Shown here: piece after piece, positions 1-64,000 of the stretch | How positions within the stretch are numbered: position 1 is the first letter of the stretch | Layout of the letters: every line of letters starts with the position of its first letter | Origin: a bacterium | Lineage (GTDB): Bacteria > Myxococcota_A > Bradymonadia > UBA7976 > UBA1532 | Reading direction: 5' to 3' | DNA: 64,000 nt | NCBI GenBank assembly: GCA_041389985.1 | Contig: JAWKQS010000014.1 | Location: forward strand, 14,553-78,552 | Notes under the pieces: generated by a model | What the model was told of the DNA's origin: nothing | The model's input: only the letters and a program-made list of their open reading frames with translations | Databases searched by the model: none | Program-made: the position numbers and the translations under genes

Positions 1-655
1 GCACCGTCAGCCACTCTGGCGGCTCGCCCGCCACCGCCTCGCGGGCCTGGATGCGCGCGGACCGCAGCCGCACGATCTTCTCGTTGTCCAGCTTCCAGTC
101 CCGCAGCCCCAGCTTCGGCGGCCCGTCGGCCCCTGTGCGCTCCACCACGCTCACCTGCAGCAGCGGCCCCGGCATCGACTCCACGGGCACCGCCCCCGCG
201 CCGAAGCCCACCGTGATCCGCGGCCCGCACGCCCCGTACAGCACCACCCCCGCGCCCGCTGGCGTCACGCGGGGGATGGCCCGCGGGTAGCGAAACCGGT
301 CCCACCCGACCCCGCGGACGATGGTGTCGCCCACGGCCAGGCTGTCGGCCATGCAGCGAATCGGCCACCGGCCGGTCAGCTTGCCGTCGCCGTCCAGATC
401 CACCGCGCGCCCGGATCCGAGCACATCGGCCTCCGCCAGCCACGCCGGCAGGGGCACGTCGGCCAGCGCCAGCGGCTCCGCGGTGAAGGCCACCGGCGCC
501 GTCGGCACCTCGGCCCCCGGACGCGGGGACACCCGGATGGACACCACCCGCCGCCCCGCCGCGGCCGAGAACACCGTCAGCTCGGGCAGGCCGAAGGGGT
601 GCTCGCCGGCCCAGGCCAACCCATTGATCAGCAACAAGAAAACCAGAAGCCGCAC
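1..655 (-). CDS. Secreted hypothetical protein (5' part; gene runs off the window start)
   Basis: Reverse-strand reading gives a protein-like sequence starting at GTG 655 with a GGAGGGGG RBS 8 nt upstream and N-terminal signal peptide MRLLVFLLLINGLAWA. No stop before position 1, so it is absent from the ORF track. Confidence 0.5.
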   Translation of the reverse strand, partial: MRLLVFLLLINGLAWAGEHPFGLPELTVFSAAAGRRVVSIRVSPRPGAEVPTAPVAFTAEPLALADVPLPAWLAEADVLGSGRAVDLDGDGKLTGRWPIRCMADSLAVGDTIVRGVGWDRFRYPRAIPRVTPAGAGVVLYGACGPRITVGFGAGAVPVESMPGPLLQVSVVERTGADGPPKLGLRDWKLDNEKIVRLRSARIQAREAVAGEPPEWLTV

Positions 656-797
656 CCGCGCCCCCTCCCCTCGGCGTGGCGACCACCGCCCCGCCCGCGG
701 CAGTATCCCGTGCGGACCCCGCTCGAAGCCAGCCGGCCGGTGTGGTCAGATCCCACGAGCCCGCCGTCGGGTGAGGCAGGACCACCCAGGAGATCCC

Positions 798-1634
798 ATG
801 CCACGCACCACGCACCTCCTCCTCCTCGCCGCGTTCATGACCGCCTGCGTCGCCGACCCGGACGCCGAAGACCGCGACGCCGGCGCCGCCGATGCGGCGG
901 CCGACCGGGGCCCCGCCCCCGCCTGCGACCTGCCCCGCACGGCCGTGACCACCCTCGAGGCCCTGCCGCAGGCCCCCGCGCCGGCCTGTGACGCCTACCA
1001 CCCGCCCCGGACCGTCGGCGTCCGCGTCGACGGCCCCGACGGCCAGCGCATCGCCGTCGAGGACGAAGAGCTCGGCGACCAGACCTTCCACTTCGGCGGC
1101 ACCGTCGCCGCCTCCCTGCCCGGCGGCGGCTTCACCCTGCGCACGGGTGCCGGCGACTGGACCTTCACCCTCACCGTGCCCGAAGGGCTGCCCGTCCCCC
1201 ACTTCCCGGTCGGCATGGAGCTCAGCGTCCAGGTCCAGAGCGCCTGGGCCTGGGGCTTCAGCAACCTGGGCATCCTCATCTCGGGCGAGCACCCGCTCTT
1301 CGCCGCCGACACCGGCCTCACCGGCCTCACCCCTCGCGGCCTCACCGTCGACGTCGACCGCGACGAGATGTGCCTCGTCCACGGAGAGGGCTACGACGGC
1401 ATCGAGCAGTACCGCCTCGCCGCCACCCACGCCGGCGGCACCACCCGCGTCCTCCCGGGCGGCTGGGCGGTGCTGCCCATGGCCGACGGCTACCCGCTCG
1501 CCTTCACCAACCTGATGAGCCACCAGCCCCCGTGGACGGATGACTACTGGAACTACGCCTGGGTGGCCTACGCCATCCAGTGCGGCCCGCCCGCCATGGA
1601 GCCCGGCGCCCCCGACGCGGGCGTGGTGCCGTGA
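798..1634 (+). CDS. Hypothetical lipoprotein
   Basis: ATG at 798 preceded by AGGAG. N-terminus MPRTTHLLLLAAFMTAC is a signal peptide with a lipobox Cys. Upstream in-frame part of ORF 321..1634 is antisense to the neighbouring minus-strand gene. Confidence 0.55.
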   Translation: MPRTTHLLLLAAFMTACVADPDAEDRDAGAADAAADRGPAPACDLPRTAVTTLEALPQAPAPACDAYHPPRTVGVRVDGPDGQRIAVEDEELGDQTFHFGGTVAASLPGGGFTLRTGAGDWTFTLTVPEGLPVPHFPVGMELSVQVQSAWAWGFSNLGILISGEHPLFAADTGLTGLTPRGLTVDVDRDEMCLVHGEGYDGIEQYRLAATHAGGTTRVLPGGWAVLPMADGYPLAFTNLMSHQPPWTDDYWNYAWVAYAIQCGPPAMEPGAPDAGVVP

Positions 1635-1850
1635 GCTGAGCGACGCCACCGCGTCCAGCTCGGCGCGAGAGTCAACGCTGCCCAGCGCGTCGAGCCCGGC
1701 ACGTCGCGGCCGGCTCGCCAGCCCCCAAGCCGCCGTCGGGCGAGTGCACCAACGATCGTCCACCACACACGGATTGCATGGCCGATTGCTCCCAGATGAC
1801 GCAGGATGCGCCGCGGACCAGCCCGGGGCGCGGCCCGGCAGGAGAACAGA

Positions 1851-3693
1851 TGCGACGCATTGGCGGGTGGTGGGTGGTGGCCCTCCTGGCCCTCGGTGGC
1901 TGTGACGACGCGGGCACGACGGAGACGCCGGCAGACTGCCGCAACGCGGCGCTGGCGTGCGCGCCGGGGTTCGAGTGCGCGGCCGTCGGAGGGGGGTTCG
2001 AGTGCGTCCGGGCGGCCGACGTCGACGCCGACGGGGCGGACGCCCAGGCCCGCGACGCGGTGGCGGACGCGCAGCTCGAGCGAGACGCGGCGGTGGTCGA
2101 GCCCGACGCGGGTCCTTCGGCCCGACCGGGCGGGTCCTGCGGGCCCGATCTGCCCTGCCTCGACGGCGAGTGCCGCGATGACCTGCCCGGCGGCTTCTGC
2201 CGCGTCCCGTGCCAGGACGACGCCGCCTGCGGTCCCGACGCGGTCTGCTCGACCGGGGGGTCGTGCCGCACCCGCTGTGACGACCTGGGCTGCCGCCGCG
2301 GCTGGGTGTGCGACGGCCGCGAGGAGCCCGCCGTCTGCCGCCCCGACTGCAACGAAATCGCCTGTGGAAACGAGGACATCTGCAACCCCGACTCGGGCCT
2401 GTGCGAGCCCGCGCCGGTGTGCGTCCCCGAGACGTGCAACGAGAAGGACGATGACTGCGACGGCATGCTGGACGAGGGCGTGCAGAACGCCTGCGGCGGC
2501 TGCGGCGACGTCCCCGAGGAGACCTGCAACGGCCGCGATGATGACTGCGATGGCGCCGTGGACGAGGCCGTCCTGAATGCCTGCGGGGCCTGTGGCGACG
2601 TGCCCGAGGAGGCCTGCAACGACGTGGACGATGACTGCGACGGCGAGGTGGACGAGGGGCTGCGCAACGCCTGCGGGGACTGCGGACCGGCCCCGCCGAG
2701 CTCTGCAATGACATCGACGACGACTGCGACGGCACCGTGGACGAGGGCGCCCGCAACGCCTGCGGGGCGTGCGGCCCGCCGGCCGTCGAGGCCTGCGACG
2801 GCGTGGACGCCGACTGCGATGGCGCCGTGGACGAGGACGCCCCCTGCGCGGCCGGGCAGATCTGCCTCGAAGGGCGGTGCCGCCAGCCGCGCAGCGAGGC
2901 CGGCGGGCCGTGCCGGGTCGACGACGACTGCGCAGCCGGCGTGTGCAACGACGAGCCCATCTTCCCCGGTGGGTGGTGCCAGGTCGACTGCGCCCGTGAC
3001 GTCGACTGCGGCGCCGCCGCGGCCTGCCTGGACGTCGGCGTGCTGGCCTGTCTGGAGCGCTGCGACGCGGCCGCCGACTGCCGCCCGGGCTGGGTCTGCT
3101 ACGCCGACGACGGCATCTGCTTCCCGTCGTGCCAGAACATCGGCTGCGCCGCGGGCTACCTCTGTGGGGCCGACGGCTTCTGTGCCATCCCCGTCCTGAA
3201 CATCACGGTGACGCAGGTCTTCCTCAGCCCGGGCGTGAGTGATGGCAGCGCCTGGGATGGCTTCGGCAACGTGGGCCAGGCCGACTTCGCGGCCGCCGCC
3301 CAGGCCGCGCTGTCCGGTAACCTGGCGAGCCTCACCGCGGTGGCGGCCCAGTTCGCCAACGCCGCCTACGCCCCGCCCGATCCGTTCGGCACCGCCACGC
3401 TGCTCCAGGGCCCCATCAGCCGCTCCCTCAACCTGGCCGAGATCCAGGACACCTACTCGCCGCAGTGGGCTGGCATCTCGTGGCGCGTCGCCCTGGACCC
3501 CGCCGCCGACACCCGGGTGCGCATCAGCCTGACGGACGCGGACCTGGCCAACGACGACCCCATCGGCACCGTCGAGGTGGGCCAGGCGGACCTCATCGCG
3601 GCCCAGGCCGCGGGCCGCGTCTTCCCCGTCGCCACGGTGAACCAGGGCAACGGCCACATCATCGCCGTGGCCATCAGCGTCCGCGCCGAGTAG
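1851..3693 (+). CDS. Cys-rich secreted lipoprotein with tandem CxxDDDCDGxxDE...NACGxCG repeats (MopE-like putative metal-binding motif); apparent -1 frameshift near 2690-2700
   Basis: Signal/lipobox MRRIGGWWVVALLALGGC. At least six copies of the CNxxDDDCDGxVDEGxxNACGxCG repeat. The repeat continues in a second frame (ORF 2737..3693) after a single-base loss in a ccccgcc run. Confidence 0.6.
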
Positions 3694-3888
3694 CCCTGCT
3701 GGCCTGATCTCGCTCGGCCGCTCCAGTTCGCTTCATCCACCGCCCACGTTGTCGAACTCCACCCCCCAGATGTTCGGGGGGCACATGGCCCACCTCCGGC
3801 CGCCATGCTCTCGACGTCGCGACGCCCACGACACGGTGTGGTGGGCGTCCCAGGCGGGAGCGAGGCTCCCGGAAGGAGGCGTTCTGCC

Positions 3889-6800
3889 ATGCCACACGTC
3901 CACCACCATCCACTCGCCCGCTGGCTGTGCGGCCTCATCGCGCTGGCCGGCTGCGCCCCCACGACGTCGACCCCGGAGCCCGACACGCCGCCGGCCGTGG
4001 CGCAGCGCTCCGATCCCCTGAGCGACGAGTGCGTCGCGCCCGGGTGCGGCAACGGCGCCCTGGAGGCGTACGAGGCCTGCGATGATGGCAACACCAAGGG
4101 CGGCGACGGCTGCTCGGCCACCTGCCTGCGGGAGCAGGCCGAGCCGAAGCCGGCGGGCGTCATCCGCCTGCAGAACCGCACCCTCTCGCCCGCCGAGGCC
4201 ATCGACCCCGCCCTCGTCGCGGCGGCCGCCGAGGCGCCGCAGCCCTACCTGCACGCCATGGCGGTCTTCGACGAGCGCCCCGACTCCGAGGCCCCGGCCG
4301 CGTGGGCCGAGGCCGGCATCGAGCTGGCGGGCTACATCCACGCCGAGGTCTACATCGTCAAGCTGCCCCTCACCGAGACGGCGGACGGCGAGCCCATGGA
4401 CGAGGCGGGCTTCGAGGCGCTGCGGGTGCGCCTGGGGGCGAAGCACCTGGTGGCCTTCGCGCCGGGCGACCGCGCCGACGAGGCCACCCAGGCCGGCGAT
4501 CTGCCCGACTGGGCGGTGGATCCGGCCACGGGCCTGGCCCATGTGCTGGTGCTGGTCTACGGCGGCGTGCCCGCCCACGACCGCGACGCCCTCATCGAGG
4601 GGATCCAGGCCGGCGACGAGCCGGCGGTCCTGGCCTCCGAGGCGCTGGTGGCGGTGACGACGCCCGTCGAGGCGCTGCCGACCCTGCTGGCCAGCCCGCT
4701 GGTGGAGTGGATCGAGCCCGGCCCGCACCCCGCCGACGAGCTGATGGACGCCGTGCGCGCCAACCTGGGCGTGACCAACGCGGACCGCCCGAGCCTGTGC
4801 CTGACGGGCGCCGGCGTGCGCCTGGCCACGGTCGCCGAGACCGCGCAGGCCAACCACCCGGACTTCTACACCTACGACGTCAACGGGGTGCAGGGCGCCT
4901 CCCGCCTGCTCGCCGGTGCCGCCGGCGGCGGGACCCATGGCACCCATGTCATCGGCATCATGGCGGGCAACGGCTGGCTGAGCCAGGCGCTGGGCGGCCG
5001 GCCGTTCCAGTGGCGCGGCGTGGCCCCGGAGGCCCAGGTGACGGACGCGGAGTGGTACTCCGCCAGCCCCACCGGCGTGCGGCCCCACGCCGCCGGCAGC
5101 TCGACCGTCCCCATCGGCTTCGACGGCTTCTACGACGCCGGGCTCATGGACATGGACGCCCGCATCCGGGGCGATGCCCACCTGGGACACTTCTACACCC
5201 AGCTCTGGGCGGCCGGGAACAACGGCGGCGGCTACGCGGGGGGGGCCACCGGCCAGGGCTCCGGCTCCGGCACCCGGGGCAACTACGCCGTCGTCGCCAC
5301 CGGCAAGAACACCATCAGCGTGGCCAACATCTTCGCCGAGGACTTCCGCTGGGCCTCCAGCTCCATGGGCCCCAGCCACGACGGCCGCATCAAGCCCGAG
5401 GTGGCCGCCCCCGGCTGCCGCCTGCGCCACCCCTACCAGGACGTGGCCTTCGAGGTGGAGTACCTGCGCGTCGTGCGCCCCGCGCCGGGCGACGCCGACC
5501 TGAACTACGACTTCGAGGGGCCCACCATGGATGGCTGGTACCCCTGGCAGATGTGGCGCGAGAAGGCCACCGGCCCCACCAAGGTGGCGTCGCCGGGGGG
5601 CCACGCCGCGCGCTTCATGCTCACCGGGCCGCGGCCCCTGGTGCAGTGGAGCAAGTATGAGGTGGCCGCCGGCGAGCGGACCATCCATGACTACTTCAAC
5701 GGCACCTACGGCGGCCTGAGCAAGGCCAACGACGAGATCCACCTGCGCTACCGCTACGCCGGCGGCGAGCCGCTCTTCGAGGGCGGCCACATCCTCCTCT
5801 GGTGGTTCTGGAACCTGACCGACGCCAACCCCAACAACGACCAGGTGCGCTACCTGGAGGTGCCCATCCGGGCCGACGGGGCCTGGGACACCATCGTGCT
5901 GCCCGCCAGCGCCCTGGGCGACTGGGCCGGCCACCCCATCGACACGCTGCGCCTCTCGCCCGGCGCCCCCAACCCCGGCGCCGTCATCGCGGCCGGCGAG
6001 ATCAGCCAGTATGCCGGCATGTGCGGCACCTCCATGGCCTCCCCCGCCGCCACCGGCGTCGTCGGCCTGCTGCTCGAGGAGCTGGCCACCACCCGCGGCG
6101 TGGATCTGGACGATCCCCTGTCGCCGTCGCCCTTCGCCTGGGGCAGCCCCGGCACCGGCCGCCCCCTGCCCTCGACCTTCCGCGCCCTGCTCGTCCACAG
6201 CGCCCGGGATCTGGCCCGCGTCGCCCGCATCGGCGACACCAACGGCGCCGACACCGGCGAGCCGCCCTCCTACCACAAGGGTCCCGACTACACGATGGGC
6301 TACGGCGCCGTGGACGCCGAGGAGGCCGTGCGCGTCCTCCAGGAGAACGCCGCCGGCAACCTGCCCATCTACGAGCGCCAGGCCGCCCCGGCCACCACCC
6401 AGGTCTTCAACCTCACGGTGCCCCCCAACCAGCGGGCCCCGCTCAAGGTCACCCTGGCCTGGAGCGACCCCGGCATCTCGCCGACCGGCCTCCAGCACGA
6501 GAAGAAGCTGGTCAACGACCTGGACCTGGAGCTGCGCGCCCCGTCGGGGGCCGTCCACCGGCCCTGGTCCATCGATCTGCCTTACATTCCCTACAGTTGC
6601 CCGACGTGTCTCCCCCCGCAGGCGGTCGGCGACGAGCCCGTCACCACCGCCGACTTCGTACCGGCGCGCAACGACCTGAAGAACAGCCGCGACAACCTCG
6701 AGATGGTCTACGTCGAGACGCCGGAGGCTGGCGTCTGGCAGGTGCGCGTCTCGGTGCCTCCGCTGCCGACCGGCCCCCAGAAGTACTCCATCATCCTGGG

Positions 6801-7979
6801 CCAGCCGGCCCCCCCGGCCGACGAGCTGGCCGGCGGCAAGGTGGCGTTCGTCTCCGATCGCGGCGGCATCCCCGCCGTCTACATCTCGCAGAACGACGGC
6901 AACCCGCCCGTGGCCCTGCCCAGCATGGGCGCCCCCGCCCGCGATCCCGAGTGGTCCCCCGACGGCCGCTACGTGGCCTACGTGGCCTGGGAGACCGTCT
7001 CCGGCGCCGACCAGCTCATCGTCTGGGACACCGTCGGCACCAACCACCACCTCATCACGACGCCCTTCCCGGGCTACCGCTACCTGAGCCACCCGTCATG
7101 GGCCCCCGACGGCAGCGAGATCTTCATCGGCTACCACGACGACCCGCAGGAGAAGGCCATCGGTGCCGTCGCCTTCCCCAGCGCCACCACCCGCACCCTG
7201 TACGCCACGCCGCCCGGCGGCTTCTGGAGCCCCGACGCCCCGGTCTACGGCGGCGTCGACCCCACCGGCCGCGCGCATGTGCTCGTCTACGCCACCGGGG
7301 CCTGCGTCGAGAACGCCCTCTTCCGCATCCCCGTGGAGGGCGGCGCGCTGGATCGCGTCTGGGCCGACGGCTTCCCCAGCACCCGCGCCCTCTTCCCCTC
7401 CGCCACCCGGGACGGCCGGCGCATCCTCTTCACCAGCGAGGACTACCTGGTGGGCACCCCGGGCTTCGACGACTACGAGGTGGTGGAGGTCGGCGCCCTC
7501 GAGGGCGTGACCACCCGCCACACCAGCGACGCCGGGCCCCAGATCGCCGCCTACGCCATCGGCGGCGTCGGCGAGTGGGCCGCCGAGACCCGCGCGCCCG
7601 GCGGCCGCCGCGACATCATCCTGCAGCACAACGGCGTGCGGCAGGCCCTCGCCATCGCCGACCCCGGCAACGCCTACGACGACTACCACCCGAGCTGGTG
7701 GAAGGCCGATCCCAGCGTGCCCGTCCCCCCCCCCAACGCCCCCGCCATTTCCTGCCCCGCCACCGTCATGTGGCCGCCGCAGGTGGCCCCCTGCGGCCCC
7801 CGCACCCCGCCCCCGCCACCGCCACCAGCGTCTGCGGCGGCCCGGTGCAGATCGACGTCGACCCGCCCACCGTCTCGGGCGGCGGCTCCCACACCGTCAC
7901 CTACACCGCCACCGACCGCCTGGGCCACCAGGCGAGCTGCACGACGGTCGTCTCGTGGCAGTGCATCTCCAGCAACTGA
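3889..7979 (+). CDS. Subtilisin-like (S8) serine peptidase with N-terminal myxobacterial Cys-rich repeat, TolB/PD40-like beta-propeller repeats and C-terminal HYR-like domain; apparent frameshift near 7790-7815
   Basis: RBS GGAAGGAGG then ATG 3889. Lipoprotein signal LARWLCGLIALAGC. Motif CGNGALEAYEACDDGNTKGGDGCSATC. S8 His motif HGTHVIGIMAG and Ser motif GTSMASPAATGV. PD40-like DPEWSPDGRYVAY and SHPSWAPDGSEIF. C-terminus ...PTATSVCGG...TVTYTATDRLGHQASCTTVVSW continues in the ORF 5802..7979 frame after a poly-C tract. The frame-1 read-through to 8481 crosses non-coding 43-bp repeats. Confidence 0.7.
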
Positions 7980-8010
7980 TGGTGGCGTGAGCCGTACCGG
8001 CGCCCTCGAC

Positions 8011-8464
8011 GGCGTCCGGGGCACCCCCTGCCCACCTCGAACCGCCCTCGACCGCGTCCGGGGCACCCCCATGCCCACCTCGAACCGCCCTCGACCGCGT
8101 CCGGGGCACCCCCTGCCCACCTCGAACCGCCCTCGACCGCGTCCGGGGCACCCCCCTGCCCACCTCGAACCGCCCTCGACCGCGGCCGGGGCACCCCCCT
8201 GCCCACCTCGAACCGCCCTCGACCGCGTCCGGGGCCCTCCGATCCTGCCTCGGAGTCGCCCCGACCGGCCCCCGGGGCCCTCCGATCCTGCCTTCGAGTC
8301 GCCCCGACCGGCCCCCGGGGCCCTCCGATCCTGCCTTCGAGTCGCCCCGACCGGCCCCCGGGGCCGTCCGATCCTGCCTCCGAGTCGCCCCGACCGGCCC
8401 CCGGGGCCCTCCGATCCTGCCTTCGAGTCGCCCCGACCGGCCCCCGGGGCCCTCCCCGCCCCCC
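8011..8464. repeat. Two adjacent direct tandem-repeat arrays: unit A about 42-43 bp x5.6 (8011-8249) and unit B 43 bp x5 (8250-8464)
   Basis: Unit A is cgccctcgaccgcgtccggggcaccccctgcccacctcgaac. Unit B is cgatcctgcc(t/c)(t/c)(c/g)gagtcgccccgaccggcccccggggccctc. Copies are near-identical, head-to-tail with no spacers. The unit length is not a multiple of 3. Confidence 0.85.
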
Positions 8465-8534
8465 TCGAAGCGCCCGCTTGAATCCCGCCGCGCCCCGTGG
8501 CCCAATGCCGCAGGGCGATCGTCGGGAGCATCGG

Positions 8535-10751
8535 GTGTACTACTGCCGCCGCTGCGAGATGGGCCGCGCCCTGGCGGCCACCCCATGCCGCCACGGCCCG
8601 ACGCCCCTGGTCAGCCTGGCGGGCTTCACCGTCGGCAGCTTCATCGGCCAGGGCGCCCACGGCCGCGTCTTCGGCTGCACCGCCGACGGCCGTGAGTGGG
8701 CCGTCAAGATCATCGACCTGCGCACCGCCGTCAGCGGCGCCGACATCCGCCGCCTCGTCGACCGCGAGAAGGCCGCCCTCGTGCGCCTGCGCCACCGCCA
8801 CGTGATCGCCCTGCACCAGACCGGCGAGCACGACGAGCTGCTGTTCCTGGTGGTCGAGCGCCTGGAGGAGACGCTGCGCCAGCGCATGCAGCAGCCCATC
8901 GCCCTGCCCCGCGCCCTGGAGTACGCCGCCTGCCTGGCCGACGCCCTGGCCTACGTCCACGACGCCGGGTCGCTGCACCGGGACGTGAAGCCCGAGAACA
9001 TCGGCTTTCGCCGCGACGACTCCCTGGCCCTCTTCGACTTCGGCCTGGCCGCCGACCGCACCACCGGCCGCGCCGCCCACACCACCGGCGTCGTCGGCAC
9101 CTGGCCGTACGCGGCCCCCGAGCAGATCCTGACCCGGGAGAGCGACCAGGCGACGGACGTCTACAGCCTGGGCGCCGTGCTCTTCGAGCTCTTCACGGGC
9201 GGCTCCCACCGCCCCGTCCCGGATCAGCTGAACCCCGTCGCGTGGCTCGCCCAGCCCATCCCCGCCTGGCCGACCGAGCGGGCGCTGCCGGTCGGGATCA
9301 CCCCCCTCGCCGACCTCATCCACGCCTGCCTCGCCCGCGAACCCGGCACCCGCCCGGCCATGTGGCAGGTGCAGGACGCCCTGGGCGAGCTGGCCGACCG
9401 GGCCCACCTGGACTTCGCGCGCCTGGCCGGCGAGCACCAGCGGCTGACGCGGGAGGTGGAGGCCGCCCGCGCAGAAGCCGCTGATCTGACTGCGAAATCC
9501 AAGCAGGCCAGGACGACCGCCCAGCAGGCCGAGGCCCGACGCGCCACCGCCGAGGCCGAGGGCAAGCGCCTCGCCGAAGAGCTCGACCGCCTGCGCGCCG
9601 AGGCCGCCCGGGCCGAGGACGAGGCCCAGCGCGCCGCCGCCAGCCGCAGGCGAGACGCCCAGGAAGCCGAGACGCGGGCCGCGAAGGCCGAAGCCCGGCG
9701 CGAGGCCGCCGAGGCGAAGCGCGCGACCGCCGAGGCCAGCGTCACGGCGCTCCAGGCCGAGCGCGACCGGCTCACGAAGGAGCTGGAGCGCTTGCGGACC
9801 GGGGAGACGTCGTCGACGGAGCCATATCCGGAGGCGATGAAGCACGCCCGTGAGGCCCTCGGGACGAAGCGGGCGCAGGCCCCGCCGCCGACCGCCGGCC
9901 AGCTCATCGCACCAGCGACGGCGACCCGACCCGCGCTGCGGTGGGTTCCGTCCGGCACCTTCACCATGGGCAGTCCCCCCGACGAACCGGGCCGAGGCGA
10001 CGACGAGGTGAGGCACCCGGTGACGCTGTCCTCCCCGCTCCTGGTGATGGAGACGCCCATCACCCAGGGCCAGTGGGCAGCGCTGCTGGGCACGCGCCCC
10101 TCGTACTTCCGCCAGGGCGGCGACACCTGCCCGGTGGAGCGGGTGAGCTGGTACGAGGCGGTGGCGTTCGCGAACGCGCTGTCGGCGGCGGAGGGCCTGA
10201 CGCCAGCGTACCGGGTGGGGCCAGCGTCGGGCACGCTGGGCGGGGGGTTGGCAGCGGGCCAGCCATGGGCCGCCGGCGACTTCCAGTACGCTTCGGTAGA
10301 GCCGGTGCCGGGGGCGAGCGGCTACCGCCTGCCGACGGAGGCGGAGTGGGAGGGCTGGCCCGCGCAGGGACGCCGGGGGCCATCTACGCGGGAACGCTGG
10401 AGATTCTGGGCGAGCGCAACGCCTGCCCTGGACCCCATCGCCTGGTATGGGGGCAACAGCGCCAAGGCGACGCACCCGGTGGGGCAGAAGGCGGCCAACC
10501 CGTGGGGCCTGCACGACGTGCTCGGCAACGTCTACGAGTGGTGCTGGGACGGGTATGCCCCCTACCCGACGGGCATGCAGCAAGACCCACACGGCCCACC
10601 CACCGGCGTCCACCGGGTTGTCCGTGGCGGGTCGTGGATCACGAACGCGCGGTGGGTGCGGTCGGCGAACCGCAACCACTGCGGCCCGGTCAGGCGGTAC
10701 GCGGTCATCGGGTTCCGCCTCGTTCGCCCCCCCAGCTCGGTCGGACCTTGA
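8535..10751 (+). CDS. DGR target 1: Ser/Thr protein kinase, coiled-coil, FGE-sulfatase (C-type lectin fold) domain with VR at the C-terminus
   Basis: Hanks kinase motifs IGQGAHGRVF, HRDVKPEN, DFG and APE. Long Ala/Glu/Arg coiled coil. FGE-sulfatase signatures RLPTEAEWE, THPVGQKAANPWGLHDVLGNVYEWCWD and RVVRGGSW. Start chosen at GTG 8535 (GGGAG RBS 6 nt upstream; VYYCRRC zinc-ribbon N-terminus like the paralogs). Alternative in-frame starts are ATG 8505 and TTG 8478. Confidence 0.8.
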   Translation: MYYCRRCEMGRALAATPCRHGPTPLVSLAGFTVGSFIGQGAHGRVFGCTADGREWAVKIIDLRTAVSGADIRRLVDREKAALVRLRHRHVIALHQTGEHDELLFLVVERLEETLRQRMQQPIALPRALEYAACLADALAYVHDAGSLHRDVKPENIGFRRDDSLALFDFGLAADRTTGRAAHTTGVVGTWPYAAPEQILTRESDQATDVYSLGAVLFELFTGGSHRPVPDQLNPVAWLAQPIPAWPTERALPVGITPLADLIHACLAREPGTRPAMWQVQDALGELADRAHLDFARLAGEHQRLTREVEAARAEAADLTAKSKQARTTAQQAEARRATAEAEGKRLAEELDRLRAEAARAEDEAQRAAASRRRDAQEAETRAAKAEARREAAEAKRATAEASVTALQAERDRLTKELERLRTGETSSTEPYPEAMKHAREALGTKRAQAPPPTAGQLIAPATATRPALRWVPSGTFTMGSPPDEPGRGDDEVRHPVTLSSPLLVMETPITQGQWAALLGTRPSYFRQGGDTCPVERVSWYEAVAFANALSAAEGLTPAYRVGPASGTLGGGLAAGQPWAAGDFQYASVEPVPGASGYRLPTEAEWEGWPAQGRRGPSTRERWRFWASATPALDPIAWYGGNSAKATHPVGQKAANPWGLHDVLGNVYEWCWDGYAPYPTGMQQDPHGPPTGVHRVVRGGSWITNARWVRSANRNHCGPVRRYAVIGFRLVRPPSSVGP
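10603..10736 (+). repeat. DGR variable repeat VR1 (last about 45 codons of target 1)
   Basis: 134 nt identical to the TR except at 9 positions, all of which are adenines in the TR (A to T or G). Confidence 0.85.
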
Positions 10752-10815
10752 GTCTAGAGTCTAGAAAGTGTGTTGTGCGCGGCAGATCTGCCGTGGCGCG
10801 GCACTCCGCGGCAGA
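10752..10815 (+). promoter_or_regulatory. Conserved post-VR element (palindromes TCTAGAgTCTAGA and CGGCAGATCTGCCG); candidate cruciform/hairpin next to the IMH region
   Basis: Starts right after the target-1 stop. A near-identical copy (2 mismatches) follows the target-2 stop in the same relative orientation (13186-13250). Further GGCAGATCTGCC-type palindromes at 10831-10844, 10857-10876 (perfect 20-nt palindrome) and 10893-10904. Confidence 0.6.
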
Positions 10816-10933
10816 CGCCGGCACCTTCTTGGCAGGATCTTGCCGACTGGGTGCCGTCATCGGCAGATCTGCCGATGGCGGCAAGACCGCCAACGCCGAT
10901 CTGCCGCATTCGGCAATCGCTCAGGGGGTCCCC

Positions 10934-11467
10934 ATGGAGCTTGACCTGCGCCAGGCGGCGGCGCTCATCGGCCGGCGCGAGCGGACGCTGCGCGACCAGC
11001 TCGTCCGGGGCGCCATTCGGGGCCGGAAGGTGGGTGGTCGCTGGGTGGTGCGCGAGGAAGACCTGCCCATCGACGAGGCGCGGCGGCAGACGCTGCGGGG
11101 CCGCGCGGACGCAGTGCGCGCGAGCGTCGAGACGGCCATCGCACGGCGCCAGCCAGCCATGACCATCGAAGACGTCGAGGTCTTCCGCCTGGGGCGCGAA
11201 GCGCTCCACCGCCTCGACGCCGGGCACGGCGAGATCGCGAGCGCGATCCGGGAGGCCTTGCTGCACATGGGCGTCGCCCACCATGAGTACGACGCGGGCC
11301 GCAAGCAGGCCGAGTGGGGGCGAGCCCGGATTCAGCTCGCCCGCGCCGTGCTCCTGCGCCTGCTCCCCGCCGCCACCGACTCCACTGCCGAGGTCGCGGA
11401 CGCCCTGGAGCGCGACGTCATCCCCCGCCTGGGTGGCCTGCTCCGCCGCACGGCGGAACGCCCATGA
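10934..11467 (+). CDS. Excisionase-family helix-turn-helix DNA-binding protein (DGR-associated)
   Basis: ATG 10934 after AGGGGG. N-terminus LRQAAALIGRRERTLRDQLVRGAIRGRKVGGRWVVREEDL matches the excisionase/MerR-like HTH pattern (...GRRWRI.REDL). The stop overlaps the next start (ATGA at 11464-11467). Confidence 0.6.
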   Translation: MELDLRQAAALIGRRERTLRDQLVRGAIRGRKVGGRWVVREEDLPIDEARRQTLRGRADAVRASVETAIARRQPAMTIEDVEVFRLGREALHRLDAGHGEIASAIREALLHMGVAHHEYDAGRKQAEWGRARIQLARAVLLRLLPAATDSTAEVADALERDVIPRLGGLLRRTAERP

Positions 11468-11800
11468 AGCAGGCACCGCTGGCCGTGTTCGCCCACGATC
11501 TGGCGGTGTGGCTGCATGGGCAGGCACAGCGCGCCTCGGTCGCCCACCAGGCGACGGGGCTGCCGGCGGCCGCCGCGGCGCAGAGTCGGACGCTCCTCAT
11601 CCAGGTGAGTCTGGCGCTCACGTTCCGCGAGGGCCGAGGCGAACACCAGCGCGGGGCGGACGAGGCCCTCGCGAGCCTACGGGTCTTGCTGCGGCTGGGA
11701 GAGGCCATCGGCTGGCTCACCCCGGCGGGCCTGCTGCACGCCGCCGCCCTCATGGATCCGGCGGGCCGCATCCTGGGCGGCTGGCGCCGGGGGCACCAGC
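11464..11800 (+). CDS. avd: Avd-like accessory variability determinant (3' end uncertain; ORF formally runs to 11991)
   Basis: Helical protein of about 110 aa. Its C-terminal segment ...LRVLLRLGEAIGWLTPAGLLHAAALMDPAGRILGGWRRG resembles the Bordetella bAvd C-terminus (...VGRILGSWIARVNRKG) of the four-helix-bundle family. Translationally coupled to the HTH gene. The tail beyond about 11800 is low-complexity and overlaps the convergent RT gene. Confidence 0.5.
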
Positions 11801-12732
11801 AGTCCCAGGTGGGCGGCGAGGCTGCGCTCGACGTCGTTGGGGGCCCCTCCCAGGGCGCTGGTGACACGCTGCCCGAGCCGGCGCCAGGCCCGCGGCAGGG
11901 GCTGCGCGCCCGCCGTCGACACCGCGTGGCCCAGCCCATGGAGCACTTCGCCGCGGTGGATGACGGGCGCGTCGGGCCGCTTGAGCCGTAGGCCACGCTC
12001 GGCCTCCAGCCAGACTCCCAGGTCGGTCCGGATCCGCCGGAGTTGCCGACGATCGTCGGAAAACATAAACAGATCATCCACATAGCGTACGTAGCCAGGG
12101 ACGCGAAGGGTGCGCTTGACCCAGGCATCGAGGCCCGAAAGGTAGACGTGGGTGGCCAGAATCTGACTGGTCAGCGCGCCGATCGGCAGGCCTCGACCCG
12201 GTGGTGGCCAGTCGGCCGGCAGGCCCATGAAGGCCCGGACGTCGGTACGGCGGTACAGGGTCGTGCCCTGGTCGAGGATGCGGCCCACCAGCGCCAGCAC
12301 GGGCGGTTCGCGCACGAAGGCGGCGAGCAACGCATGCAGACGCTCCACCTGCACGCTCGGGAAGAAGGCGCGCACGTCCAGATGCAGGGCAAAGCGATGG
12401 CGGCGCTTCAGCCTGAGCAGCGCCAGCACGGCCCGGTGGGTCCCGAAGCCGGGACGACAGGCGTGGTTCTCGGGCATCAGCCGGCGCTCGATGGCGGGCC
12501 AGAGGGCCGTCATCAAGGCCGTGTGCACGACGCGGTCCTCGATGGGCGAGCGGGCGATGACGCGGGGCTTGGGATCCCGGATGAGGAGAGGCTCGCAGGG
12601 GGCGGGCTGCCAGGTCTCAGCAGCGAGGGCGGTCGCCAGCCGGAGGGCGACCTCCTCCCGGCGAAAGAAGAGCCAGGCGCCCTCAGGGCGGTGCCGCTTG
12701 CCACGCAGCGTCCGGTCGACCGCCGCCAGCAA
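11677..12732 (-). CDS. DGR reverse transcriptase
   Basis: RT motifs: N-terminus LLAAVDRTLRGKRHRPE...LLIRDPKPRVIARSPIEDRVVHTAL. FFPSV. DGR-specific motif 4 IGALTSQ (about 12163-12183). YVDD box GYVRYVDDLFMFSDD (about 12073-12084). C-terminal ...ERSLAAHLGL thumb-like segment. The start is uncertain (TTG 12732 proposed; no in-frame ATG; ORF frame open up to 13227 through the TR). Confidence 0.8.
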   Translation of the reverse strand: MLAAVDRTLRGKRHRPEGAWLFFRREEVALRLATALAAETWQPAPCEPLLIRDPKPRVIARSPIEDRVVHTALMTALWPAIERRLMPENHACRPGFGTHRAVLALLRLKRRHRFALHLDVRAFFPSVQVERLHALLAAFVREPPVLALVGRILDQGTTLYRRTDVRAFMGLPADWPPPGRGLPIGALTSQILATHVYLSGLDAWVKRTLRVPGYVRYVDDLFMFSDDRRQLRRIRTDLGVWLEAERGLRLKRPDAPVIHRGEVLHGLGHAVSTAGAQPLPRAWRRLGQRVTSALGGAPNDVERSLAAHLGLLVPPAPAAQDAARRIHEGGGVQQARRGEPADGLSQPQQDP

Positions 12733-12887
12733 TGCCGCAGGATCCGTGATGCGCGGGAAGAGGCCGCCGACGCTACGCAGAGGTGCACCCGCGGGCGTTC
12801 GACCGGACGTGCCGTCTACCAGGACGCGGGTGCGAGGTCGGCCGGGGCCGACGGCTGGACGCCTGCTCGGGGCCACGCAGGCCGCGG

Positions 12888-13021
12888 GCTGGGGGGGCGA
12901 ACGAGGCGGAACCCGATGTTCGCGTTCCGCCTGACCGGGTCGTTGTGGTTGCGGTTCGCCGACCGCACCCTCCGCGCGTTCGTGTTCCACGACCCGCCAC
13001 GGACAACCCGGTGGTCGCCGG
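12888..13021 (-). repeat. DGR template repeat (TR)
   Basis: 134 nt with 23 adenines, including 7 AAC codons in the VR reading frame (WNTNARRVRSANRNHNDPVRRNANIGF). Matches VR1 and VR2 except at adenines. Lies immediately 5' of the RT on the same strand. Confidence 0.85.
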
Positions 13022-13185
13022 ACGGCATCCACCCTGCCCGCATGATGAGGACGGCTGACCCGGCGGCGCAAGCCCCGCGGTGCCGGGTTCGGCAGCTCCG
13101 GGTGCCGCTGGCGGCAAGAAGTGATCTGAATCTGCCGCACACGGCACCGAAACGGCAGAAACCTGCCGCGGAGTGCCGAATCTTG

Positions 13186-13250
13186 CCGCGGAGTGCCGCG
13201 CCACGGCAGATCTGCCGCCCACAACACACTTTCTAGAATCTAGACTCAAG
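13186..13250 (-). promoter_or_regulatory. Second copy of the conserved post-VR palindromic element (downstream of VR2)
   Basis: The reverse complement matches 10752-10815 with 2 mismatches. An additional CGGCAG-AAAC-CTGCCG hairpin lies at 13153-13168. Confidence 0.6.
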
Positions 13251-15959
13251 GCTCGACCAGGCTGGGGGGGCGAACGAGGCGGAACCCGATGACCGCGAAC
13301 CGCCAGACCGGGTCGTTGAGGACCCGGTCCGCCGACCGCACCCTCCGCGCGTCCGTGTCCCACGACCCGCCACGGACAACCCGGTGGTCGCCGGTGGGTG
13401 GGCCCGATGGGTCCGGGTGGACGCCCGGCGGGTAGGGGGCGTACCAGTCCCAGCACCACTCGTAGACGTTGCCGAGGACGTCGCGCAGGCCCCACGGGTT
13501 GGCCGCCTTCTGCCCCACCGGGTGCGTCCCCGAGAACTTCGCCGGCCGCTGCATCTCCGGCCAGCCCGACGAATCGTAGCCCTTCTCCACCCCGCTGTTG
13601 CCCCCGTACCACACGATGGGGAGTCCAGGGGCTGGCGCGTTGTTCTTGCCCAGAATCTCCAGTGTTCCCGCGTAGATGGCCTCCCGACGTCCCCGCACGG
13701 GCCAGCCACCCCACTCCGCCTCCGTCGGCAGGCGATAGCCGCTCGCCCCCGGCACGGGCTCTACCGAAGCGTACCGGAAGTCGCCGTCGGCCCATGCCTT
13801 GTCCGCTGGCAGACCCCCTGCCGAGCGTGCCCGACGCCTGCCCTACCCGGTGGCTGCGTCAGCCCTCCGCCTTCGACAACGCGCTCGCGAACGCCACCGC
13901 CTCGTACCAGCGCTCACCTGCCCACTGGGCAGGGTGTCGCCACACGCCCCGAAGTACGAGGGCTTCGCCTCAGCACCGCAGACCACTGGCCCTGCGACCT
14001 CCGTCTCCATCACCCACAGCGCCTGAGTCACCGTCACCTCATGCGGCACTCCTCATCGTCGTCGCGGCCCGGCCTCGCCCGCGCGCCGGCATGGCAGTGG
14101 CCCTTCTTGCCGTCCGGGCTGCCCATGCAGAACTCCCAGCGGGGACGGCGGAGTGCGGGGCGCTGGGGGTGGCGCTGGCGACCAGGGCACCCGGTGCGGG
14201 AGTGGAAGCGGTGGGGCGTCAACTGCCTGGGATGGTGGTGCCGCGTCCACGGCCAATGGCGGCCGGGCCGCATCAACGGCGAGGGATGGTGGTGCCGCGT
14301 CCATGGCCACCGGCGGCCGGGCCGCATCAACGGCGAGGGATGGTGCTGCGTCCACGGGTTCGCGCTGCTCTTCGCCGCCGGCCGAGGCGCCCACGACGAG
14401 CCCAATGCCGATTCCACGAGCAGGGCGCCTCCGACGCTCGCGCCGAGCATGACCCGGCGGCGGCGGGCGTTATGGCTGCGCTGTGCTTCCAGGCGCTCGG
14501 CGTCGGCCAGGGCCTGCCTGGCCGACGCGAGACGCTGGGCCTCCGCGCTCGCCTCGGCGCGCGCGCTTCGCACGGCGTCGCGGGCGATCTCGCTGGTGGC
14601 GCGCAGAGCGGTCGCCTCCCGACCCGCCTCGCTGATGCGCTCCTGCAGGGTCTCCAGCTCCACCGCCAGGCGGGCGGTCGCGACCGCCCGCCGTGTCGCC
14701 AGGTCTCGCTCCAGGGCCTCCACGGCAGCGGCCCGCTCAGCAGCCAGGCGGTCCCTCTGGGCCCGCTCCTCCACCTTCGCATGCTTCAGCTGTCGGTCCG
14801 CCGACGCCCGCGCCTCCGCCAAGGCGGCCTCCGCGGCCGCACGCTGGCTGGCCAGCTCGCGGGCCAGAGCATCCGTGGCAGCGGCGCGCTCCTCCGCCAG
14901 CTTCTTCCGCTGCGCGGTCTGTTCGGTCCTGGCCTGCCGGGCGATGCGCTCGGCCGCGGCTCGCGCCTCGGCGACCGACGCCTGGGCCTCTGCGAGCGCC
15001 GCCTGCTCGGTAGCCAGCCCAATCTCGACCTGGACGAAGCGGGCGTGGGCCTCGCCCAGGCCGGTGCCCAGGCGGTCGGCCAGTTCCGCCACGACGTCCA
15101 GCACTGCCCAGGTGTCTCGCGGGCGAGCGCCTGCCTCGACCGCGAGGCACTGGAGGATGAGCCGGTCCAGCGCCGCAGGACGGGCGGGGTCGGGCGGGAG
15201 CGGTGGCACCGGCTGGCGGGCGTATGCCTCGTAACCCCCTGAAAACCCTTGGGGTCGGTGGCTCCTGCCGGCGATGAGCTCGTAGAGGATGGCCCCGAGG
15301 GCATAGCGGTCCGACCAGGGACCGTCGCGGCCAAAGACCTTCGGAACGAGCTGTTCCGGCGCAGCGTAGGGCCGACTGAACCCCTTGACGCCCACCGTGG
15401 TGGCGCTGTCGCCGCGGCGCACGCCGGCCAGGCCGAAGTCGAAGACGTAGAGGTGGTCGCGGTCGTCCAGGCCCAGGTTCTCGGGCTTCAGATCGCGGTG
15501 GATGACGCCGACGTCGTGCATGTAGGCCAGCGCGTCGGCGAGCTGGGCGGCCAGCTGAATGGCCCGAGGCAGGGTCAGCAGGCGTCCCGGAGCCGCTCGC
15601 AGGACGTCCTCAAGCGTGCGCGGGACATACTCGGTAATGAGGCAGAGCCGACCCGCGACCTCTTCGGCATGGATCAGGGCGATCACATGGGCATGGGCCA
15701 GCTGCGTCAACGTCGCGCGCTCGCGGCTGAACAGCTCGTGGGCGTCGTCAGGTCGATCGAAGCCGTTGGGGTCGATGACCTTGATCGCCCGGCGGAAGTC
15801 GCCCTGGAAGCACTTCGACACCCGGGAGGCGCGCGACTTCTGGATGGACGCCCCAGCCTTCCAGCTGTCATCCAGGCCCGGGATGAGCGCCGTCGGGTGG
15901 TGGCCCTCGGTGCACCGGTCGCCGTCGGTGGGGATGAGGCAGAGCGGGCAGAGGTACAT
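13246..15959 (-). CDS. DGR target 2: Ser/Thr protein kinase, coiled-coil, FGE-sulfatase (CLec) domain; reading frame interrupted at least 3 times (likely sequencing errors)
   Basis: ATG 15959 (MYLCPLC zinc-ribbon N-terminus). Kinase motifs HRDLKPEN, DFG and APE. Coiled coil. FGE domain split over ORFs 14034..16010, 13843..14049 and 13246..13755 (HEVTVTQALWVMETEV..., RLPTEAEWGGW..., THPVGQKAANPWGLRDVLGNVYEWCWD, RVVRGGSW), ending in VR2. Confidence 0.7.
13261..13394 (-). repeat. DGR variable repeat VR2 (3' end of target 2)
   Basis: 134 nt. It differs from the TR at 11 TR-adenine positions plus one C-to-G. Confidence 0.8.
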
Positions 15960-16149
15960 CAGCCGTCCCACCCCAGCTCGAGCTCCAGGCCGCCACCTTC
16001 CAGCAGGCACGGCCCGCGGGCGGTCTGGCCGCGGGGGAGGCGGCGGCCGTCGACGCGCAGGGTGCCGGCGGCGTCCTGGCGGCCGACGGTGAGGGCGTCG
16101 CCGGTGACGTCCACGAAGAAGTGGACGCGGGCCATGCGGTGGGTGGCGC

Positions 16150-16600
16150 CGAGCAGGGGGTGGAAGCCAGCGATCGGGTCGGCGGTGTGGCGGCGGCCGA
16201 AGTGATGGCGACCAGGGGGAGCGTCAGCGTGCCGAGCCAGGCAGGCTCGTCCTCGATGGGGCGGGCGGCGTGGGCCGAGCGCCAGCGGAGGGTGGCGGCG
16301 GTCGCGGCGCGCGGGGCGCTGGGACCGGCGGGGGGGTGCTCCAGCACGGCCAGCAGCTCATCCAGGAGCGGGATCGGCGGCGTGATGACGAGGAGCCGCG
16401 CGTTGCGCAGCCAGGCCGCGAGCGCGAAGACGTCGCTGTACAACTCGTTGAGATCGCTGATGATCTGGTCACCGGGCCGGTCCTTGACGGGCAGGGCGTT
16501 GATGCGGCGCTGGTCGAGGCCGACGAGCAGCATGCGACGACGCTGGGGCTCGCAGAGATCCGTCGCGACGACGGCCGTTTGCAACGCCTGGAGCTGCTCC
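16150..16600 (-). CDS. Hypothetical protein (boundaries uncertain)
   Basis: Protein-like segment KVITREQLQALQTAVVATDL...LLVITPPIPLLDELLAVLEHP within ORF 15868..16827. Candidate GTG start about 16600. The tail is low-complexity. Confidence 0.3.
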
Positions 16601-16743
16601 CTGGTGATCACCTTGCCCTCGTGCCCACCGGTCCCGAGCGAAGATCGCCCGATTGGCGTGCGGGGGCAAGGGGGCGGCGCTGCACTTCCTCGCCTGCCCA
16701 CGAAGGTTGCGGTAGGCTCACATTCCCCGGAGGAGCGCGCGCC

Positions 16744-17697
16744 TTGACCACATCCCCTGCCCTGCCCCGTGTGCCGACGTCCGCTGATGTGGCGGCGGCG
16801 GCGGCGCGCCTGGCGCCCTGGATCCACCGCACGCCGGTGATGCGGGTGAAGGGGCCGGGGGCGCGGCCGATGGTGGTGAAGCTGGAGGGGATGCAGCGGT
16901 CGGGCAGCTTCAAGATGCGGGGGGCCCTGAACAAGCTGATGCTACTCGGGCGCGAGGCGCGGCGCGGGGTGGTGACGGCGAGCGGCGGAAACCACGGGCT
17001 GGGTGTGACGTGGGCCGGGTGGCTGCTGGGCGTGCCGGTGCATGTGTTCCTGCCCGAGAACTGCTCGCCGTGGAAGCGGGCGGCCCTGGAGGGGGCGGCG
17101 GCGCGGGTGCGGGTGGCGGGGCAGGTCTACCCCGAGGCGGAGGCGGCGGCGATGGCCTTTGCCGAGGTGGAGGGGCTGCCGTTCATCCCGGCTTACGATG
17201 ATCCCGATGTGATCGCCGGCCAGGGCACGGCCATCGCCGAGCTGGTGGAGGACGCCCCGGATGTGGGGACGATCGTCATCGCGGTGGGGGGCGGCGGGCT
17301 GGCGTCGGGGGCGGTGCTGGCGGCGGCCGGGCGCAAGGTGGTGGGCGTCGAGCCGTACGGGGCGCCCACGATGCATGCGGCGCTGCGGGCCGGCAAGCCG
17401 GTGAGATTGAACGATATTCAGTCGGTGGCGGCTGACTCCCTGGGGGCCGGGAGGGCCGGCGAGCTGACGTTCGCCATCTGTCGGCGCGGGCTGGATCGGG
17501 TGGAGCTGGTGGAGGATGACGCCATCCGTGCAGCGCAGCGCTGGCTGTGGGAACATCTGCGGCTGGTGTATGAGCCGGGAGGCTCGGCGGGGCTGGCGGC
17601 CCTGGCGACGGGGGCGCTGGACGGCGATCCGGGGCCGGTGGGCATCTTGCTCTGCGGGGCGAACACCGATCCGGCGGCCCTGGGAGGGGTGCATTGA
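16744..17697 (+). CDS. Threonine/serine dehydratase-family PLP-dependent enzyme
   Basis: TTG start with GGAGGA RBS. PLP-lysine motif SGSFKMRGA, plus GGGGL and a Gly-rich loop. Confidence 0.75.
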   Translation: MTTSPALPRVPTSADVAAAAARLAPWIHRTPVMRVKGPGARPMVVKLEGMQRSGSFKMRGALNKLMLLGREARRGVVTASGGNHGLGVTWAGWLLGVPVHVFLPENCSPWKRAALEGAAARVRVAGQVYPEAEAAAMAFAEVEGLPFIPAYDDPDVIAGQGTAIAELVEDAPDVGTIVIAVGGGGLASGAVLAAAGRKVVGVEPYGAPTMHAALRAGKPVRLNDIQSVAADSLGAGRAGELTFAICRRGLDRVELVEDDAIRAAQRWLWEHLRLVYEPGGSAGLAALATGALDGDPGPVGILLCGANTDPAALGGVH

Positions 17698-18602
17698 AGG
17701 ACGAGGATCTGACCGGGTTGCAGCGCCGCGCGGCGGCGTTCTTTCAGGACTTGCAGCGGCGCATCATCGCGGGCCTGGAGGCCTTCGATCCGACGACGCG
17801 GTTTCGGCTGGATCGCTGGGAGCGGCCCGGGGGCGGCGGCGGGGACACCTGCGTCATCGAGGGGGGGGCGCTGCTGGAGAAGGGCGGCGTGAACTTCAGC
17901 GAGGTGCACGGCGAGCTGCCGGCCGACTTCGCGGCGAAGCTGCCCGGGACGGGGACGGGGTTCTGGGCCGCCGGGGTGAGCCTGGTGCTGCACCCACAGA
18001 ACCCGTATGTGCCCACGGTGCATGCGAATTTTCGGATGATCCGGCAGGGCGACAAGGCGTGGTTCGGGGGCGGGGCGGATCTGACGCCCTACTACCCCTT
18101 CGAGGAGGACGCGCGGCACTTCCACCGCACGCTGAAGGCGGCCTGCGACGCGCACCACCCCGACTTCCACCCGCGCTTCAAGGCGCAGTGCGATGACTAC
18201 TTCTACCTGCCGCACCGGCAGGAGGCCCGGGGCCTGGGTGGCATCTTCTACGACCACCTGACGGGCGACGAGCACGGGATGGATCTGGAGCAGGTCTTCG
18301 CCTTCGCCCAGACGGCGGGCGACGCGTTCCTGCCGGCGTACGTGCCCATCGTGGAGCGGCGGCGAGGCCTGGCCTTCGGCGAGCGCGAGCGCGGCTGGCA
18401 GGCCATCCGGCGGGGGCGGTACGTCGAGTTCAACCTGATGTACGACAAGGGCACGCTCTTCGGGCTGCGCACGAGCGGGCGCATCGAGTCCATCCTCATG
18501 TCGCTGCCGCCGGTGGTGCGCTACGTCTACGACCACCAGCCCGAGGGCCCCGAGGCCGCGCTGCTCGAGGCGCTGGTGCCCCGCGACTGGGCCGCGGAGT
18601 AG
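17694..18602 (+). CDS. hemF: Oxygen-dependent coproporphyrinogen III oxidase
   Basis: Motifs GGGADLTPYYPFEEDARHFH, RRGRYVEFNLMYD and WFGGG. Start overlaps the upstream stop. Confidence 0.85.
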   Translation: MKDEDLTGLQRRAAAFFQDLQRRIIAGLEAFDPTTRFRLDRWERPGGGGGDTCVIEGGALLEKGGVNFSEVHGELPADFAAKLPGTGTGFWAAGVSLVLHPQNPYVPTVHANFRMIRQGDKAWFGGGADLTPYYPFEEDARHFHRTLKAACDAHHPDFHPRFKAQCDDYFYLPHRQEARGLGGIFYDHLTGDEHGMDLEQVFAFAQTAGDAFLPAYVPIVERRRGLAFGERERGWQAIRRGRYVEFNLMYDKGTLFGLRTSGRIESILMSLPPVVRYVYDHQPEGPEAALLEALVPRDWAAE

Positions 18603-18605
18603 CCG

Positions 18606-19721
18606 GTGCTCATCTGCCCCGTCTGCGAGAGCATCTACCCCGCCGGCACCTACGACCGGTGCCCGCAGGATGGGGCGCCGCTCTATGTGTTCGGCGAGGG
18701 CGAGGTCAAGAAGCTCTTCGAGCCCGGGGACAAGGTCGGCGGCAAGTACGAGATCATCGAGGAGATCGCGCGGCGTGGCGGGGCGGGGCGGACGTTCCGG
18801 GCGCGGCAGACCAACCTGGATCGCGAGGTCGAGCTGCGGATTCTGCCGGCGGACAGCCTGATCAAGCCCGGCGACCAGGCGCGGTTCCAGCGCGAGGTCG
18901 AGACGTGGGGGAAGCTGCGCTCGGACTTCCTGGTGCGGCTGTACGACTCGGGCTTCACGGAGGACGGCGCGCCGTACATGGCGCTGGAGTACATGCCCGG
19001 CGGGACGCTGGGGCAGCGGCTGCGCATCGCGGGGCCTCTGGCCGACGCGCAGCTTCGGGTGGTGGCCGAGCACGCCTTGAAGGCCCTGGACGCGGCCCAC
19101 CAGGCGGGGGTGCTGCACCGCGACATCTCGCCCGACGCGCTGGTGCTCGGGAAGCGGGCCGATGGGCGGCCGTACTGTCGGCTGACGGGGTTCGGCCTGG
19201 CGAAGCTGATGGATGACATGGAGGATGACCCCACGGCCATCACCATGACGGGGCAGGTCATCGGCAACCCGGCCTACATGGCCCCCGAGACGATGATGCT
19301 CGGCACGCTGGAGCCGCGGACGGACCTGTATTCGCTGGGCGTCACACTCTACGAGCTGGCGTCGGGGCGGCGGCCGTTCGTCGGGGACTCGCTCGCCGAC
19401 CTGCTGGCGGCCCATGTGCGGGGGACGCCGACGCCGCTGCGCCAGTACCGGCCGGACCTGGAGCCGGCCCTGCGCATCGTCATCGACCGGCTGCTGGAGC
19501 GCGACCCGGCGAGCCGGTTCCAGACCGCGGCCGAGGCCGTCGTCGCGCTCCAGGACGAGCTGGCCGCCTGGCCCGACGCCGACGCCGGCTTCGCGCCCGC
19601 CGCCCCGGTGGCCCTGCCCGGCTGGCACCGGCCGCGGCAGACGCCGACCTGGCTGCCCTGGCTGCTCATCACCCTGGGCGCCATCGCTCTCGGCGTCATC
19701 GTCGGCGTCGCGCTGGCCTGA
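18606..19721 (+). CDS. Ser/Thr kinase-like protein (probable pseudokinase) with N-terminal zinc ribbon and C-terminal TM helix
   Basis: MLICPVCESIYPAGTYDRCPQDG. Kinase fold with degenerate motifs: HRDISPD, GFG instead of DFG, and no GxGxxG loop. APE present. C-terminal WLLITLGAIALGVIVGVALA. Confidence 0.65.
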   Translation: MLICPVCESIYPAGTYDRCPQDGAPLYVFGEGEVKKLFEPGDKVGGKYEIIEEIARRGGAGRTFRARQTNLDREVELRILPADSLIKPGDQARFQREVETWGKLRSDFLVRLYDSGFTEDGAPYMALEYMPGGTLGQRLRIAGPLADAQLRVVAEHALKALDAAHQAGVLHRDISPDALVLGKRADGRPYCRLTGFGLAKLMDDMEDDPTAITMTGQVIGNPAYMAPETMMLGTLEPRTDLYSLGVTLYELASGRRPFVGDSLADLLAAHVRGTPTPLRQYRPDLEPALRIVIDRLLERDPASRFQTAAEAVVALQDELAAWPDADAGFAPAAPVALPGWHRPRQTPTWLPWLLITLGAIALGVIVGVALA

Positions 19722-19776
19722 GGCCCGACGCGCCGGGTGGGCGGGCGAGGCCCGACCGAGCCGCAACCACCCGGAA

Positions 19777-20891
19777 CTACTCGAAAACTGCCTCCACCGC
19801 GTCCTCGCTCGGGTGGACGAGCCGGCCGACGATGGACAGCCACGTCAGGGCCGCGGTGACGGCCAGCGTGATGGCGATGCCGAGGCAGAGCTCGGTGAGG
19901 CCGGGGCGCTGGCCGAAGGCGGCCAGCAGGAGCGCGGCGCCGGCGGCGATCGCGGCGACGAGGACGAACCGGCTGCGGGCCTGCGTCCAGGCGTCGTCCA
20001 GCGTCCGGCCCAGGCCGCGGCCGCCGTGGGCGACGGCGAGCAGGGCAAGGCCAGCGACCCCCTGGGCGATCAGGAAGAGCGTGCCGAAGGGTCGGGGCTC
20101 GAGGACGAGGGCGGCCAGGAGCGCCAGGCTCGTCGCGCCCGAGGCGACGAAGGCGGCGCTGGCGAGCCGCATCCGGGGGACGCGCCAGAGGGGCAGGCCC
20201 GCGACGAGCATGCCGGCGCCGGCCAGCGCCTCGACGGCGAAGAGCACCCGCATGGGGGTGTCGCGGGCGAGGGCGATGAGGTGGCCGTGGCCCGCGATCC
20301 CCAGGAGCGCGAGGGCCACCGTCGCCGCCAGGCGCAGGTGCAGGCCCCGCCGGTGGCCCACAGCACCGCCACTACCGCGACCAGCAGCGCCGTGGCGTGC
20401 AGCATCTCGCCCAGGCGCCAGCTGCTCGCCGCCAGGCGCGGCGCGAGCTGTGCCCCCACGACGAGCACGATCGTAGCGAGGCTGAGCAGGCTCTGGCCCA
20501 CGTCCCGGCGGCGGCGCTCCAGGCCGATGACCAGGCAGACGGCGGCCGCCTCGGCGCCCACCGACAGGGCCTTCGCCAGCAGGGTGAGCGTCTGCGGGTC
20601 GACCCGGGAGAGGCCGTCGGTCAGCAGGAGCAGGCCGATCGTCGCCTCTCCCATGGCCCGGCCGATCAGGCAGAGCCCGGCGGCCACCAGCAGGCCGCCG
20701 CGGCCGGCCGAGGCGAGGCGCAAGGCGCCCATCGCCGAGATGATCAGGCCCGTGGCCGTGACGACCTGCTCGGCGGCCCAGCGGCTCTGCATCGGCCCAT
20801 CCACCCCCGACCACACGAGCTGCAGGGCCGAGGGCGCGAAGACCGGGATCAGCAGGCCCCCGAGGAGGAGGCGAAGCCCGCGGGGCGGCAT
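19777..20891 (-). CDS. Integral membrane protein (hypothetical); apparent frameshift near 20340-20400
   Basis: Multiple hydrophobic helices split between ORFs 20070..20891 and 19777..21033. ATG overlaps the ptrB stop (TGATG). Confidence 0.45.
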
Positions 20892-23041
20892 CAGCGCCAG
20901 CGCTGGAGGCTGGGATCGAGGATCTGCAGGAAGAAGGCGTACACCAGCGCGGTCTTCTCGTAGCGCTTGTAGCGCCCCGACGCGCCGCCATGGCCCGAGT
21001 CCATGTCGGTGTCGAGCAGCAGCAGGTGGTCATCGGTCCGCAGGCTGCGCTGCTTCGCCACCCACTTCGCCGGCTCGAAGTACTGCACCTGGGAGTCGTG
21101 CAAGCCGGTGGTCACGATGAGGTGGGGGTAGGCGGTGGCCTTCAGGTTGTCGTAGGGCGAGTACGACAGCATGTAGTCGTAGGAGGCCTTCTCGTTGGGG
21201 TTGCCCCACTCGTCGTACTCGCCGGTGGTGAGGGGGATGCTCTCGTCCAGCATGGTGGTGACGACGTCGACGAAGGGCACGGCGGCGTGCAGGCCGCGGT
21301 AGAGGTCGGGCCGCAGGTTCATGACGGCGCCGATGAGGAGGCCGCCGGCGCTGCCGCCCCCGGCGAAGACCTGGTCGGGGGCGGCGTAGCCCTGCTGGAC
21401 CAGGTGGGTCGTCACATCGATGAAGTCATTGAAAGTGTTCATCTTCTTGAACATCTTGCCGTCGTCGTACCACGCCCGGCCCAGCTCCTGGCCGCCCCGG
21501 ATGTGGGCGATGGCGACCACGAAGCCCCGGTCCAGCAGGGAGAGCCAGCCGGGGTTGAAGTCGGGGTCGATGGAGTAGCCGTAGGAGCCGTAGCCGTACT
21601 GGTAGAGCGGCGCGGTGCCGTCGATGGGCGTGGACGCCCGCCGCACCACCGACACCGGCACGCGGGCCCCGTCGCGGGCCGGCGCCCACACGCGCTCGAC
21701 GACGTAGTTCGCGGGGTCGAACCCGCCCAGCACCTCGTCGCGCTTGAGCAGCGTCCGCGCCCCCGTGGCCATGTCGTACTCGAAGACCGAGTCGGGGGTG
21801 CGCAGCGAGCCGTAGAGGTAGCGCAGCTTCGTCGACGCGGGCTCCGGGTTCTGGCCGGGGGCCAGCGCCGCCACGAAGACCGCCTCGTCGACCGGCACCG
21901 CCTTGCTCTCGCCGTCGGCCCAGCGGATGACCCGCAGCGTCTGCAGCGCGTCCTTGCGCTCCTCGACCGCCAGCCAGCCGTCGAACGGGAGCACGGCGCC
22001 CAGGAAGGTGTCGTCGCGGTGGGGCAGGATCTCCGTCCAGGTGCTCCGGTCGGCCGAGGTGGCCACCGGCGCCTTCATCAGCCGGAAGTTGCGGGCCTGC
22101 CAGTTGGTCCGGATGTAGAAGGCGTCGCCGTGGTGCCAGACCGCGTACTCATGCTCGGGGCTGCGCGGCACCACCGGCTGGAAGGTGCCGAGGGGATCGG
22201 CCGCGTCGAGGACGAGCACCTCGCTCACCAGGGTGCTCCAGGTCTCGATCTCGACGAAGCGCCGGGAGCGGCCCCGGTCGATGCCGACGTAGAAGGCCTC
22301 GTCCTTCTCGTCGAAGACCAGCACGTCCTCGGCGGCGGGGCGGCCGAGCTGGTGGCGCCACACCTGGCAGGGCCGCAGCGTCGTCTCGTCCTTCTTCACG
22401 TAGAAGACGGTCTGGTCGTCGGCGGCCCAGGCGAGGTCGCCCGCCATCTGCGAGACCCCGTCCGCGAAGACCTCACCCGTGCGTAGATCCTTGATCTTCA
22501 ACACGTATTGCCGCCGACCCACGTCATCTTCGGACCAGGCCAGGAGCTGCTCGTTCTCGCTGATCTCCAGGTCGCCCACCTGGAAGAAGGCGTGGCCCTC
22601 GGCCAGGGCGTTGACGTCGAGGATGACCTGCTCCGGGGCCTCCATGCTGCCGGCCCGGCGGCAGTAGATGGGGTACTCCTTCCCGTCGGCGAACCGCGAG
22701 TAGTACCAGTAGCCGCGGCGCTGGACCGGGACGGAGGCGTCGTCCTTCTTCAGCCGCCCCTTCAGCTCCTCGAACAAGCTGGCCTGCAGGGCCTCGGTCG
22801 GCTTCATCACCGCGCGGGTGTAGGCGTTCTCGGCGTTCAGCCAGGCGAGCACCTCCGGGGCGGCGCGCTCGTCGTCGCGCAGCCAGTACCAGGGGTCCTG
22901 GCGGGTGTGGCCGTGGATCTCCAGGGCGTGGGGGATCTGGCGGGCGACGGGCGGCACGGGCCGATCGGTCATGGGAGCCTCGGGCTTTCGGGGGGCGCCA
23001 CAGGCGGCGGTGAGCAGGGCGATGAGGGGGACGAGCCGCAT
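20891..23041 (-). CDS. ptrB: Oligopeptidase B / protease II (S9A prolyl oligopeptidase family)
   Basis: ATG 23041 with GGAGGT RBS. Lipoprotein-like N-terminus MRLVPLIALLTAACG. Catalytic Ser motif GGSAGGLL. Full-length propeller plus peptidase domains. Confidence 0.85.
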   Translation of the reverse strand: MRLVPLIALLTAACGAPRKPEAPMTDRPVPPVARQIPHALEIHGHTRQDPWYWLRDDERAAPEVLAWLNAENAYTRAVMKPTEALQASLFEELKGRLKKDDASVPVQRRGYWYYSRFADGKEYPIYCRRAGSMEAPEQVILDVNALAEGHAFFQVGDLEISENEQLLAWSEDDVGRRQYVLKIKDLRTGEVFADGVSQMAGDLAWAADDQTVFYVKKDETTLRPCQVWRHQLGRPAAEDVLVFDEKDEAFYVGIDRGRSRRFVEIETWSTLVSEVLVLDAADPLGTFQPVVPRSPEHEYAVWHHGDAFYIRTNWQARNFRLMKAPVATSADRSTWTEILPHRDDTFLGAVLPFDGWLAVEERKDALQTLRVIRWADGESKAVPVDEAVFVAALAPGQNPEPASTKLRYLYGSLRTPDSVFEYDMATGARTLLKRDEVLGGFDPANYVVERVWAPARDGARVPVSVVRRASTPIDGTAPLYQYGYGSYGYSIDPDFNPGWLSLLDRGFVVAIAHIRGGQELGRAWYDDGKMFKKMNTFNDFIDVTTHLVQQGYAAPDQVFAGGGSAGGLLIGAVMNLRPDLYRGLHAAVPFVDVVTTMLDESIPLTTGEYDEWGNPNEKASYDYMLSYSPYDNLKATAYPHLIVTTGLHDSQVQYFEPAKWVAKQRSLRTDDHLLLLDTDMDSGHGGASGRYKRYEKTALVYAFFLQILDPSLQRWR

Positions 23042-23097
23042 GGGGACCTCCGGGGGGCGATCCCCGGAGGCTGCCACACCTCCCCGGTTGCCCAGGC

Positions 23098-26000
23098 TCA
23101 GCGGCGGATGATCAGGTTGTAGTGGACGACCGCCTCCAGCGGGGTGACGACCACGTAGTAGGTACCCGCGTTGAGGCCGAGGGTGGTGGACGGCCCCACG
23201 TCGAGGCTGCCGTCCACCTGGCGGAGGCGCTGCCCGAAGCCGTTGTAGAGCTCCAGGCGGACGCGCCCGAAGTGGGCGCCGTAGGTCACGGCGATGGTGG
23301 TCTCCCGGCGCTGGTCCAGCCGGAAGCTGTAGCGATCCACCGGGTCGAAGCCGGTGCAGACGTCGAGGTCGCGGTACTCCTGGTTGTCCAGGAACCGGAT
23401 CTGGCGCACATCCTCGTTGGGATCGAGGGCGTCCACGCAATCGAAGCAGCCCGGGGGGCCCCCGGCGTCGTTGCAGAACACGACCGGCTCCACCGTGAGG
23501 CTCGCGGAGTAGCCCAGCGGGGCGTCGAGCTGGCTGCCGTCCACCAGCGCGATCAGGATGGCCGGATCGAAGACCAGCAGCTCGACGCCGCCGTCCACCG
23601 ACCGCCCCACGGCGTCGCCGTCGAGGGTGAAGACGCCGACCTGGGCCAGGGCGTCGACCGCCGCGCCCAGCGTCGCGAAGCGCACCCAGGCGGGGCCATC
23701 GGTGCCGAACAGGTAGTAGTCCTGGGGATCGAAGTCCTGGCAGAGGGTCAGGCCCTCGGTGATCCCCGGATCGATGGGGGCGGCGTCGTCGGGGACGTCG
23801 TTGTCTTCCAGCGCGTCGTCGCAGGCCGAGAGCGCCCGGCAGGGGCCCCAGTCCGCCCACTGGCCGGCGTCGTCGCAGACGCGCTGCTGCTGGCCAGGCT
23901 GGCCGCCGGCGTTGCAGGCGCGCTCCTCCACCGCGCCGGGCTGGCACTCGATGGGCGAAGCCTGGACGGTCAGGGTGCTCTGGCCCGAAGAGAAGCGGAA
24001 GCCGTCCACGAACAGGTACCAGGTGCCCGCCGGCAGGATCTCCTCGATGCGCGACCAGTTGCCCTGGCCGCCGTCGTCGTCGCACGCGATCTCGGTGCCC
24101 TGATCGAGGCAGTCGGCGCGCAGGAAGAGCGCGGTGTCGTAGTCGGCCCGCGTGATCTCGAAGATCACGTGCACCGGGGCATCGTTGCTGAAGCGCAGCA
24201 CCTGCTCGCCGCCCGCCGCGTTGCCCGCGCAGCTCGCGAGGTGCCGGCTGACCCGGTTGCGGGTGTCGAAGCCGTAGGTGGCGCCGTTCTCCAGCACGTC
24301 GAGGTCGTAGGCCAGGTCCAGGCAGGGATCATCGGGCGAGACGCAGGCGCTCCAGTCGCCCCAGGCGCCCTGGAGGCAGGTGCGCACCTGCTGGCCGCGA
24401 TCCTGGTTGCAGCCGCGCTGCTCCTGGGCCCCGTCCACGCAGACGTCGGGATCGACGCAGCCACCGAAGCCGCCCCACTGGCCGGCGGCGCAGACGCGGG
24501 TGCGGGTGCCGCGCCCGTTGAGGCCGCAGGCCTCGTCCTCGCTGGCGCCGTCCACGCAGACGTCGGGATCCGCGCACATGCCGTAGGCGCCCCACTGCCC
24601 GTTCACGCAGGTCCGGGATCGCATCCCGCGGCCGTTCTGGCCGCAGGCCTGGGACTGATCGGCGCCATCGCGGCACACATCGGGATCGGCGCAGTCGCTC
24701 CACCGCTGCCAGAGGCCGCCCGCGCAGAGCCGCGCCTGGGTGCCGCGGTTGTTGAGGCCGCAGGCCCGGTTCTCCATCGCGCCGTCGCGGCACTCCCCCG
24801 CGCCGATGCAGGCGGACCAGTCGGCCCACTGCCCGGCGACGCACTCGCGCCGCTCCTCGCCGTTGCCATTGGGACCACAGACCCGGGTCTCTTCGCGGCC
24901 ATCCACGCACACATCGGGATCCTGGCAGGCCGAGAACGCGCCCCAGCGGCCATTGGCGCACTGGCGAGACTGGGCGCCCCGCCCGTTGAGGCCGCAGGCC
25001 TGCTCTTCCACCGCGCCATCCCGGCAGATGTCGGGATCCACGCACATGCCCCAGTCACCCCACCGGCCCGCCGCACAGAGGCGAGCCTGGGCCCCGCGGC
25101 CGTTGACGCCGCACGCCCGCGACTCCTCGGCCCCGTCCAGGCACTGGTCGGGATCCGCGCACATGCCCCAGTCGCTCCACTGGCCGCGCCGGCACTGGCG
25201 AGCCTGGGTACCGCGGGCGTTGAGGCCGCAGCCGCGGTTCTCGGTGCGGCCGTCCACGCAGACGTCGGGATCCACGCAGGCGCTCCAGGCGCCCCAGGCG
25301 CCCCCGGCGCAGACGCGCTCCTGGCTGCCCCGGCCGTTGAGGCCGCAGCCACGCTGCTGCCGATCCCCGTTGCCGCAGTCGGCGTTGACCACGCACTCGC
25401 CGAAGCCGCCCCACTGGCCATCCGCACACGTCCGCACCTGGGTGCCGTTGCCGCCGTCGCCGCAGGCGCGCTCTTCTTCAGCGCCGTCCACGCACACGTC
25501 GTCGTCCCGGCAGGCCCCGAAGTCGCCCCACTGGCCGGCCGCGCAGGTCCGCGTCCGCAGCCCGCGGCCGTTGAGCCCGCAGGCCTGGTCCTCGGTGCGA
25601 CCGTCGAGGCAGACGTCGGGATCGGCGCACGCCCCCCAGGCCCCGAACACCCCGTTCATGCAGGCGCGGCTCTGGGTGCCGCGGCCGTTGAGGCCGCAGG
25701 CCCGCGTCTCCGGCACGCCATCCTCACAGCGATCCGGATCCTGGCAGGCGCCATACTCACCCCACTGGCCCTGCTGGCAGGTGCGCGTCTCGACGCCCCC
25801 GCCGTTGAGGCCGCAGGCGCGCTGCTCCTCGGAGCCATCGGCGCACACATCGGGATCGGCACACGCCGACCAGGGGCCGAAGCGGTTGTCCACGCAAATA
25901 CGCCGCTGAGCGCCGCGGCCGTTGAGACCACAGGGGCGCTCCTCCTCGCGGCCGGGCAGGCAGTCCGCCACCTGCTCGCAGGCCCCGAACTCGCCCCACT

Positions 26001-26919
26001 GGCCGTTCACGCACGTGCGGCTGTGCTGGCCCAGGCCATCGGCCCCACAGGCCTCGACCTCCTCGGCCGTGTCGCGGCAGACGTCGACGTCGACGCACTC
26101 CCCCTCGGGCACCCACTGGCCGTCCCCGCAGCTCTCGCGCACCTCCCCGCGCCCGTTGAGGCCGCAGGGCACGGATCGCTCGCTGCCGTTGGTGCAGGCA
26201 TCGGGATCGACGCAGGCTTCCCAGGCCGCCCACGCGCCGTCGGCGCCGCAGGCACGCACCTGGCTGCCCCGCTCGTTGAAGCCGCAGGCGCGCTCCTCCG
26301 TGGCCCCGGGATCACAGGCACCCGGCGCCTGACAGTCGCCCCAGGCCCCCCAGTGGCCGCCCTCGCATGCGCGAGTCGCCTCGCCCCGATCGTCCGCGCC
26401 ACAGGCGCGCCGGTCGACGCGACCATCGACGCACTCGTCGGGATCGGCGCAGGCATCCCACATCGGCCAGTTGCCCTGGTTGTCGCAGGTCCGCCGCTCC
26501 ACCCCCCGGCCATTGAGGCCGCAGGCGCGCTCTTCCTCCTGGCCCGTGCTGCACTCCCCCAGGCGACACTCGCTCCAGGCGCTCCACTGCCCCTCGGCGC
26601 CGTGGCGGTGGCGGGCGCCCGCCATCGCAGCCCTCCGGGTCGGTCTCCTCGGCCCCGTCCGAGCAGATGTCGGGATCAGCGCACTCGCCGAACGCCGTCC
26701 ACATCCCCCCGGGGCAGGTGCGCAGCTCCTCGCCCCGTCCGTTGATGCCGCAGGGCCGGCGCTCCTCGTCGCCGGGCGTGCAGGCCCCGCCGACGGCCGC
26801 GTCGGGCGCCGCGTCGCCCGCGGCGTCGGGCTGCCCCTCTCCCGTGAGATCCGGGTTGTCATCGGTGCAGGCGGCCAGCCCGAGCAGCAGGCTGGCCAGG
26901 AGCAGCGCGCGTGTACGCA
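23098..26919 (-). CDS. Large secreted protein with about 21 tandem TSP1-like repeats and a C-terminal PPC-like domain; apparent frameshift near 26615-26635
   Basis: Signal peptide MRTRALLLASLLLGLAAC (ORF 26312..26950 frame). About 40-aa repeats ACGLNGRGxQxRxCxxGQWGxWGxCxDPDVCxDGxxE resemble the thrombospondin type-1 pattern W..W..C..CG.G.Q.R.C. C-terminal ...ACDDDGGQGNWSRIEEILPAGTWYLFVDGF. Confidence 0.65.
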   Translation of the reverse strand, partial: CVHARCSWPACCSGWPPAPMTTRISRERGSPTPRATRRPTRPSAGPARPATRSAGPAASTDGARSCAPAPGGCGRRSASALIPTSARTGPRRPTRRAAMAGARHRHGAEGQWSAWSECRLGECSTGQEEERACGLNGRGVERRTCDNQGNWPMWDACADPDECVDGRVDRRACGADDRGEATRACEGGHWGAWGDCQAPGACDPGATEERACGFNERGSQVRACGADGAWAAWEACVDPDACTNGSERSVPCGLNGRGEVRESCGDGQWVPEGECVDVDVCRDTAEEVEACGADGLGQHSRTCVNGQWGEFGACEQVADCLPGREEERPCGLNGRGAQRRICVDNRFGPWSACADPDVCADGSEEQRACGLNGGGVETRTCQQGQWGEYGACQDPDRCEDGVPETRACGLNGRGTQSRACMNGVFGAWGACADPDVCLDGRTEDQACGLNGRGLRTRTCAAGQWGDFGACRDDDVCVDGAEEERACGDGGNGTQVRTCADGQWGGFGECVVNADCGNGDRQQRGCGLNGRGSQERVCAGGAWGAWSACVDPDVCVDGRTENRGCGLNARGTQARQCRRGQWSDWGMCADPDQCLDGAEESRACGVNGRGAQARLCAAGRWGDWGMCVDPDICRDGAVEEQACGLNGRGAQSRQCANGRWGAFSACQDPDVCVDGREETRVCGPNGNGEERRECVAGQWADWSACIGAGECRDGAMENRACGLNNRGTQARLCAGGLWQRWSDCADPDVCRDGADQSQACGQNGRGMRSRTCVNGQWGAYGMCADPDVCVDGASEDEACGLNGRGTRTRVCAAGQWGGFGGCVDPDVCVDGAQEQRGCNQDRGQQVRTCLQGAWGDWSACVSPDDPCLDLAYDLDVLENGATYGFDTRNRVSRHLASCAGNAAGGEQVLRFSNDAPVHVIFEITRADYDTALFLRADCLDQGTEIACDDDGGQGNWSRIEEILPAGTWYLFVDGFRFSSGQSTLTVQASPIECQPGAVEERACNAGGQPGQQQRVCDDAGQWADWGPCRALSACDDALEDNDVPDDAAPIDPGITEGLTLCQDFDPQDYYLFGTDGPAWVRFATLGAAVDALAQVGVFTLDGDAVGRSVDGGVELLVFDPAILIALVDGSQLDAPLGYSASLTVEPVVFCNDAGGPPGCFDCVDALDPNEDVRQIRFLDNQEYRDLDVCTGFDPVDRYSFRLDQRRETTIAVTYGAHFGRVRLELYNGFGQRLRQVDGSLDVGPSTTLGLNAGTYYVVVTPLEAVVHYNLIIRR

Positions 26920-27050
26920 TGGTGGGTCCCCCCTCGAAAGCAGAGACCAAAATAACTCAAGCGGCCACGACGAATCGAGCGGCAATCCAGGCCCGCGGGT
27001 GACCGGGGCGGTGCTCGCACACGGACCCATATGTAGGGAAATCAGGTACT

Positions 27051-30708
<3,658 letters not shown>

Positions 30709-30709
<1 letters not shown>

Positions 30710-31638
30710 CAAAGCCTCCGGGCGTGCACGGTCAGGACGGTGAAGTGAGGGGGGCGCCGCTCCCGCTGGGTGGGGGCGCAGAGCTCGACGGCGAAGCCGG
30801 CGGCGGCCAGGCGAGCGGCCAGTGCGTCGGCGTCGAAGCCGGGCTGGCGGTGGTCGTAGCGGGCCACCGCCTCGGCGTGCTCGTGGGCGGCCAGGGTCAC
30901 GGCCACGAGCTGGCCACCGGGGCGCAGCACGCGGGCCGCCTCGCCGAGGACACGATCGGGATCGTCGGCGTGGCAGAGGGCGCCCAGCAGCAGCGCGGCG
31001 TCGAAGCGGGCATCGGGCAGCGGCAGGGCGTGCATGTCGCCGCGCACGAAGCGCACATTGCCCAGCGCGCGCAGGCGCGCCTGGCCGGCCGCCGTCACGC
31101 GGGCGCTCCAGTCCACGCACGTCACCGACCGCACCCGGGGGGAGAGCAGCTCGGCCAGGGCGCCGTCCCCCGACGCGATGTCCACCACGTCCCCCAGCCG
31201 CACCAGGCCCACCGCCCCGCGGGCGAACGAGGCCCAGGTGCGGCCCGGCGAGTAGTGCCGCGCCATGCGGCCGGCCACCTGGTCGGCCCACGTCTCCCCC
31301 GACCGGGCCCGGACCACCTCGGCCACGCGCCGCCGATCGTCGGCCAGCACCGGATCGCGGGTCTGATCGGCCACCAGGGCCCAGAGCTGCCGGGCGGCCG
31401 GGGGCATGGCGTCGAGGGCGTACAGGGCCGAGGTGCCCTGGGGCTCCACCGTCACCAGGCCGGCCTCGCGCAGCCGCGCCAGGTGCGTCGACACCCGCGA
31501 CTGGCCCAGCCCCGTGACGCGCACCAGCTCGGCCACCGTGAGGGGCTCGACCCCCAGGGCGCTCAGCAGGCGCACCCGGGTGGCGTCCCCGAGGAGGCGG
31601 CAGAGATCGGTGGCGGCGGCCAGGTCAACCATGGGCAT
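30709..31638 (-). CDS. ArsR-family HTH fused to SAM-dependent methyltransferase
   Basis: Motifs [28 protein letters not shown]...[30 protein letters not shown] and [15 protein letters not shown]. Stop overlaps the metH start (TGATG). Confidence 0.75.
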
Positions 31639-31722
31639 CCGTTTATCAGGATGGACGGATGAAGTAAATCGGGAGAGCGCCCCGGGGCGCGATGGCGGAA
31701 GATGCCGGCCCGGAGGTGCCCC

Positions 31723-32223
31723 ATGCTCGATCTGCTCGCCGAGGCCGAGGCCGCCCTGCCCACGCTGCTCGCCGACGCCGCCGCCTGGCGCAGCCTGCGC
31801 ATCGACTACCACCCGCCCATCGTGGAGCGGCTGTTCCGGCCCTTCGGCGACGGCGGCCGCCTGAGCCTGCACCGGGCGTGGCCCTGCGATCCGGGCGAGG
31901 CGCTCTTCCACCCGCACCCCTGGCCCAGCGCGATGCGCATCGTCAGCGGGCGCTACCGGATGATCGTCGGGCACGGCCCCGGGGTGGTCGCGCCCCCGGT
32001 GGCCGCCACCCTCGAGCTGGCCGCCGGATCCACCTACACCATGACCGATCCCGACGCCTGGCACGCCATCTCGCCCATCGGGGGGCCCTCCCTGTCGGTG
32101 ATGGTCACGGGCCGCCCGTGGGATCGCCCGGCGCCCGTCGAGCCGACCGGGCCGCTGGGGCCCGTCGCGCCGGCGGACGTGGCCGCGCTCCTCGCCGCCT
32201 TCCGCGCGGTCTACGCGGCGTAG
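31723..32223 (+). CDS. Hypothetical protein
   Basis: ATG with GGAGG 5 nt upstream. Protein-like composition. Divergent from the ArsR-MTase gene. Confidence 0.45.
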   Translation: MLDLLAEAEAALPTLLADAAAWRSLRIDYHPPIVERLFRPFGDGGRLSLHRAWPCDPGEALFHPHPWPSAMRIVSGRYRMIVGHGPGVVAPPVAATLELAAGSTYTMTDPDAWHAISPIGGPSLSVMVTGRPWDRPAPVEPTGPLGPVAPADVAALLAAFRAVYAA

Positions 32224-32300
32224 GCGGCCGCCGGTCGCGTCGGGGCATCATCGTCCCGGCGGCGCTGACAGGCCGCCCCGCTGCATGCTAGGACTGCGAC

Positions 32301-33359
32301 GTGACCGACATCCACCAGCGCAAGCTCGATCACATCGAGCTCTGCAACACCGCCGACGTCGAGGGCACCGATCACGGGGGCCTCTTCGCCGAGGTGCACC
32401 TCGTCCACGACGCCCTGCCCGAGCTGGCCATGGGCGAGCTGGACCTCTCGACGCCCTTCCTCGATCACCCGCTGCGCGCGCCGCTGATGGTCACCGGCAT
32501 GACAGGGGGGCCCGCCGAGGCGGGGCGCATCAACGCTGGCGTCGCGCGGGTCTGCGCGCGCCTGGGGCTGGCCTTCGGCGTCGGCAGCCAGCGCGTGATC
32601 ACCCGCGACGCCGCCTCGGCCGCCACCTTCCAGGTCCGCCGCGTCGCGCCTGACGTGGTGCTCGTGGGCAACCTGGGGGTCAACCAGGTGCGCGATCTGG
32701 GGGTGGGCGTCGTCCGCGAGCTCATGGCCCGCATCGAGGCGGACTACCTGGCCGTCCACCTCAACCCGGCCCAGGAGCTGGCCCAGCCCGGTGGCGAGGC
32801 GGATCACGATTTTCGCAGTGGTTACGCCACCATCGGCGCGCTGGTCGAGGCGCTCGACGGCCGGGTGATCGTGAAGGAGTGCGGCACGGGGCTCTCGCCG
32901 AAGGTGGTGCGCGGGCTCGCGGCGCTGGGCGTCCGGGCCGTGGACGTGAGCGGGAGCGGCGGCACGAGCTGGGTGAAGGTCGAGGCGCTGCGGGCCCGGG
33001 GCCGCAAGGCCGCCCTCGGCGCGCTCTTCGCCGGCTGGGGCATCCCGACGGCGGCCGCCGTGCTCGGGGCCGCGGGCCTCGGGCCCCAGGTCATCGCCTC
33101 GGGGGGCGTGGGCGATGGCCTCGCCCTGGCGCGGGCCCTCGCCCTCGGCGCCCAGCTCGGCGGCTGCGCCCGGCCCGTCCTCCAGGCCTTCCTGGCGGGG
33201 GGCGAGGAGGGGGCGCAGGCCTTCCTCGAGGATGTGATCGAGGCGCTGCGCATGGCCCTCGTGCTGACGGGCTGCCGGCGCCCGGCCGAGCTGGCCGCGG
33301 TGCCCCGCGTCCTGGGGCCGCGGCTCGCCGCCTGGCAGCGCACCTGGGAGGCGGCATGA
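32301..33359 (+). CDS. fni: Isopentenyl-diphosphate delta-isomerase, type 2 (FMN-dependent)
   Basis: Motifs MTDIHQRKLDHIELC...MVTGMTGG...GSGGTSW. Confidence 0.85.
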   Translation: MTDIHQRKLDHIELCNTADVEGTDHGGLFAEVHLVHDALPELAMGELDLSTPFLDHPLRAPLMVTGMTGGPAEAGRINAGVARVCARLGLAFGVGSQRVITRDAASAATFQVRRVAPDVVLVGNLGVNQVRDLGVGVVRELMARIEADYLAVHLNPAQELAQPGGEADHDFRSGYATIGALVEALDGRVIVKECGTGLSPKVVRGLAALGVRAVDVSGSGGTSWVKVEALRARGRKAALGALFAGWGIPTAAAVLGAAGLGPQVIASGGVGDGLALARALALGAQLGGCARPVLQAFLAGGEEGAQAFLEDVIEALRMALVLTGCRRPAELAAVPRVLGPRLAAWQRTWEAA

Positions 33360-34627
33360 CCGACTCGCGCATCCCCGGGTTCTACAAGCTGGATCTGGGC
33401 GCCCGGCACGCCGAGCTGCGGACGCGGTTCGGCCTGACGGACGCCGATCTCGCGGTGCTGCGCGACGGGGGCGCCCTCGACTGGGCCCGCGCCGACAAGA
33501 TGGTCGAGAACTGCATCGGCGTGATGGGGCTGCCCGTCGGGCTCGGCCTCAACTTCCTGGTCAACGGCCGAGACGTCGTGGTGCCGATGGCGGTGGAGGA
33601 GCCCTCCATCATCGCCGCCGTCTCCCACATCGCCCGGCTGGTGCGGCCCCATGGGGGCTTCCAGGTGGACGCCGACGCGGGGCTGATGATCGCCCAGGTG
33701 CAGGTGGTGGACGTGCCCGATCCGGTGGCGGCCGAGCGCGCGCTGCTGGCGGCCCGCGGGCGCATCCTGGCCCGGGCCAACGCGGTGCACCCCAACATGG
33801 CGGCCCGCGGCGGCGGCGCCCGCGACCTGGAGGTCCGCCGGTTCGGCGAGCCCTTCCCCATGCTGGTGGTGCACCTGCTGGCCGACTGCTGCGACGCCAT
33901 GGGGGCCAACGCGGTCAACGCCATGGCCGAGGGCATCGCCCCCCTCGTCGAGACGCTCACCGGGGGCCGCGTCTGCCTGCGCATCCTCAGCAACCTGGCC
34001 GACCGCCGGCTGGCGCGGGCGGCCTGCTCACTCCCGGAGGAAGCCCTTGCAGGTCGAGGATTTACGGGCGCCGAGGTGGCCGACGGCGTGGTGCAGGCGT
34101 GGCGCTTCGCCGCCGTGGATCCCTACCGCGCCGCCACCCACAACAAGGGCGTGATGAACGGCATCGACGCGGTGGCGGTGGCCACGGGCAACGACTGGCG
34201 CGGCGTCGAAGCGGGCGCCCACGCCTGGGCCGCCCGGGACGGGCGCTACACCTCGCTGACGACGTGGTGGCGTGCCGACGGCTGCCTGCACGGCAGCATC
34301 GAGCTGCCCCTGGCGGTGGGCACCGTGGGCGGCTCGACGGGCGTCCACCCCACCATCGCCGTGCTGCGCAAGCTGCTGGGCGTCGAGACGGCCCGGGAGC
34401 TGGCGGGGGTCATGGCCGCCGTGGGCCTGGCCCAGAACCTCGGCGCCCTCAAGGCCCTGGCCACCGAGGGCATCCAGCGCGGGCACATGAGCCTGCACGC
34501 GCGCCAGGTGGCCCTGGCCGTGGGCGCAGAGGGAGAGCTGGTGGATCACGTCGCCCGCATCCTCATCGAGCGCGGCGAGATCAAGATGGAGACCGCCCGC
34601 CTGATCCTCGCGGAGCTGGACCGGTGA
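33356..34627 (+). CDS. HMG-CoA reductase
   Basis: Motifs ENCIGVMGLPVG, DAMGANAVN and HMSLHARQVA. ATGA overlap with fni. Confidence 0.85.
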   Translation: MTDSRIPGFYKLDLGARHAELRTRFGLTDADLAVLRDGGALDWARADKMVENCIGVMGLPVGLGLNFLVNGRDVVVPMAVEEPSIIAAVSHIARLVRPHGGFQVDADAGLMIAQVQVVDVPDPVAAERALLAARGRILARANAVHPNMAARGGGARDLEVRRFGEPFPMLVVHLLADCCDAMGANAVNAMAEGIAPLVETLTGGRVCLRILSNLADRRLARAACSLPEEALAGRGFTGAEVADGVVQAWRFAAVDPYRAATHNKGVMNGIDAVAVATGNDWRGVEAGAHAWAARDGRYTSLTTWWRADGCLHGSIELPLAVGTVGGSTGVHPTIAVLRKLLGVETARELAGVMAAVGLAQNLGALKALATEGIQRGHMSLHARQVALAVGAEGELVDHVARILIERGEIKMETARLILAELDR

Positions 34628-35565
34628 GCGCCCGGCTCGGCACCGGGGCCGCCCCCGGCAAGGTCATCCTGTTCGGCGAGCACGCGGTGGTCTACGGGCA
34701 GCCCGCCGTGGCGGCCGCCATGAGCACCGGCCTGGGCGCCACGGTCGAGCCCGCGGCAGGCCCCCCCACCCTGCGCATCCCGAGCTGGGGGCGGGGCGGC
34801 CTGGAGGTGCGGGCCGGCGGCACGAGCGCGGGCCCCGACTCCATCGCCCGCGGCTTCACCCGCGCCCTCGAGGTGCTGGGCCTGGCCGGCGAGCCCCTCG
34901 CCGTGACCATCGAGGGCGACCTGCCCCTGGGCGTGGGCCTGGGCTCGAGCGCGGCGTTCGCGGTGTCGCTGCTGCGCGCCCTGGCGGACTACCGCGGCGT
35001 CCCCCTCGCCGCCCAGGCGCTGCTGGCGGCGGCCGCCGAGGTCGAGACCGTGTTCCACGGCACCCCCAGCGGCCTGGATCACACCGTCGTCACCCGCGGG
35101 GGCTGCCTGCGCTTCGCCCGGGGGGAGACGCCGGCGTTTCGCGCCGTCCGGTTGGCGCGGCCGCTGCCGGCCGTCATCGCCTGGGCCCCGCGCGAGGGCA
35201 GCACCCGCGACGCCGTCGAGGGCCTGCGCGCCCGGCGCGACGCCCTGCCCGCCCAGTATGACGCCCTCTTCGCCGCCATGGGCGCGGTGGCCGAGGCCGG
35301 GGTGGCGGCGCTGGAGGCGGGCGATCTGGCCACCGTCGGGCGGCTCTTCGACCTCAACCACGGCTACCTGAGCGCCTGCGGGGTCTCCAGCCTCGCCAAC
35401 GAGACCATGGTCGCCCTCGCCCGCCGCCACGGCGCGGTGGGGGCCAAGCTCACCGGCGCCGGCCTCGGCGGCGCCACCATCGCCCTGTGCCCGGACGACG
35501 CCGAGAGGGTGGCCACCGCCCTCGTCGACGCCGGCTTCCGGGCCATCGTCTCGCGGATCGGATGA
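34624..35565 (+). CDS. mvk: Mevalonate kinase (GHMP family)
   Basis: Motifs KVILFGEHAVVYG and PLGVGLGSSAA. GTGA overlap with the upstream gene. Confidence 0.85.
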   Translation: MSARLGTGAAPGKVILFGEHAVVYGQPAVAAAMSTGLGATVEPAAGPPTLRIPSWGRGGLEVRAGGTSAGPDSIARGFTRALEVLGLAGEPLAVTIEGDLPLGVGLGSSAAFAVSLLRALADYRGVPLAAQALLAAAAEVETVFHGTPSGLDHTVVTRGGCLRFARGETPAFRAVRLARPLPAVIAWAPREGSTRDAVEGLRARRDALPAQYDALFAAMGAVAEAGVAALEAGDLATVGRLFDLNHGYLSACGVSSLANETMVALARRHGAVGAKLTGAGLGGATIALCPDDAERVATALVDAGFRAIVSRIG

Positions 35566-36305
35566 TGCGTAGAGCTTTGCTTTTGCTGGTTTTTTTCGCC
35601 CCGGCGGCCCACGCCGGCGAGCTGGAGCTGTCGGCGGGGTTCCTGCGCGGGGAGTGGAAGGCCGATGGCGTCGTCCGCGGCCTCACCGGCCTCGATGTCG
35701 CCGGCGCCTGGCTCCACGGCCCGTGGCGGGTGGGCCTGTCGGCCCGCATGCTCACCAGCGTGCGCGATGACGCGGGCGACTGTGACGGCCCGTGCTACCC
35801 CGCGCGCGCCGCCGACGCGCGCCACGATCCCATGGGCGCGCTCTCGGGCGGGTGGTTCGGCAAGTGGGGCGGCGGCCAGGCCGGCGTCGCGCTGCTGGGC
35901 AAGGACACCGACGAGACGTCGGCGCGCCTGAAGATCCGGCCGTCGCTGCTCTTCCAGGCCGGGCCCGATGTGCTGCACGTGGCCGGCACGCTCTGGGAGC
36001 CCTCGTCGTGGGTGCCGGCTCCGGGGCGCACGCGCCTCGGCGTGGGCACGAAGCTCGATCGCGTCGCGGGCTGGATCGGCGTCGCGACCGACGAGACGCA
36101 GGTGCTGGGGGGGGCGGTGGGGGTGCGCGCCGCCCTGTCGGAGAACCTGGCCCTCAACGCGGGCGTCGCCCTCGCCCCGGACGCGGCCGAGTTCCTGCTC
36201 ATCCGCGCGGGCCTGACCTTCGTGCTGGGCAACGACGAGCCGCGCTGGCCCGGCGCCGCCGAGGCCCCCGACTCGCCGCCCCCGCCGCCAGCGCCGCCGG
36301 GCTGA
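35562..36305 (+). CDS. Secreted hypothetical protein (beta-rich)
   Basis: Signal peptide MMRRALLLLVFFAPAAHA. ATG overlaps the mvk stop. Confidence 0.55.
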   Translation: MMRRALLLLVFFAPAAHAGELELSAGFLRGEWKADGVVRGLTGLDVAGAWLHGPWRVGLSARMLTSVRDDAGDCDGPCYPARAADARHDPMGALSGGWFGKWGGGQAGVALLGKDTDETSARLKIRPSLLFQAGPDVLHVAGTLWEPSSWVPAPGRTRLGVGTKLDRVAGWIGVATDETQVLGGAVGVRAALSENLALNAGVALAPDAAEFLLIRAGLTFVLGNDEPRWPGAAEAPDSPPPPPAPPG

Positions 36306-36362
36306 CCGCTGGCCCCGCCCTTGCGTGGGGACGACCCGACCTCTCGACCCCGGAGCAGCCCC

Positions 36363-37217
36363 ATGCGCGCCCTCGCCCTCGCCGCCCTGATCGCGGCGCT
36401 CGCCGCGTCCCTCGCCGCCCCCGCCGCCGCCGAAGAGCCCGGCGCCTGGCGCCTGCAGAGCGCCCTCCAGGCCCGCACCAACAGCCTGGGCATCGGCCTT
36501 CTCACCTACAGCGGGTACCGGGTAAAGCTCTTTGATTCCGAGAACATCCTGCTGAAGGGGGCCTTCGCCGAGGCGGGCGTCGTCACCCAGCTCAGCCCGG
36601 CCTCGTTCCACCCGGGCGTCTACGTCCAGGTGGCGCCCGTCACCCCGCTGGTCTTCCGGTTCGCGGCGCGCAAGCTCGGCTACTTCGGCCTCTTCGGCAC
36701 CGTGGTGGAGTACCCGTCCGCCACCTCCGACTGGAGCCCCAGCGCGCTGGACGACAACGCCCGCTACGCCGAGCCCGCCGTGGGGGCGGCCTGGGAGGCC
36801 AGCGGCATGCTGCGGCTGAAGTTCGGCCGGGTGCTCGTGCTGCACGAGCAGCAGCTCCACGGCCTGCGCATGGACGCCGTGGCCGCTGACCACTTCTGGT
36901 ACGAGTCCATCAACGATCTGCTGGTGGCCTCCCACGATCAGGTCCATGTGATGAAGGCCACCGGCGCGGTGCTCGTGGACGGGCGCCTCGACGACACCTT
37001 CCTGGTCCTGGGCGGCCACTGGGAGAGCTACGCGGCCCGGGAGTCGGGCTCCACGCGGCAGATCACCGGCCTCGTCGGCCTGTGGCGCCCGCGCATGGAC
37101 TGGTGGGGCGAGCCCTCCTTCGCGGCCCTGGCCGGGGTGATGCTGGAGGACAAGTACCGCCAGTGGACGCCCTACATCGGCGGCCAGGCCATCGTCACCT
37201 TCGGCGGCGTGGAGTAG
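36363..37217 (+). CDS. Secreted hypothetical protein
   Basis: Signal peptide MRALALAALIAALAASLAAPAAA. Confidence 0.55.
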   Translation: MRALALAALIAALAASLAAPAAAEEPGAWRLQSALQARTNSLGIGLLTYSGYRVKLFDSENILLKGAFAEAGVVTQLSPASFHPGVYVQVAPVTPLVFRFAARKLGYFGLFGTVVEYPSATSDWSPSALDDNARYAEPAVGAAWEASGMLRLKFGRVLVLHEQQLHGLRMDAVAADHFWYESINDLLVASHDQVHVMKATGAVLVDGRLDDTFLVLGGHWESYAARESGSTRQITGLVGLWRPRMDWWGEPSFAALAGVMLEDKYRQWTPYIGGQAIVTFGGVE

Positions 37218-37220
37218 GCG

Positions 37221-38249
37221 TCAGAGGGGGCCGGGCGGGATGCGACCCGCCCGGATGGTCGCCGCCTGGGACGGCGAGAACGGCAGCCCGAGCACCGCCG
37301 GGTCCTGCTGCCGTGACCGGAACAGATCCAGGATGAAGTGCATGCGGTCCGCCAGGTCCGACCAGTCCTCGGCCGCGCTCTCGGCCGTGCTGTTCGGCGT
37401 GGGATCCCAGGCCTCCACGAGGGCCCGCAGCGCCGGCAGATCGGGCTCGGCGAGCTCGGCGGGGAACATGCGGCCGTCGGGCAGCGGGGGGACGTCGCGC
37501 CCCAGCGTCATCGTCCCCCCGGGCAGGGCGATGCCCATGAGGCCGGTGCTGACCTCGCGCCACATCTCCTCGAACTTCCAGGTGAATCCGGCCACGATGC
37601 GCCGCAGGAACCGGGGCGTGCCCAGGGTGTCGGCCAGCCCGCCGGCCCGCGCCTTGAGGCGCTCCAGGGCCCCCAGCATGCTGCCGGCGATCTGGGCCTG
37701 GAGGCGCGTCTGCTCGTGGACGCCCACCTGGCCGTTGGCCAGCAGGATGAGCTGGGCACGCGTCCCCGGATCGGGGGTCTGGCGCGCGTCCCAGTAGGCG
37801 GTGAAGGCCTGCCGCAAGCGGTCCTGGCCTTCGTCCACCGACGGGCCCGGGCGCAGCTCCGCCAGGAAGCCATCCAGCCGGGCGCCGGGATCGGGGCCGT
37901 CGAGGACTTCCAGGAAGCGGGCGAACAGGGGGGCCAGCTCTCGGTAGACCTTGAAGTTGCCCTCGCTGATCTGCGCGCTCACGTCGTCGAGGGCGTCGTC
38001 GAACCGCTCCAGCAGGGGCTCGAGCGGGCCGAAGTGGGACGGCAGGCTCTCCAGCCGGATGAACCGGCCCGCCTGCTTCGAGGCCCACGCCGCGAAGGCC
38101 ACCCAGGGAGCGTTCCGGGTGCAGATGCGCGCCGACACGGCCTGGGCGATGTCGTGGTAGGACAAGGTGATCTGCAGGTTGCGCAGGGTGGGATCGCGCA
38201 CGTCGCAGATGGCCGCGCAGGCCGCCGCCGAGGTGAAGGGGGTGTGCAT
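37221..38249 (-). CDS. Hypothetical protein
   Basis: 342-aa protein-like ORF. Convergent with the 36363..37217 gene. Confidence 0.5.
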   Translation of the reverse strand: MHTPFTSAAACAAICDVRDPTLRNLQITLSYHDIAQAVSARICTRNAPWVAFAAWASKQAGRFIRLESLPSHFGPLEPLLERFDDALDDVSAQISEGNFKVYRELAPLFARFLEVLDGPDPGARLDGFLAELRPGPSVDEGQDRLRQAFTAYWDARQTPDPGTRAQLILLANGQVGVHEQTRLQAQIAGSMLGALERLKARAGGLADTLGTPRFLRRIVAGFTWKFEEMWREVSTGLMGIALPGGTMTLGRDVPPLPDGRMFPAELAEPDLPALRALVEAWDPTPNSTAESAAEDWSDLADRMHFILDLFRSRQQDPAVLGLPFSPSQAATIRAGRIPPGPL

Positions 38250-38311
38250 GGCGGGATCATCGGCCCGAGGCCGGGGTGTGTAAAGCGGGACGGTGCGGCG
38301 CGGCCCCCGCG

Positions 38312-38340
38312 TTTACAGGGCTCGGTGCGCCGGGTATAAC
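38312..38340 (+). promoter_or_regulatory. Sigma-70-like promoter: TTTACA, 17-nt spacer, TATAAC
   Basis: Lies in the divergent intergenic region. Predicted TSS about 38347, only a few nt before the first in-frame GTG (38351). Confidence 0.4.
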
Positions 38341-38350
38341 GCACGGCCTT

Positions 38351-40024
38351 GTGCCCGTGCTGGAGGTGGACGTGTCCGAGACTGCCGAGCTCCTGCTGCG
38401 CGCCGTGGCGTCGGCCCTCGCCGACGACCGCCGCGTGCTCGTCTTCGGGGACTCCTTCGAGCTGCTGGAGCTGATGGCCGCGGCCCCGGTGAAGGAGCTG
38501 GTGGTGGTCTCCGCCCTGGCCGATCCCGACGCCCCGGCCGGCAGCACCGTCCTCGGTGCCCCGCTGCGCATGCGGCCGGACTGGGCCGAGCGCCCCAACT
38601 CCAAGGATCTGGTGGTGGACGCCCGCGGCGACGCCCCGCCCGAGGAGGTCGCGCGGGTGCTGAAGAAGCAGGGCGTCTACCTCGCGGCCACCGAGACGCC
38701 GGCCCTGGCCGCGCTGCCGGCGCGGCGGGTGGTACAGGCCGGCTTCGCGCCGGCCCTGGTGGTGGGCGAGGGCGGGCCGGTGCTCGCGTTCGGCGCCGCC
38801 GGCGATGAGGGACCCGCGGTGTACCTCGGCGGCACCACGCCGCCGCCCGACGTGGCCGCCGTCGCGCTGCTGCCCGCCGAGCTGGCCCCCGCCACGGCCC
38901 GCGTCGAGGCGCTCGAGGCCGAGCTGGCGGACGCCCGCGGGGAGCTGCAGGCCCAGGGCGAGGCCCTCGAGTCGGCCATGGCCCTGGGCCAGCGGACGCT
39001 GGAGCTGGAGGACGCCCTGGCCGCCGGGGAGCGCGCGCTGGCGGCCGCCCGCAGCGGCGAGCAGGGCGCGCAGGCGGCGCTGGCGGCGCTCCAGGCCGAG
39101 CACGCCGAGCTGGAGGCCGCCTACACCCGCACCCGCGACGAGCTGGCCGAGCGCCGCGTGCAGGATCGCCGGGCCGACGCCGTGCGGGCCCGCTTCGAGG
39201 CCGCCCGGGCCGAGATGACGGCCGAGCTGCAGGCCCTGCGCGAGCAGGTGCGCGCCCTGGGCGAGCCCGCCGAGGACGCCGCCGCGGTGCTGGCCGAGCG
39301 CGACGCCGCCCGGGCCGCCTACGCCGGCGCCGCCGACGCCCTGGCCGCGTGCCAGGCCGCCCTGGGCGTCACGCCCCCGGCCCCGCCCCCCGCCTATGTC
39401 GACGCCCCCGCCCGCGCGGCCTGGCTGGACGCGGCCCGCGCCCGCCTGGTCGATGCGGGGCCGGCCCGGCCCGCCGAGGGGGGCGCGCGCGAGACCGAGA
39501 TCGGGGCGCTCATCCAGGCGGTGCGAGAGCGCGACGCGGCCCTCGCGGCCCTCGGGGGCGCCACGACGCCGCCCGCGCCCGCCGCCCCCACGGCGATCCC
39601 CGTGGAGGTGGGCGCGCTGGAGGCCAAGATCGCCGCGCTCGAGGCTGGCCTCGACGCCGAGAGGCGCGCGCGCCAGGCCGAAGCCCGGGCCTCCCGGGAG
39701 CAGGTCCAGGCCGCGGAGGCGGTCCTCGCCGATCGGCAGCGGCTGCTGGCCGAGCTCTCCGACGCCCGCCAGGCGGCCGCCCGCGCCCGGCTCACCGGGG
39801 TCGCCGGCGAAGAGAGCCGGCGGCGCCTGACGGCCGAGCGCGCCCTGCGCGACCAGCGCATCGCGGACCTGGAGGCCATGATGGCCACCCATGTGCGGAT
39901 GCAGGCGCTGCTGGGGGAGGCCCTGGCCGAGGCCGAGGCGGCGCGCGACGACGCCGAGGCCGCCCGCCGGCTGGTGGAGTCCAACCTGCGGCTGCTCGAG
40001 AACGAGCTGGGCCGCCGCGGCTAA
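38351..40024 (+). CDS. Coiled-coil protein with N-terminal globular domain (hypothetical)
   Basis: Long Ala/Glu/Arg-rich heptad-like region. The start is ambiguous: in-frame GTGs at 38276, 38351, 38357 and 38372, with GGAGG at 38363-38367. Confidence 0.55.
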   Translation: MPVLEVDVSETAELLLRAVASALADDRRVLVFGDSFELLELMAAAPVKELVVVSALADPDAPAGSTVLGAPLRMRPDWAERPNSKDLVVDARGDAPPEEVARVLKKQGVYLAATETPALAALPARRVVQAGFAPALVVGEGGPVLAFGAAGDEGPAVYLGGTTPPPDVAAVALLPAELAPATARVEALEAELADARGELQAQGEALESAMALGQRTLELEDALAAGERALAAARSGEQGAQAALAALQAEHAELEAAYTRTRDELAERRVQDRRADAVRARFEAARAEMTAELQALREQVRALGEPAEDAAAVLAERDAARAAYAGAADALAACQAALGVTPPAPPPAYVDAPARAAWLDAARARLVDAGPARPAEGGARETEIGALIQAVRERDAALAALGGATTPPAPAAPTAIPVEVGALEAKIAALEAGLDAERRARQAEARASREQVQAAEAVLADRQRLLAELSDARQAAARARLTGVAGEESRRRLTAERALRDQRIADLEAMMATHVRMQALLGEALAEAEAARDDAEAARRLVESNLRLLENELGRRG

Positions 40025-40052
40025 CGAGCCGTTTCTCTTCAGGAAAGAGCGA

Positions 40053-41282
40053 TCAGCGGCGCTCGATGTTGCCGGCCTGGAGCGTCTGCTCGAGCGCCTT
40101 GGTGGCCAGGGCGGCGTCGCGGGCGAAGGCGTAGGCCAGGTCGGCCCCGCGCACGCGCTTGACGAGGGCGGGCCGCGGCTCGGGGCGGGCCGCGTAGGCG
40201 CGGTCCAGGGCGGCCGAGAACTCCTCCGCGTCGGCGGGGGTGTCCCAGGTGGACAGGGTGGTGACCACCGAGCCCTCCGGCCCCTCCTCGACGGCGGTGT
40301 AGTCCCCATCCCAGCCGGCCCCCGCCGCGATGGCGTCGGTCAGCGGGAGGAAGCCCAGCAGGATCTGGCGGTGGTGGAACTCGCCCGCCGTCCCCTCCCA
40401 GGTGCGCTTGTAGCCCGGCCACCCGAGGGCCGGCGTCTTGACCACGCTGGGCACGTCGCGCTTTGGGTGGTAGCGCTCGGGGTGCAGGATCTGCTCGGTG
40501 CTCGCCGGCGGATCCGCATAGATCTTGCGGACTTCCGCCCAGGACATCCCCGCACGGCGCAGGGCGCCGATGAAGAGCAGGCCCTGCTGGTAGGGGAAGA
40601 TGAGCGACTGCTTGAGGTAGTCGGGGGCCACCGCCATCACCGGGAACTGGGGGCTGGCCATCTGCATGGGCAGGCTGGCCGCGACGGCGCTGAGGCCGAA
40701 GCCCGACTCGGTGATGTCCACCCCCAGCTCCATTTGCTGGTAGTTGAACATCACCACCGTGGCGTCCCCCTCCAGCAGGGCGGCGTGGGCGAGCACGGCG
40801 TCGTGGGTGTAGACCTTGGAGTCGATGAGCTTGCCGCCACCCCACTCCTGGTCCTGGATGGCGTGGAAGATCTCGTGGGCCATCACCGGCTCTTGCAGGA
40901 AGATGGGCAGCCACGCGGCGATGTGGAGCTCCTGGCGGGTGTGGTCGTAGAACCCGGCCACCTGCTCGGCCAGCAGCCGCGTCACGAAGCCGCCGTAGTC
41001 GAGCTCGGCGGGCAGCAGGCCCTGCAGCTTGAGCAGCTCGCCCTCGCCGTGCACCTTCTCGGCGCCGTACTCTTCCTTGAGGCGGTCCTGGATGAAGCCG
41101 GTGATCTGGTCCTTGTCCTTCACGCCCATCTTCAAGGGCCGAGACAGCTTCTGGTCGCGCAGCTTCTCGACGCGGGCCAGCGCCCGGCGGGCCATCGTCT
41201 CCAGCGCCTGGGGATCGGGGGGCGCCGCCTGCCCGCCGAGGACGTCGAGGAGGAGCACCAGCAAGGGGGACAGCCAGGACAC
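40053..41282 (-). CDS. Secreted HExxH zinc-metalloprotease-like protein
   Basis: GTG 41282 with GGAG 8 nt upstream. Signal peptide. Motif PVMAHEIFHAIQDQE. Confidence 0.6.
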   Translation of the reverse strand: MSWLSPLLVLLLDVLGGQAAPPDPQALETMARRALARVEKLRDQKLSRPLKMGVKDKDQITGFIQDRLKEEYGAEKVHGEGELLKLQGLLPAELDYGGFVTRLLAEQVAGFYDHTRQELHIAAWLPIFLQEPVMAHEIFHAIQDQEWGGGKLIDSKVYTHDAVLAHAALLEGDATVVMFNYQQMELGVDITESGFGLSAVAASLPMQMASPQFPVMAVAPDYLKQSLIFPYQQGLLFIGALRRAGMSWAEVRKIYADPPASTEQILHPERYHPKRDVPSVVKTPALGWPGYKRTWEGTAGEFHHRQILLGFLPLTDAIAAGAGWDGDYTAVEEGPEGSVVTTLSTWDTPADAEEFSAALDRAYAARPEPRPALVKRVRGADLAYAFARDAALATKALEQTLQAGNIERR

Positions 41283-41392
41283 GTGAGTCACTCCAAGGTC
41301 GGACGCGCCACGGTGGCATGACGGCCGACCGGCGCGCAACGGCGGGCCCGGAGGTCGCAACACCGCCCGGGGCGGGTCTGTTCCCGGCGGGT

Positions 41393-42865
41393 CTACATGC
41401 CCAGGGTGAAGGGCCCGACCAGGAGCGTCCAGGCGGTGATGACCACGGCCGAGCCGAGGTTGATCGCGAACCCGACCCGGGCCATCAGCGGCAGCGGGAA
41501 CAGGCCGGTGGCGTAGACGATGGCGTTGGGCGGCGTGGCCACCGGCAGCATGAAGGCGCAGGAGGCCGCCAGCGTGGCCGGGATCATGAGGGCGACCGGG
41601 GGCACCCCCATGGCCACCGCCAGCCCGCCGATGACCGGCAACAGCACGGTGGCGGTGGCCGTGTTCGACGTCACCTCGGTGAGGAAGGTGACGAGCAGCA
41701 CGGTCGCGAGAATGACCACCCAGAGCGGCGCGCCCTCGACCAGGGTCGCCAGGCCGGCCCCCAGCCAGGTCGAGAGGCCGGTCGTCTCGAAGCCCCCCGC
41801 CAGGGCGAAGCCCCCGCCGAAGAGCAGCAGGATGTGCCACGGCGTGCGCGCCGAGTCGCGGTACGCCAGCAGCGCCTGGCGGTCGCCTCCGCCGGCCGGG
41901 ATGAGGAAGAGGGCCACCGCCGCCGCGATGGCGATGGTGGAGTCGGAGACGTAGCGCCCCGGGAAGCCCAGCCAGGCGAAGATCCAGCGGTTGCCGATCC
42001 AGGCCACGACGGCGAGGCCGAACACCACCGCCACCCGGCGGCCCCCCGCCGTCCACGGCGCCGAGGGCGCCAGCAGGGCCCGCACGGCGGGTGCCTCCGG
42101 GGGGAGCGCGCTGCGCTGGACCGGGAGGGCGACCCGGGTGAGGTAGCCCCAGATGAGGACGACGAGCAGCAGCGCCAGGGGTGTGGCGAAGGCCATCCAC
42201 GCGGTGAACGACACGTCGACGCCGAACTTCCGCGCCACGCCCGCGAAGACGATGTTGGGCGCCGTGCCCAGGTAGGTGCCCATGCCGCCGACGCTGGCGG
42301 CGTAGGCGATGCCCAGCATGAGCGCCTGCCCGAAGGGGCCGGGCTCCTCTCCCTCGAAGCCCCGGGCCACGGCCAGCGCGACGGGCAGCATCATCACCGT
42401 GACGGAGGTGTTCATGAGCCACATGGACAGGGCCGCCACGGCCAGCATGAAGCCCAGCACCAGGCGATCGCCGCGGGTGCCGACCCGCCGGACGATGGCG
42501 GCCGCCATGCGGCGGTGCAGATCCCAGCGCTCGAGGGCGAAGGCGAGCTGGAAGCCGCCGAAGAACAGCCAGATGAGATCGTGGCCGTAGGCCGGCGCCG
42601 TCTCGGCCGCCGAGCGGATGCCGAGGAGCGGGAAGAGCGCCAGCGGGAGCAAGGCCGTCACGGCGACGGGGACGGCCTCCGTCATCCACCAGCACGCCAT
42701 CAGCATGGTCACGCCGGCGACGCGCTGCCCGGCCACCGAGAGGTCGGTGCCGCTCACCAGGAGGAACGTGCCCACCGCCAGGACGGGTCCCAGCCAGAGT
42801 CCCACATGGGCGGTGCGTCCCACGCTGGCAGTGGATGGCGGCGGCATGTCTGCGCTGGTGGTCAT
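41393..42865 (-). CDS. DASS/SLC13-family anion:sodium symporter
   Basis: About 12 TM helices. Family-typical segments ...GGFALAGG... and LPVATPPNAIVY. Confidence 0.8.
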   Translation of the reverse strand: MTTSADMPPPSTASVGRTAHVGLWLGPVLAVGTFLLVSGTDLSVAGQRVAGVTMLMACWWMTEAVPVAVTALLPLALFPLLGIRSAAETAPAYGHDLIWLFFGGFQLAFALERWDLHRRMAAAIVRRVGTRGDRLVLGFMLAVAALSMWLMNTSVTVMMLPVALAVARGFEGEEPGPFGQALMLGIAYAASVGGMGTYLGTAPNIVFAGVARKFGVDVSFTAWMAFATPLALLLVVLIWGYLTRVALPVQRSALPPEAPAVRALLAPSAPWTAGGRRVAVVFGLAVVAWIGNRWIFAWLGFPGRYVSDSTIAIAAAVALFLIPAGGGDRQALLAYRDSARTPWHILLLFGGGFALAGGFETTGLSTWLGAGLATLVEGAPLWVVILATVLLVTFLTEVTSNTATATVLLPVIGGLAVAMGVPPVALMIPATLAASCAFMLPVATPPNAIVYATGLFPLPLMARVGFAINLGSAVVITAWTLLVGPFTLGM

Positions 42866-42983
42866 GGTTTCCTCGACACGGCCAGACCGGCAAGGCGTAC
42901 CACGTCCCGCCCCGAGGGTGAATCTCGCTCCCATGTGGCAAGGCCTGTTACGATGCCGCGCTCGGTTGACTCCAGGAAGACGC

Positions 42984-45305
42984 ATGCGCACCGCTCTGCT
43001 CCTCGCCTTCGCCCTGCTGTTCCCTCCGGCGATGGCGATCGCTCAGCCGGATCCCGATGAGGACGGCGACGTCGCCGATGAGGCCGACGGCGACGAGGCG
43101 CCCGCCCCCGCGAAGGCCGACGCCGCCGAGGGCGACGGGGAGGCCGACAAGGCCGACACGGCGGAGGCCGACAAGGCGGACACGGCCGACAAGGCCGACA
43201 AGCCCCGCAAGAAGAGGAAGGCCCCCAAGAGCAAGCCGGCCGACGACGAGGGCGACGACGGCGACGACGAGGCGCCCCCGAAGGCCGAGCCGCCGGCGGA
43301 GCCCGCGGCCGACCCGAAGGCCGAGCCGGCCCCCGCCGAGAAGACGGTGCTGTCCGAGAAGGCCACGGACGACGGCCGCCCGCCTCTGCGCCAGCGCGCG
43401 GCCGGGGTCGACGGCGCCATCGGCCTCGATCGGACCTGGTCGGCCGACCCCGGCGCCGAGGGGACCTTCCGCCTGAAGTTCGCGCTGCGCTGGTTCAACG
43501 CCACCGACTGGCCGATCGAGGGCAGCGACAACAGCTTCCTGGGCACGACGTTCGCGGCCGCCTACAGCCCCCTGCCCTTCCTGGAGACCTCGCTGGCGGT
43601 GCGCAGCACCAGCAATGACAACCCGGGCAGCCGCCCCGGCCTGCTGCAGACCCAGGGCGACCTGGATCTGGGGCTGAAGCTCGGCCACTTCTTCACCCCC
43701 GTCATCGGCGCGGGCGCGGGCGTGCAGGTCCATGTCCTGGGGGGCGTGGGCAACGTGGGGGCTGATCTCGATGGCATCGGGGCGACGTTCAAGGCCCTGC
43801 TGACGGTCGACCTGGAGCGGGCCGCCATCGCGCCCCTGCGCATCCTCCTCGACGTCGGCTACACCCTCGAAAACGGCGAGTCCGTCTACGCCGATCAGGC
43901 CCAGGAGCCTGATCTGATTCAGGAATGGGCGCTCCAGGCGTGGCGGTACGATCGCCTGCTGCTCGCCCTGGGCGTCGAGGTCCCGGTGGCCCCCTATGTG
44001 GCGCCGTTCCTGGAGTACCGCATCGGCACGCCCTTCCTGGTGGAGCTGTCCCGCCGCGGCCGGGGGGCCGAGACCTTCGACTTCAGCTCGGTGCCCCACA
44101 CCGTGGCCGGCGGCGTGCGCGCCTTCCCCGTGCCCGAGGTGGCCGTCGACGTCACGGGCCGCTTCGGCCTGAGCGACACGCCCTTCACGGGGGTGCAGTC
44201 GACCCCCCCGTGGGAGGTGGTGTTCGGCCTGAGCTACACCCTCGATCCGCGACCGAAGGTGGTGGAGCGCGAGGTGGCGCCCGTGAAGCCCGCGGTCGTG
44301 CGCGCCGCCGACGTCGGTGTGAGCGGGCGCGTGGTGGATGAGGACGGCAAGCCGGTCAGCGGCGCGCGCATCGCGTACAGCGGCAGGGACGTGAGCGTGT
44401 CGGCCCATGTCGCGGACGACGACGGCCGCTTCGCCGGCTACCGCTTCGCCCCTGGCACGCTGCGCGTCCGCGTCGAGGCGGAGGGCTACCTGCCCAAGGC
44501 GGTCAAGACGACGCTGAAGGAAGACAAGGACAAGAAGCTCAAGATCAAGCTGCGGCGCGATCCGAAGACGCTGAAGGGCAAGCTCGAGATCCGGGCCTTC
44601 GACGCCAAGGGCAAGCCCATGGGCGCCCAGGCGAAGCTGGATGATCCCGGGGCGTCGGCGGGCGAGCTGCGCGCGGAGGCGCCCCTGGTGCTGGAGCTGG
44701 CCGCCGGGTCCTTCACGCTCGAGGTGTCGACGGCGGGCTTCAAGACCATCCGGCAGCGCGTCGAGGTCAAGGGCGGCGAGTCCACGCCCATCCGCGTGGC
44801 GATGCAGCGAGGCCGCGGCGTGCTCAACGTGGGCGAGGAGGGGGCGCGGCCGGCCCTCACGCCGCCGGCGCCCATGGCCGCCGAGCCCGCCCCCCGCCGC
44901 GCCGCAGCCGCCGCCCCCGCCGAGGCCGGCCCGACGGCCACCCTGAAGGGCAAGCGTGTCCAGCCCGTGGGCGCCATCGAGTTCGCGGACGGGTCGGCGA
45001 AGCTGACCGGCGGCGGCAAGCGCGCGGTGGCCAGCGTGGCGGCCCTGCTCAAGCAGAACGCCGGCATCAAGCGCTTGCAGGTGGCCGCCCACACCGACAA
45101 CGCCGGCGAGGACGCCGCCCTGCGCGCCCTGAGCCTCCAGCAGGCCCAGGCCATCAAGGCCGCCCTGGTCTCCCGGGGCGTCGCGGCCGATCGCATCAGC
45201 GTCCAGGGCCTCGGCCCCGACAAGCCCATTGCCCCCAACGTCTCCGCCCGCGGTCGCGCCCGCAACCGCCGCGTCGAGCTCGATGTCCTGGAGATGGCGC
45301 CATGA
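42984..45305 (+). CDS. OmpA-family outer-membrane protein with acidic N-terminal linker
   Basis: Signal peptide MRTALLLAFALLFPPAMA. C-terminal OmpA-like domain (...HTDNAGEDAALRALSLQQAQAIKAALVSRGV...NRRVELDVL). Confidence 0.8.
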   Translation: MRTALLLAFALLFPPAMAIAQPDPDEDGDVADEADGDEAPAPAKADAAEGDGEADKADTAEADKADTADKADKPRKKRKAPKSKPADDEGDDGDDEAPPKAEPPAEPAADPKAEPAPAEKTVLSEKATDDGRPPLRQRAAGVDGAIGLDRTWSADPGAEGTFRLKFALRWFNATDWPIEGSDNSFLGTTFAAAYSPLPFLETSLAVRSTSNDNPGSRPGLLQTQGDLDLGLKLGHFFTPVIGAGAGVQVHVLGGVGNVGADLDGIGATFKALLTVDLERAAIAPLRILLDVGYTLENGESVYADQAQEPDLIQEWALQAWRYDRLLLALGVEVPVAPYVAPFLEYRIGTPFLVELSRRGRGAETFDFSSVPHTVAGGVRAFPVPEVAVDVTGRFGLSDTPFTGVQSTPPWEVVFGLSYTLDPRPKVVEREVAPVKPAVVRAADVGVSGRVVDEDGKPVSGARIAYSGRDVSVSAHVADDDGRFAGYRFAPGTLRVRVEAEGYLPKAVKTTLKEDKDKKLKIKLRRDPKTLKGKLEIRAFDAKGKPMGAQAKLDDPGASAGELRAEAPLVLELAAGSFTLEVSTAGFKTIRQRVEVKGGESTPIRVAMQRGRGVLNVGEEGARPALTPPAPMAAEPAPRRAAAAAPAEAGPTATLKGKRVQPVGAIEFADGSAKLTGGGKRAVASVAALLKQNAGIKRLQVAAHTDNAGEDAALRALSLQQAQAIKAALVSRGVAADRISVQGLGPDKPIAPNVSARGRARNRRVELDVLEMAP

Positions 45306-48300
45306 GACTGCTCCGCTGCCTGCCCGGTGTCCTGCTTGTTCTGCTGGCCGGCTGCGGCCGATCCAGCCTGGAGTGCGAGAGCCACGGCGACTGCGGGAGG
45401 GCCAGGCGTGCGTGGCCGACCACTGCGTCAGCGGGCCGGAGTGCGTCGAGGGCCTGTGCCCCCGCGGCCTCATCTGCGTGGCCAGCGTCTGCGTCGACGA
45501 GGCGCGGCTGCCCGGCGAGTGCGGCGGTGATGTGACCTGCCCCGTGGGGAGCGTCTGCGTCGCGGGGGCCTGCCTGCCCGACTGCGGCGACGGCGCCGCC
45601 TGCCAGCTCCTGGACGCCGGCCCGGACGCTGGCCCCGATGGCGGCACCGATGGCACCGTCGGGTGCGCCACCGACGAGGCCTGCGGCGCGGGCCGGATCT
45701 GCGAGGCCGGTGTCTGTCGCGACGGCTGCCGGGCCGACGGCACCTGCCCGCCGGCGAGCGCTGTGATCCCGATCGCCTGATCTGCGTGGGGATCGCTGCC
45801 GCGACGATGGCGACTGCACCGCCGCTCTTCGGCCAGTGCATCCCGGGCGGCCCCGGCTGCCGGGCCGACGCCGAGTGCGGCCCGGGCCTCGTCTGCGATC
45901 GCGTGCAGGGGGTCTGCGTGGCCGCCGTCTGCATGATCGACGCCGACTGCCCCCCCGGCTCCATCTGCGAGGCCGGTGAGTGCGTGGGCGCCCCGGGCTG
46001 CCGCGACGATCGCGACTGCCCCGCTGGCCGGCTGTGCGTCGCGGGTGAGTGCCTCGACGTGGCCTGCCGCAACGACCGCGACTGCCCCCGCGGCGAGATC
46101 TGCGAGGCCAACGAGTGCGTCCCGGCGCCCCAGTGCCGTCGCGACAGCGACTGCCCCCTCGACTTCCGCTGCGTCGAGGGCCTGTGCCGCTTCACGCCCG
46201 AGTGCCAGGTGGACGTCGACTGCCCCCCCGGCGAGCGCTGCGAGCAGAACCGCTGCATCGCCGACGTGGAGTGTCGCGCCGACGACGAGTGCCCGCCGGG
46301 CTTCCGGTGCGGCGACGCTGGCCGCTGCGTCTTCAGCGGCGAGTGCCTCGACGACACCCAGTGCCCCCCGCGCTCCATCTGCCTGGACAACCTGTGCGTC
46401 CGCAACGGCTGCCGGGCCGACCGCGACTGCCCGCCCGGCCAGGCCTGCGGCGCCGCCGGCCAGTGCGAGCCCGCCCCCGAGTGCCGCGGCGACGCCGACT
46501 GCCCCCTCGGCACGGCCTGCATCGAGAACGCCTGCGTGGTGGTGCCCGCGTGCCGCGATGACGCGGGCTGCCCGGACGGCCGCGTCTGCGTCGACAACCG
46601 CTGCGTCATCGCCGGCTGCATGCAGGACCTCGACTGCCCGGCCGACACCGTCTGCGTCGGCGGCGCCTGCGTCCCCCGCGCGTGCCGCACCAACGACGAG
46701 TGCCCCGCCCCCCTGGGCTGCGTGAACGGCGCCTGCCTGCCCGTCGAGTGCGTCGAGGATCGCGACTGCCCCATCGGCGCCCAGTGCCGCGGCAACCTGT
46801 GCTTCTTCCCCCCCAACTGCCGGACGGACGACCAGTGCCCGCCGGGCAACCGCTGCGTCGGCGGCGCCTGCGAGCCCGCCGGCTGCCAGGACGATCGCGG
46901 CTGCCAGCCCGACGAGCAGTGCGAGTTCGGCCGGTGCGTGGCGCTGGAGTGCCGCGAGGACCGCGACTGCGGCCCCGACGTCTTCTGCATCAACAACGCC
47001 TGCGTCCCCGACTTCCAGTGCCGCCAGGACCAGGACTGCCCCAACCCCCTGACGTGCCAGGGCGGGCGCTGCCGCATCGCCAACCAGTGCGAGGTGGACG
47101 CCGACTGCCCCCCCGGCATCGAGTGCGTCTTCGGCGCCTGCATCCCCCTGCCGCCGCCCCAGTGCCAGCGCGACGCCGACTGCGGCCGCCGCGAGCAGTG
47201 CCTCTTCGGCCAGTGCATCCCAGGCGGCCCCGGCTGCCGGGCCGACGCCGAGTGCGGCCCGGGCTTCGTCTGCGATCGCGTGCAGGGGGTCTGCGTGGCC
47301 GCCGGCTGCGTCGTCGACGCCCAGTGCCAGCCCGGCCAGGTCTGCGAGGGCAACGTGTGCGTGCCCGCGCCGGAGTGTCGCGTCGATGCCGACTGCGGCC
47401 CGGGCGAAGCCTGCCGCGGGGGCATCTGCACCTTCGTCGGCGAGTGCCGCGTGCCCCGTGACTGCCCTGGCGGGTTCACCTGCCAGGACTTCCGCTGCAC
47501 CCCCATCCAGGCCTGCGGCCCCGGCCAGCCCTGCGCCGACGCCGAGATCTGCATCAACGGCCGCTGCGTCCCCGACGGGGCCTGCCAGGACGACGCCCAG
47601 TGCGGCGCGGGCCTGCGCTGCCTCGATGGCCGCTGCCAGCCCGAGTGCATCGGCGACGTGGACTGCGCCGCGGGTGAGCAGTGCCGCGAGGGCCAGTGCA
47701 TCTTCGCCGGCGAGTGCCGCCGCGACGTGGAGTGCCCTGCCGGCCTGATTTGCCAGGAGTTCCGCTGTGTTCCGCCTGCCCCCGAGTGCATGGCGGCGGC
47801 GGACTGCGGCGCCGGCTTCGACTGCGTGCGCGGCCGCTGCGTGTTCACGGGCGAGTGCGCCGACGACCGCGACTGCGGCCTGGGCGAGATCTGCCAGGAC
47901 GCCCTCTGCGTGCCCTCCGCCCAGTGCGGCGACGGTCGCCCCTGCCCGATGGGCGAGATCTGCGCCAACGGCCGCTGCGTCTTCCAGGGCGAGTGCCGCG
48001 TCAACGCCGACTGCCCCGCCCTCTTCTCCTGCCAGGCCTTCCGCTGCGTCGAGACCGGCCGGTGCGAGAACAACGCCGACTGCCCGGCGGGCCAGATCTG
48101 CGACGGCATCAGCCGCACCTGCATCGCCGACGTGGCCTGCAACGGCAACGCCGACTGCGCCCGCGGCGAGCGCTGCATCGCGAACCAGTGTCGCCCCCTC
48201 GACTTCTGCCGCCAGGACGCCGACTGCCCCGCGGGCGGCTTCTGCGACCAGGCCGCCCAGATCTGTCGCCCCACCCCCGACTGCTTTGGCGACGGGGACT

Positions 48301-50510
48301 GCGCCGCCAACGAGCGGTGCGACCAGGGCGTGTGCCAGCCGGTGGTCTGCCGCGTCGATGCGGACTGCGACAACGAGTTCACCTGCGCGGCCGGTCGCTG
48401 CATCCCGCCGTTCTTCTGCCAGCGCCGCGCCGACTGCCCCTTCCCGGAGAACATCTGCGAGAACGGCGTGTGCGTGACGCCCAACGGCTGTCGCAACGAC
48501 GCGGACTGCGGCCCCGAGGAGAGCTGCGTGGCCGGGCAGTGCGTCTTCATCCCGCCCCCGGAGTGCCAGCGTGACGCCGACTGCCCCGCTCAGCAGGTCT
48601 GCGAGTTCGGCTTCTGCACCCTCCGCGCGTGCCAGAACGACGCCGAGTGCCCCATGGGCCAGGCCTGCCAGGGCGGTCAGTGCGTCGAGGCCCCCAACCT
48701 CTGCCGGCTCGACACCGACTGCGCCCGCGGCGAGCTCTGCCGCAACGGCCAGTGCGCCGTGGTCCCGGGGAGCTGCCGGGCCGACGCCGAGTGCCCCCTG
48801 GGCCAGAGCTGCTCCCAGCAGTTCTGCCTGCCCTTCTGCCGCGACGACAGCCGCTGCCCCGCGGGCCAGGCCTGCGGCGCCGACCGCCAGTGCGCCCCCA
48901 TCGAGAACCCCTGCCGCGTCAACGAGGACTGCCCCGCGGGCGAGTTCTGCGCCGCCGGTGGCCAGTGCCAGGTGGGCTGCCGGGCGGCCGACGAGTGCCT
49001 CCCCGGCCTCGCCTGCGTCGCGGGGCGGTGCGTGGACCAGGCCGGGTGCCGCAGCGCCGACGACTGCCAGGCGGGCCAGCAGTGCGTCAACCGCGTCTGC
49101 GTCGGCCAGCCCCTGGAGTGCCGCGTCGACGCCGACTGCGGCGGCGGGCGGCGGTGCCAGGACGGCGTCTGCGTCCTCGACGGCTGCCAGGATGACGCCG
49201 ACTGCCCGGCCGGCCTGAGCTGCGTCAACGGGGCCTGCCAGCAGGCCCCCGTCTGCGCCGGCGACGCCGACTTCCCCACCCTGATCTTCAACGGGGCCGG
49301 GGTGCAGCGGCTCGTCGTCGACACCACCGGCGCGCGCAACGCCTACACCGCGACCTGCGGCGGCAACGCCGGCGGCCTCGATCAGGTGGTCCGAATCGAC
49401 CTGCGCGTGGCCGCCCAGGTCGACATCGAGGTCACCCAGGCCACCTACGACACCGTGCTGCACCTGCGGCGGATTTGCGACGACGCCGACACCCAGGTCG
49501 CCTGCGACGACGACGGCGGCCAGGGCACCCGGTCCCGCCTGACCCTCCAGGTGCTCCAGGCCGGCGGCTACTTCCTCTTCGTGGACGGCTTCGGCAACGA
49601 CCGGGTCGGCGGGCCCACCACGGTCGAGATCCGCGTCGCCGACCTGGCCGCGTGCCAGGTGGACGCCGACTGCCCCAACGCCGGCCGCTGCGTCGGCGGG
49701 GCCTGCGTCCCCGGCGGCTGCCAGGCCGACAACCAGTGCGCCGCCGGCGAGATCTGCCTCGGCGGCGAGTGCCAGGCGGGGCGCCGCTGCCGCGTCGACG
49801 CCGGGTGTCTCAACGGTGACATCTGCGTCGGCGGCCTCTGCCGCGAGCCCCAGTGCACCCTCGACACCGACTGCGCCCGCGGCCTGATCTGCGAGGCCCG
49901 CCAGTGCCGCGCCCCGCAGTGCGCCCGGGACAACGACTGCGCCGCCGGGAGCGTCTGCGTCGAAGGCCGCTGCGAGATCGCCCAGTGCATGGTGGATCTG
50001 GACTGCCCCGGCGCGACCATCTGCGAGGACGGCCGGTGCACCGATCCGCTCTGCCTGCGCGACGACCAGTGCGCCGCCAACGAGCGCTGCCGGGCCGGCC
50101 GCTGCGAGCTGCGCGCTGACTTCTGCGGCCAGGACGCCGACTGCGCCGCCGGCCAGATCTGCGAGGGGGAGGCCTGCCAGGGCACCAACGGCCGCTGCGC
50201 CGACATCGACGCCTGCGGCGCCGCCGACTACTGCATCAACGGCAACTGCACGGCCCCCGTCCAGTGCCAGAACAACCAGCAGTGTCGCCGCATCGTGCCG
50301 ATCTTCACCTGCCAGCAGGGCATCTGCCGCCCGCCGGTCAACCAGTGCCGCCGCAACAGCGAGTGCGCCGTCGGCGGCAGCTGCGTGTTCGGCATCTGCG
50401 CCCCCCTCCAGAGCCCCGAGTGCGTGCGCGACGTGGACTGCGGCGACGGCCGCCTCTGCGAAGGCGAGCGCTGCGTCGCCCCCGGATCTGCCGGGGGCTC
50501 CGCACCGATT
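45302..50510 (+). CDS. Giant Cys-rich secreted lipoprotein (about 1700 aa) with about 60 tandem 25-30-aa repeats CxxDxDCPxGxxCxxGxC and an internal PPC-like domain; at least 2 frameshifts near 45420 and 45770; 3' end not resolved
   Basis: N-terminus MRLLRCLPGVLLVLLAGCG. The repeat array runs through ORFs 45302..45535, 45229..45780 and 45663..50828. The ECF-sigma terminator at about 50510-50558 bounds the 3' end. Confidence 0.55.
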
Positions 50511-50558
50511 CCAGAGAGAAAACGAGGAGTTCCCGGCGCCGCAGGGGCGCGGCGCCGG
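50511..50558 (-). terminator. Putative intrinsic terminator for the minus-strand ECF sigma gene
   Basis: Perfect 10-bp GC stem ccggcgccgc / gcggcgccgg (50533-50542 and 50549-50558) with a 6-nt loop, followed on the minus strand by ttttctctct after 12 nt. It sits between convergent genes. Confidence 0.4.
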
Positions 50559-50564
50559 CGCGGC

Positions 50565-51440
50565 TCAGGCGGCCGCGCGCACGGAGAGCAGCCAGCCCGC
50601 CTCGGGGGCGCTGACCTCGAGGCCCGTCCCGATCTCGGCCGACCAGGTGAGCATCGAGAGGCGCAGATCGCGGTCGCCCTGCAGCTCGCCGAAGCCCACA
50701 TGCCCCTCCAGGCCGGGGATCTGGCGCAGCAGCGGCACGAGGGCCCGGTCGCGGCGCAGCCGGGCCCGGCGGACCACGTTGCCCACGTCGGTCGCCTTCA
50801 GCTCCAGCCGCTCGGCCACCGCGGGTAGCCCAGCCCCTCGATCTCCACCAGCACCAGCGCCGCGCGCTCGGTCCGGGGCAGGCCGTTCACGGCTTCCATC
50901 ACGGCGTCGCGCAGGGCCAGGGCCAGCACGTCGCGGTGGGCGCGCAGCAGGCGCCGCTCGGGATCGCCCCCGTCCGTCGCCCGCGGCCACGGCTCGTCGC
51001 CCGCACCCGCGGGCGGTCGTCCATCGTGCCCCGGTACTCGGGCCGGCGACGGCGCAGGAAGTCGATGGTGCGGTGATCAGCGATGGAGAGGAGCAGGGCG
51101 TAGCGGATGCTGTGCTCCTCGCGATCGGCGAGGCGGATGAGGCGCTGGATGGCCATGGCGGTCGTCGCCACCAGATCCGCCACCTCCTCCGACTCGGGGT
51201 CCTGCCCGGACGAGGCCAGCCGCCGACGGATGCGGCCCGCCAGCCGGCGCTGGAGGACGTCAAAGACGAACGCGGTGAGGGCGCCGTGCGGTAGCCCAGA
51301 TCCAGGCAGCCGTTGAGGACGCGCTCGAAGCTGGCGATGGTGTCCACCTCGGGGCAGGCGGCGGTGGCGTCCAGCAGCGCGAGGACGGCGCGGCGGCGCT
51401 CAAGGCGAGCGTCATCGGCGTCGGCCTGTTGCACGCGGCT
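50565..51440 (-). CDS. ECF-type RNA polymerase sigma factor (reading frame interrupted at least twice)
   Basis: Region-2-like ADLVATTAMAIQRLIRLADREEHSIRYALLLSIADHRTIDFLRRRR. Region-4-like ...LVLVEIEGLGYPAVAERLELKATDVGNVVRRARLRRD. The pieces lie in three frames. Confidence 0.45.
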   Translation of the reverse strand, partial: SRVQQADADDARLERRRAVLALLDATAACPEVDTIASFERVLNGCLDLGYRTAPSPRSSLTSSSAGWRAASVGGWPRPGRTPSRRRWRIWWRRPPWPSSASSASPIARSTASATPCSSPSLITAPSTSCAVAGPSTGARWTTARGCGRRAVAAGDGRGRSRAAPAARPPRRAGPGPARRRDGSRERPAPDRARGAGAGGDRGAGLPAVAERLELKATDVGNVVRRARLRRDRALVPLLRQIPGLEGHVGFGELQGDRDLRLSMLTWSAEIGTGLEVSAPEAGWLLSVRAAA

Positions 51441-51544
51441 GCGCACGGCGACCCGGAAGCGGCGGAGCGGACCCGCCACGCCCAGGGGCGGGCTGACGTG
51501 GGTGGCGGCGGCGGCGTCGAGGGTGAACGGGGCGAGCGGCGCGT

Positions 51545-52176
51545 TCATCGGGCCACCCCCCGGCGGCGAGCGGCCAGGAAGGCCAGGGCCAGCAGGCCGA
51601 GGACGCCCACGGGCGCGGGGCCGCCCGGCGCCGCGGCGCAGCCGCCCGATCCTCCGATCGCCGTCGGCACGGGCGACGCCTCCCGCGAGGGGCTGGGGGC
51701 GGGCTCGTCCGCCTCGGGGCCCGCGATGGGCGCGTCATCGGCCGGGATGGACAGGTCCAGCTCGACCTCTTCGGTGGGATCCGGCGACGCGGCCTCGTCC
51801 TGGGGCCGGCCCTTGCCACCGGGCTGCATGCTGAAGCCGCCGCCGACGCCGGTGCCGACCTCCGGGCCCCCGAAGCCGGGCTGGACGCCGGGATCGGGCA
51901 GGCTGGGATCCACCGGCGGCGTGCCCGGGCTGACCTTCGGGACGGGGAGGATGAACGCCACCAGGTCGCCCTGACCGGCGCAGAACTCCTCGGGGCTCAG
52001 GGCCCCGGGGTACCGCGCCACGTCGAGGGCGACGGCGATGACGTCGTCGTCCATGGAGACGAACCCGAGGTCCGCGCCCACCAGGACGCCACCGTCGGCG
52101 CAGTCGATCAGGGGGTCGCCTGGGCCGCCCCTGCGAAGCCCAGGATCAGCCCCAGGACCGAGGTCATCCGCATCAT
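51545..52176 (-). CDS. Secreted protein with MYXO-CTERM-like sorting signal; frameshift in a C5 run near 52100
   Basis: GGGAG RBS then ATGATG. Signal peptide MMRMTSVLGLILGFAGAAQA. C-terminus ...GGSGGCAAAPGGPAPVGVLGLLALAFLAARRRGVAR (Cys, then hydrophobic stretch, then Arg cluster). Confidence 0.55.
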
Positions 52177-52316
52177 GTGTCCCACTCCCGCCGTCAGCCG
52201 GTGAACGGCGTTCCCGGGGGAACCACGATGCAAAGTCGGAGCCAGCCGGAATAACTTCGGCAAACCACTGAAATCAGAGAACTATCCCGGCCTCCGCGGG
52301 TCGGGGCGTCAGGCGT

Positions 52317-52790
52317 TCACCCGCGAACGGCTGCCGAGAAGGCCGCCTGGATGGCCTCGGCGCGGGGGCCGCGGGCCTCGAGGCGGAGGCGCCGCCCGCT
52401 GCCCTCGTGGGTGAGGGCGAGCCAGAGCACATCCGCCGGGAGCACCTCCGGGGCGCGGCCCGGCCACTCCACGAACCCCACCCCGTCGACCCCCAGCAGG
52501 TCCTCGAGGCCGAGGCCCAGCAGCTCGTCGGGATCGCTGATGCGGTAGAGATCGATGTGGTGGAACGGCAGCCGGCCCGGGTGGGACTGCAAGATGGCGA
52601 AGGTGGGGCTGTTGACGTAGTGGCCCGGCCGGACCGCGAGGCCCCGCGCGACCCCCTGGGCGAAGCAGGTCTTCCCCGCCCCCAGGTCGCCCACGGCGGC
52701 AACGACGTCGCCCTCGGCGAGCAGGCGCCCCAGCACCTCGCCGGCCGCGCGGGTCGCGTCCTCGTCGGCCAGGAACCAGCCCTCCGTCAT
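52317..52790 (-). CDS. tsaE: tRNA threonylcarbamoyladenosine biosynthesis ATPase TsaE
   Basis: Motifs GDLGAGKTCFAQG...VNSPTFAI. Confidence 0.8.
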   Translation of the reverse strand: MTEGWFLADEDATRAAGEVLGRLLAEGDVVAAVGDLGAGKTCFAQGVARGLAVRPGHYVNSPTFAILQSHPGRLPFHHIDLYRISDPDELLGLGLEDLLGVDGVGFVEWPGRAPEVLPADVLWLALTHEGSGRRLRLEARGPRAEAIQAAFSAAVRG

Positions 52791-53278
52791 GCCGCCGCGA
52801 GCTCCCGGCGCAGCCGCTCGACCACCGGCCGATCGGCCGGGGGCAAGGGCAGCTCCACCAGCTCGGCCGCCGTCAGCCAGCGGATCTCGGCCACCTCCAG
52901 GCACCGCGGCTCCCCCTCGACGAGGCGCGCCTCGTACACCAGGAGGATGACCTCCTTCTCGGGGTAGACGTGGTGGCCCACGGCGAAGACGTCACCGACG
53001 GCCACCCGCACCCCCAGCTCCTCCTCGATCTCGCGGGCCAGCGCGACGTCGGGCGCCTCGCCGGGCTCGACCTTCCCCCCGGGGAACTCCCAGGCGTGGG
53101 CGAGGTGCGTGCCGGCCGGCCGGCGGCTGACCAGGAAGAGCGACGCCTCCGGGCTGCCGTCCCGGCCCCGGATGAGGCCCGCGGCCACGACGATCCGCTT
53201 CAACGGCGAAAGCCCGGCCGCCCGGTGTGGGCCGACGACTCGAGGCGCAGCCCCAGGAGCGCGCTGTAGGGCAGGCAC
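52787..53278 (-). CDS. NUDIX hydrolase (MutT-like)
   Basis: Nudix box GGKVEPGEAPDVALAREIEEELG. Stop overlaps the tsaE start. The true start may be TTG 53213. Confidence 0.7.
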   Translation of the reverse strand: MPALQRAPGAAPRVVGPHRAAGLSPLKRIVVAAGLIRGRDGSPEASLFLVSRRPAGTHLAHAWEFPGGKVEPGEAPDVALAREIEEELGVRVAVGDVFAVGHHVYPEKEVILLVYEARLVEGEPRCLEVAEIRWLTAAELVELPLPPADRPVVERLRRELAAA

Positions 53279-53492
53279 CAGGTGGCCTCGGCCGACTCGG
53301 CGGTGACGAAGCCCTCACCCAGCGTCATGTGGCGCAGCTTGCCGAGGGGCACGGGCCCGGCGGCGCTGGCGAGCAGGAGAGCGAAGGTGTTGCCGTCCTC
53401 GGCGACACTCCAGAAGTCCCCCTCCCCCTTCATCTCGGGGCGGGTGGCAAGCATGGCGGCGAGCAGGGGCTGATCCATGGGTCGGTCTCTCG

Positions 53493-54830
53493 TCACGGGT
53501 TGAAGTCGCACCGTCGGATGCAGAGCTGGTCGGTGACGTTGCCGTCCTGGTCTTCCAGATCGATGCAGTCGTACCCCTGGGGGCACTCGTTGGGGGCCGG
53601 CTGGCAGCGCTCGAAGCAGAAGTCGCCGATGGGGTTCTCCTCCTCGTCCTGCAGCGAGAGGCAGCGGGCGGTGTCGCCGCACGACATCTCGCTCATGGGA
53701 TCGCAGCCCTCCTCGCAGTGCCGGCCGGGGGCAATGACGCACTGGCGGGTCGCCAGGTCGCAGACCTCGCCGAAGCCGCAGTGGTAGTTGCCGCCGCAGC
53801 CGCGGTCCCGGCAGGACCCGCCGACGCACTCCTTCGTGGCGTCGCCGCAGTCGTTGTCCACCTGGCAGCCCGGCACGCACTGGCGCTGGTCCACGTCGCA
53901 GTAGGTCTCGCCCATGGGGCAGTCGGCGCTGGTGAGGCAGCCGCCGGGGACGCCGCAGTGGCCGTCGTTGCACACGCCCCCGCGCCCGCAGTCCCCGTCG
54001 CCCATGCAGGGCGGCCCGCAGCGCAGGCCCTGGCAGACCTCGCCGTTGGGGCAGGCCAGGTCGTTGCCGGCGCAGCCCGGCTGGCAGCGCCCGAGGGCGT
54101 CGTCGCAGAAGGCGTCCGGCGGGCAGTCCGCGTCCTCGGCGCAGCCGCGCAACGCCGCGCAATCATTGGCGTCGGGCACGCAGACCTGCGCGCCGGCCAG
54201 CTCCCGGCAGGTGTAGCCCGGGCCGAGGCCGTCGCAGGTGGCCTGGCCGGTACAGCCGCGCAGGCAGTGCGTCAGGCCGGCCGGCCCCACCGGGGCGCAG
54301 ACGTCGTTGCGGCGCTCGCACGCACCCGCGTCGGCGCAGCGACCGCAGGGCGCCACGCGGGCCGTGCAGGTGCCGGTGCAGCCGTCGCAGTACTCCTGGG
54401 GCGAGCACTGCAGATCGCGCTGGCAGGGGTTGCCGGCCGCCGCGACGCAGTAGCCGGTGCACGCGCACACCTCGCCGGCGCCGCAGGCCGCCGCGTCCGC
54501 CGCGCAGGGTGTGCGGGGCAGGCAGACGCCCCGGCCGGCGCACTGGGCGCTGGGCCCGCACTCGGCGTCGTCGGCGCACCCGGGCAGGCACGCCCCCTCA
54601 TGGCAGAGCGTCCCCGCCGGGCAGGCCTGGTCGTCCATGCAGGAGGCCATGCCCCGCCGGCTCCGCCGCGCCGCCGGCCCGCCCGCACCGCCCGCGCCGC
54701 CGCCCGCGCCGCCCGCGCCGCCGCCCGCGCCGCCGCCCGCCCCCCCATCGGCCGTGGCGCCGCCGCCCCCGTCGTCACAGGCGCCGAGCGCCAGAAGCAG
54801 GGCGAGCGGGATGATGCGGGCGATGTGCAT
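53493..54830 (-). CDS. Cys-rich secreted lipoprotein
   Basis: ATG 54830 with GGAG upstream. Lipobox ...LALLLALGAC. Gly-rich linker. Many paired-Cys modules. Confidence 0.6.
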   Translation of the reverse strand: MHIARIIPLALLLALGACDDGGGGATADGGAGGGAGGGAGGAGGGAGGAGGPAARRSRRGMASCMDDQACPAGTLCHEGACLPGCADDAECGPSAQCAGRGVCLPRTPCAADAAACGAGEVCACTGYCVAAAGNPCQRDLQCSPQEYCDGCTGTCTARVAPCGRCADAGACERRNDVCAPVGPAGLTHCLRGCTGQATCDGLGPGYTCRELAGAQVCVPDANDCAALRGCAEDADCPPDAFCDDALGRCQPGCAGNDLACPNGEVCQGLRCGPPCMGDGDCGRGGVCNDGHCGVPGGCLTSADCPMGETYCDVDQRQCVPGCQVDNDCGDATKECVGGSCRDRGCGGNYHCGFGEVCDLATRQCVIAPGRHCEEGCDPMSEMSCGDTARCLSLQDEEENPIGDFCFERCQPAPNECPQGYDCIDLEDQDGNVTDQLCIRRCDFNP

Positions 54831-54883
54831 GGGACCGAACTCCACGTCCAACTGCTGGATCGAGAAGGGAAAACCGCCGGGGC

Positions 54884-56755
54884 TCAGCGGATCTGGAAGG
54901 GCAGCGTCACCTTGTGGTTGGTGCCGTCGAAGGCGGGCACCTTGACGCCGCCGAGGGCCTGGCGGACGCAGGAGTTGCCCCGCCCGCTGCCGCCGATGAG
55001 CTGGGTGTTGATGAGGCTGCCGGACGGCAGCACGGTCACCTTCACCTCGACGCTGCGCAGGCTGGGATCGCGGCGCGCCTCGTCCTCCAGGCACTTCACG
55101 AGCTGGCCGCTGCGCTTCTGGAGGGCGCGATCGAAGGCCGCCCGGTCGAACCCGGCGCCCGTGCCGGCCCCGAGGGCCAGCTCGCTCTGCTCGGCCTGCC
55201 GGGCCTCGCGCGCCATCTGGCGGGCCTCCTCCTGGGCCCGCTTCGTCGCGGCGGCGTCGGCGTCGGCCTTCTGGCGTGCCTTCTTCTCAGCCACCGTCTC
55301 AGGCAGCTCCTCGGGGAGCGTGATGGCGGGGAGCGACCCCTGGATGGGGGCGACGAGCTGATCGAGGAAGGCCTTGGTCGGCGTGGGCAGCGACGACTGG
55401 TACCACATCCAGGCGCCCGCGCCCCCGCCCGCGACGAGGAGCGGCAGGCCGACCGTCAGGAACAAGAGCCGGTTGCGCCGCCGGGCGCGGGCCCGGGCCG
55501 CCGCCTCCGCCCGCTTCTTCTCCCGCTCGGCCTTCTCGTGCGCCCAGGCCCGCAGGTCTTCCTCGAACGCGGGGAACTCGGCCAGGCCGAGGCGCCGGTC
55601 GGTCTCGAGATCGTAGAGCGTCGTGTCGGCGGTGATCTCTTCGGCGAAGAGCTGCTTGACGACCTCCTTGCGGGTGAACGGGCCGAAGTCGGTGCCGCCC
55701 TTGTCCACCAGCCAGCGCTGCAACGTGCCGTCGTCCGCGGGGCCATCGCCGGCGTCGCCCACGAGATCGGGCACCGCGGGGGCGCCCGGCGGGGGCGGCA
55801 GGGCGGGCGAAGGCACCGCCGGCGGTCCGGCCGGGGCCACCACCTCCAGCGACTCGTCGCCGCCGTCGCGCACCGCCGCCACCGCGTCGGACAGGGCCTG
55901 CTTGAGCGCCTTGGGATCGGCCAGGGCGTCGGGACGGCTGCGGTCCACCGAGCGCGCGATCAGCTCGGCGATGTCGGCCGGGAGGCCCTCCCGCACGTCG
56001 CCCACCTGGGCTTCCGTCACCGGCCGCCCCACCAGCAGCGCCAGCAAGATGAGCCCCAGGGCGCGCATGTCGGCGTCGGCCACCGAGACCTGTGCCCCGA
56101 CCGGGAAGGGCCGATCCCAGCGATCCAGCCGATCGGCCGTCTGGGCCAGGGCGCCGCGCACCTCGGCCAGGCCGAACTCGGCGACGCGTACCCGCCCGGA
56201 ACGACTGATGAAAACCGCTGAGGGCCGGAGGGTGCCGTGGCCGAGCTCGCCCGCCCCGATCAGGGCGTTGCAGATGTGGGCCACGAGGTTGTAGGCCCCC
56301 TTGAGGCCGAACCGCTTGCCGGCCTCGGCCTTGCGCTCCAGCACCGCCGTGAGGGGCCGCCCGTCCACGTGCTCGCGGGCGAGGTAGCGCCGGGTGCCCT
56401 CCTTGCCCACGCCGAAGGTGCCCACGATGTTGCGGTGGTTGAGGGCCGTGGCCGTCTTCACGGCGGCCCGCAGCTTCTCGGTGGTGGCCCGGTCGTTGGC
56501 GATGGCGGGGTTGAAGAGCAGGATGACGATGCGCTTGCCGCTGCGCTCGTCCACGGCCTGCCAGGCCGTGCCGACGCCGTCCTCCCCGAGGCGCTCGTCG
56601 AGCACGAAGCGGCCCCCCAGCGTGTCGCCGGGCTTGACGGCCTCGGCCGAGGGCGGCGGCGGCGGACGGCCGCCCGCGTCGTCGGGGCGGCCCGCGCCGC
56701 GGGTCTCGTCGGGAGGGGGCGGCGGCAACGCGCCCGAGGTGTCCGCGGTCTCCAC
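54884..56755 (-). CDS. Kinase-like protein (pseudokinase) with TM helix and C-terminal domain
   Basis: GTG 56755 immediately after the upstream stop (GGAGAG). Kinase fold with GHG in place of HRD and EFG in place of DFG. TM segment LLFLTVGLPLLVAGGGAGAWMWY. Confidence 0.55.
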   Translation of the reverse strand: METADTSGALPPPPPDETRGAGRPDDAGGRPPPPPSAEAVKPGDTLGGRFVLDERLGEDGVGTAWQAVDERSGKRIVILLFNPAIANDRATTEKLRAAVKTATALNHRNIVGTFGVGKEGTRRYLAREHVDGRPLTAVLERKAEAGKRFGLKGAYNLVAHICNALIGAGELGHGTLRPSAVFISRSGRVRVAEFGLAEVRGALAQTADRLDRWDRPFPVGAQVSVADADMRALGLILLALLVGRPVTEAQVGDVREGLPADIAELIARSVDRSRPDALADPKALKQALSDAVAAVRDGGDESLEVVAPAGPPAVPSPALPPPPGAPAVPDLVGDAGDGPADDGTLQRWLVDKGGTDFGPFTRKEVVKQLFAEEITADTTLYDLETDRRLGLAEFPAFEEDLRAWAHEKAEREKKRAEAAARARARRRNRLLFLTVGLPLLVAGGGAGAWMWYQSSLPTPTKAFLDQLVAPIQGSLPAITLPEELPETVAEKKARQKADADAAATKRAQEEARQMAREARQAEQSELALGAGTGAGFDRAAFDRALQKRSGQLVKCLEDEARRDPSLRSVEVKVTVLPSGSLINTQLIGGSGRGNSCVRQALGGVKVPAFDGTNHKVTLPFQIR

Positions 56756-56757
56756 CG

Positions 56758-57198
56758 TCAGCTCTCCACCGGTTCGGACTCGAAGAGATCGATCAGCCAG
56801 GCCGCGTCCACGCGGCGAACCACGATGCGCCAGGTGCGGCCCGCGAGGGGGCCCAGCACCACCCGCCGCTCGTCCGTCTGGCTGCCCTTGTCGAGGGTCG
56901 CCCGCTGGGGCAGATCCAGCTCGAACTGCCAGCCGGGCCGGACCGCGAGCACCTGGGCCGCCTCCTCGGGCGTGGCCTCCGGCGCCAGCCCCAGGTCGGC
57001 GGCGAGGTGAGCGCGGGCGCCGGGCGTCAGGCTCTGCCAGACCAGGTCGCCCCGGCCGGCGCGGATGCCGGCCACGAAGCGCTCGTACGCGGCCACCGCG
57101 GGGTCCTTCTCGCGGCGGGCGCACCCCGGCGTCACGAGCACGGCCCCCAGCAGGGCGAGCAGGCTCCACGGCACGGCGGTCAGGGCGAGACGGCGCAC
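56758..57198 (-). CDS. Lipoprotein (hypothetical)
   Basis: Signal peptide VRRLALTAVPWSLLALLGAVLVTPGCA. GTG start is tentative. Confidence 0.45.
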   Translation of the reverse strand: MRRLALTAVPWSLLALLGAVLVTPGCARREKDPAVAAYERFVAGIRAGRGDLVWQSLTPGARAHLAADLGLAPEATPEEAAQVLAVRPGWQFELDLPQRATLDKGSQTDERRVVLGPLAGRTWRIVVRRVDAAWLIDLFESEPVES

Positions 57199-57277
57199 GG
57201 GGTGATTCTGCCCGCCGCGAGGCCGTGCACGCAACCGGTCGTTGACGGGAGCCCCGGCGGACGGGTACTCCCAAGCC

Positions 57278-57940
57278 ATGCGCGCCCTCACCCTCGCCGT
57301 CCTGCTGTGCCTCCCGGCCCTCCCCGGCTGTGAGGAGAACCTCGATCCCGCCACGCCGGCCGGCGCGATGCACCAGCTCCGCGACGCCGTCATGGCCCGC
57401 GACGCCAACGCCCTGCTGGCGCGCAGCTCGGCGGCGACCCACCAGCGCCTCGCCGAGCTGCACACCCTGCTCAAGGAGCAGCGCCAGGCCATCGCCGAGC
57501 GCTACCCCGACGAGCACCGGGCCGCCGCCCGCACCGCGTACCCGCCCGAGGTCCTGGAGGCCCACGACACCGGGGCGCTGTTCCGCGCTCTCGTCGCGAA
57601 GCGGCTGGAGGCCCTCGAGACCAGCGACGGCCTGCGCTACGGCCTGACGGTCATGGGCACCCCCGCGGGCGAGGGCGAGCGGGTCCAGGTGTCGACCCAG
57701 AGCGGCGAGACGTTCGAGTTCGTCCTGGAGGACGGCCGCTACGTGACGACGGCCTTCGAGCGCGTCCTGGGCCGCAACCTCGAGCGCGCCCGCGTCTACC
57801 AGCAGACGCTCACCGAAAACCTCAAGGTCTTCGAGGAGTTGAAGCGTCGAGAGGCGAACCGGCGGGCCAAAGAGGAGGCGGCGGCCCCAGGCTCAGATGG
57901 GGCGCCAGGCGAGCCCGCCGCACCGGCCCCAGGCCCTTGA
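57278..57940 (+). CDS. Lipoprotein (hypothetical)
   Basis: Signal/lipobox MRALTLAVLLCLPALPGC. Confidence 0.6.
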   Translation: MRALTLAVLLCLPALPGCEENLDPATPAGAMHQLRDAVMARDANALLARSSAATHQRLAELHTLLKEQRQAIAERYPDEHRAAARTAYPPEVLEAHDTGALFRALVAKRLEALETSDGLRYGLTVMGTPAGEGERVQVSTQSGETFEFVLEDGRYVTTAFERVLGRNLERARVYQQTLTENLKVFEELKRREANRRAKEEAAAPGSDGAPGEPAAPAPGP

Positions 57941-58361
57941 CGCGCTCCAGGTCGGCCAGGCGCGCGTAGGGACGCCCCGCCACCACCCGCGCCGCCAGGG
58001 CCGGCCCCAGCCCCGACACCGCCCGCAGCTCGTCCACCGTCGCGCCGTTGGCGTCGAGCGGCACCCCCCGCGCCAGGCGCTGGGCCGCCGGCAGGGCGTC
58101 GACCCGGCTGTGGCAGCGGCCGCCCTCCACCACGGCCTCCACCACCACCCCCGCGCGCACCGGCGCCCGGGGCGGGCAGCGCAGCAGCAGCCCGGCCAGC
58201 TCGCCCACCCCGCAGTGCAGCGTCGTCACCCCGTCCTGGCGCCAGCCCACCGGCTGGCCGGCGCAGGCCGCCGACGTCGGCCCTGGCCGGGCCAGACGGC
58301 CCTGCCCCAGGGCCGCGACCATCGCCAGCGCCAGCGCCCCTACCCCATGTCGTGCCCACAT
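57822..58361 (-). CDS. ComEA-like helix-hairpin-helix DNA-binding protein
   Basis: Signal peptide. Motif [43 protein letters not shown]. Confidence 0.55.
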
Positions 58362-58459
58362 GCCTCATCTCCGCGTCGTGCCCTCATCCCTTCGGTCAGA
58401 GGCGGCGCGTGTCGCAGAGAAAGTGCGAGATCGACCAAAAAAAGTCGGGCGGCGACCCC

Positions 58460-59167
58460 TCAGCCGGCGGCGAGCGCAGCGCGCATCGCCCCCGCGCAAT
58501 CGGTGAAGATGCCCGTCACCCCGACCGCCGCGAGGGCCCGGGCCCGGGCGGGGTCGTTGACCGTCCACACATGGATGGCCACCCCGCGGGCGCGGCAGGC
58601 GGCCACCCGCGCGGGCGTCACCAGGTGCGCCGGCGGGTGCCAGGCCGCCGCGTCGAGCCGCTCCAGCTCCGCCTCCAGCTCCCCCTCGGCCAGGGCCTCG
58701 CACAGAAAGGCGCGAGGGAGATGGGGCGCACGGAGCCGCGCCTCGGCCATGGCGTCGGCCGAGAAGCTCGACAGCAGGATGGGATCGGTGGCGCCGCGGG
58801 CGGCCAGCACCGCCAGCACGGCGTCGAGGGCGGTGGCGTCCTTGATCTCGACGTTCACGGGCACGGCGCCGCCGACCCGGGCGAGCACCTCCGCCAGCGT
58901 CGGCATGGTCTCGCCGCCGACGAGGGGGAGCGCCCGCAGGACCGCGGCCGGCTCCCGGGCCAGCGCCACGTCCAGCCCCCCGAGCGCGAGGCGGCCGGTC
59001 GTCTCATCGTGGAAGACGAGCGGCACCCCGTCGGCGCTGAGGTGAACGTCGAGCTCGATGCCATCCGCTGCCTCCGCCAGGGCCCGGGCGAAGGCCGGAC
59101 GGGTGTTCTCGAGGGGGCCACCGGCGCCGTGGCTGCCGCGGTGTGCCCAGAGCTTGATCCTGGTCAT
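58460..59167 (-). CDS. Glycerophosphodiester phosphodiesterase
   Basis: Motif WAHRGSHG...ENTRPAF...[24 protein letters not shown]. Confidence 0.8.
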
Positions 59168-59535
59168 GGGAGCCGCCCTCCGAGCCAGAGGCCCCCGGCG
59201 GCAGCGGCCAGGCCCACCCCGACGTTCAGCGCGATGTTGGCGAGGGCCAGGGCCGGCGCGACGCGCCACGCACTCACGGTCTCCACGCTGAAGGTCGAGA
59301 ACGTCGTCAGGCCCCCGAGCACCCCGGCCGTGGCCCCCGCGCGCAGGGCGGCGGGCCAGGCGGGCTGCCGGGCGAAGATGGGCACCAGCAGGCCGAGGAT
59401 GAACGACCCGAGCAGGTTCACCCCCAGGGTCGCCCAGGGCAGCTTCGCCCCGGCCAGGCCGGGCGACGCCCACCGTGGCCCCCAGCGCGTCACGGCCCCC
59501 AGGCCCCCACCGATGAAGACGGCCATCGCGGTCAT
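59164..59535 (-). CDS. crcB: Fluoride ion channel CrcB/FluC
   Basis: Motif [10 protein letters not shown]. Four TM helices. AGGAGG RBS. ATGA overlap with the GDPD start. Confidence 0.8.
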
Positions 59536-59618
59536 GGGCTCCTCCTGTGTGCCGCGTACCGGTAGTGTTGACGGGCGGCCGCCCCTTGTCCAGCGTCCGC
59601 CAGCGGGAGGTGCGCTGC

Positions 59619-60853
59619 ATGGATCTGGATGTGCTGGTCGAGGGGGCCGCCGAGGTGTTCGACGGCGAGGCGCTCTGGCCTGGCGGGCTGGTGGGCGTCC
59701 ACGCGGGCCGCGTCGCCTTCGTCGGCCCCACGGTTCCGGCCCCCTGGCGGGTGGGCGCCGCCACCCGCCGCCTCGACGCCGCCGGCGGCCTCGTCACCCC
59801 GGGCCTCGTCGATCCCCACACCCACGTCGTGTTCGCCGGCGACCGCAGCGGCGAGTACGCCGGCGGGCCGCGGGCCGGCCCTACCTCGAGATCGCGGCCG
59901 CCGGCGGCGGCATCGCGGCCACCATGCGCGCCACCCGCGCCGCCGATCGGGCCACGCTGGTGGCCGCGGCCCGACCCCGGCTCGACCGGCTGCTGGCCTG
60001 TGGGGTGACGACGGCCGAGAGCAAGTCGGGCTACGGCCTCGACCTGCCCACCGAGCTGCGCATCCTGGAGGCGACGGCCGAGCTGGCGGCCAGCCACCCC
60101 ATCGACCTGGTCGGGACGTTCCTCGGGGCCCACACGGTCCCCCCGAGCACCGGGCCGACCGCGCGGTCTACCTCCGCGCGGTCATCGACGCGATGATCCC
60201 CGCGGTGGCCGCCCGGGGGCTGGCTGAGTTCTGCGACGTCTTCGTCGAGCGCGGCGCCTTCACGGCCGATGAGGGGGAGCAGGTGCTGCGCGCGGGGCTC
60301 CGCCCATGGCCTGCGGCCCAAGGTCCACGCCGATCAGCTCACCGCGTGCGGCGGGGCCGAGCTGGCGGGGCGCGTCCGGGCCGTGAGCGCCGACCACCTG
60401 GAGCATGTGTCGGACGCCGGCATCGCGGCGCTGGCCGCCGCCGGGACGGTGGCCGTGCTGCTCCCGGGCGCGGCCATCTTCCTGGGCGACGACAGCCGCG
60501 CCCCGGCCCGCCGCCTCATCCAGGCCGGCGTGCCGGTGGCCCTGGCGACCGACTGCAACCCCGGCACCTGCATGACCGAGGATCTGCTGCTGATGCTGAC
60601 GCTGGGCATGAGCCGGCTCGGCCTGTCGCCGCTGGAGGCGCTCCAGGCGGTCACGGTGCACGCCGCCCGCGCCATCGGGCGCGAGGAGGTGGCCGGGCGC
60701 CTCGCCGCCGGGCGGCCCGCCGACGTGGCCGTCTTCGACGTGCCGTCCCACCGCCACCTGCCCTACCGGTTCGGCCTGCCGCCCACCCGCGCCGTCCTCA
60801 AGGGTGGCGCGCTGGTCTACCGCGAAAAACGCTTGGATTCCGCGATCTTCTGA
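59619..60853 (+). CDS. hutI: Imidazolonepropionase; 3 apparent frameshifts
   Basis: GGGAGG RBS then ATG 59619. N-terminus [20 protein letters not shown]-terminus in ORF 60269..60853 (...[14 protein letters not shown]...). Middle part lies in a third frame. Confidence 0.75.
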
Positions 60854-60855
60854 CG

Positions 60856-61465
60856 TCAGTCCAGCAGCCGCGAGGGCTCCCACGCCGCGCGGACGGCGTC
60901 CTCGGCGACGTCGCCGTCGGCGAAGAAGACCAGCTCGCCATCCACGAAGCCCACGACCGTGCTGGCCCCCGCGGGCAGGACGCCGCCGTCCACGAGGCCG
61001 TCCACCTCATCGAGGCCCGCCTCGTCGCAGTCGGCCGGCGTGAAGGCGGCCGGCTCGCCGCTGCGGTTGGCGCTGGTGGCCACGACGGGCTCCCCCAGCC
61101 GCTCCACGAGCGCCTGGGCCAGGGGTGGCTGGAGGCCCGCACGCCCACCATGTTGGTGCCCGCCGTCACCGGCGCGCTCAGCCCGGGGAAGGCCGGCACG
61201 ACGAGCGTCAACGGACCGGGCCAGAGGCGCTCGGCCAGGACACAGAGCGGGCTCTCGAGCAGCAGGCGCAGCGCATCAGCCGACGGCACCAGCACCGGGA
61301 GCGGCCGTCCCTCCGGGCGGTGCTTGATGGCCACCACCGGGCCGCCGCGGCGGCATCGGCGGCGCGACAGCCGATCACGTAGCCCGCCTCGGTGGGGAAG
61401 ACCACCACCCCCCCCGCGCGCAGCCGCGCGGCAGCGACATCCAGCGTCAACCGGCGCAGTGCCAT
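60856..61465 (-). CDS. tsaC: L-threonylcarbamoyladenylate synthase (YrdC/TsaC family); 2 apparent frameshifts
   Basis: Motifs VVVFPTEAGYVIGC, LWPGPLTLVVPA and VVATSANRSGEPA, in three frames. Confidence 0.7.
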
Positions 61466-63026
61466 GCCCGCTCCACCTCCGCGAGGGCGTCCACGACGTC
61501 CCGCGCGATCAGGGCGCCCTCACCGCGGTGCGCCCGCGCCCGGTCCCCCGCGCGCGCATGCCAGAGCACCCCCGCCCGGGCGGCCGCCTCCGGGTCGAGC
61601 CCCCGGGCCAGCAGCGCACCGATCACCCCCGCCAGGACGTCCCCCATGCCCGCCGTGGCCATGCCGGGGTTGCCGGCCGGGCACAGCGCCAGGGATCCGC
61701 CGGGCGAGGCGACCAGTGTATGGGCTCCCTTCAGGACAGTCACGGCCCCCGTGCGCTCGGCCAGGGTCGTGGCCGCCCCGAGCCGGTCGGCCTGGACCTG
61801 CGCCGCGGTGCTCCCCAGCAGGCGGGCCGCCTCCCCCGGGTGGGGCGTGATGACCAGCGCCGGCAGGCCCCGCAGCTGCTCGGGCCGGGGGCCCAGGTGG
61901 TTGAGGGCGTCGGCGTCCAGCACCGCCGGCCGCGCCAGCCGGGGCAGGAGGGCCCGCAAGACCTCCCCGGCGAAGGGCGTCGTCGGCATGCCTGGCCCCA
62001 GCACCACGGCGTCGCGCGTGGCGATCTCTGCCAGCAGGGCCGCCGCCGCCGCCTCGACGTCGGTGCCTGGGAAGGCATCGAGGTACATGGCCTCGCAGAG
62101 CGCGGGGGCCAGCAGCGGGTGCGCCGCCGAGGGCAAGGCCACCGTCACCAGACCCGCGCCGGCGCGCTGGGCGGCCTCGACCACCAGGCGCGCCGCCCCC
62201 GTCCGTCCCGGCGAGCCGGCGACGGCCAGCACATGCCCCAGGTCGCCCTTGTGGGCGTCGGGACGCCGGGACGCGAAGGCCGGCGCCAGGGCCGGGCGGG
62301 CCAGCACCTCCCGCGACGGCAGGCCGGCCAGCGCCAGCGGAGGCATGCCGATGTCGACGACCCGCAGGCGCCCCCGGAGCGCGGGGCCGGATCCGAGCCA
62401 GAGCCCGAGCTTGGAGGCGACGAAGGTGATCGTCTCGTCGGCGGCCACCGCCTGACCCAGGACGGCCCCCGTCCGCCCGCAGAGCCCGCTGGGGATGTCC
62501 ACGGCCACGGTGAAGCCCGGCTGGGCGTTGATCCACGCGATGGCCTCGGCCAGCACGCCGCCCACCTCGCCGCGGGCCCCCGTCCCGAGGAGGGCGTCGA
62601 CGACCGCGTCGAAGTGGCGACCCGAGACCGCCTCGGCGAAGGCGCTCACCGTGTCGAGGACGCGCACCGGCACCCCGGCCGCCCGGGCGGCGTCCAGCAT
62701 GACGCGGGCGTCCCCCTGCACCCGGCCGGGCTCCCCGCAGAGGAAGAGGATGGGCGCGTAGCCCCAGCCCAGCAGGTGGCGCGCCGCCACGGAGCCGTCG
62801 CCCCCGTTGTTGCCGACGCCCACGCACACGGCCACCGCCGCGCCGGTCGGGATCCGCTCCGCGACCGCCCGGGCCACGTGGCGGCCGGCGTTCTCCATGA
62901 GGGCCACCCCGGCACGCCCAGGCCCTCGATGGCCCGGGCGTCGACGGCGCGCAGCTCCTCGGGCAGCAGCACGCGCCACCCATGGGCGGACCCCGGCGCC
63001 TCGACCTCGAAGCCCGCCGGGGTCAT
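61447..63026 (-). CDS. nnr: Bifunctional NAD(P)H-hydrate epimerase/dehydratase; frameshift near 62900
   Basis: YjeF N-terminal domain (GVGNNGGDG) and C-terminal domain (HKGDLGHVLAVAGS...TPHPGE). The N-terminal 40 aa lie in ORF 62646..63026. Confidence 0.75.
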
Positions 63027-63361
63027 GCCGCCGCCCCCACCAGCAGCGCCACCGCCAGATCGCCGTCATGGCTGAGGCTGAGGAGCCAGGGGAGCGGCCC
63101 GTCGTGGGCGAAGAGCGCCGGCGCCCCGCGGTCGTCGCGCCGGATCTCCAGGTCGACGAAGCGCCCGGGGACGCCGAGGCGGTGGGCGGCCCGCTTGGCG
63201 GCGAGGCGGGCCGCGAGGTGTTGGGCCCCGAAGCGACGCTCGGTGCAGTAGCTCCACTCCGCCGCCGTGAACAGGCGGCCCAGGCGGCGCGGGCTCCGGG
63301 TCAGGATCGCGTCGATCCGTGCCACGGACACCACCTCGAGGCGAGCGGGCGGCGGGCCCAT
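63023..63361 (-). CDS. acpS: Holo-[acyl-carrier-protein] synthase
   Basis: Motif FTAAEWSYC...HLAARLAAKRAAHRL...VDLEIRRDDRGAP...LSLSHDGDLAVA. Confidence 0.8.
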   Translation of the reverse strand: MGPPPARLEVVSVARIDAILTRSPRRLGRLFTAAEWSYCTERRFGAQHLAARLAAKRAAHRLGVPGRFVDLEIRRDDRGAPALFAHDGPLPWLLSLSHDGDLAVALLVGAAA

Positions 63362-64000
63362 CAGGTGAGACGCCGCTGGCCCCGGTCCATGGCGGCCAGG
63401 AAATCCGCCACCGAGCCCTCCAGCCCCTTCAGCATGGCGCGCGCCAGGCAGGCGTGGCCGACGTGGACCTCCGAGAACCGGGCCGCCGCCATGAGCACCT
63501 CGATGCTCGCGAGGCCCAGCCCACCCGAGAGCGCCACGCTCAGGCCGAGCCGCTGCGCCAGGGCCGCCGCGTCCACCAGGCGCGCCAGCTCCTGGCGCCG
63601 CTCGAGGCCCCGCGCCGCCGCGTAGCGGCCGGTGGCGAGGATGGCCACCTTCACGTCGAGGCGGTGCAGCGCCTTCACCTGCTCCAGCGCCGGCTCGATG
63701 CGGACCCCCACCTCGACGTCGGCGTCGTGCAAGTGCCCGATATGCTTCTTCAAAGCGTCCTTGAGGACGTGAGCGTCCAGGCCACCGACGGCCCCGTCGC
63801 GGTGCTCGGGGACGAGGGTCACCCGGTCGGGCCGGATGTCGAACGCCGCGCTCACGATGTCGGCGGTGGGGGGGATGTCCAGCGTCAGGCGCGTCGTGAC
63901 GGACTGGCGCAGCAGCACCAGATCCCGCGGTCGCAGGGCCCGCGGCCCCTCCTTCAGCGACACGACGATGCCATCGACGCCGGCCAGCTCGGCCAGCACC
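63361..64000 (-). CDS. pdxJ: Pyridoxine 5'-phosphate synthase (3' part; gene continues past the window end)
   Basis: C-terminal PdxJ-like sequence ...HVGHACLARAMLKGLEGSV. Stop overlaps the acpS start. Confidence 0.8.
   Translation of the reverse strand, partial: VLAELAGVDGIVVSLKEGPRALRPRDLVLLRQSVTTRLTLDIPPTADIVSAAFDIRPDRVTLVPEHRDGAVGGLDAHVLKDALKKHIGHLHDADVEVGVRIEPALEQVKALHRLDVKVAILATGRYAAARGLERRQELARLVDAAALAQRLGLSVALSGGLGLASIEVLMAAARFSEVHVGHACLARAMLKGLEGSVADFLAAMDRGQRRLT

Follow-up and report, generated by a model that had tools for sequence, protein, structure and literature searches.

Cellular diversity-generating retroelements (DGRs) of 'clade 5' have been described to diversify the sensors of conflict systems (Dore et al., 2024, PMC10907252; Kaur et al., 2020, PMC7159879), and DGRs with kinase targets are known from cyanobacteria (Vallota-Eastman et al., 2020, PMC7517822; class b12 of Wu et al., 2018). 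Kinase-coupled lectin sensors form a class that was proposed between 2020 and 2024 to act as bacterial 'antigen sensors', a reading applied by Dore et al. (2024, PMC10907252) to proteins of this kind, and the literature cited here offers no experimental model of them. The element described herein, which lies within a stretch of DNA of 64 kb analysed as a whole (hereafter the window), is of an already described DGR type and joins the known class that diversifies kinase/NTPase sensors. We are highly confident that the locus is a chromosomal DGR having a kinase-coupled lectin sensor as its live target, an explanation that includes, at about even odds, the proposal made below for an accessory helix-turn-helix (HTH) protein. 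The locus would thus represent one more clean case of targeted hypermutation of such a sensor, in a probable myxobacterium. A DGR had already been proposed here by a model that saw only the letters (the sequence-only reading), and this interpretation was supported by the presence of a reverse transcriptase (RT), an Avd-like gene, C-type-lectin/FGE targets and a VR-specific hairpin, all of which adjoin the repeats.

Repeats, target genes and cassette of the locus

The features of the locus are collected in Table 1. The three 134-nt stretches, the template repeat (TR) and the two variable repeats (VR1 and VR2), were aligned without gaps by using MAFFT, and the alignment reproduced exactly to the base the earlier count of nine differences from the TR in VR1 and 12 in VR2, all but one C-to-G on TR adenines; the accompanying list of amino-acid replacements was only approximate, whereas the remainder of the repeat description was exact. 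The mismatches comprised six A>T and three A>G in VR1, and five A>G, six A>T and the one C>G in VR2, the last being located at TR position 71 beside two mutated adenines. When tabulated by TR base, the check that the sequence-only reading had proposed, the mismatches were concentrated on adenines (20/21 for both VRs pooled), and with 23 A in the 134-nt TR the hypergeometric probability of the bias was 2.8e-8 for VR1 and 3.6e-9 for VR2. Codon tabulation in the target frame confirmed the seven AAC codons and assigned 12 of the 23 TR adenines to codon position 1, 11 to position 2 and none to position 3, and 16 codons of the predicted ligand-binding face of the target, variable via these adenines, were computed to allow 2.5e13 possible protein variants, with a stop codon reachable from none of them.

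Table 1. Features of the DGR locus, in window coordinates
Feature	Position	Strand	Description
Target gene 1	8478-10751	plus	Zn-ribbon-like N-terminus, Ser/Thr kinase, coiled coil, C-type-lectin/FGE domain with C-terminal VR1
VR1	10603-10736	plus	9 mismatches to TR, 9/9 on TR adenines
Flank after VR1	10752-10933		AT-rich TCTAGA patch; palindrome CGGCAGATCTGCCG at 10780-10793 and again at 10861-10874; array of 12 motifs
HTH_17 accessory gene	10934-11467	plus	177 aa; Pfam HTH_17 4.2e-5; MEZ4472096.1, hypothetical
avd-like accessory gene	11464-11991	plus	Pfam bAvd 1.8e-5 and NCBIfam DivGenRetAVD 4.2e-6, both under the curated cut-offs
Reverse transcriptase	11677-12876	minus	RVT_1 1.4e-11; MEZ4472097.1, 399 aa from GTG 12876
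TR-RT spacer	12785-12887	minus	Conserved motifs CCCCGAGCAG (12872-12863) and CCTGGTAG (12823-12816); 9-bp stem
TR	12888-13021	minus	Non-coding, 134 nt, immediately 5' of the RT gene; 23 A, 7 AAC codons in target frame
Flank after VR2	13022-13245		Between target 2 stop and TR; same AT-rich patch, palindrome at 13204-13217, 14 CGGCA/TGCCG motifs
VR2	13261-13394	minus	12 mismatches to TR, 11/12 on TR adenines
Target gene 2	13246-16010	minus	Apparent pseudogene: kinase, coiled coil, remnant transmembrane segment, lectin domain

The abrupt common end of homology noted earlier, ...TTCGCCCCCCCAGC, was found in all three copies, with the TGA of each target situated 12 nt further. This GC-rich 3' boundary is identical over 31 nt in the TR and both VRs and is directly followed by divergence, and its terminal 31-mer occurs in three exact copies in the 64-kb window, where none would be expected. 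Since the TR and the VRs share this identical end, any IMH/IMH* difference would lie outside the repeat. A CGGCA-GATC-TGCCG hairpin was predicted downstream of each VR; the TR is not followed by one. The homology between the two target genes takes the form of a 359-nt inverted repeat (10466-10824 and 13173-13531, 89% identity), which includes part of the flank after VR2. No fourth repeat copy was present in the 64-kb window, and a pattern carrying N at the adenine sites found no further VR copies or variants in the metagenome or genome contig collections.

In target gene 1, Pfam identified a Pkinase domain at residues 51-298 (3.7e-38), with the motifs GQGAHG, VKI, HRD, DFG and APE all present, and an FGE-sulfatase domain at residues 489-750 (6.9e-39). 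Among solved structures, the lectin part came closest to Treponema TvpA (2y3c, 3.6e-42, residues 36-282 of the 290-aa query), while hydropathy predicted no transmembrane segment in the protein. The kinase matched the defence kinases mad6 and PD-T4-6 at 5e-50, although such scores are generic for Ser/Thr kinases. The FGE/C-type-lectin fold of the target is tolerant of variation, the VR is located at its C-terminus, and the variable sites fall at codon positions 1 and 2. From its sequence, the target 1 product is predicted to be a cytoplasmic kinase - coiled coil - C-type-lectin protein and appears to be the live target, most likely acting as a hypervariable sensor with the kinase as its output. 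Its ORF is intact, yet a frameshift-aware alignment showed that two frameshifts, at 10354 and 10421, enclose a patch of approximately 22 codons in the conserved lectin core whose reading frame departs from that of the homologues; the patch may be a genuine lesion or stem from an error of assembly. In target gene 2, Pkinase (1.8e-29) and FGE (2.1e-23) matches were obtained on 14034-16010 and 13246-13755, respectively. An ORF at 15868-16827 resembling EAD5 (6.7e-6, 26.4 bits against a cut-off of 27) adjoins this gene, not the live target, and no MoxR/vWA genes were found beside the cassette.

The RT carries LPIGALTSQ (IGxxxSQ type) and YVDD motifs, could be aligned over its full length with eight homologues, and gave the Bordetella DGR bRT (8ub7_A, 1.1e-25) as its best solved relative, a group II RT scoring 8.6e-9; its assignment as a DGR-type RT is based on the motifs and this best PDB sequence match. 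All of the catalytic motifs are intact. A CTG (12780-12778) occupies the place where the homologues carry a Met ATG, and the GTG at 12876 or a non-canonical start is thus needed; the annotated start lies 11 nt from the end of the TR. A search of the genome contig collection with RT-peptide patterns retrieved no relatives. The avd-like gene, whose ATG overlaps the stop of the HTH gene (ATGA), encodes a weak Avd homologue that is 64.5% identical to the PF22296-carrying gene of the related locus L002, orthologues with PF22296 being found in L002 and two other contigs, and that belongs to a family with a conserved C-terminal motif ...GRxLGGW. The conserved cores of the RT and Avd end near 11780 and 11793, respectively, the avd ORF extending some 65 codons further, antisense to the RT gene, and the two ORFs overrun one another by 315 nt with the stops of both missing at the usual place.

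In the spacer between the TR and the RT gene, 12833-12825 pairs with 12793-12785 to form the stem, for which RNAalifold on five loci identified two-sided compensatory changes in five of the nine pairs, and the two spacer motifs are conserved in the window, L002, L014 and L015 and partially in L006. An Rfam search of 7500-16500 returned zero matches, and scans for sigma-70 promoters and intrinsic terminators found no consensus. The cassette is laid out convergently, with HTH-avd on the plus and TR-RT on the minus strand. The same layout was observed in L002, whose RT is 66% identical and which possesses a homologous TR together with three terminal VRs that mismatch it at adenines only; the targets in L002, L014 and L015 are of the TIR-kinase and TIR-NACHT types. 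The convergent cassette, the third accessory gene with its arrays, the 22-codon patch of target 1 and the pseudogene state of target 2 were absent from the sequence-only reading.

Following the Bordetella phage paradigm, we infer that the TR and the structured spacer would be transcribed together with the RT gene, and that the RT and Avd would copy the TR RNA to cDNA with misincorporation opposite adenines only. The cDNA would then take the place of its 134-nt homologue at the 3' end of the target gene, the recipient being marked by the GC-rich 3' boundary together with the hairpin that follows the VR but not the TR.

HTH_17 accessory gene and CGGCA/TGCCG arrays

The HTH_17 gene was found to be DGR-linked in each of the nine related loci whose flanks were long enough to judge (9/9), its place being between target and avd, and its family comprises 363 cluster representatives at E<=1e-3. 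An AF2 model (pLDDT 79) predicted that an N-terminal winged helix-turn-helix of the Xis/BldC/RdfS type is followed by a long helix and, at the C-terminus, by a domain of four helices. The N-terminal 45 residues superposed on BldC, Xis and RdfS (Foldseek probability 0.97-0.99, rmsd 1.1-1.6 A), and the C-terminal domain gave only weak fold matches (2gsc, 2rld, 8ubb_D and 4dwl, E 0.085-1.1). The idea that the protein is a paralogue of an HTH-Avd fusion was considered and dropped: BLASTP gave nothing, none of 99 family members showed a Pfam Avd match, and hhalign of this 99-member family against the Avd alignment gave a probability of 0.6%, indicating no profile similarity. A genuine fusion of an HTH to the Avd C-terminus does occur in L015.

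The flanks following the two VRs are exceptionally rich in CGGCA/TGCCG motifs. The array after VR1 contains its 12 motifs within 182 nt, whereas 200 nt of the window contain 1.1 on average (sd 1.3), and when the 200-nt intervals of the entire window were ranked, the two arrays (12-14 motifs per ~200 nt) came first. Spacings between same-strand motifs in the arrays peak at 10, 20 and 30 nt. The arrays are conserved in L002, L005, L006, L012, L014 and L015, while the motif is changed in L008 (TTGAC type) and L013 (TGGCC type). The palindrome with which the arrays begin stands at a distance of 67-68 nt from the VR anchor wherever a related VR flank matched the anchor and ends a gene, and is absent after TRs. 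BldC, Xis and RdfS bind arrays of phased direct repeats cooperatively, and the 10-nt phasing observed here matches this binding mode. On the strength of these features, we see an even prospect that the HTH_17 protein binds the 10-nt-phased CGGCA arrays after the VR-bearing genes, where it may mark homing targets or control cassette expression.

A rival to this proposal is that the protein and the arrays constitute an ordinary repressor/operator pair for transcription of the cassette or the target genes with no part in homing, to which we assign a sizeable probability, somewhat short of even. Palindromic GGCA-N4-6-TGCC sites are typical of dimeric operators, both arrays in the window lie where the HTH-avd and TR-RT promoters would be expected, and the L006 array is placed upstream of the HTH gene. 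In L012, L013 and L014, however, the arrays follow VR-bearing genes away from the start of the HTH gene, no arrays precede the HTH genes of L012 and L014, and the first palindrome, which does not occur after TRs, keeps a constant spacing to the end of the VR, although this placement in L012-L014 and the palindrome spacing would also be compatible with regulation of, or termination after, the target genes.

To our knowledge, the least understood step in the mechanism is the one in which the cDNA of a DGR locates its DNA target and is substituted for it. We tentatively put forward the rather doubtful possibility that the HTH_17 protein and the arrays form an undescribed third component of a widespread cellular DGR lineage, which would license or mark the sites of cDNA integration and not merely act as a repressor. 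If this were true, it would account for the use of a single TR for several dispersed targets and for the sparing of the TR itself, which has the identical 3' boundary, and a sequence-specific factor on the target side would render the target-finding step testable.

Recent change in VR1 and decay of target gene 2

The sister MAG L001 (GCA_041390005.1) is 99.1% identical to the window over 18.7 kb. The host MAG has a G+C content of 74%, and its genome encodes a Myxo_Cys_RPT protein, two features that hint at Myxococcota. Between the window and L001, VR1 differs by 12 substitutions, all 12 of them on TR adenines (P = 3.2e-11), whereas the kinase/coiled-coil part of the same gene (~1.4 kb) shows no differences. 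The L001 assembly is noisy, with 66 gap openings and local garbage in the RT and TR, and the comparison of VR1 therefore rests on the adenine specificity and not on the quality of L001. A 'TR' of L001 with seven adenine differences from the window TR was read as an artefact, since it cannot template L001's own VR1 at TR positions 42, 73 and 79. Adenine-site substitutions of this kind between near-identical assemblies indicate that VR1 was evidently rewritten recently, and the DGR thus appears to have been recently active.

The situation in VR2 is different. Its eight substitutions between the window and L001 include none on TR adenines (0/8), and the adenine-site pattern is the same in both. 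The lectin part of target gene 2 contains seven frameshifts and one stop (13681-14050), its linker is also out of frame, and the frameshift-aware alignment located the same seven lesions in both assemblies. Assembly noise as their source was rejected, as all 7/7 are common to the independent L001, whose own errors fall elsewhere, leaving a small residual probability for systematic basecalling errors common to both assemblies. Judging from these lesions, target 2 is a probable decayed paralogue that once spanned the membrane, with VR2 apparently frozen.

The sequence-only reading had named invariance of both VRs in population sequencing as the sign of a fossil DGR; VR1 proved not to be invariant between the assemblies, whereas the adenine pattern of VR2 was unchanged. 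That the cassette is now inactive after both targets had once been diversified, so that the VR differences are merely historical, accords with the state of target 2, with the one non-adenine change in VR2 and the unchanged adenine-site pattern of this repeat, with the out-of-frame patch in target 1, with the CTG in place of the canonical ATG of the RT and with the absence of RT and avd stops at the usual place. We nevertheless regard such a fossil as improbable, given that the adenine-only divergence of VR1 beside an identical 1.4 kb implies homing after the two populations split, and that the RT retains every catalytic motif, as the TR does its adenines and the spacer its structure. The further alternative of ordinary paralogous repeats homogenised by gene conversion, with an adenine bias due to chance, would suit two target genes that are inverted paralogues but is refuted by the confinement of 20 of the 21 mismatches to 23 of 134 positions (P ~1e-8 per VR), all at codon position 1 or 2, by the adenine-bearing copy being non-coding and abutting a DGR-type RT, and by the VR1 divergence from L001. 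With a recently active DGR as the preferred reading, the cassette offers a natural contrast between a VR1 that changed between sister populations and a VR2 frozen in a pseudogene.

Comparison with known systems

The element resembles the DGR of Bordetella phage BPP-1 (mtd-avd-TR-brt) in its adenine-only differences, AAC-rich TR codons, IGxxxSQ/YxDD RT, Avd-type partner and C-type-lectin-fold target with a C-terminal VR, as well as in having a 3' boundary rich in GC and an inverted repeat that follows the VR alone (Wu et al., 2018, PMC5758913). Unlike that element, it is cellular and not phage-borne, its target is a kinase fusion in place of a tail fibre, two inverted targets are present, and HTH-avd runs convergent to TR-RT. 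Furthermore, its hairpin starts ~45 nt past the boundary, no IMH/IMH* difference is found inside the repeat, and the HTH_17 gene and the motif arrays are additional.

By domain content, the locus is in good agreement with the clade 5 and kinase-target DGRs, in which a signalling domain, here a kinase, carries a CLec/FGE domain at its C-terminal end; it also shares with them several targets per cassette, a possible EAD5-like neighbour (below the cut-off) and myxobacterial host features, but lacks adjoining MoxR/vWA ternary partners. The accessory HTH_17 gene and the arrays are not described in Dore et al. (2024), Kaur et al. (2020), Vallota-Eastman et al. (2020) or Wu et al. (2018), and an HTH gene is mentioned by Dore et al. 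(2024, PMC10907252) at one locus type only. The variable domain has its best solved relative in Treponema denticola TvpA (2y3c), a surface lipoprotein, whereas the lectin domain of the window is fused to a predicted cytoplasmic kinase without a transmembrane segment. The accessory protein, in turn, shares its predicted N-terminal winged helix with BldC, Xis and RdfS (HTH_17/MerR-like) and is distinguished from them by an added 130-residue helical domain and by its strict association with DGRs.

Adenine-restricted divergence and the reverse transcriptase

The template repeat (TR) and the two variable repeats (VR1 and VR2) of the diversity-generating retroelement (DGR) aligned over 134 columns with zero gaps. 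With the TR as reference, 9/9 mismatches in VR1 and 11/12 in VR2 were located on its 23 adenines (hypergeometric P = 2.8e-8 and 3.6e-9, respectively), with T or G and never C in place of the adenine, and the sole non-adenine mismatch, a C>G at position 71 of VR2, adjoined two mutated adenines. Read in the target frame, the TR contained seven AAC codons and had 23/23 adenines at codon position 1 or 2; the 16 variable codons allow approximately 2.5e13 protein variants, and a stop is reachable from none of them. Homology ended at ...TTCGCCCCCCCAGC, 12 nt upstream of each target TGA, and the terminal 31-mer of the repeats occurred exactly 3 times in the window versus none expected by chance. VR1 and VR2 form the final 44 codons of paralogous, inverted genes. 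The sequence-only reading had described this adenine bias, the seven AAC codons and the common abrupt end in all three copies, and had taken them as mutagenic homing; the alignment and the tabulation by TR base bore the observed pattern out as written, and every sequence-testable DGR feature was found except a difference between the recipient and template 3' boundary elements (IMH/IMH*) inside the repeat, of which there was none between the TR and the VRs.

The TR was non-coding and ended 11 nt upstream of the 399-aa reverse transcriptase (RT) ORF, which contained the motifs LPIGALTSQ and YVDD and could be aligned end to end with homologues of 330 aa; 421 homologues of the RT reached E <= 1e-5. 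Among solved structures, the closest in sequence was the Bordetella phage DGR RT (8ub7_A, 1.1e-25), with group II intron RTs far behind (8.6e-9). GTG at 12876 was the only canonical in-frame start, and a CTG (12780-12778) occupied the place where relatives carry ATG. Two overlapping plus-strand genes, HTH then avd, converge on the RT gene, and the RT and avd ORFs overrun their conserved ends, each into the opposite strand of the other. Orthologues of the Avd-like protein carry PF22296 and a common GRxLGGW end. Furthermore, the TR-RT spacer contained the conserved motifs CCCCGAGCAG and CTGGTAG together with a 9-bp stem showing compensatory changes on both sides in 5 pairs across loci, features that fit a functional DGR RNA.

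Features of the DGR locus and its surroundings (window numbering)
Feature	Position	Strand	Description
Tandem repeat	8001-8475		43-nt unit, ~11 copies, 90-96% match; ends 2 nt before target 1 start; every unit holds mini-palindrome GGGGCACCCC; L001 aligns in several registers
Target 1	8478-10751	+	Intact ORF: Zn-ribbon-like start, Ser/Thr kinase, coiled coil, FGE-sulfatase/C-type-lectin domain
Substitution cluster	9882-10127		23 substitutions vs L001 in N-terminal half of target 1 lectin domain; upstream 1.4 kb identical
Alternative frame	9941-11467	+	Entered at target 1's 10421 frameshift; open through VR1 and intergenic array; joins HTH-gene frame
VR1	10603-10736	+	134 nt
Array 1	10752-10933		12 CGGCA/TGCCG motifs
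AT-rich patches	10752-10775, 13222-13245		TCTAGA/TAGA repeats directly after each target stop
HTH_17 protein	10934-11467	+	177 aa
Avd-like protein	11464-11991	+	bAvd 1.8e-5, DivGenRetAVD 4.2e-6, both under curated cut-offs
RT	11677-12876	-	MEZ4472097.1 (NCBI), 399 aa; RVT_1 match
TR	12888-13021	-	134 nt
Array 2	13022-13245		14 CGGCA/TGCCG motifs
Target 2	13246-16010	-	Target 1's architecture plus remnant transmembrane segment
VR2	13261-13394	-	134 nt
Tandem repeat	14229-14349		54-nt unit, 2.2 copies, 94% match; degraded linker of target 2, between remnant transmembrane segment and lectin domain
EAD5-like ORF	15868-16827	-	Effector-associated domain 5 match 6.7e-6, just below Pfam cut-off; overlaps target 2 pseudogene start
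Cys-rich repeat array	24387-26460	-	Second array, 117-nt repeats
Giant Cys-rich repeat protein	45663-50828	+	1721-aa ORF, matches TIGR04201 Myxo_Cys_RPT; 69-nt-type repeats

Comparison with the sister assembly

The sister MAG assembly GCA_041390005.1 (L001), a noisy second public assembly with 66 gap openings versus the window, was 99.1% identical over 18.7 kb; at RT sites differing between the two, the window and not L001 matched the family consensus. The target 1 kinase and coiled coil (~1.4 kb) showed zero differences. VR1 differed by 12 substitutions, 12/12 of them at TR adenines (P = 3.2e-11), and VR2 by 8, 0/8 at TR adenines, its adenine-site pattern being unchanged. Random assembly noise cannot yield such a distribution. 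Either VR1 has been rewritten since the split of the two sampled populations, or the populations are heterogeneous, both of which amount to DGR activity.

The L001 TR itself had G or T in place of seven adenines of the window TR, plus indels. At TR positions 42, 73 and 79 it cannot have templated the VR1 of the same assembly, so the altered TR is probably an assembly artefact; less probably, the changes represent self-homing into the TR, whose 3' boundary is common to the VRs. The substitution cluster within the target 1 lectin domain, whose L001 version bears no resemblance to target 2, could stem from noise in L001 or from recombination involving a third paralogue.

The HTH_17 gene and the motif arrays

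The two intergenic arrays after the VRs ranked highest in CGGCA/TGCCG among the intervals of the 64-kb window (mean 1.1, sd 1.3, per 200 nt), with same-strand spacings peaking at 10, 20 and 30 nt. Their first element is the palindrome CGGCAGATCTGCCG, predicted to form a hairpin with a 5-bp stem and a 4-nt loop, and was found 67-68 nt from the VR anchor in 7/7 anchor-matching gene-terminal VR flanks (window x2, L001, L002 x3 and L005); in the same flank comparison it was absent after TRs and internal repeats. Arrays also followed VR-bearing genes in six other related loci (L002, L005, L006, L012, L014 and L015), even with the HTH gene elsewhere, and the motif was changed (TTGAC, TGGCC) in L008 and L013, which are more distant. 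The AT-rich patches, conspicuous in a 74% G+C genome, were kept at the equivalent position in L002, L004, L005, L013 and L015, and may be a site of unwinding or nicking or stand in for a terminator.

A search of 1.8 billion proteins gave 363 cluster representatives of the HTH protein family at E <= 1e-3. Wherever a related locus had sufficient flank, the gene lay within a DGR (L001, L002/L003, L004, L005, L006, L008 and L012; truncated or fused in L014 and L015), in most cases between the lectin target and avd. L015 encodes a 153-aa protein (7265-7726 of that locus) in which the HTH_17 N-terminus is followed immediately by Avd's C-terminal half, and L014 has a truncated HTH gene and a 60-aa Avd C-terminal fragment; these forms are a natural fusion or deletion joining both accessory genes. 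The AF2 model of the HTH protein (pLDDT 79) comprised a winged helix, a long helix and a four-helix domain. By fold comparison, the winged helix matched BldC, Xis and RdfS at probability 0.97-0.99, and the C-terminal domain gave weak matches to Avd/IVS bundles; no profile similarity of this domain to Avd was found. Binding of the protein to the phased arrays is about an even call; there it might mark targets for homing or regulate expression, a direct role in homing being less likely than not.

Among the related loci, L002, whose RT is 66% identical to that of the window, has the same layout (target-TR-RT, convergent with avd, HTH and a second target), a homologous TR and three gene-terminal VRs with adenine-only mismatches; the boundary is missing from its two internal lectin repeats, where non-adenine changes occur. 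An 881-aa protein there (3707-6352 of that locus) consists of three tandem lectin domains, with the DGR boundary, hairpin and adenine-only mismatches only in the last. Gene order in L006 is colinear (target-HTH-avd-TR-RT).

Target decay, proposed mechanism and DGR class

Frameshift-aware alignment to an orthologue revealed 7 frameshifts and 1 stop in the target 2 lectin domain. Since all seven recur in L001, which has 4 lesions of its own, target 2 appears to be a real pseudogene. In target 1 as assembled, mutually cancelling frameshifts at 10354 and 10421, which may be real or assembly errors, garble 22 codons in the conserved EWE-YLARAG...GERN core; L001 shares the 10421 lesion and lacks that at 10354. 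High G+C probably accounts for the open alternative frame. The source MAG (74% G+C) carries a giant Myxo_Cys_RPT protein and probably belongs to the Myxococcota; both Cys-rich repeat regions are typical of myxobacterial surface proteins. EADs serve as adaptors in bacterial conflict systems.

The target 1 kinase retains all catalytic motifs, no transmembrane segment is predicted in target 1, and among solved structures its lectin domain comes closest to TvpA, a DGR variable protein from Treponema (3.6e-42). Beyond the directly observed repeat anatomy, adenine-restricted divergence and conservation, the mechanism would follow the Bordetella paradigm (Wu et al. 2018, PMC5758913): RT-Avd would reverse-transcribe the TR-spacer RNA, misincorporating opposite adenines, the cDNA would replace VR1, and recipient identity would be set by sequence beyond the common boundary, hairpin included. 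The output would be a cytoplasmic kinase with a hypervariable lectin face. Target 1 is most likely a diversifiable sensor that signals through phosphorylation, the role put forward for related systems (PMC10907252, PMC7159879, PMC7517822); its similarity to defence kinases and the EAD5-like neighbour weakly support this role.

The DGR itself will not surprise specialists, and the accessory module of HTH gene and arrays is the part worth pursuing. Neither the gene nor the arrays were found described as DGR components in the literature searched, in which Wu et al. 2018 list avd, HRDC, MSL and CH1 (PMC5758913) and an HTH gene is noted for a single type of locus by Dore et al. 2024 (PMC10907252). 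The targets in relatives join a lectin domain to a kinase, a TIR-kinase or a TIR-NACHT module, and the locus, judged by its sequence, adds to the already known class of cellular DGRs diversifying kinase/NTPase-lectin sensors.

Follow-up and report, generated by a model that had tools for sequence, protein, structure and literature searches.

The region between 8.5 and 16 kb of the window (the 64,000-nucleotide stretch of contig analysed here) is a genuine chromosomal DGR of an uncultured Myxococcales bacterium. It comprises one TR, a reverse transcriptase (RT) gene and two VRs, each of which closes a target gene (Table 1). As originally predicted, the two targets (T1 and T2) are convergent, share the single TR and join a kinase, a coiled coil and an FGE-type domain that serves as the C-type-lectin-fold (CLec) scaffold. 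The proposed myxobacterial-type host also agrees with the data, as HemF is 96% identical to that of a Myxococcales MAG.

Table 1. Features of the DGR locus (window coordinates)
Feature	Position	Strand	Remarks
T1	8535-10751	plus	open ORF, 738 aa; identical to NCBI MEZ4472095.1
T1 kinase domain	8628-9371	plus	G-loop GQGAHGRV, VAIK-type Lys, HRDVKPEN, DFG, APE
T1 helical, coiled-coil-like Ala/Arg/Glu-rich linker	9390-9825	plus	residues 286-430; weak SMC-coil matches
T1 FGE-sulfatase/CLec domain	9942-10727	plus	Pfam and AF2 model
T1 out-of-frame patch inside FGE domain	10353-10424	plus	24 codons, relative to family consensus
VR1	10603-10739	plus	93% identical to TR
Palindrome CGGCAGATCTGCCG	10780-10793		29 nt past T1 stop; second copy at 10861-10874; candidate post-VR hairpin
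HTH_17-domain accessory ORF	10934-11467	plus	177 aa; Pfam HTH_17 E 4e-5, under cut-off
Avd-like accessory gene	11464-11991	plus	conserved portion ~11464-11840; ORF continues without usual stop
DGR reverse transcriptase	11677-12825	minus	RVT_1 E 1.3e-11; IGALTSQ 12163-12183; YVDD 12073-12084
TR	12885-13021	minus	ends 60 nt upstream of RT ORF
Palindrome CGGCAGATCTGCCG	13204-13217		29 nt past T2 stop; candidate post-VR hairpin
T2	15959-13246	minus	T1-like layout, interrupted reading frame
VR2	13258-13394	minus	13 mismatches to TR
T2 C-terminal FGE fragment	13246-13755	minus	open, 169 codons; Pfam FGE-sulfatase E 2e-23
T2 FGE N-terminal half	13680-14126	minus	~8 frameshifts and one in-frame TGA (frameshift-aware alignment; DNA alignment with T1)
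T2 N-terminal ORF	14034-15959	minus	Zn-ribbon-like motif, kinase, coiled coil, hydrophobic segment, linker, first 26 FGE codons
EAD5 (effector-associated domain 5) gene	15965-16611	minus	directly upstream of T2; Pfam EAD5 26.4 bits, cut-off 27

Mismatches between the TR and the VRs are concentrated at TR adenines: 9 of the 10 in VR1 (binomial P = 9e-7) and 11 of the 13 in VR2 (P = 1.7e-7), with the adenine content of the TR (16.8% A) taken as the background. The TR adenines, seven AAC codons among them, fall 13, 11 and 0 times on codon positions 1, 2 and 3, respectively, so that the VR changes are non-synonymous. VR1 covers residues 690-735 of the 738 residues of T1, that is, the terminal RVVRGGSW...GFRLVRPP segment in which the variable region had been placed. 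The distances from the TR, predicted as ~240 nt to VR2 and ~2.2 kb to VR1, were measured as 237 and 2146 nt. All three repeats have GGGTTCCGCCTCGTTCGCCCCCCCAGC in common at their GC-rich 3' end and diverge beyond it, which makes this a candidate IMH-type end. The palindrome present after both target stops was not found after the TR, and its copy at 10780-10793 falls inside a post-stop stretch that is 89% conserved between T1 and T2. Both the DGR anatomy and the adenine-specific pattern are thus directly visible at the locus, as is variation of VR1 between strains (see below).

The RT ORF is open, with a conserved end near 11790 and a 37-residue tail overlapping the Avd ORF. The RT is 49% identical to that of L081, a locus with the same cassette, and 31-49% identical to the RTs of the TR/VR-bearing loci L081, L015, L033 and L051 as a whole. 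The profile matches of the Avd-like, HTH_17 and EAD5 genes all stay under the curated cut-offs; for the Avd-like gene, the scores are 25.6 bits against a cut-off of 40 (Pfam bAvd) and 27 bits against one of 80 (NCBIfam DivGenRetAVD). This gene is nevertheless syntenic with, and 36% identical to, the L081 gene bearing PF22296. The HTH_17 ORF likewise shares 36% identity with its syntenic HTH_17 counterpart in L081, and the synteny is also seen in L051, L092, L104 and L117. The Avd and RT ORFs are convergent and overlap, both without their usual stops. Compared with the sibling cassettes, the TR-RT block is reversed relative to HTH-Avd, so co-expression of the two is not guaranteed.

The order target > HTH > Avd > TR > RT < target is also found in L051, L092, L095, L104 and L117. 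In L081 the twin (or triple) kinase-FGE targets are intact and 100% of the TR mismatches are at adenines. L015, a Myxococcota MAG, has twin convergent FGE targets, and the DGR target of L033, a Cloacimonadaceae MAG, is a kinase-FGE protein. Targets of sibling cassettes on other high-GC contigs are kinases, STAND-NTPases or membrane-anchored proteins, and sibling cassettes from the clade of the window RT diversify STAND-NTPase-FGE proteins. Kinase-CLec DGR targets are also on record from cyanobacteria, from Thiohalocapsa and from surveys of MAGs (PMC7517822, PMC10907252, PMC11661182). Given these and the relatives above, a twin-target kinase DGR is less unusual than originally supposed.

Profile searches with Pkinase and FGE-sulfatase recovered both domains in T1 (E 3.7e-38 and 6.9e-39, respectively), and the C-terminus of T2 matches FGE-sulfatase as listed in Table 1. 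T1 has a Zn-ribbon-like CRRC...PCRH motif (CxxC...CxH) at its N-terminus, the complete Hanks-type Ser/Thr kinase motif set (Gly-rich loop, Lys, HRDxKxxN, DFG and APE) and a linker that contains 40 Ala, 24 Arg and 23 Glu residues but a single Pro in 145 positions. The AF2 model of the repaired CLec domain has a pLDDT of 95.8, and its best PDB match is TvpA (2y3c; Foldseek E 7e-24, TM 0.78, 33% identity), to which the domain is also related by phmmer (E 1.8e-41). In the predicted structure, the C-terminal domain of T1 has the CLec fold known from DGR variable proteins. We also considered this domain as a catalytic FGE/SUMF1 and rejected the assignment, because in the alignment to the S. coelicolor and T. 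curvata FGEs the catalytic, copper-binding pair of cysteines is absent. At the GGS[YF]LCHxSYC site T1 reads I-T-N-A-R-W, and the stretch with the second Cys is deleted. Only the fold is common, as in TvpA. No hydrophobic segment is present in T1 (maximum Kyte-Doolittle value 1.19), and judging from its sequence the protein is clearly soluble and cytoplasmic.

Inside the FGE domain, 24 codons of T1 are out of frame, a feature overlooked in the first reading, as was the missing glycine-rich loop of T2. After EWE the patch reads GWPAQGRRGPSTRERWRFWASATP, where the family consensus has EWEGLARAGTPGAIYAGTLEILGERNACP. Two indels account for the patch, a 1-nt deletion at 10352, where the sister assembly has a T, and a shared one ahead of ALDPIAWYGG; it is most likely an assembly error.

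An independently assembled, error-prone sister MAG, 99.15% identical to the window over 20 kb, allows the two VRs to be compared between strains. The two MAG consensus sequences, both noisy, disagree in VR1 at 13 TR-adenine sites, which changes 11 residues, and agree in VR2 at every adenine site. On this pattern T1 looks like an actively diversified target. We consider it highly improbable that the DGR is a fossil, in which the adenine pattern would record past activity only, T2 being a pseudogene, T1 frame-damaged and TR-RT inverted from Avd. Decay of this kind might be read from the T1 patch, the overlapping Avd and RT ORFs without normal stops, the apparently damaged TR and RT of the sister assembly, and the ~8 frameshifts and the stop that T2 has in both assemblies. 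However, 13 differences at TR-adenine sites of VR1 in otherwise near-identical strains require mutagenic homing after their split, and the RT ORF and its motifs are intact in the window. Moreover, housekeeping genes of the window (HutI, a sigma-like gene and MopE) are frameshifted as well, so the indels here are largely assembly noise.

T2 resembles T1 in layout and yet departs from it in several respects that qualify the original prediction. The catalytic kinase motifs named originally (HRD[VL]KPEN, DFG and APE) are intact in both targets. T1 has the complete kinase set, but T2, which retains CPLC...CTEGH, the catalytic Lys, HRDLKPEN, DFG and APE, is devoid of the G-loop glycines (IQKSRASRV). 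Since the intact sister-species orthologue is also atypical (VDKGGTSRV), this loss is a lineage trait. The expected cytoplasmic location of both kinases fits T1 but not T2, which keeps RRRR and a hydrophobic segment (14397-14453, Kyte-Doolittle 1.45), followed by a W/H/R/P-rich linker with 27-nt repeats. The same split into soluble and TM-bearing proteins is seen in the kinase-FGE targets of L081, and in most kinase-FGE homologues a clear transmembrane helix separates the two domains. Finally, to call the targets paralogs is an oversimplification. Their DNA is 89% identical over the final ~360 nt plus ~75 nt past the stop; the kinase halves, though, are only about 36-38% identical, and the T2 kinase is nearer to a sister-species gene.

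The kinase/coiled-coil ORF of T2 ends at 14034, and ~8 frame changes are needed to read the FGE part between ~14090 and 13680. In the PGAP annotation the C-terminal fragment is a separate 188-aa protein (P0174). Over the 920 nt that hold the frameshifts (13511-14429), identity to the sister assembly is 100%, against 18 indels per kb in the flanks. Since an independent assembly has the same frameshifts and VR2 does not vary, T2 has probably decayed. Its pseudogene status appears likely but is unproven, as the assembly is indel-noisy throughout. Indeed, HutI (59547-60837) and the sigma-like gene (50460-51549) each read in four frames, and comparison with the sister species reveals frameshifts in each of MopE, g401, g1275 and EAD5. 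Some frameshifts of conserved genes are even common to both assemblies, so 'shared' is no proof of 'real', and both convergent kinase-FGE targets of L081 are intact. It is therefore possible, if doubtful, that the interruptions of T2 are sequencing or assembly errors, which would leave two intact and equally active targets. Yet the density of events in T2 (~8 in ~410 nt, or ~20 per kb) far exceeds the 2-3 per kb of the worst other genes, and the 924-nt kinase region of the same gene has none. Among the events are +2 and -2 changes as well as the in-frame TGA. Both the identity of this stretch between indel-rich flanks and the freezing of VR2 while VR1 changed also argue against an intact, active T2.

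Another explanation dispenses with the fusion altogether: T2 would be two genes, one for a kinase and, after it, one for a secreted FGE with RRRR and VMLGASVGGALLV... as the signal peptide. The sister species has just such a stand-alone FGE, a 323-aa protein with a signal peptide and the same PQRPALR...FCMGSPDG start, and the C-terminus of T2 is called as its own protein by PGAP. We consider this explanation unlikely, since the kinase ORF continues in frame through both the hydrophobic segment and the linker and on across the first 26 FGE codons, with a GC3 of ~88-90% backing the frame, and a start codon with a charged n-region is not apparent. In addition, true kinase-TM-FGE fusions exist among the homologues (L081 T1, P0004, P0007, P0010 and P0014).

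The kinase and FGE parts of T2 correspond to separate DGR-free genes of the sister species (secreted FGE, EAD5 and kinase). The first 307 residues of the non-DGR kinase are 74.7% identical to the T2 kinase, and the EAD5-then-kinase gene order is kept. As assembled, the EAD5 gene is frameshifted near 16216-16267, and the 222-aa L082 orthologue aligns to it in two frames. Identity to the sister species is 68-75% for the EAD5 and kinase genes versus 96-97% for PALP, HemF and kin371. EADs are described as acting in homotypic pairs, one on a core NTPase/kinase component and one on the effector (Kaur et al. 2020, PMC7159879). Here we found a single, sub-threshold EAD5 copy, none on T1 or T2 by Pfam, and no vWA-MoxR or STAND core within 7-18 kb of the window. 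The paired homotypic EADs of EAD-coupled conflict systems were accordingly not detected here.

A more elaborate scenario is that one TR serves two matched receptor kinases that look into opposite compartments (T1 the cytoplasm; T2 membrane-anchored with a periplasmic CLec), the DGR having been grafted onto an older, fast-evolving, non-diversified conflict module of secreted FGE, EAD5 and kinase that the sister species still has. Although we regard it as decidedly unlikely, it would, if true, offer a snapshot of the innate sensor kinase of a social bacterium becoming a somatically diversifying 'antigen-receptor kinase'.

Overall, we find it quite probable that the locus is a Myxococcales DGR in which T1 is the live kinase-CLec target, T2 is disrupted and the targets have a sensor role. 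The minus-strand TR would be transcribed along with the neighbouring RT, which would produce adenine-mutagenised cDNA, probably with the help of the Avd-like and HTH_17 proteins encoded on the opposite strand. The cDNA would then substitute the last ~40 codons (the VR) of targets that carry the repeat's GC-rich 3' end. T1, the presumed live target, would combine a soluble Hanks kinase, a long helical linker and a non-enzymatic FGE-type CLec domain with the variable residues. T2, of like design but probably membrane-anchored or periplasm-facing originally, shows past mutagenesis; as assembled, it is disrupted, and its rewriting appears to have ceased. The variable CLec domain may act as a ligand or 'antigen' sensor whose occupancy controls the kinase, probably via coiled-coil dimerisation. 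We infer cDNA homing to both strands, this type of kinase activation and an immune or sensing role. By analogy with published systems (PMC7517822, PMC10907252, PMC7159879), we further infer that T1 and T2 belong to the DGR-diversified putative sensors of conflict/immune-type systems in multicellular bacteria. Several points of context suggest a conflict setting: EAD5 adjoins T2, relatives of the targets are linked to TIR, SAVED and CD-NTase, and sibling cassettes include STAND-NTPases.

Alternatively, the CLec domain might select kinase substrates or bind an endogenous signal, so that the DGR would diversify signalling wiring. The cytoplasmic location predicted for T1 and its apparently active kinase, as judged from motifs, are compatible with such regulatory tuning. 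The very large repertoires of Ser/Thr kinases in myxobacteria also speak for it. Signalling wiring has been proposed for cyanobacterial STK-CLec proteins (PMC7517822). Pointing the other way, none of them decisively, are the EAD5 gene as immediate neighbour, the fast evolution of the EAD5-kinase module, the nearest FGE relatives (TIR and SAVED fusions beside a CD-NTase) and the STAND-NTPase targets of sibling cassettes. We regard regulatory tuning as a tentative possibility and the sensor role as the preferred reading.

The locus extends DGR-diversified kinase-CLec sensors to Myxococcota, textbook social bacteria, which fits the published link with multicellular lifestyles. The near-identical MAG pair is a natural experiment, with VR1 rewritten and VR2 frozen, and the sister species supplies the T2 side in an ancestral form free of the DGR. 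Together they allow tests of how hypermutation was recruited to a signalling kinase, within the limits that sequence quality sets on conclusions.

Among known systems, the prototype DGR of Bordetella phage BPP-1 (mtd/avd/TR/brt) has the same adenine-specific TR-to-VR mutagenesis, AAC-rich TR, IGxxxSQ RT and C-terminal VR in a CLec fold; its Avd-type accessory protein and its GC-rich repeat end with a palindrome behind it have candidate counterparts in the window. In contrast, the window element is chromosomal, has two targets on opposite strands and an extra HTH_17 gene, its Avd-like gene is convergent to TR-RT, and it targets a signalling kinase where the phage targets a tail fibre. TvpA (Treponema denticola, 2Y3C) is also an FGE-subtype CLec protein with the VR in the aligned RGGSW...GFRL segment and without the catalytic cysteines, but it is a stand-alone lipoprotein-type surface protein that has neither kinase nor coiled coil. 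The domain order of the targets is that of receptor-type bacterial Ser/Thr kinases whose FGE-sulfatase domain is extracytoplasmic (PGAP 'bifunctional serine/threonine-protein kinase/formylglycine-generating enzyme family protein'), an architecture widespread in Planctomycetota, Ignavibacteria, Myxococcota and Cyanobacteria. Most of these proteins, however, have a TM helix and no DGR, whereas in T1 the helix was lost or never present and the FGE tip is DGR-templated.

The putative antigen sensors of Thiohalocapsa PB-PSB1 and relatives (Doré et al. 2024, PMC10907252, the main text of which does not mention myxobacteria) and the systems of Kaur et al. (PMC7159879) likewise have an FGE-type CLec VR fused to a STAND NTPase, kinase or TIR, EAD adaptor genes nearby, degenerate beside complete loci and social or multicellular hosts; here, the N-terminal module is instead a kinase plus coiled coil, and the one EAD match, EAD5, is sub-threshold. 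The closest FGE homologue (60% identity) is a TIR-FGE protein beside a TIR-kinase-FGE-SAVED protein and a CD-NTase. Cyanobacterial kinase-CLec proteins (Vallota-Eastman et al. 2020, PMC7517822) also combine a Hanks-type kinase with a C-terminal CLec carrying the VR, are mostly predicted to be cytosolic, occur as several paralogous targets per TR, and have a variable domain for which a role in gating or directing the kinase has been proposed. In the comparison suggested originally, the best cyanobacterial homologue (P0004, from an Acaryochloris plasmid) shows only 27% identity and contains a transmembrane segment; no RT lies within 5 kb of it. The window differs further by its origin in a 74% GC Myxococcales MAG, targets convergent around an HTH_17/Avd/RT core, a long coiled coil, a Zn-ribbon-like N-terminus and one degenerate target. 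The kinase-CLec DGR of the window is of a kind already described, here in a new bacterial group.

A complete DGR occupies the region between 8.5 and 16 kb of the window (GC content ~74%), and both of its targets and all other elements described in the original prediction are present. Adenines make up 16.8% of the template repeat (TR), yet 9 of the 10 mismatches between VR1 and TR fall at TR adenines (P = 9e-7), as do 11 of the 13 mismatches of VR2 (P = 1.7e-7). TR adenines occupy the first and second codon positions (13 and 11, respectively) and never the third; seven codons are AAC. Neither additional TR-like, FGE or RT copies nor remote DGR targets were found within the window.

Features of the DGR region (T1 and T2, target genes harboring VR1 and VR2)
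Feature	Coordinates	Strand	Remarks
T1	8535-10751	plus	identical to NCBI MEZ4472095.1 (167-kb MAG contig)
VR1	10603-10739	plus	repeat of TR
HTH_17 protein	10934-11467	plus	between T1 and RT; Pfam score below curated cut-off
Avd-like protein	from 11464	plus	between T1 and RT; scores below curated cut-offs
RT ORF	12825-11677	minus	RVT_1 match; IGALTSQ and YVDD
TR	12885-13021	minus	137 nt; 60 nt upstream of RT ORF
VR2	13258-13394	minus	repeat of TR
T2	15959-13246	minus	kinase/coiled-coil ORF unbroken 15959-14034
EAD5 gene	15965-16611	minus	directly upstream of T2 kinase

The T1 protein begins with a CxxC...CxH motif, followed by a kinase domain with all catalytic motifs, a helical Ala/Arg/Glu-rich linker of ~145 residues and the FGE-sulfatase domain. 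In most kinase-FGE homologs, the kinase and FGE domains are separated by an evident transmembrane helix (Kyte-Doolittle 1.55-2.7), whereas T1 has no hydrophobic segment (maximum 1.19). Based on this difference, T1 is predicted to be cytoplasmic. Aligned with its homologs, T1 proves to be read in the wrong frame over codons 10353-10424; another frame of the window yields the family consensus EWEYAARAGT...P.LD.IAWY.GNS there, and the first junction of this patch is restored by an extra T at 10352 in the sister assembly GCA_041390005.1 (L001). The single-sequence AF2 model of the T1 CLec domain was unusable (pLDDT 37) and was replaced by modeling with a 90-sequence alignment of homologs, which for the frame-repaired domain gave pLDDT 95.8 and pTM 0.93. 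The best match among solved structures is the Treponema DGR variable protein TvpA (Foldseek E 7e-24, TM 0.78; phmmer E 1.8e-41), whose C-terminal RGGSW...GFRL segment aligns with the VR of T1. In contrast to true FGEs, the T1 domain lacks both catalytic cysteines. The CLec fold proposed earlier for the FGE domain is thus borne out by both the repaired model and the TvpA match.

Directly upstream of the T1 start (8001-8475), a GC-rich unit of 42-43 nt (CGCCCTCGACCGCGTCCGGGGCACCCCCTGCCCACCTCGAAC) is repeated in tandem ~11 times. The repeat period is not a multiple of three, the region is non-coding according to the GC3 model, and a long ORF (3805-8481) reads through the repeats spuriously. They could be promoter-proximal repeats or MITE-like.

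The second target is interrupted: reading through its FGE domain (~14090-13680) requires ~8 frame changes, and there is also an in-frame TGA. The final 169 codons, VR2 included, are open and annotated by PGAP as a separate 188-aa protein. The T2 linker (14203-14310) contains 27-nt (9-aa) tandem repeats, which in the GC3-supported frame encode an unusual W/H/R/P-rich sequence, HHPSPLMRPGRxWPWTR. Such interruptions might be assembly errors, as the window assembly is indel-noisy. The HutI (imidazolonepropionase-like, 59547-60837) and sigma-factor-like (50460-51549) genes are each split over four frames; compared with the sister species, frameshifts are also present in the MopE-like, g401 and g1275 genes (~2692, ~20355 and ~26835) and in the EAD5 gene. 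L001, which matches window positions 1-20359 with 99.15% identity (81 substitutions and 71 gap openings), has many additional 1-nt deletions breaking genes whose window copies are unbroken, e.g. kin371. Indels in both assemblies are often errors, and because of this noise pseudogene calls anywhere in the window call for caution. The presence of a frameshift in both assemblies was downgraded as a sign of its being real, because some frameshifts of conserved genes are also common to both (e.g. those in MopE and in EAD5, near 16216-16267). Homopolymer context proved to be uninformative, since the HutI and sigma-factor-like frameshifts likewise lie outside long runs. The degenerate G-loop of T2 was also rejected as a sign of decay because the intact sister-species ortholog is similarly atypical. 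As for the T2 frameshifts themselves, their density is ~20 per kb versus 2-3 per kb elsewhere, with none in the T2 kinase region, and some of them shift the frame by +2 or -2 nt. Over the 920 nt that hold the cluster (13511-14429), the window and L001 show 100% identity, while the flanks differ heavily. We consider it likely that T2 is genuinely decayed.

The two targets also differ in variability between strains. VR1 of the window and that of L001 differ at 16 positions, 13 of them TR-adenine sites and the other three C-run indels, with 11 residues changed; this difference between two assemblies is in line with the population diversity that had been sought in VR1. Over the same comparison VR2 is identical at all adenine sites, which suggests that T1 is undergoing rewriting and T2 is not. 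In L001 the TR region (14330-14510) shows VR-like A-to-G changes and indels, and in the RT region (13596-13706) IGALTSQ is turned into FGALSSQ by a cluster of A-to-T changes that includes one within a GATC site. These changes may represent mis-polishing from VR reads, methylation-related miscalls or real decay in the L001 strain. Overall, the window DGR is real and probably active, targeting a cytoplasmic kinase-CLec sensor, with the second target probably decayed.

T1 and T2 were initially regarded as paralogs. Over their last ~360 nt and the ~75 nt that follow the stop, identity reaches 89%. The post-stop region, conserved at the same level, includes a 14-nt perfect palindrome, CGGCAGATCTGCCG (contains GATC), which occurs three times (10780-10793, 10861-10874 and 13204-13217), two copies being exactly 29 nt past the T1 and T2 stops. 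The kinase halves, however, share only ~36-38% identity. In the Myxococcales MAG GCA_020633435.1, a sister species with HemF 96% identical to that of the window, the same PALP-HemF flank encodes a secreted stand-alone FGE of 323 aa with a signal peptide, a 222-aa EAD5 protein and a 565-aa kinase; RT genes are absent within 10 kb of this site. The first 307 residues of this kinase are 74.7% identical to T2. Moreover, the T2 FGE and the secreted FGE have in common the PQRPALR...FCMGSPDG start and the GYDSSGW..MQRPA insertion, the latter absent from T1. Given the divergent kinase halves, the near-identical 3' ends and the T2 parts matching sister-species genes, T1 and T2 are mosaic rather than simple paralogs. 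The original prediction is thus partly supported: it stands as regards a DGR with kinase-CLec targets and the CLec fold, but not as regards simple paralogy, and T2 is probably not intact.

The order of EAD5 and kinase is kept in the sister species (EAD5 at 7210-7878 of L082, a locus of JACKDP010000001.1). With an identity between the two species of 68-75%, versus 96-97% for the flanking PALP, HemF and kin371, EAD5 and the kinase form a fast-evolving module. No family match was found for the C-terminal half of the window EAD5 protein (…VHFFVDVTGDALTVGRQDAAGTLRVDGRRLPRG…). The S8 peptidase gene, 43-nt repeats and DGR of the window have TetR and adh_short genes as their positional counterparts in the sister species (L082/L085), making the site a variable island between conserved flanks.

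A metagenome search with the RT sequence alone returned no relative, so an RT alignment was used as the query instead. The sibling cassette L081 (72% GC) consists of kinase-FGE, HTH_17, bAvd, TR and RT followed by a convergent second kinase-FGE; it also has a third VR. Its TR mismatches fall at adenines without exception, and one target has a transmembrane segment while the other does not. Both targets (860-3034 and 5520-7223) have HRDIHPGN as the catalytic-loop motif (Lys replaced by His), and because of this some family members may be pseudokinases. The convergent-target cassette is also found in L051, L092, L095, L104 and L117, with FGE targets that are STAND-NTPase-like or membrane-anchored. 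Twin convergent FGE targets occur in a Myxococcota MAG (L015) and a kinase-FGE target in a Cloacimonadaceae MAG (L033). The window HTH_17 and Avd-like genes are syntenic with their L081 counterparts, which carry Pfam HTH_17 and bAvd, and each is 36% identical to them. Set against L081, L051, L092, L104 and L117, the window TR-RT block is inverted relative to HTH-Avd, pointing to an inversion junction at 11677-11991. Here the converging Avd-like and RT ORFs overlap by ~315 nt, both without the usual stops and extending beyond the ends of homologs. A simple TR x VR2 inversion was rejected as the origin of the flipped block because there is no repeat left between Avd and RT.

The closest homolog of the T1 FGE is a TIR-FGE protein (60% identity) from the metagenomic locus L086. 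In region 1214-10317 of this locus, its neighbors are a 1222-aa TIR-kinase-FGE-SAVED protein and a DncV-like CD-NTase, and a TIR-kinase-FGE protein is encoded there as well; the context is CBASS-like, with no RT listed there. PADLOC and NCBIfam searches revealed only generic kinase/RT similarity and nothing above curated cut-offs, and these matches were not counted as defense-system membership. EADs and FGS domains have been described in conflict systems (PMC7159879). A full-text literature search returned no paper pairing DGR with 'Myxococcota' and nine pairing it with 'myxobacteria', mostly in reviews or retron/other-RT work; Doré et al. (PMC10907252) do not mention myxobacteria in their main text. 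Among multidomain DGR targets of cyanobacteria, Ser/Thr-kinase-CLec proteins are the most frequent type (PMC7517822). A MAG survey reported CLec-containing targets annotated as Pkn1/PknD (PMC11661182), and for Thiohalocapsa a kinase-domain DGR target has been drawn, with DGR-diversified 'putative antigen sensors' tied to multicellular bacteria (PMC10907252). Kinase-CLec DGR targets are therefore an already-known kind of system in a new host group, and the present locus is of value mainly for its pair of strains, for the sister locus that lacks a DGR and for the host group itself.

Follow-up and report, generated by a model that had tools for sequence, protein, structure and literature searches.

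Both VRs of a diversity-generating retroelement (DGR) found in the window, that is, the whole 64-kb stretch of DNA that was analysed, are followed by the same bipartite element: an AT-rich box that starts at the stop codon of the target gene, and then an array of short half-sites. The 64-nt module that an earlier note had described behind these VRs is the near end of this larger element. Sequence comparison shows box, array and a gene for a small HTH protein next to VRs again in about ten other, independent loci of different phyla, and it is well supported that the element is a real, selected cis element that flanks the VRs of this DGR clade. What is it for? The reading that we prefer, and to which we assign a probability of about one half, is that the module serves as an array of binding sites for the HTH accessory protein, which would mark the recipient VRs and possibly autoregulate its own genes too.

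The DGR cassette

The region is a complete DGR with two kinase/FGE-sulfatase targets. Target gene 1 (8478-10751, plus strand; stop codon TGA at 10749-10751) has an intact ORF and encodes a Ser/Thr kinase (Pfam Pkinase, E 4e-38) with a C-terminal FGE-sulfatase/C-type-lectin domain (Pfam FGE-sulfatase, E 7e-39), in which VR1 lies (10603-10739, plus strand; 137 nt, 93% complementary to TR). It is followed on the same strand by the accessory HTH gene (10934-11467; 177 aa), whose product has an N-terminal excisionase/MerR-like winged HTH and a C-terminal helical domain, and by avd (11464-11991, core about 11464-11810). The avd product matches Pfam bAvd (E 2e-5) and NCBIfam DivGenRetAVD (E 2e-6), both matches being below the curated cut-offs, and its ORF extends past the core into an antisense overlap with the 3' end of the RT gene. 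The minus strand carries this DGR reverse transcriptase (11677-12780; Pfam RVT_1, E 1e-11), TR (12885-13021), VR2 (13258-13394) and target gene 2 (13246-16010; kinase and FGE-sulfatase; stop read as TCA at 13246-13248 on the plus strand), the reading frame of which is broken between and within domains.

VR1 differs from TR at 10 positions, nine of them TR adenines, and VR2 at 13, of which 11 are TR adenines. The DGR is judged to be real because the mismatches fall in this way, and both a TR-adjacent RT and an Avd accessory gene are present, as membership of the DGRs demands.

The box and the two arrays

In DNA of 74% GC the AT-rich box is conspicuous, and in the 64 kb it stands at two places only. 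After target 1 it is TTGAgTCTAGAgTCTAGAaaGTGTGTTGTG (10748-10777, plus strand), a string of T(T/A)GA words starting with the stop codon; after target 2 it occupies 13220-13249 on the minus strand (reverse complement of TTGAGTCTAGATTCTAGAAAGTGTGTTGTG; stop codon at 13246-13248). The doubled TCTAGA that had been noticed earlier is indeed there, at 10753-10772 and at 13225-13244 (minus strand), and these are the sole matches in 64 kb, where 0 are expected. A function of the T(T/A)GA words as a three-frame stop was considered and rejected: the three stops after target 1 are in frames 0, 0 and 1.

The earlier note was right that the post-stop sequence of target 1 recurs as a reverse complement after target 2. 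There are two mismatches over about 63 nt, a G/T between the two TCTAGA and a C/G before CGGCAG. All of the sequences it quoted exist, within 1-4 nt of the positions it gave; the quoted string begins at 10748, not 10752. The perfect palindrome CGGCAGATCTGCCG is found at 10780-10793 (and again at 13204-13217), its variant ggcaggatcttgcc at 10831-10844 and the cggcag-aaac-ctgccg hairpin at 13153-13168, while the 20-nt palindrome is present but lies at 10858-10877, one base from where it had been placed. These palindromes had been treated as separate items; they are really adjacent inverted half-sites of arrays with 13 and 14 members, and array 1 contains three of them (10780-10793, 10831-10844 and 10858-10877).

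Array 1 (10780-10916) holds 13 CGGCA/TGCCG half-sites in the orientation + - + + + + - - + - + (gap) - +, and array 2 (13080-13217) holds 14 and fills the spacer from VR2 to TR. The first nine half-sites, read outward from the VR, have an identical orientation pattern in the two arrays (+ - + + + + - - +). Overall, the orientation is mixed, with runs of 4-5 direct repeats plus inverted pairs. Conservation is confined to C-G-G-C-A: a C precedes GGCA in 86% of the sites, and the flanks are weak. With expectations derived from the rest of the window, CGGCA/TGCCG is counted 12 times in array 1 against about 1.0 expected (Poisson P = 7e-10) and 14 times in array 2 against about 1.2 (P = 5e-11). The sequence GGCAGATCTGCC has four exact matches in the window, three in the module region and one at 2855 in a Cys-repeat coding region; if up to two mismatches are allowed, 17 are counted where 6.8 would be expected, and 0 of 100 shuffles reach 17.

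When all GGCA/TGCC are listed, neighbouring half-sites of both arrays are 8-12 bp apart. The best period is 10.1 bp in array 1 (R = 0.88, P < 0.0005) and 10.0 bp in array 2 (P = 0.001; Rayleigh test in both cases). This corresponds to one half-site per helical turn, so all half-sites would be on one face of the DNA. Nothing like the box or the array follows the 3' end of TR in the window.

The earlier note has to be corrected where it calls the sequence flanking the module otherwise unrelated at the two targets. The target 3' ends form a long inverted duplication (arms 10466-10824 and 13173-13531; 359 nt, 89%), further arms reach back to about 10100, and the module is the 3' continuation of this duplication. 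Past the 359-nt arms there are about 110 nt of weaker homology, in which the half-site register is kept. Is the element, then, a functionless piece of non-coding DNA that came along when the target ends were duplicated? Its place at the end of the duplication would suit such neutral hitch-hiking, as would the observation that all three copies in the related locus L001 lie in long paralogous repeats. However, beyond the stop codons of the window the spacers decay and the half-sites do not, and chance comes nowhere near explaining the enrichment or the 10-bp phasing. In addition, box and half-sites are kept across loci in which the HTH and RT proteins are 33-67% identical and the spacers 40-47% identical. 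This divergence of spacers and proteins also argues against a recent horizontal copying of one sequence. We consider a functionless passenger to be very improbable.

The same can be said of a dispersed REP-like repeat or an intrinsic terminator that would stand after the target genes by chance, an idea to which we give hardly any credence. The module does share with such elements its GC-rich palindromes and its intergenic position downstream of genes. Against this, box and module occur only twice in the 64 kb, both times at a VR, so that the module is no dispersed repeat within the window, and the one exact GGCAGATCTGCC match away from the VRs falls in coding repeat DNA. The CGGCA word, moreover, travels with the DGR cassette in MAGs assigned to different phyla. 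No terminator made of a hairpin and a T-run was found in 10600-13400 (0 sites), and a scan of 10400-13600 against Rfam gave no credible match, for which reason the reading as a known RNA family was dropped.

Recurrence in related loci

Related loci were collected in four ways. A first search with the HTH protein returned four word-sharing homologues, whose contigs gave L001-L004; an RT-based genome scan gave L005-L009, with the HTH gene encoded in all five; a metagenome scan gave L012-L015; and an exhaustive search with the HTH-family profile returned 372 representatives of 50%-identity clusters at E<=1e-10, from which the contexts L019-L023 were taken. In the window, the HTH gene adjoins avd and a target that bears a VR, and it has the same neighbours in 15 other loci (L001, L003-L009, L012, L013 and L019-L023); it sits in a DGR cassette in 15 out of 15 other loci with usable context. 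The gene order in these 15 is target (FGE-sulfatase, VR), HTH, avd, (TR) RT, often with a second target convergent on RT, and many of the targets carry kinase, TIR, NACHT or CHAT domains. The RTs of the window and of L001 are 65% identical.

The post-stop box is found after the VR target in L001 (three targets), L012, L003, L005, L006, L008, L013, L015 and L019-L023. Within the subclade of the window, every VR-target stop is followed by the box and then by CGGCA half-sites (L001 with its three targets, L012, L003, L005, L006, L008 and L013). The contig of L007 ends within the upstream target; here, CGGCA is enriched directly upstream of the HTH gene. A kinase/FGE paralogue of L001 that has no VR (4224-6512) has neither box nor array after it.

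The contigs of the related loci are labelled Pseudomonadota, Planctomycetota/Phycisphaerae, Alphaproteobacteria and Magnetococcales. Since the CGGCA word is present in contigs with different labels, it travels with the cassette and not with a genome, and it does so while the identity of the HTH protein to that of the window falls to 33-40% among the loci with CGGCA arrays. Of 18 such regions subjected to an unbiased 5-mer screen, 12 had CGGCA in first or second place. When arrays are compared with each other, identity is 80-98% in the half-site columns and 40-77% in the others, a contrast that is somewhat inflated because the aligner prefers to align repeats; arrays of the same genome, being paralogous, owe part of their similarity to common descent.

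The helical phase is also shared, within limits. Nine arrays have a period of 10.0-10.4 bp, significant in eight of them (P<=0.003 in six and <=0.03 in two more), and a phase of about 10.2 bp is seen in L001, L012, L013, L003 and L006. No significant phase was obtained for L005, L008 or the TGTC-type arrays described below. Phasing as a universal property was therefore rejected; it is clear only in the CGGCA subclade.

Further away, the box is maintained and the repeat word is not. In the distant HTH branch L019-L023 (HTH proteins 26-34% identical), the box is followed by TGTC(A)/GACA, in 7-10 copies against about 1.3 expected. The word differs again in L015 (TTGAC), and L009 and L004 have CGGCG-like words, as judged by eye only. 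A half-site word that changes along the HTH lineage is the pattern predicted for a co-evolving pair of protein and site. Inspection of the alignment, in which there are few sequences, revealed no clear pattern of covariation between recognition helix and half-site.

The VRs of L001 offer another comparison. Its three VRs with a module differ from TR at adenines in 15 of 16, 16 of 16 and 12 of 14 positions, and two internal VR-like copies without a module have 6 and 9 non-adenine changes. This contrast fits a link between module and homing, but it is suggestive only, because the 3' ends of the module-less copies differ too.

Comparison with the DGR hairpin

The module had been proposed in the earlier note to act as the GC-rich hairpin or cruciform of DGR homing. 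According to Guo et al. 2011 (PMC3240598), this hairpin has a GC-rich stem of 7-10 bp, the sequence of which is free to vary, and a 4-nt GRNA loop on the sense strand; it lies 4-34 bp after the VR, is absent after TR and is needed for retrohoming to be efficient. Inverted repeats downstream of the VR are reported to be nearly universal (PMC3240598). The part of the proposal that stands is the placement: the element is 3' of the VR and absent after TR, and its first palindrome begins at a distance of 29 nt from the stop and of about 41 nt from the end of the TR/VR homology. The part that falls concerns the stem, the loop and the conservation of structure rather than sequence. Perfect stems have 5 bp at target 1 and 6 bp at target 2 and range from 0 to 8 bp in the relatives, the loops (GATC, GTTT, CACT, GACC, GTTC, ATC) are never GRNA, and L003 and L006 have no hairpin of at least 5 bp within 110 nt of the stop. 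The CGGCA word, for its part, is conserved across loci, also in direct-repeat runs that are unpaired. The module is thus not a canonical GC-rich DGR hairpin/cruciform. A meaning of the palindrome centre as a GATC/Dam or BglII site was likewise set aside, GATC not being conserved in L001 and L006.

Could structure nevertheless be all that matters, as in the Bordetella phage BPP-1, with inverted GC-rich half-sites of single-stranded or supercoiled DNA extruding as hairpins beside the VR and aiding cDNA integration without a dedicated protein? Besides the correct position and the prevalence of inverted repeats behind VRs, the folding of the arrays is in favour of this. In the secondary-structure prediction that had been recommended earlier, single strands of both arrays folded much more stably than their shuffled counterparts (z -7.4 and -5.2), and a nested hairpin CGGCAC...GGCAGG-loop-cTTGCC...GTGCCG is kept in both copies of the window despite the differing loop. 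Yet any inverted copies of one word would fold well; a structural contribution is therefore possible. As a complete explanation, structure has to face, in addition to the short stems and deviating loops, that the stem sequence of BPP-1 is free whereas CGGCA is fixed across distant loci, and that runs of 4-5 half-sites of the same orientation have no partner, as with the four distal CGGCAC of L001 and L012. Helical phasing that is blind to orientation is also unexpected for hairpins. We regard it as quite unlikely that structure alone accounts for the element.

The relationship to BPP-1 can be summarized in these terms. Like its IMH and hairpin, the element is a cis element directly 3' of the VR, with GC-rich inverted repeats and none of it after TR, and the presumed role, making the VR the recipient of the cDNA, is the same. 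BPP-1, however, has one hairpin (free-sequence stem of 7-10 bp, GRNA tetraloop within 4-34 bp), whereas in the window an AT-rich box is joined by a fixed 5-bp word that is repeated about 13 times, facing either way, with a phase of about 10.2 bp over about 140 bp. A dedicated HTH gene co-occurs with the arrays, and BPP-1 has no such gene.

A regulatory element or a VR element?

Another question is whether the arrays belong to the VRs or to the genes behind them. Both arrays of the window, and likewise those of L001, are directly upstream of transcription units, HTH-avd and TR-RT, and the largest arrays without exception precede the HTH gene, just before its start codon in all one-directional cassettes. 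Autoregulation through the own promoter is known for excisionase-like wHTH proteins, RdfS among them (PMC11963761). The element might accordingly be a purely regulatory operator, through which the HTH protein or a host factor would control HTH-avd (array 1) and TR-RT (array 2) only, with no part in the choice of targets. That the best arrays are always upstream of the HTH gene fits such plain autoregulation and counts against a target-marking role.

On the other side, arrays occur between convergent gene ends, RT stop facing target stop, in L005, L008, L013, L019 and L020. No gene starts there, and this position speaks against a function in the control of promoters only. The third target of L001 has the box and the first three half-sites, which then abut the 3' end of an unrelated gene. 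Finally, no sigma-70-like promoter was found in 10600-13400, although such a scan is weak evidence for a GC-rich host. Given the arrays at convergent ends and the box of the third L001 target, the element is tied to the VR end, and we consider a purely regulatory operator to be unlikely. An additional regulatory role is likely, since the largest arrays precede the HTH gene and some VRs have the box with 2-3 half-sites only (the third target of L001 and the second targets of L021 and L022). The earlier suggestion that the module is the operator of the HTH protein thus keeps its first half, a binding site for this protein being the favoured reading, while strict promoter control is only partly apt in view of the convergent-end arrays in five loci.

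The HTH accessory protein

The candidate for binding to the array is the HTH protein itself. That of the window matches Pfam HTH_17 (E 4e-5), as do 54 of 54 family members tested, and the family profile matches Xis of mycobacteriophage Pukovnik with E 0.002. The AlphaFold2 model (pLDDT 79) predicts a winged HTH in residues 1-45, a long helix and four more helices. Foldseek paired the N-terminal domain (45 aa) with BldC, the excisionase RdfS, Pukovnik Xis, TraN and RacA, with a probability of 0.99 and an rmsd of 1.4-1.6 Å. The C-terminal helical domain has about 100 aa. It was considered as a possible Avd-like domain, as four-helix-bundle proteins of the IVS/S23 family and bAvd are among its top Foldseek matches; these matches are weak (E 0.08-1.1) and give a weak hint only. 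An hhalign comparison of the HTH family with the co-encoded Avd family gave nothing significant, and Pfam bAvd was matched by 0 of 54 family members.

Comparable winged-HTH proteins form cooperative nucleoprotein filaments, among them lambda Xis on X1-X1.5-X2. BldC forms cooperative head-to-tail filaments of variable length on repeats of roughly 9 bp (PMC5859096), and RdfS, a filament former as well, binds attP and its own promoter (PMC11963761). The predicted N-terminal fold is shared with these proteins, and so are the short repeats about one helical turn apart and in variable number. Their role is an architectural one in a DNA transaction, to which RdfS adds autoregulation. The transaction here would be retrohoming instead of excision by a tyrosine recombinase, and the binding is putative. 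There are also clear differences. The half-sites of the window are GC-rich and of mixed orientation, whereas the repeats of BldC and Xis are strictly head-to-tail, and this counts against reading the array as the site of the HTH protein. Furthermore, the HTH protein has the extra helical domain of about 100 aa, which BldC, RdfS and Xis do not have.

How does this gene compare with the accessory genes of other DGRs? Avd binds nucleic acids in a non-specific manner. The accessory classes described are Avd, HRDC, MSL and CH1 (Wu et al. 2018, PMC5758913). As with these known genes, the HTH gene is a small, conserved ORF in the cassette, beside avd, and follows the RT phylogeny; unlike them, it is in none of the four classes and encodes a predicted sequence-specific DNA binder. 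An HTH gene has been reported in DGR 8 (clade 5A) and its closest relative, with a different role (Dore et al. 2024). In the literature searched, no account was found of an HTH accessory protein with arrays that flank the targets.

A possible mechanism

From co-occurrence and position we infer that the HTH protein likely binds the array. The winged-HTH accessory protein would bind the half-sites and polymerize along the array, as Xis, BldC and RdfS do on their own repeats. The resulting nucleoprotein complex would mark the adjacent repeat as a recipient VR and set it apart from TR, behind which both box and array are missing. It could bend or untwist the DNA, or serve as a roadblock, and in this way help to expose the AT-rich box and the 3' end of the VR to the complex of RT, Avd and cDNA, and the box may be the site at which the DNA opens. 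In this manner, the array complex would replace or extend the single GC-rich cruciform of phage DGRs. Binding would then license retrohoming rather than only regulate expression. As array 1 precedes the HTH-avd operon, the same binding probably autoregulates this operon as well, much as RdfS acts both ways.

Meaning for DGR biology

A broader proposal can be put forward tentatively, and as a whole it is possible but doubtful. It holds that a widespread chromosomal clade of DGRs, with kinase/NACHT/TIR sensors joined to FGE-sulfatase domains, would define its recipient sites by means of a protein and not by the structure of the DNA alone: a polymer of the excisionase-like HTH protein on a phased, lineage-specific array beside each VR would license the integration of the cDNA. 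If this is true, the half-site word, be it CGGCA, TGTCA or others, would serve as an exchangeable address, linking each DGR with the targets that belong to it.

How the cDNA of a DGR finds and replaces the VR is incompletely understood (PMC12875486). A dedicated DNA-binding accessory protein and a lineage-specific array beside every VR would, if the reading is true, provide a concrete and testable handle on target finding. To our knowledge, the target-side determinants known are the IMH and one hairpin only. The HTH family is a candidate for a fifth class of DGR accessory genes, and its arrays are a possible route to steering engineered DGR mutagenesis toward chosen sites.

Target Genes and Their VRs

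Target gene 2 of the diversity-generating retroelement (DGR), on the minus strand at 13246-16010, is not a single open frame. The kinase ORF (minus strand, 16010-14034) ends at a stop at 14034, and the FGE-sulfatase part, which lies in a different frame, is interrupted by two in-frame stops and shifts frame within a stretch at about 13860-13960. Despite this, VR2 still carries adenine-specific differences from the TR. The gene could be a recent pseudogene, or the break could be an assembly error of the MAG in a repeated region.

The third target of another DGR locus, L001 (15514-18159, minus strand), has three tandem FGE-sulfatase domains, and each bears a VR-like copy of the TR. Only the C-terminal copy is followed by the post-stop module (an AT-rich box, then half-sites), and only this copy displays near-pure adenine variation; the two internal ones have 6 and 9 non-adenine changes.

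Box, Half-Site Words, and Other Repeats

In other branches of the HTH family, the excisionase-like accessory proteins (loci L019-L023, L015, L009, and L004), a TTGA-type box is retained after the VR stop codons, and the words repeated in these regions differ from CGGCA. Arrays of TGTC(A)/GACA occur in L019-L022 at 5-8 times the expectation, L015 has TTGAC and CAAGTTG after its VR stop, and CGGCG-like words appear, by eye only, in L009 and L004.

As for the palindromes formed by adjacent inverted half-sites, GATC (AGATCT, GGATCC-like) is found at the centres of those at 10780-10793, 10858-10877, and 13204-13217 of the window, as well as in L005 and L013. The centres in L001 and L006 are without it, and a connection to Dam-type methylation seems unlikely.

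Outside the DGR, most near matches of the GGCAGATCTGCC type in the window fall in cysteine-rich coding repeats. Very long arrays of these occupy 24387-26767 (minus strand, period 117 nt) and 45400-50500 (units of ∼66-72 nt, C-x-x-D-x-D-C-like), and such repeats are also seen at 3050-3150. A further tandem repeat, at 7982-8322, has six copies with a period of 42-43 nt and 66-84% identity; it is located a short way upstream of target 1, whose annotated start is at 8478.

Gene Overlap and Neighbours

The convergent avd (plus) and RT (minus) ORFs share ∼315 nt (11677-11991) because neither meets an early stop codon in the 74%-GC DNA of the window. In L001 this overlap is only ∼30 nt; therefore, the overlapping tails in the window are probably non-functional.

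In the gene tables of L001 and L019-L023, the N-terminal domains of the targets of this clade are TIR, NACHT, CHAT, SIR2, metallophosphatase, or kinase, and stand-alone TIR/ThsB-like genes are among the neighbours. Both features fit the picture of Dore et al. 2024, that of a diversified sensor belonging to a conflict system.

Follow-up and report, generated by a model that had tools for sequence, protein, structure and literature searches.

A conserved winged-HTH accessory gene and phased half-site arrays at VR 3' ends in a lineage of DGRs

Retrohoming of Bordetella phage BPP-1 has been reconstituted in E. coli with the phage's own DGR, for which the only accessory gene described is avd (PMC12875486, PMC5758913), a member of a poorly conserved family (PMC5758913). 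The main gap in the understanding of mutagenic retrohoming is how the DGR cDNA reaches the VR and takes its place; according to a 2026 reconstitution study, the process of cDNA integration and any need for further factors are unknown (PMC12875486), and the regulatory mechanisms of mutagenic retrohoming have been described as those that 'await discovery' (bioRxiv 10.1101/2024.11.15.621889). In BPP-1-type DGRs, a GC-rich inverted repeat (hairpin/cruciform) lies 3' of the VR and is absent at the TR (Guo et al. 2011, PMC3240598; Wu et al. 2018). Besides avd, the accessory classes HRDC, MSL and CH1 have been described (Wu et al. 2018, PMC5758913), all of them small proteins conserved in their cassettes, with pI values of 6.9, 7.2 and 4.7, respectively; MSL is a MutS-like protein of near-neutral pI that co-occurs with avd, and CH1 is an acidic protein of 160-169 aa that occurs only in DGRs without avd (PMC5758913). 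Here, we describe a DGR whose Avd is ordinary; what is new is an HTH accessory family and the arrays of half-sites that flank its VRs.

The locus lies in a window of 64,000 nucleotides, by which we mean the whole stretch of DNA analysed, and it is a DGR: it contains an RT gene, TR/VR pairs that differ almost only at TR adenines, and VRs at the 3' ends of targets with a C-type-lectin (CLec) fold. Target 1 (8478..10751, + strand) encodes a Ser/Thr kinase, a coiled coil and a C-terminal FGE-sulfatase/C-type-lectin-fold domain (Pfam Pkinase, E 4e-38; FGE-sulfatase, E 7e-39), and its VR1 (10603..10739, +) matches the TR (12885..13021, - strand) at 93%, with all nine mismatches at TR adenines. Target 2 (13246..16010, -) likewise combines a kinase, a coiled coil and an FGE/CLec domain; its VR2 (13260..13394, -) matches the TR at 91%, with 11 of 12 mismatches at TR adenines. 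This second target is broken by a frame change and in-frame stops, leaving intact ORF pieces at 16010..14034 and 13755..13246. Downstream of target 1 lie the HTH accessory gene (10934..11467, +) and the avd ORF (11464..11991, +), which runs into the RT gene (11677..12876, -). An earlier note on this DNA had reported the absence of avd between target 2 and the TR, and this holds in the window.

The same note had called the ORF at 11464 Avd-like, and both a profile search and an AF2 model bear this out. The matches to known families fall below their cut-offs (Pfam bAvd, E 1.8e-5 and 25.6 bits against a gathering score of 40; NCBIfam DivGenRetAVD, E 4e-6 and 27 bits against a cut-off of 80) and are accompanied by a match to the PHROG 'Avd protein of DGR' (E 4e-4). 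A profile built from the ORF and three homologues matches Bordetella phage Avd (4dwl) at E 1.7e-6. The AF2 model forms a helical bundle over residues 4-117, with pLDDT of 85-98 over residues 11-110, and its best PDB match is 4dwl_D (TM 0.79, rmsd 2.0). Like BPP-1 Avd (4dwl, 8ub7; PF22296), the protein is DGR-encoded and basic (pI 11.1), and it shares the four-helix fold and the C-terminal G-R-x-L-G-(G/S)-W motif; it differs in its sub-cut-off scores, in lying on the strand opposite to the RT with a 3' overlap, and in a tail of ~55 residues predicted to be disordered. Judged by profile and predicted structure, it is a conventional Avd, whose family membership predicts a pentameric RT cofactor that binds the RT and is needed for cDNA synthesis.

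The ORFs confirm that avd and RT lie on opposite strands with convergent, overlapping 3' ends, as had been proposed, and they correct where the two genes stop. The 3' ends of both had been placed around 11780-11800; the avd ORF has no stop there and continues to 11991, and the minus-strand RT ORF ends at 11677, giving an overlap of 315 bp (11677..11991). The avd ORF as read encodes 175 aa, compared with 110-126 aa in Avd homologues, and its ~55 extra residues are predicted to be disordered and are read antisense to the RT gene. The RT ORF (RVT_1, E 1e-11) is likewise ~38 residues longer than its homologues of 330-332 aa. The Avd-homologous part covers ~11464-11825 and the RT-homologous part ~11790-12780, so that the homologous parts overlap by just ~35 bp, near 11790-11825. 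In the related locus L001, the avd/RT overlap is 33 bp and contains both stop codons, which are missing from the window: relative to L001, a 6-bp in-frame gap deletes the RT stop and the Avd TGA has become TGC, without a frameshift. Because both stop codons were lost by in-frame changes, the overlap was stretched from ~35 to 315 bp and each of the two proteins gained a tail predicted to be disordered. The RT start is also uncertain, as the homologous GTG is CTG in the window and the nearest in-frame starts are GTG at 12876 and TTG at 12732.

It is possible, if somewhat improbable, that these oddities (the long overlap, the missing stops and RT start, and the broken target 2) reflect decay in the MAG or an assembly error, in which case this DGR copy may be inactive. 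Besides the differences from L001 and from the homologous RT start, this explanation can draw on the 175-aa avd ORF, which no database protein matches, and on the related loci, many of which are clear deletion remnants. However, one 6-bp indel and one substitution account for the stop losses without breaking either frame, the conserved parts of Avd, RT and the HTH protein are intact, and both VRs differ from the TR almost only at adenines. In addition, the convergence of avd and RT, which results from inversion of the TR-RT block, is common to L001 and L002, where the stops are clean, and it recurs in L080, where the inverted block arose independently.

Upstream of avd, the HTH gene encodes a protein of 177 aa; it had been described as a 178-aa protein. 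Its TGA overlaps the ATG of avd, in agreement with the proposed ATGA coupling. The N-terminus had been likened to an excisionase/MerR-type HTH, and this is borne out by matches to Pfam HTH_17 (E 4e-5; 24.1 bits, below the gathering score of 27) and to a PHROG excisionase (E 3.5e-8), as well as by the E-H-H-E-E topology of the N-terminal domain in the AF2 model (pLDDT 94.8). Structure prediction and profile searches of the two small proteins thus recover both an Avd bundle and an Xis-like winged HTH. The 45-residue N-terminal domain resembles BldC (6amk) and Pukovnik Xis (4j2n), with TM of about 0.7 and rmsd of 1.3-1.6. HTH_17 matches 98 of 99 family members at E<=10 (best E 6.7e-13), and the Pfam MerR and MerR_1 models weakly match 47 and 39 of the 99, respectively. 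A long helix comes after the HTH, as the coiled-coil dimerisation helix does in MerR regulators. Over its full length, the model fits MerR-type structures poorly (CarH, TM 0.23-0.24), and the presumed cis sites of the HTH protein are arrays of 12-13 half-sites, as against one MerR-type operator.

In the AF2 model, the winged HTH is followed by a long helix and a conserved C-terminal four-helix domain that matches no Pfam family. The best PDB match of this domain is 2gsc (TM 0.69, probability 1.0, E 0.23), four-helix bundles being a generic fold. Its comparison with bAvd gives TM 0.54, the top viral non-HTH structural match of the protein is an 'Avd-like protein', and fold matches to Avd-type bundles are weak (E 0.04-1). 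Sequence homology between this domain and Avd was considered and rejected, since hhalign of the alignments A1 and A5 against Avd alignments gave probabilities of <=1%; only a weak fold-level hint is left. The HTH family is basic (pI 10.5+-0.7) and occurs with avd, and it is set apart from HRDC, MSL and CH1 by their descriptions; no HRDC or MutS domain appears among the Pfam matches listed for the 99 members. The HTH protein represents an accessory class of its own, in addition to avd, HRDC, MSL and CH1.

The resemblance of the N-terminal domain to phage excisionases and recombination directionality factors, together with the name 'excisionase family DNA binding protein' that JGI gives to relatives, might suggest a stray excisionase of a prophage or integrative element beside the DGR. 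This reading is effectively refuted by conserved linkage: the gene is fixed between the DGR target and avd in ~100 loci across phyla. Moreover, no integrase domain is reported among the called neighbour genes of the inspected loci, and the family has a conserved extra domain of 130 aa, which excisionases lack. Compared with Xis and BldC (HTH_17, TIGR01764), with which it shares the winged HTH, the protein thus adds the long helix and the four-helix domain, and it is linked to avd and RT, with no integrase partner.

The family comprises 674 representatives at E<=1e-3, and 372 clusters at 50% identity when full-length matches at E<=1e-10 are taken. In ~100 loci from many phyla, the order is CLec target → HTH → avd → TR → RT ← target. 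Among 66 distinct metagenomic loci, an Avd match begins <=250 nt (mostly <=25 nt) after the HTH end in 42 of the 46 with >=400 nt downstream, Avd and RT are both present in all 22 with >=1500 nt downstream, and an FGE/CLec target ends 140-250 nt upstream of HTH in 28 of 33. HTH and avd overlap by 4 nt in every called pair (L001-L005, L009, L011-L013, L016 and L017). A scan with the alignment of the TGACA clade (A8) found the same order in most of 30 MAGs, each the representative of its species, which include Chromatiaceae, Myxococcota, Planctomycetota and Acidobacteriota; a scan of the genome collection with the window-clade alignment (A1) found no relatives. All related loci open to inspection contain the HTH-avd pair. 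The earlier note had called the arrangement non-canonical: this applies to the inverted TR-RT block, which is unusual, and not to the pair itself, which is normal for a large DGR lineage. Loci in which HTH is followed directly by RT were considered as cases of HTH replacing Avd and were set aside, as deletions have left most of them with truncated HTH and RT genes; L045, L047 and L049, on short contigs, are the only ones to keep both ends.

The targets in HTH-type loci carry Pkinase, TIR, NACHT, SIR2 or metallophosphatase domains fused to FGE/CLec. Target kinds and host groups, including Chromatiaceae and Myxococcota, are those of the kinase/NACHT/TIR-CLec 'antigen sensor' DGRs of multicellular bacteria (Dore et al. 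2024, PMC10907252; Kaur et al. 2020, PMC7159879). In the searched portions of both papers, unnamed 'accessory protein(s)' are mentioned, and no HTH gene or VR-flank arrays. No description of an HTH accessory protein was found in the searchable literature on DGRs, and the family is apparently undescribed. It belongs to a DGR lineage that has kinase/NACHT/TIR 'sensor' proteins as its targets, in hosts from the Myxococcota, Planctomycetota, Acidobacteriota and purple sulfur bacteria.

The second new feature concerns the VR flanks. Each terminal VR is followed on its 3' side by an array of 5-nt half-sites, which the TR flank lacks. Array 1 (10780..10915) occupies the interval between VR1 and the HTH start codon, ends 19 nt before the ATG and contains 12 CGGCA/TGCCG half-sites at spacings of 9-11 bp or double; array 2 (13081..13217), between VR2 and the TR, contains 13, at spacings of 9-13 bp or 21 bp. 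Across the 64 kb, the two VR flanks are the densest CGGCA/TGCCG spots, with 26 occurrences against 2.2 expected (p 2e-19) and a spacing of 9-11 bp; CTAGA occurs eight times in them against 0.01 expected. The palindrome GGCAGATCTGCC, for which chance predicts 0.44 copies per window, is found twice within array 1 (10781 and 10862), once within array 2 (13205) and at 2855; this last copy was rejected as a third site and attributed to chance, as it lies inside an unrelated coding region with no TR-like repeat near.

The palindromes TCTAGAGTCTAGA (10753..10765) and TCTAGAATCTAGA (13232..13244) lie immediately after the stops of targets 1 and 2, respectively. Other clades have a GC-rich hairpin at the position of TCTAGAGTCTAGA, with T runs in some loci. 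This recalls the hairpin of BPP-1-type DGRs, as related loci carry a hairpin just after the VR/IMH, where the window has a TCTAGAnTCTAGA palindrome. In contrast to BPP-1-type DGRs, the hairpin position is succeeded here by an array that spans ~135 bp and holds 12-13 phased half-sites of 5 nt, and no description of phased VR-flank arrays was found in the literature.

In 15 canonical loci, TGACA/TGTCA reaches 2.24 per 100 nt upstream of HTH and 2.88 per 100 nt between the RT stop and the convergent target stop, compared with 0.12 per 100 nt both in the TR-holding avd-to-RT interval and in RT coding sequence. In five other loci, the VR flanks of the same locus share their top or near-top enriched 5-mer. 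The VR flanks of any one locus are paralogs of each other (in the window, 84% identical across ~118 nt), and some of these shared motifs could stem from duplication. A full array is not needed beside every VR: in L001, target t4 has two VRs within its coding sequence without an adjoining array, and its terminal VR has only about three half-sites. Target t1 of the same locus has neither VR nor array.

The paralogy of the flanks would also fit arrays that are MITE-like, selfish or structural repeats unrelated to the HTH protein, with co-variation due to shared ancestry of the loci. 'MITE-like' arrays of short direct or inverted repeats, matching IS terminal repeats, are described in Thiohalocapsa DGR loci (Dore et al. 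2024, PMC10907252). Nevertheless, we regard this explanation as quite improbable: the position of the arrays relative to the VR end is constant across phyla in which the HTH proteins are ~30% identical; the arrays keep a GNCA-type core and helical phasing and are ~20-fold depleted in the TR interval and in coding sequence; and CGGCA clusters at the two VR flanks only, across the whole window.

The half-site changes together with the predicted recognition helix of the HTH protein. The helix ERTLRDQLxRG pairs with CGGCA, PRTIRHQAQLG with GGCAA, xRQ[VI]RYLIQxG with TGACA, and RRQLVYLIEQG with TTGTAC/TTGTGC; the comparison covers three or four clades, which are phylogenetically non-independent. 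This lends weight to the earlier suggestion of binding by the HTH protein to the nearby palindromes, which belong to helically phased arrays whose motif shifts with the recognition helix. Xis and BldC bind tandem repeats cooperatively, which matches the phased arrays, and we infer that the HTH protein binds them as well.

We propose that the HTH protein is a conserved third DGR protein, which binds the arrays at VR ends, marks or prepares these ends for cDNA integration and probably regulates its own expression; from sequence, we put the probability of this proposal at about 0.45. Many HTH copies would coat the array along one face of the DNA, and the coated array, beside the IMH and the hairpin, would mark or prepare the 3' boundary of the VR as the place where mutagenised cDNA is accepted. 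The C-terminal bundle could tether the Avd-RT-cDNA particle through contact with Avd or RT; alternatively, bound HTH protein may keep the neighbouring VR in an open state or cause a replication fork to stall at this site. As one of the arrays extends over the DNA in front of the HTH-avd operon, binding there would probably make the pair autoregulated as well. Such a factor would not be universally required, given that the BPP-1 DGR was reconstituted with avd as its sole described accessory. A further-reaching and more doubtful version is that the protein is a target-site selector, with an Xis-like head and an Avd-like bundle, that docks on or co-assembles with the Avd-RT-cDNA particle, polymerises on the arrays and sets a lineage-specific, reprogrammable helix/half-site code.

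It is also possible, though in our view somewhat less likely, that the HTH protein is a transcription factor only, acting as an autorepressor or activator of the HTH-avd and TR-RT units, or a roadblock or insulator against read-through from highly transcribed targets into the DGR core, with no part in cDNA targeting. Small HTH_17-, MerR- and Xis-like proteins are often regulators, and an array immediately precedes the HTH start codon in every case. The two full arrays of the window, like those of L001, lie ahead of the HTH-avd and TR-RT units, and at these loci a purely regulatory role fits equally well; the stub beside the extra terminal VR of L001 points in the same direction, and the GC hairpins that adjoin the arrays, with T runs in some loci, fit a zone of termination or insulation. 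However, in the 15 canonical loci the array between the convergent stops of RT and target 2, where a promoter is not expected, is as dense as that upstream of HTH. The 4-nt HTH/avd overlap suggests stoichiometric co-production with the RT cofactor and not a low-copy regulator, and a scan of 10500-13400 found no sigma-70-like promoter or terminator, although the consensus may not fit this organism. The regulator suggested in the earlier note is therefore only one of two live readings, given that the arrays accompany VR 3' ends even in places that have no promoter to act on.

Under our proposal, the HTH protein and the arrays offer a concrete candidate factor and cis element for the step at which cDNA reaches the VR: the protein is cassette-encoded and predicted to be sequence-specific, and its presumed sites are at VR boundaries and not at the TR. 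Should its binding specificity set the choice of target, engineered DGR diversifiers could be directed by means of it. Should it prove to be a regulator and nothing more, it would nonetheless be the first dedicated control element encoded by a DGR.

Some smaller observations concern the surroundings of the arrays and the annotation of the locus. L071 and L103 have two sites upstream of HTH, where no target was detected; these two, L107 and L108 were considered as loci without a target upstream of HTH and were rejected, being ambiguous or degenerate or having a target after all. An Rfam scan of 10000-14000 gave nothing meaningful. Finally, the NCBI entry R3F60_15140, annotated 'hypothetical protein', is identical to the HTH protein of the window; as the 175-aa avd ORF has no such counterpart, the source annotation probably missed avd.

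The HTH gene of the window (10934-11467, + strand) belongs to a widespread and apparently undescribed family of DGR accessory genes with cognate cis arrays of putative sites at the VR ends. It lies within a DGR, and the MAG that carries it has a very high GC content. Target 1, the first of its two diversified genes (8478-10751, + strand), combines a Ser/Thr kinase with a coiled coil and an FGE-sulfatase/C-type-lectin-fold domain, and its last 137 nt form VR1 (10603-10739, + strand), a 93% match to the TR (12885-13021, minus strand); VR2 (13260-13394, minus strand) matches the same template at 91%. Within a 134-nt core, 9 of 9 differences between VR1 and TR and 11 of 12 between VR2 and TR fall at TR adenines, a concentration that constitutes the DGR signature. 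The RT ORF, on the minus strand and ending at 11677, matches RVT_1 (E 1e-11).

The HTH ORF encodes 177 aa, a sequence that NCBI lists unchanged as a 'hypothetical protein'; M1 and the N-terminus are conserved among relatives. Its stop codon shares an ATGA junction with the start of a second ORF (11464-11991, + strand). This second ORF matches Avd, so that the pair of an HTH gene and an Avd-like gene described in the earlier note does exist. A word-indexed search with the HTH protein returned only four close relatives; an exhaustive profile search raised this to 674 representatives (E<=1e-3), or 372 under the stricter limit of E<=1e-10, and almost all of them match over the full length and have 176-220 aa. 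Gene context was examined through individual protein look-ups, a metagenome scan (71 loci, 66 distinct; genes found with our own HMMs) and 30 species-representative MAGs. In every called HTH/avd pair (related loci L001-L005, L009, L011-L013, L016 and L017) the next gene begins 4 nt before the HTH stop, and it is a bAvd wherever Pfam matches exist. Among metagenomic loci with a full-length HTH gene and at least 400 nt downstream, an Avd match begins no more than 250 nt past the HTH gene in 42 of 46, mostly within 25 nt; both Avd and RT are present in all 22 loci with at least 1500 nt downstream, and in 28 of 33 the end of an FGE/CLec target lies 140-250 nt upstream of HTH. The same order is found in most of the 30 MAGs, which include Lamprocystis, Thiodictyon, Accumulibacter, Methylococcaceae, Myxococcota, Planctomycetota, Holophagales and Thermoanaerobaculia. 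The canonical cassette reads target(CLec) -> HTH -> avd -> TR -> RT <- target(CLec), and its targets carry N-terminal kinase, TIR, NACHT, SIR2 or metallophosphatase domains; such 'sensor' targets are described by Dore et al. 2024 (PMC10907252) and Kaur et al. 2020 (PMC7159879). With the pair conserved in related DGR loci, the observation of the earlier note is confirmed and the interpretation given there is supported. In three loci on short metagenomic contigs (L045, L047, L049), a full-length HTH gene is directly followed by an overlapping RT N-terminus with neither avd nor TR between them, and these may represent an Avd-less sub-lineage. Remnant loci are numerous (L058, L069, L076, L077, L079, L082-L084, L102, L109, L111, L112, L115, L116); in them a truncated HTH gene borders directly on an RT that is also truncated or on a convergent target, which suggests that the DGR core is often deleted while the targets persist.

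The excisionase-like N-terminus proposed for the HTH protein was recovered by several approaches. HTH_17 matches 98 of 99 family members, and the PHROG 'excisionase' family matches at E 3.5e-8. In a very confident AF2 model built with a 99-sequence alignment (pLDDT 94.8), residues 1-45 form a strand-helix-helix-wing domain that resembles BldC (6amk) and the Xis of mycobacteriophage Pukovnik (4j2n) with TM about 0.7 and rmsd 1.3-1.6, and that also matches phage excisionases in BFVD. A long helix (48-70) and a four-helix bundle (82-175) follow in the model. The bundle has no Pfam or NCBIfam family; its top PDB match is 2gsc, an Avd-superfamily bundle (TM 0.69) that is also the second match of the Avd model, it aligns with bAvd at TM 0.54, and the best non-HTH viral match is annotated 'Avd-like protein'. 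Because profile-profile comparison of the bundle with Avd detected no sequence relationship, an Avd-like origin of the bundle is just a possibility. The family is strongly basic (pI 10.5+-0.7).

The second ORF is Avd-like, as had been claimed: it matches Pfam bAvd (E 1.8e-5) and NCBIfam DivGenRetAVD (E 4e-6), both under the curated cut-offs, a profile of the ORF with three homologues matches Bordetella phage Avd 4dwl (E 1.7e-6), and its AF2 model is a confident helical bundle over residues 4-117 whose top PDB match is again 4dwl (TM 0.79, rmsd 2.0). By sequence and predicted fold this is an ordinary Avd, and the value of the locus lies in the HTH gene. Homologues are 110-126 aa long and end just past a conserved GRxLGGW motif; the ORF of the window runs on to 11991 (175 aa), with a tail of pLDDT <50. 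In L001, the closest relative, avd and RT overlap by 33 bp with both stops inside. A DNA alignment with that locus places in the window a 6-bp in-frame gap that takes out the RT stop and a TGC for the Avd TGA, with no sign of a frameshift; homologous sequence accordingly overlaps by only some 35 bp, around 11790-11825. The 3' overlap of avd and RT suggested earlier thus stands, but the Avd ORF as present ends at 11991, not near 11800, and the two ORFs overlap over 11677-11991. At its C-terminus the RT ORF is likewise about 38 residues longer than its relatives, which have 330-332 aa. The 175-aa ORF has no database protein match, whereas the neighbouring HTH protein is found in NCBI with an identical sequence; avd was probably left uncalled in the source annotation, most likely owing to its overlap with RT.

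The convergent avd/RT arrangement is a minor variant, and possibly a decaying one. HTH and RT share a strand in 21 of the 22 metagenomic loci; the inverted TR-RT block is common to the window and its closest relative, L001/L002 (60% HTH identity), whereas L005 has the canonical orientation. In L080, which belongs to a different HTH clade with CGACA arrays, avd (+) and RT (-) also converge with an overlap of about 5 bp (2047-3376) and the TR is located beyond RT, an inversion independent of that in the window and L001. Reverse-oriented genes are already known in DGR cassettes, for example in architecture B3 (Wu et al. 2018, PMC5758913), which makes the orientation itself a minor variant.

The 182-nt gap between target 1 and HTH contains 12 CGGCA/TGCCG half-sites and the 225-nt interval between target 2 and TR contains 14, together 26 against 2.2 expected (p 2e-19). 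These flanks are the densest such spots in the 64 kb (12-13 per 150 nt; mean 0.87), and neighbouring half-sites lie 9-11 bp apart, or double, which puts them on one helix face. The GGCAGATCTGCC palindromes noticed near the gene pair are part of these larger arrays; a fourth exact copy at 2855-2866 is judged a chance occurrence, lying in an unrelated Cys-rich coding region with neither a CGGCA cluster nor a TR-like repeat close by. All other loci whose flanks could be read have an equivalent array, but its word varies, and the second HTH helix varies in step with it: CGGCA (the window's clade: L001, L003, L005) goes with ERTLRDQLxRG, GGCAA/TTGCC (L012) with PRTIRHQAQLG, TGACA/TGTCA (L010, L013, L014, L017) with xRQ[VI]RYLIQxG and TTGTAC/TTGTGC (L016) with RRQLVYLIEQG; CGACA is the word of L068 and L080. 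Across 50 distinct RQ[VI]RY-clade loci, the 140 nt upstream of HTH contain 3.26 TGACA/TGTCA against 0.29 expected.

What such a protein would do on these arrays has two main readings, a VR-linked role and, as its main rival, a purely regulatory or insulator one. In the window and L001 the two full arrays are also located upstream of the two DGR transcription units, so this locus alone cannot separate the readings. Canonical loci favour the VR-linked reading. In 15 canonical loci the TGACA/TGTCA density per 100 nt is 2.24 upstream of HTH (3' of VR1) and 2.88 in the stretch that separates the RT stop from that of the convergent second target (3' of VR2), compared with 0.12 both in the avd-to-RT interval with the TR and in the RT coding sequence; arrays therefore track VR 3' ends and avoid the TR, and one of their positions, flanked by the ends of two genes, is not expected to hold a promoter. 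Within L001, t1 (TIR-kinase-FGE, 4224-6512) has neither a VR matching the TR nor an array and is a supporting case for the link, and t4 (15514-18159) is a limiting case, with three VRs in one gene (15522-15643, 16354-16475, 17191-17310), of which the two internal ones have no arrays and the terminal one has only about three half-sites.

The family thus combines a conserved, avd-coupled, basic protein bearing a DNA-binding head of wHTH fold with clade-specific, phased half-site arrays at VR 3' boundaries. Xis and BldC bind tandem sites cooperatively, and by analogy we infer that the HTH protein would bind its arrays in the same manner. Most likely, the bound protein would mark or prepare VR ends for cDNA integration. 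One possible route is tethering of Avd-RT-cDNA via its C-terminal bundle; in the other it would serve as a bound roadblock or bend that holds the neighbouring VR accessible, which would fit the current ssDNA-window model of integration (PMC12875486). The HTH-avd operon is probably autoregulated, because one array always covers the region upstream of it.

The four classes of DGR accessory gene named by Wu et al. 2018 (PMC5758913), who add four tentative ones, are avd, HRDC, MSL and CH1. The HTH family is distinct from each of these named classes, MSL being compared by description: neither an HRDC nor a MutS domain is among its listed Pfam matches, its basicity far exceeds that of HRDC and MSL, and it always accompanies avd, whereas CH1 does not. 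Searches combining DGR with HTH, HTH_17, excisionase or MerR, in literature of incomplete coverage, returned no description of the protein or its arrays. Dore et al. 2024 (PMC10907252) refer, for related loci, to 'accessory protein(s)' that they do not name and to arrays of 'MITE-like' repeats, and the latter might be the same elements as the half-site arrays.

In most clades a GC-rich hairpin, the known DGR inverted repeat, lies ahead of the array, with a T run in some loci; the window's clade has the palindrome TCTAGAnTCTAGA at its place. This palindrome directly follows each target stop in the window (10753-10765, 13232-13244) and the target ends of L001 and L003, and CTAGA occurs 8 times in the two flanks of the window (0.01 expected), although the clade is very GC-rich. 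TGACA-clade targets carry two or three closely spaced CYTTGA repeats at the 3' end, just before the hairpin (L013 3105-3255, L014 5645-5750, L016, L017, L107, L108), which seem to put stop codons in more than one frame.

Judging from its reading frames, the DGR copy of the window may be decaying or imperfectly assembled. The GTG start of RT in L001 is CTG at the homologous position; the nearest in-frame alternatives (minus strand, 12730-12880) are a GTG at 12876, immediately past the TR, and a TTG at 12732, use of which would cost conserved N-terminal residues. Target 2 (13246-16010, minus strand) is interrupted by a frame change and in-frame stops near 14055 and 13845: the ORF for its kinase and coiled coil runs to 14034, the FGE domain goes on in another frame, and the sole intact ORF after the break is 13755..13246. 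VR2 is intact despite this and differs from the TR at adenines. The target 2 linker contains tandem 27/54-nt repeats at 14203-14349 (repeat families D3 and D8). Immediately before target 1, the C-terminal part (7900-8480) of a large + strand ORF (3805-8481) contains long proline/arginine-rich tandem repeats, such as ...RPRPRPGHP...LDRVRGTP....
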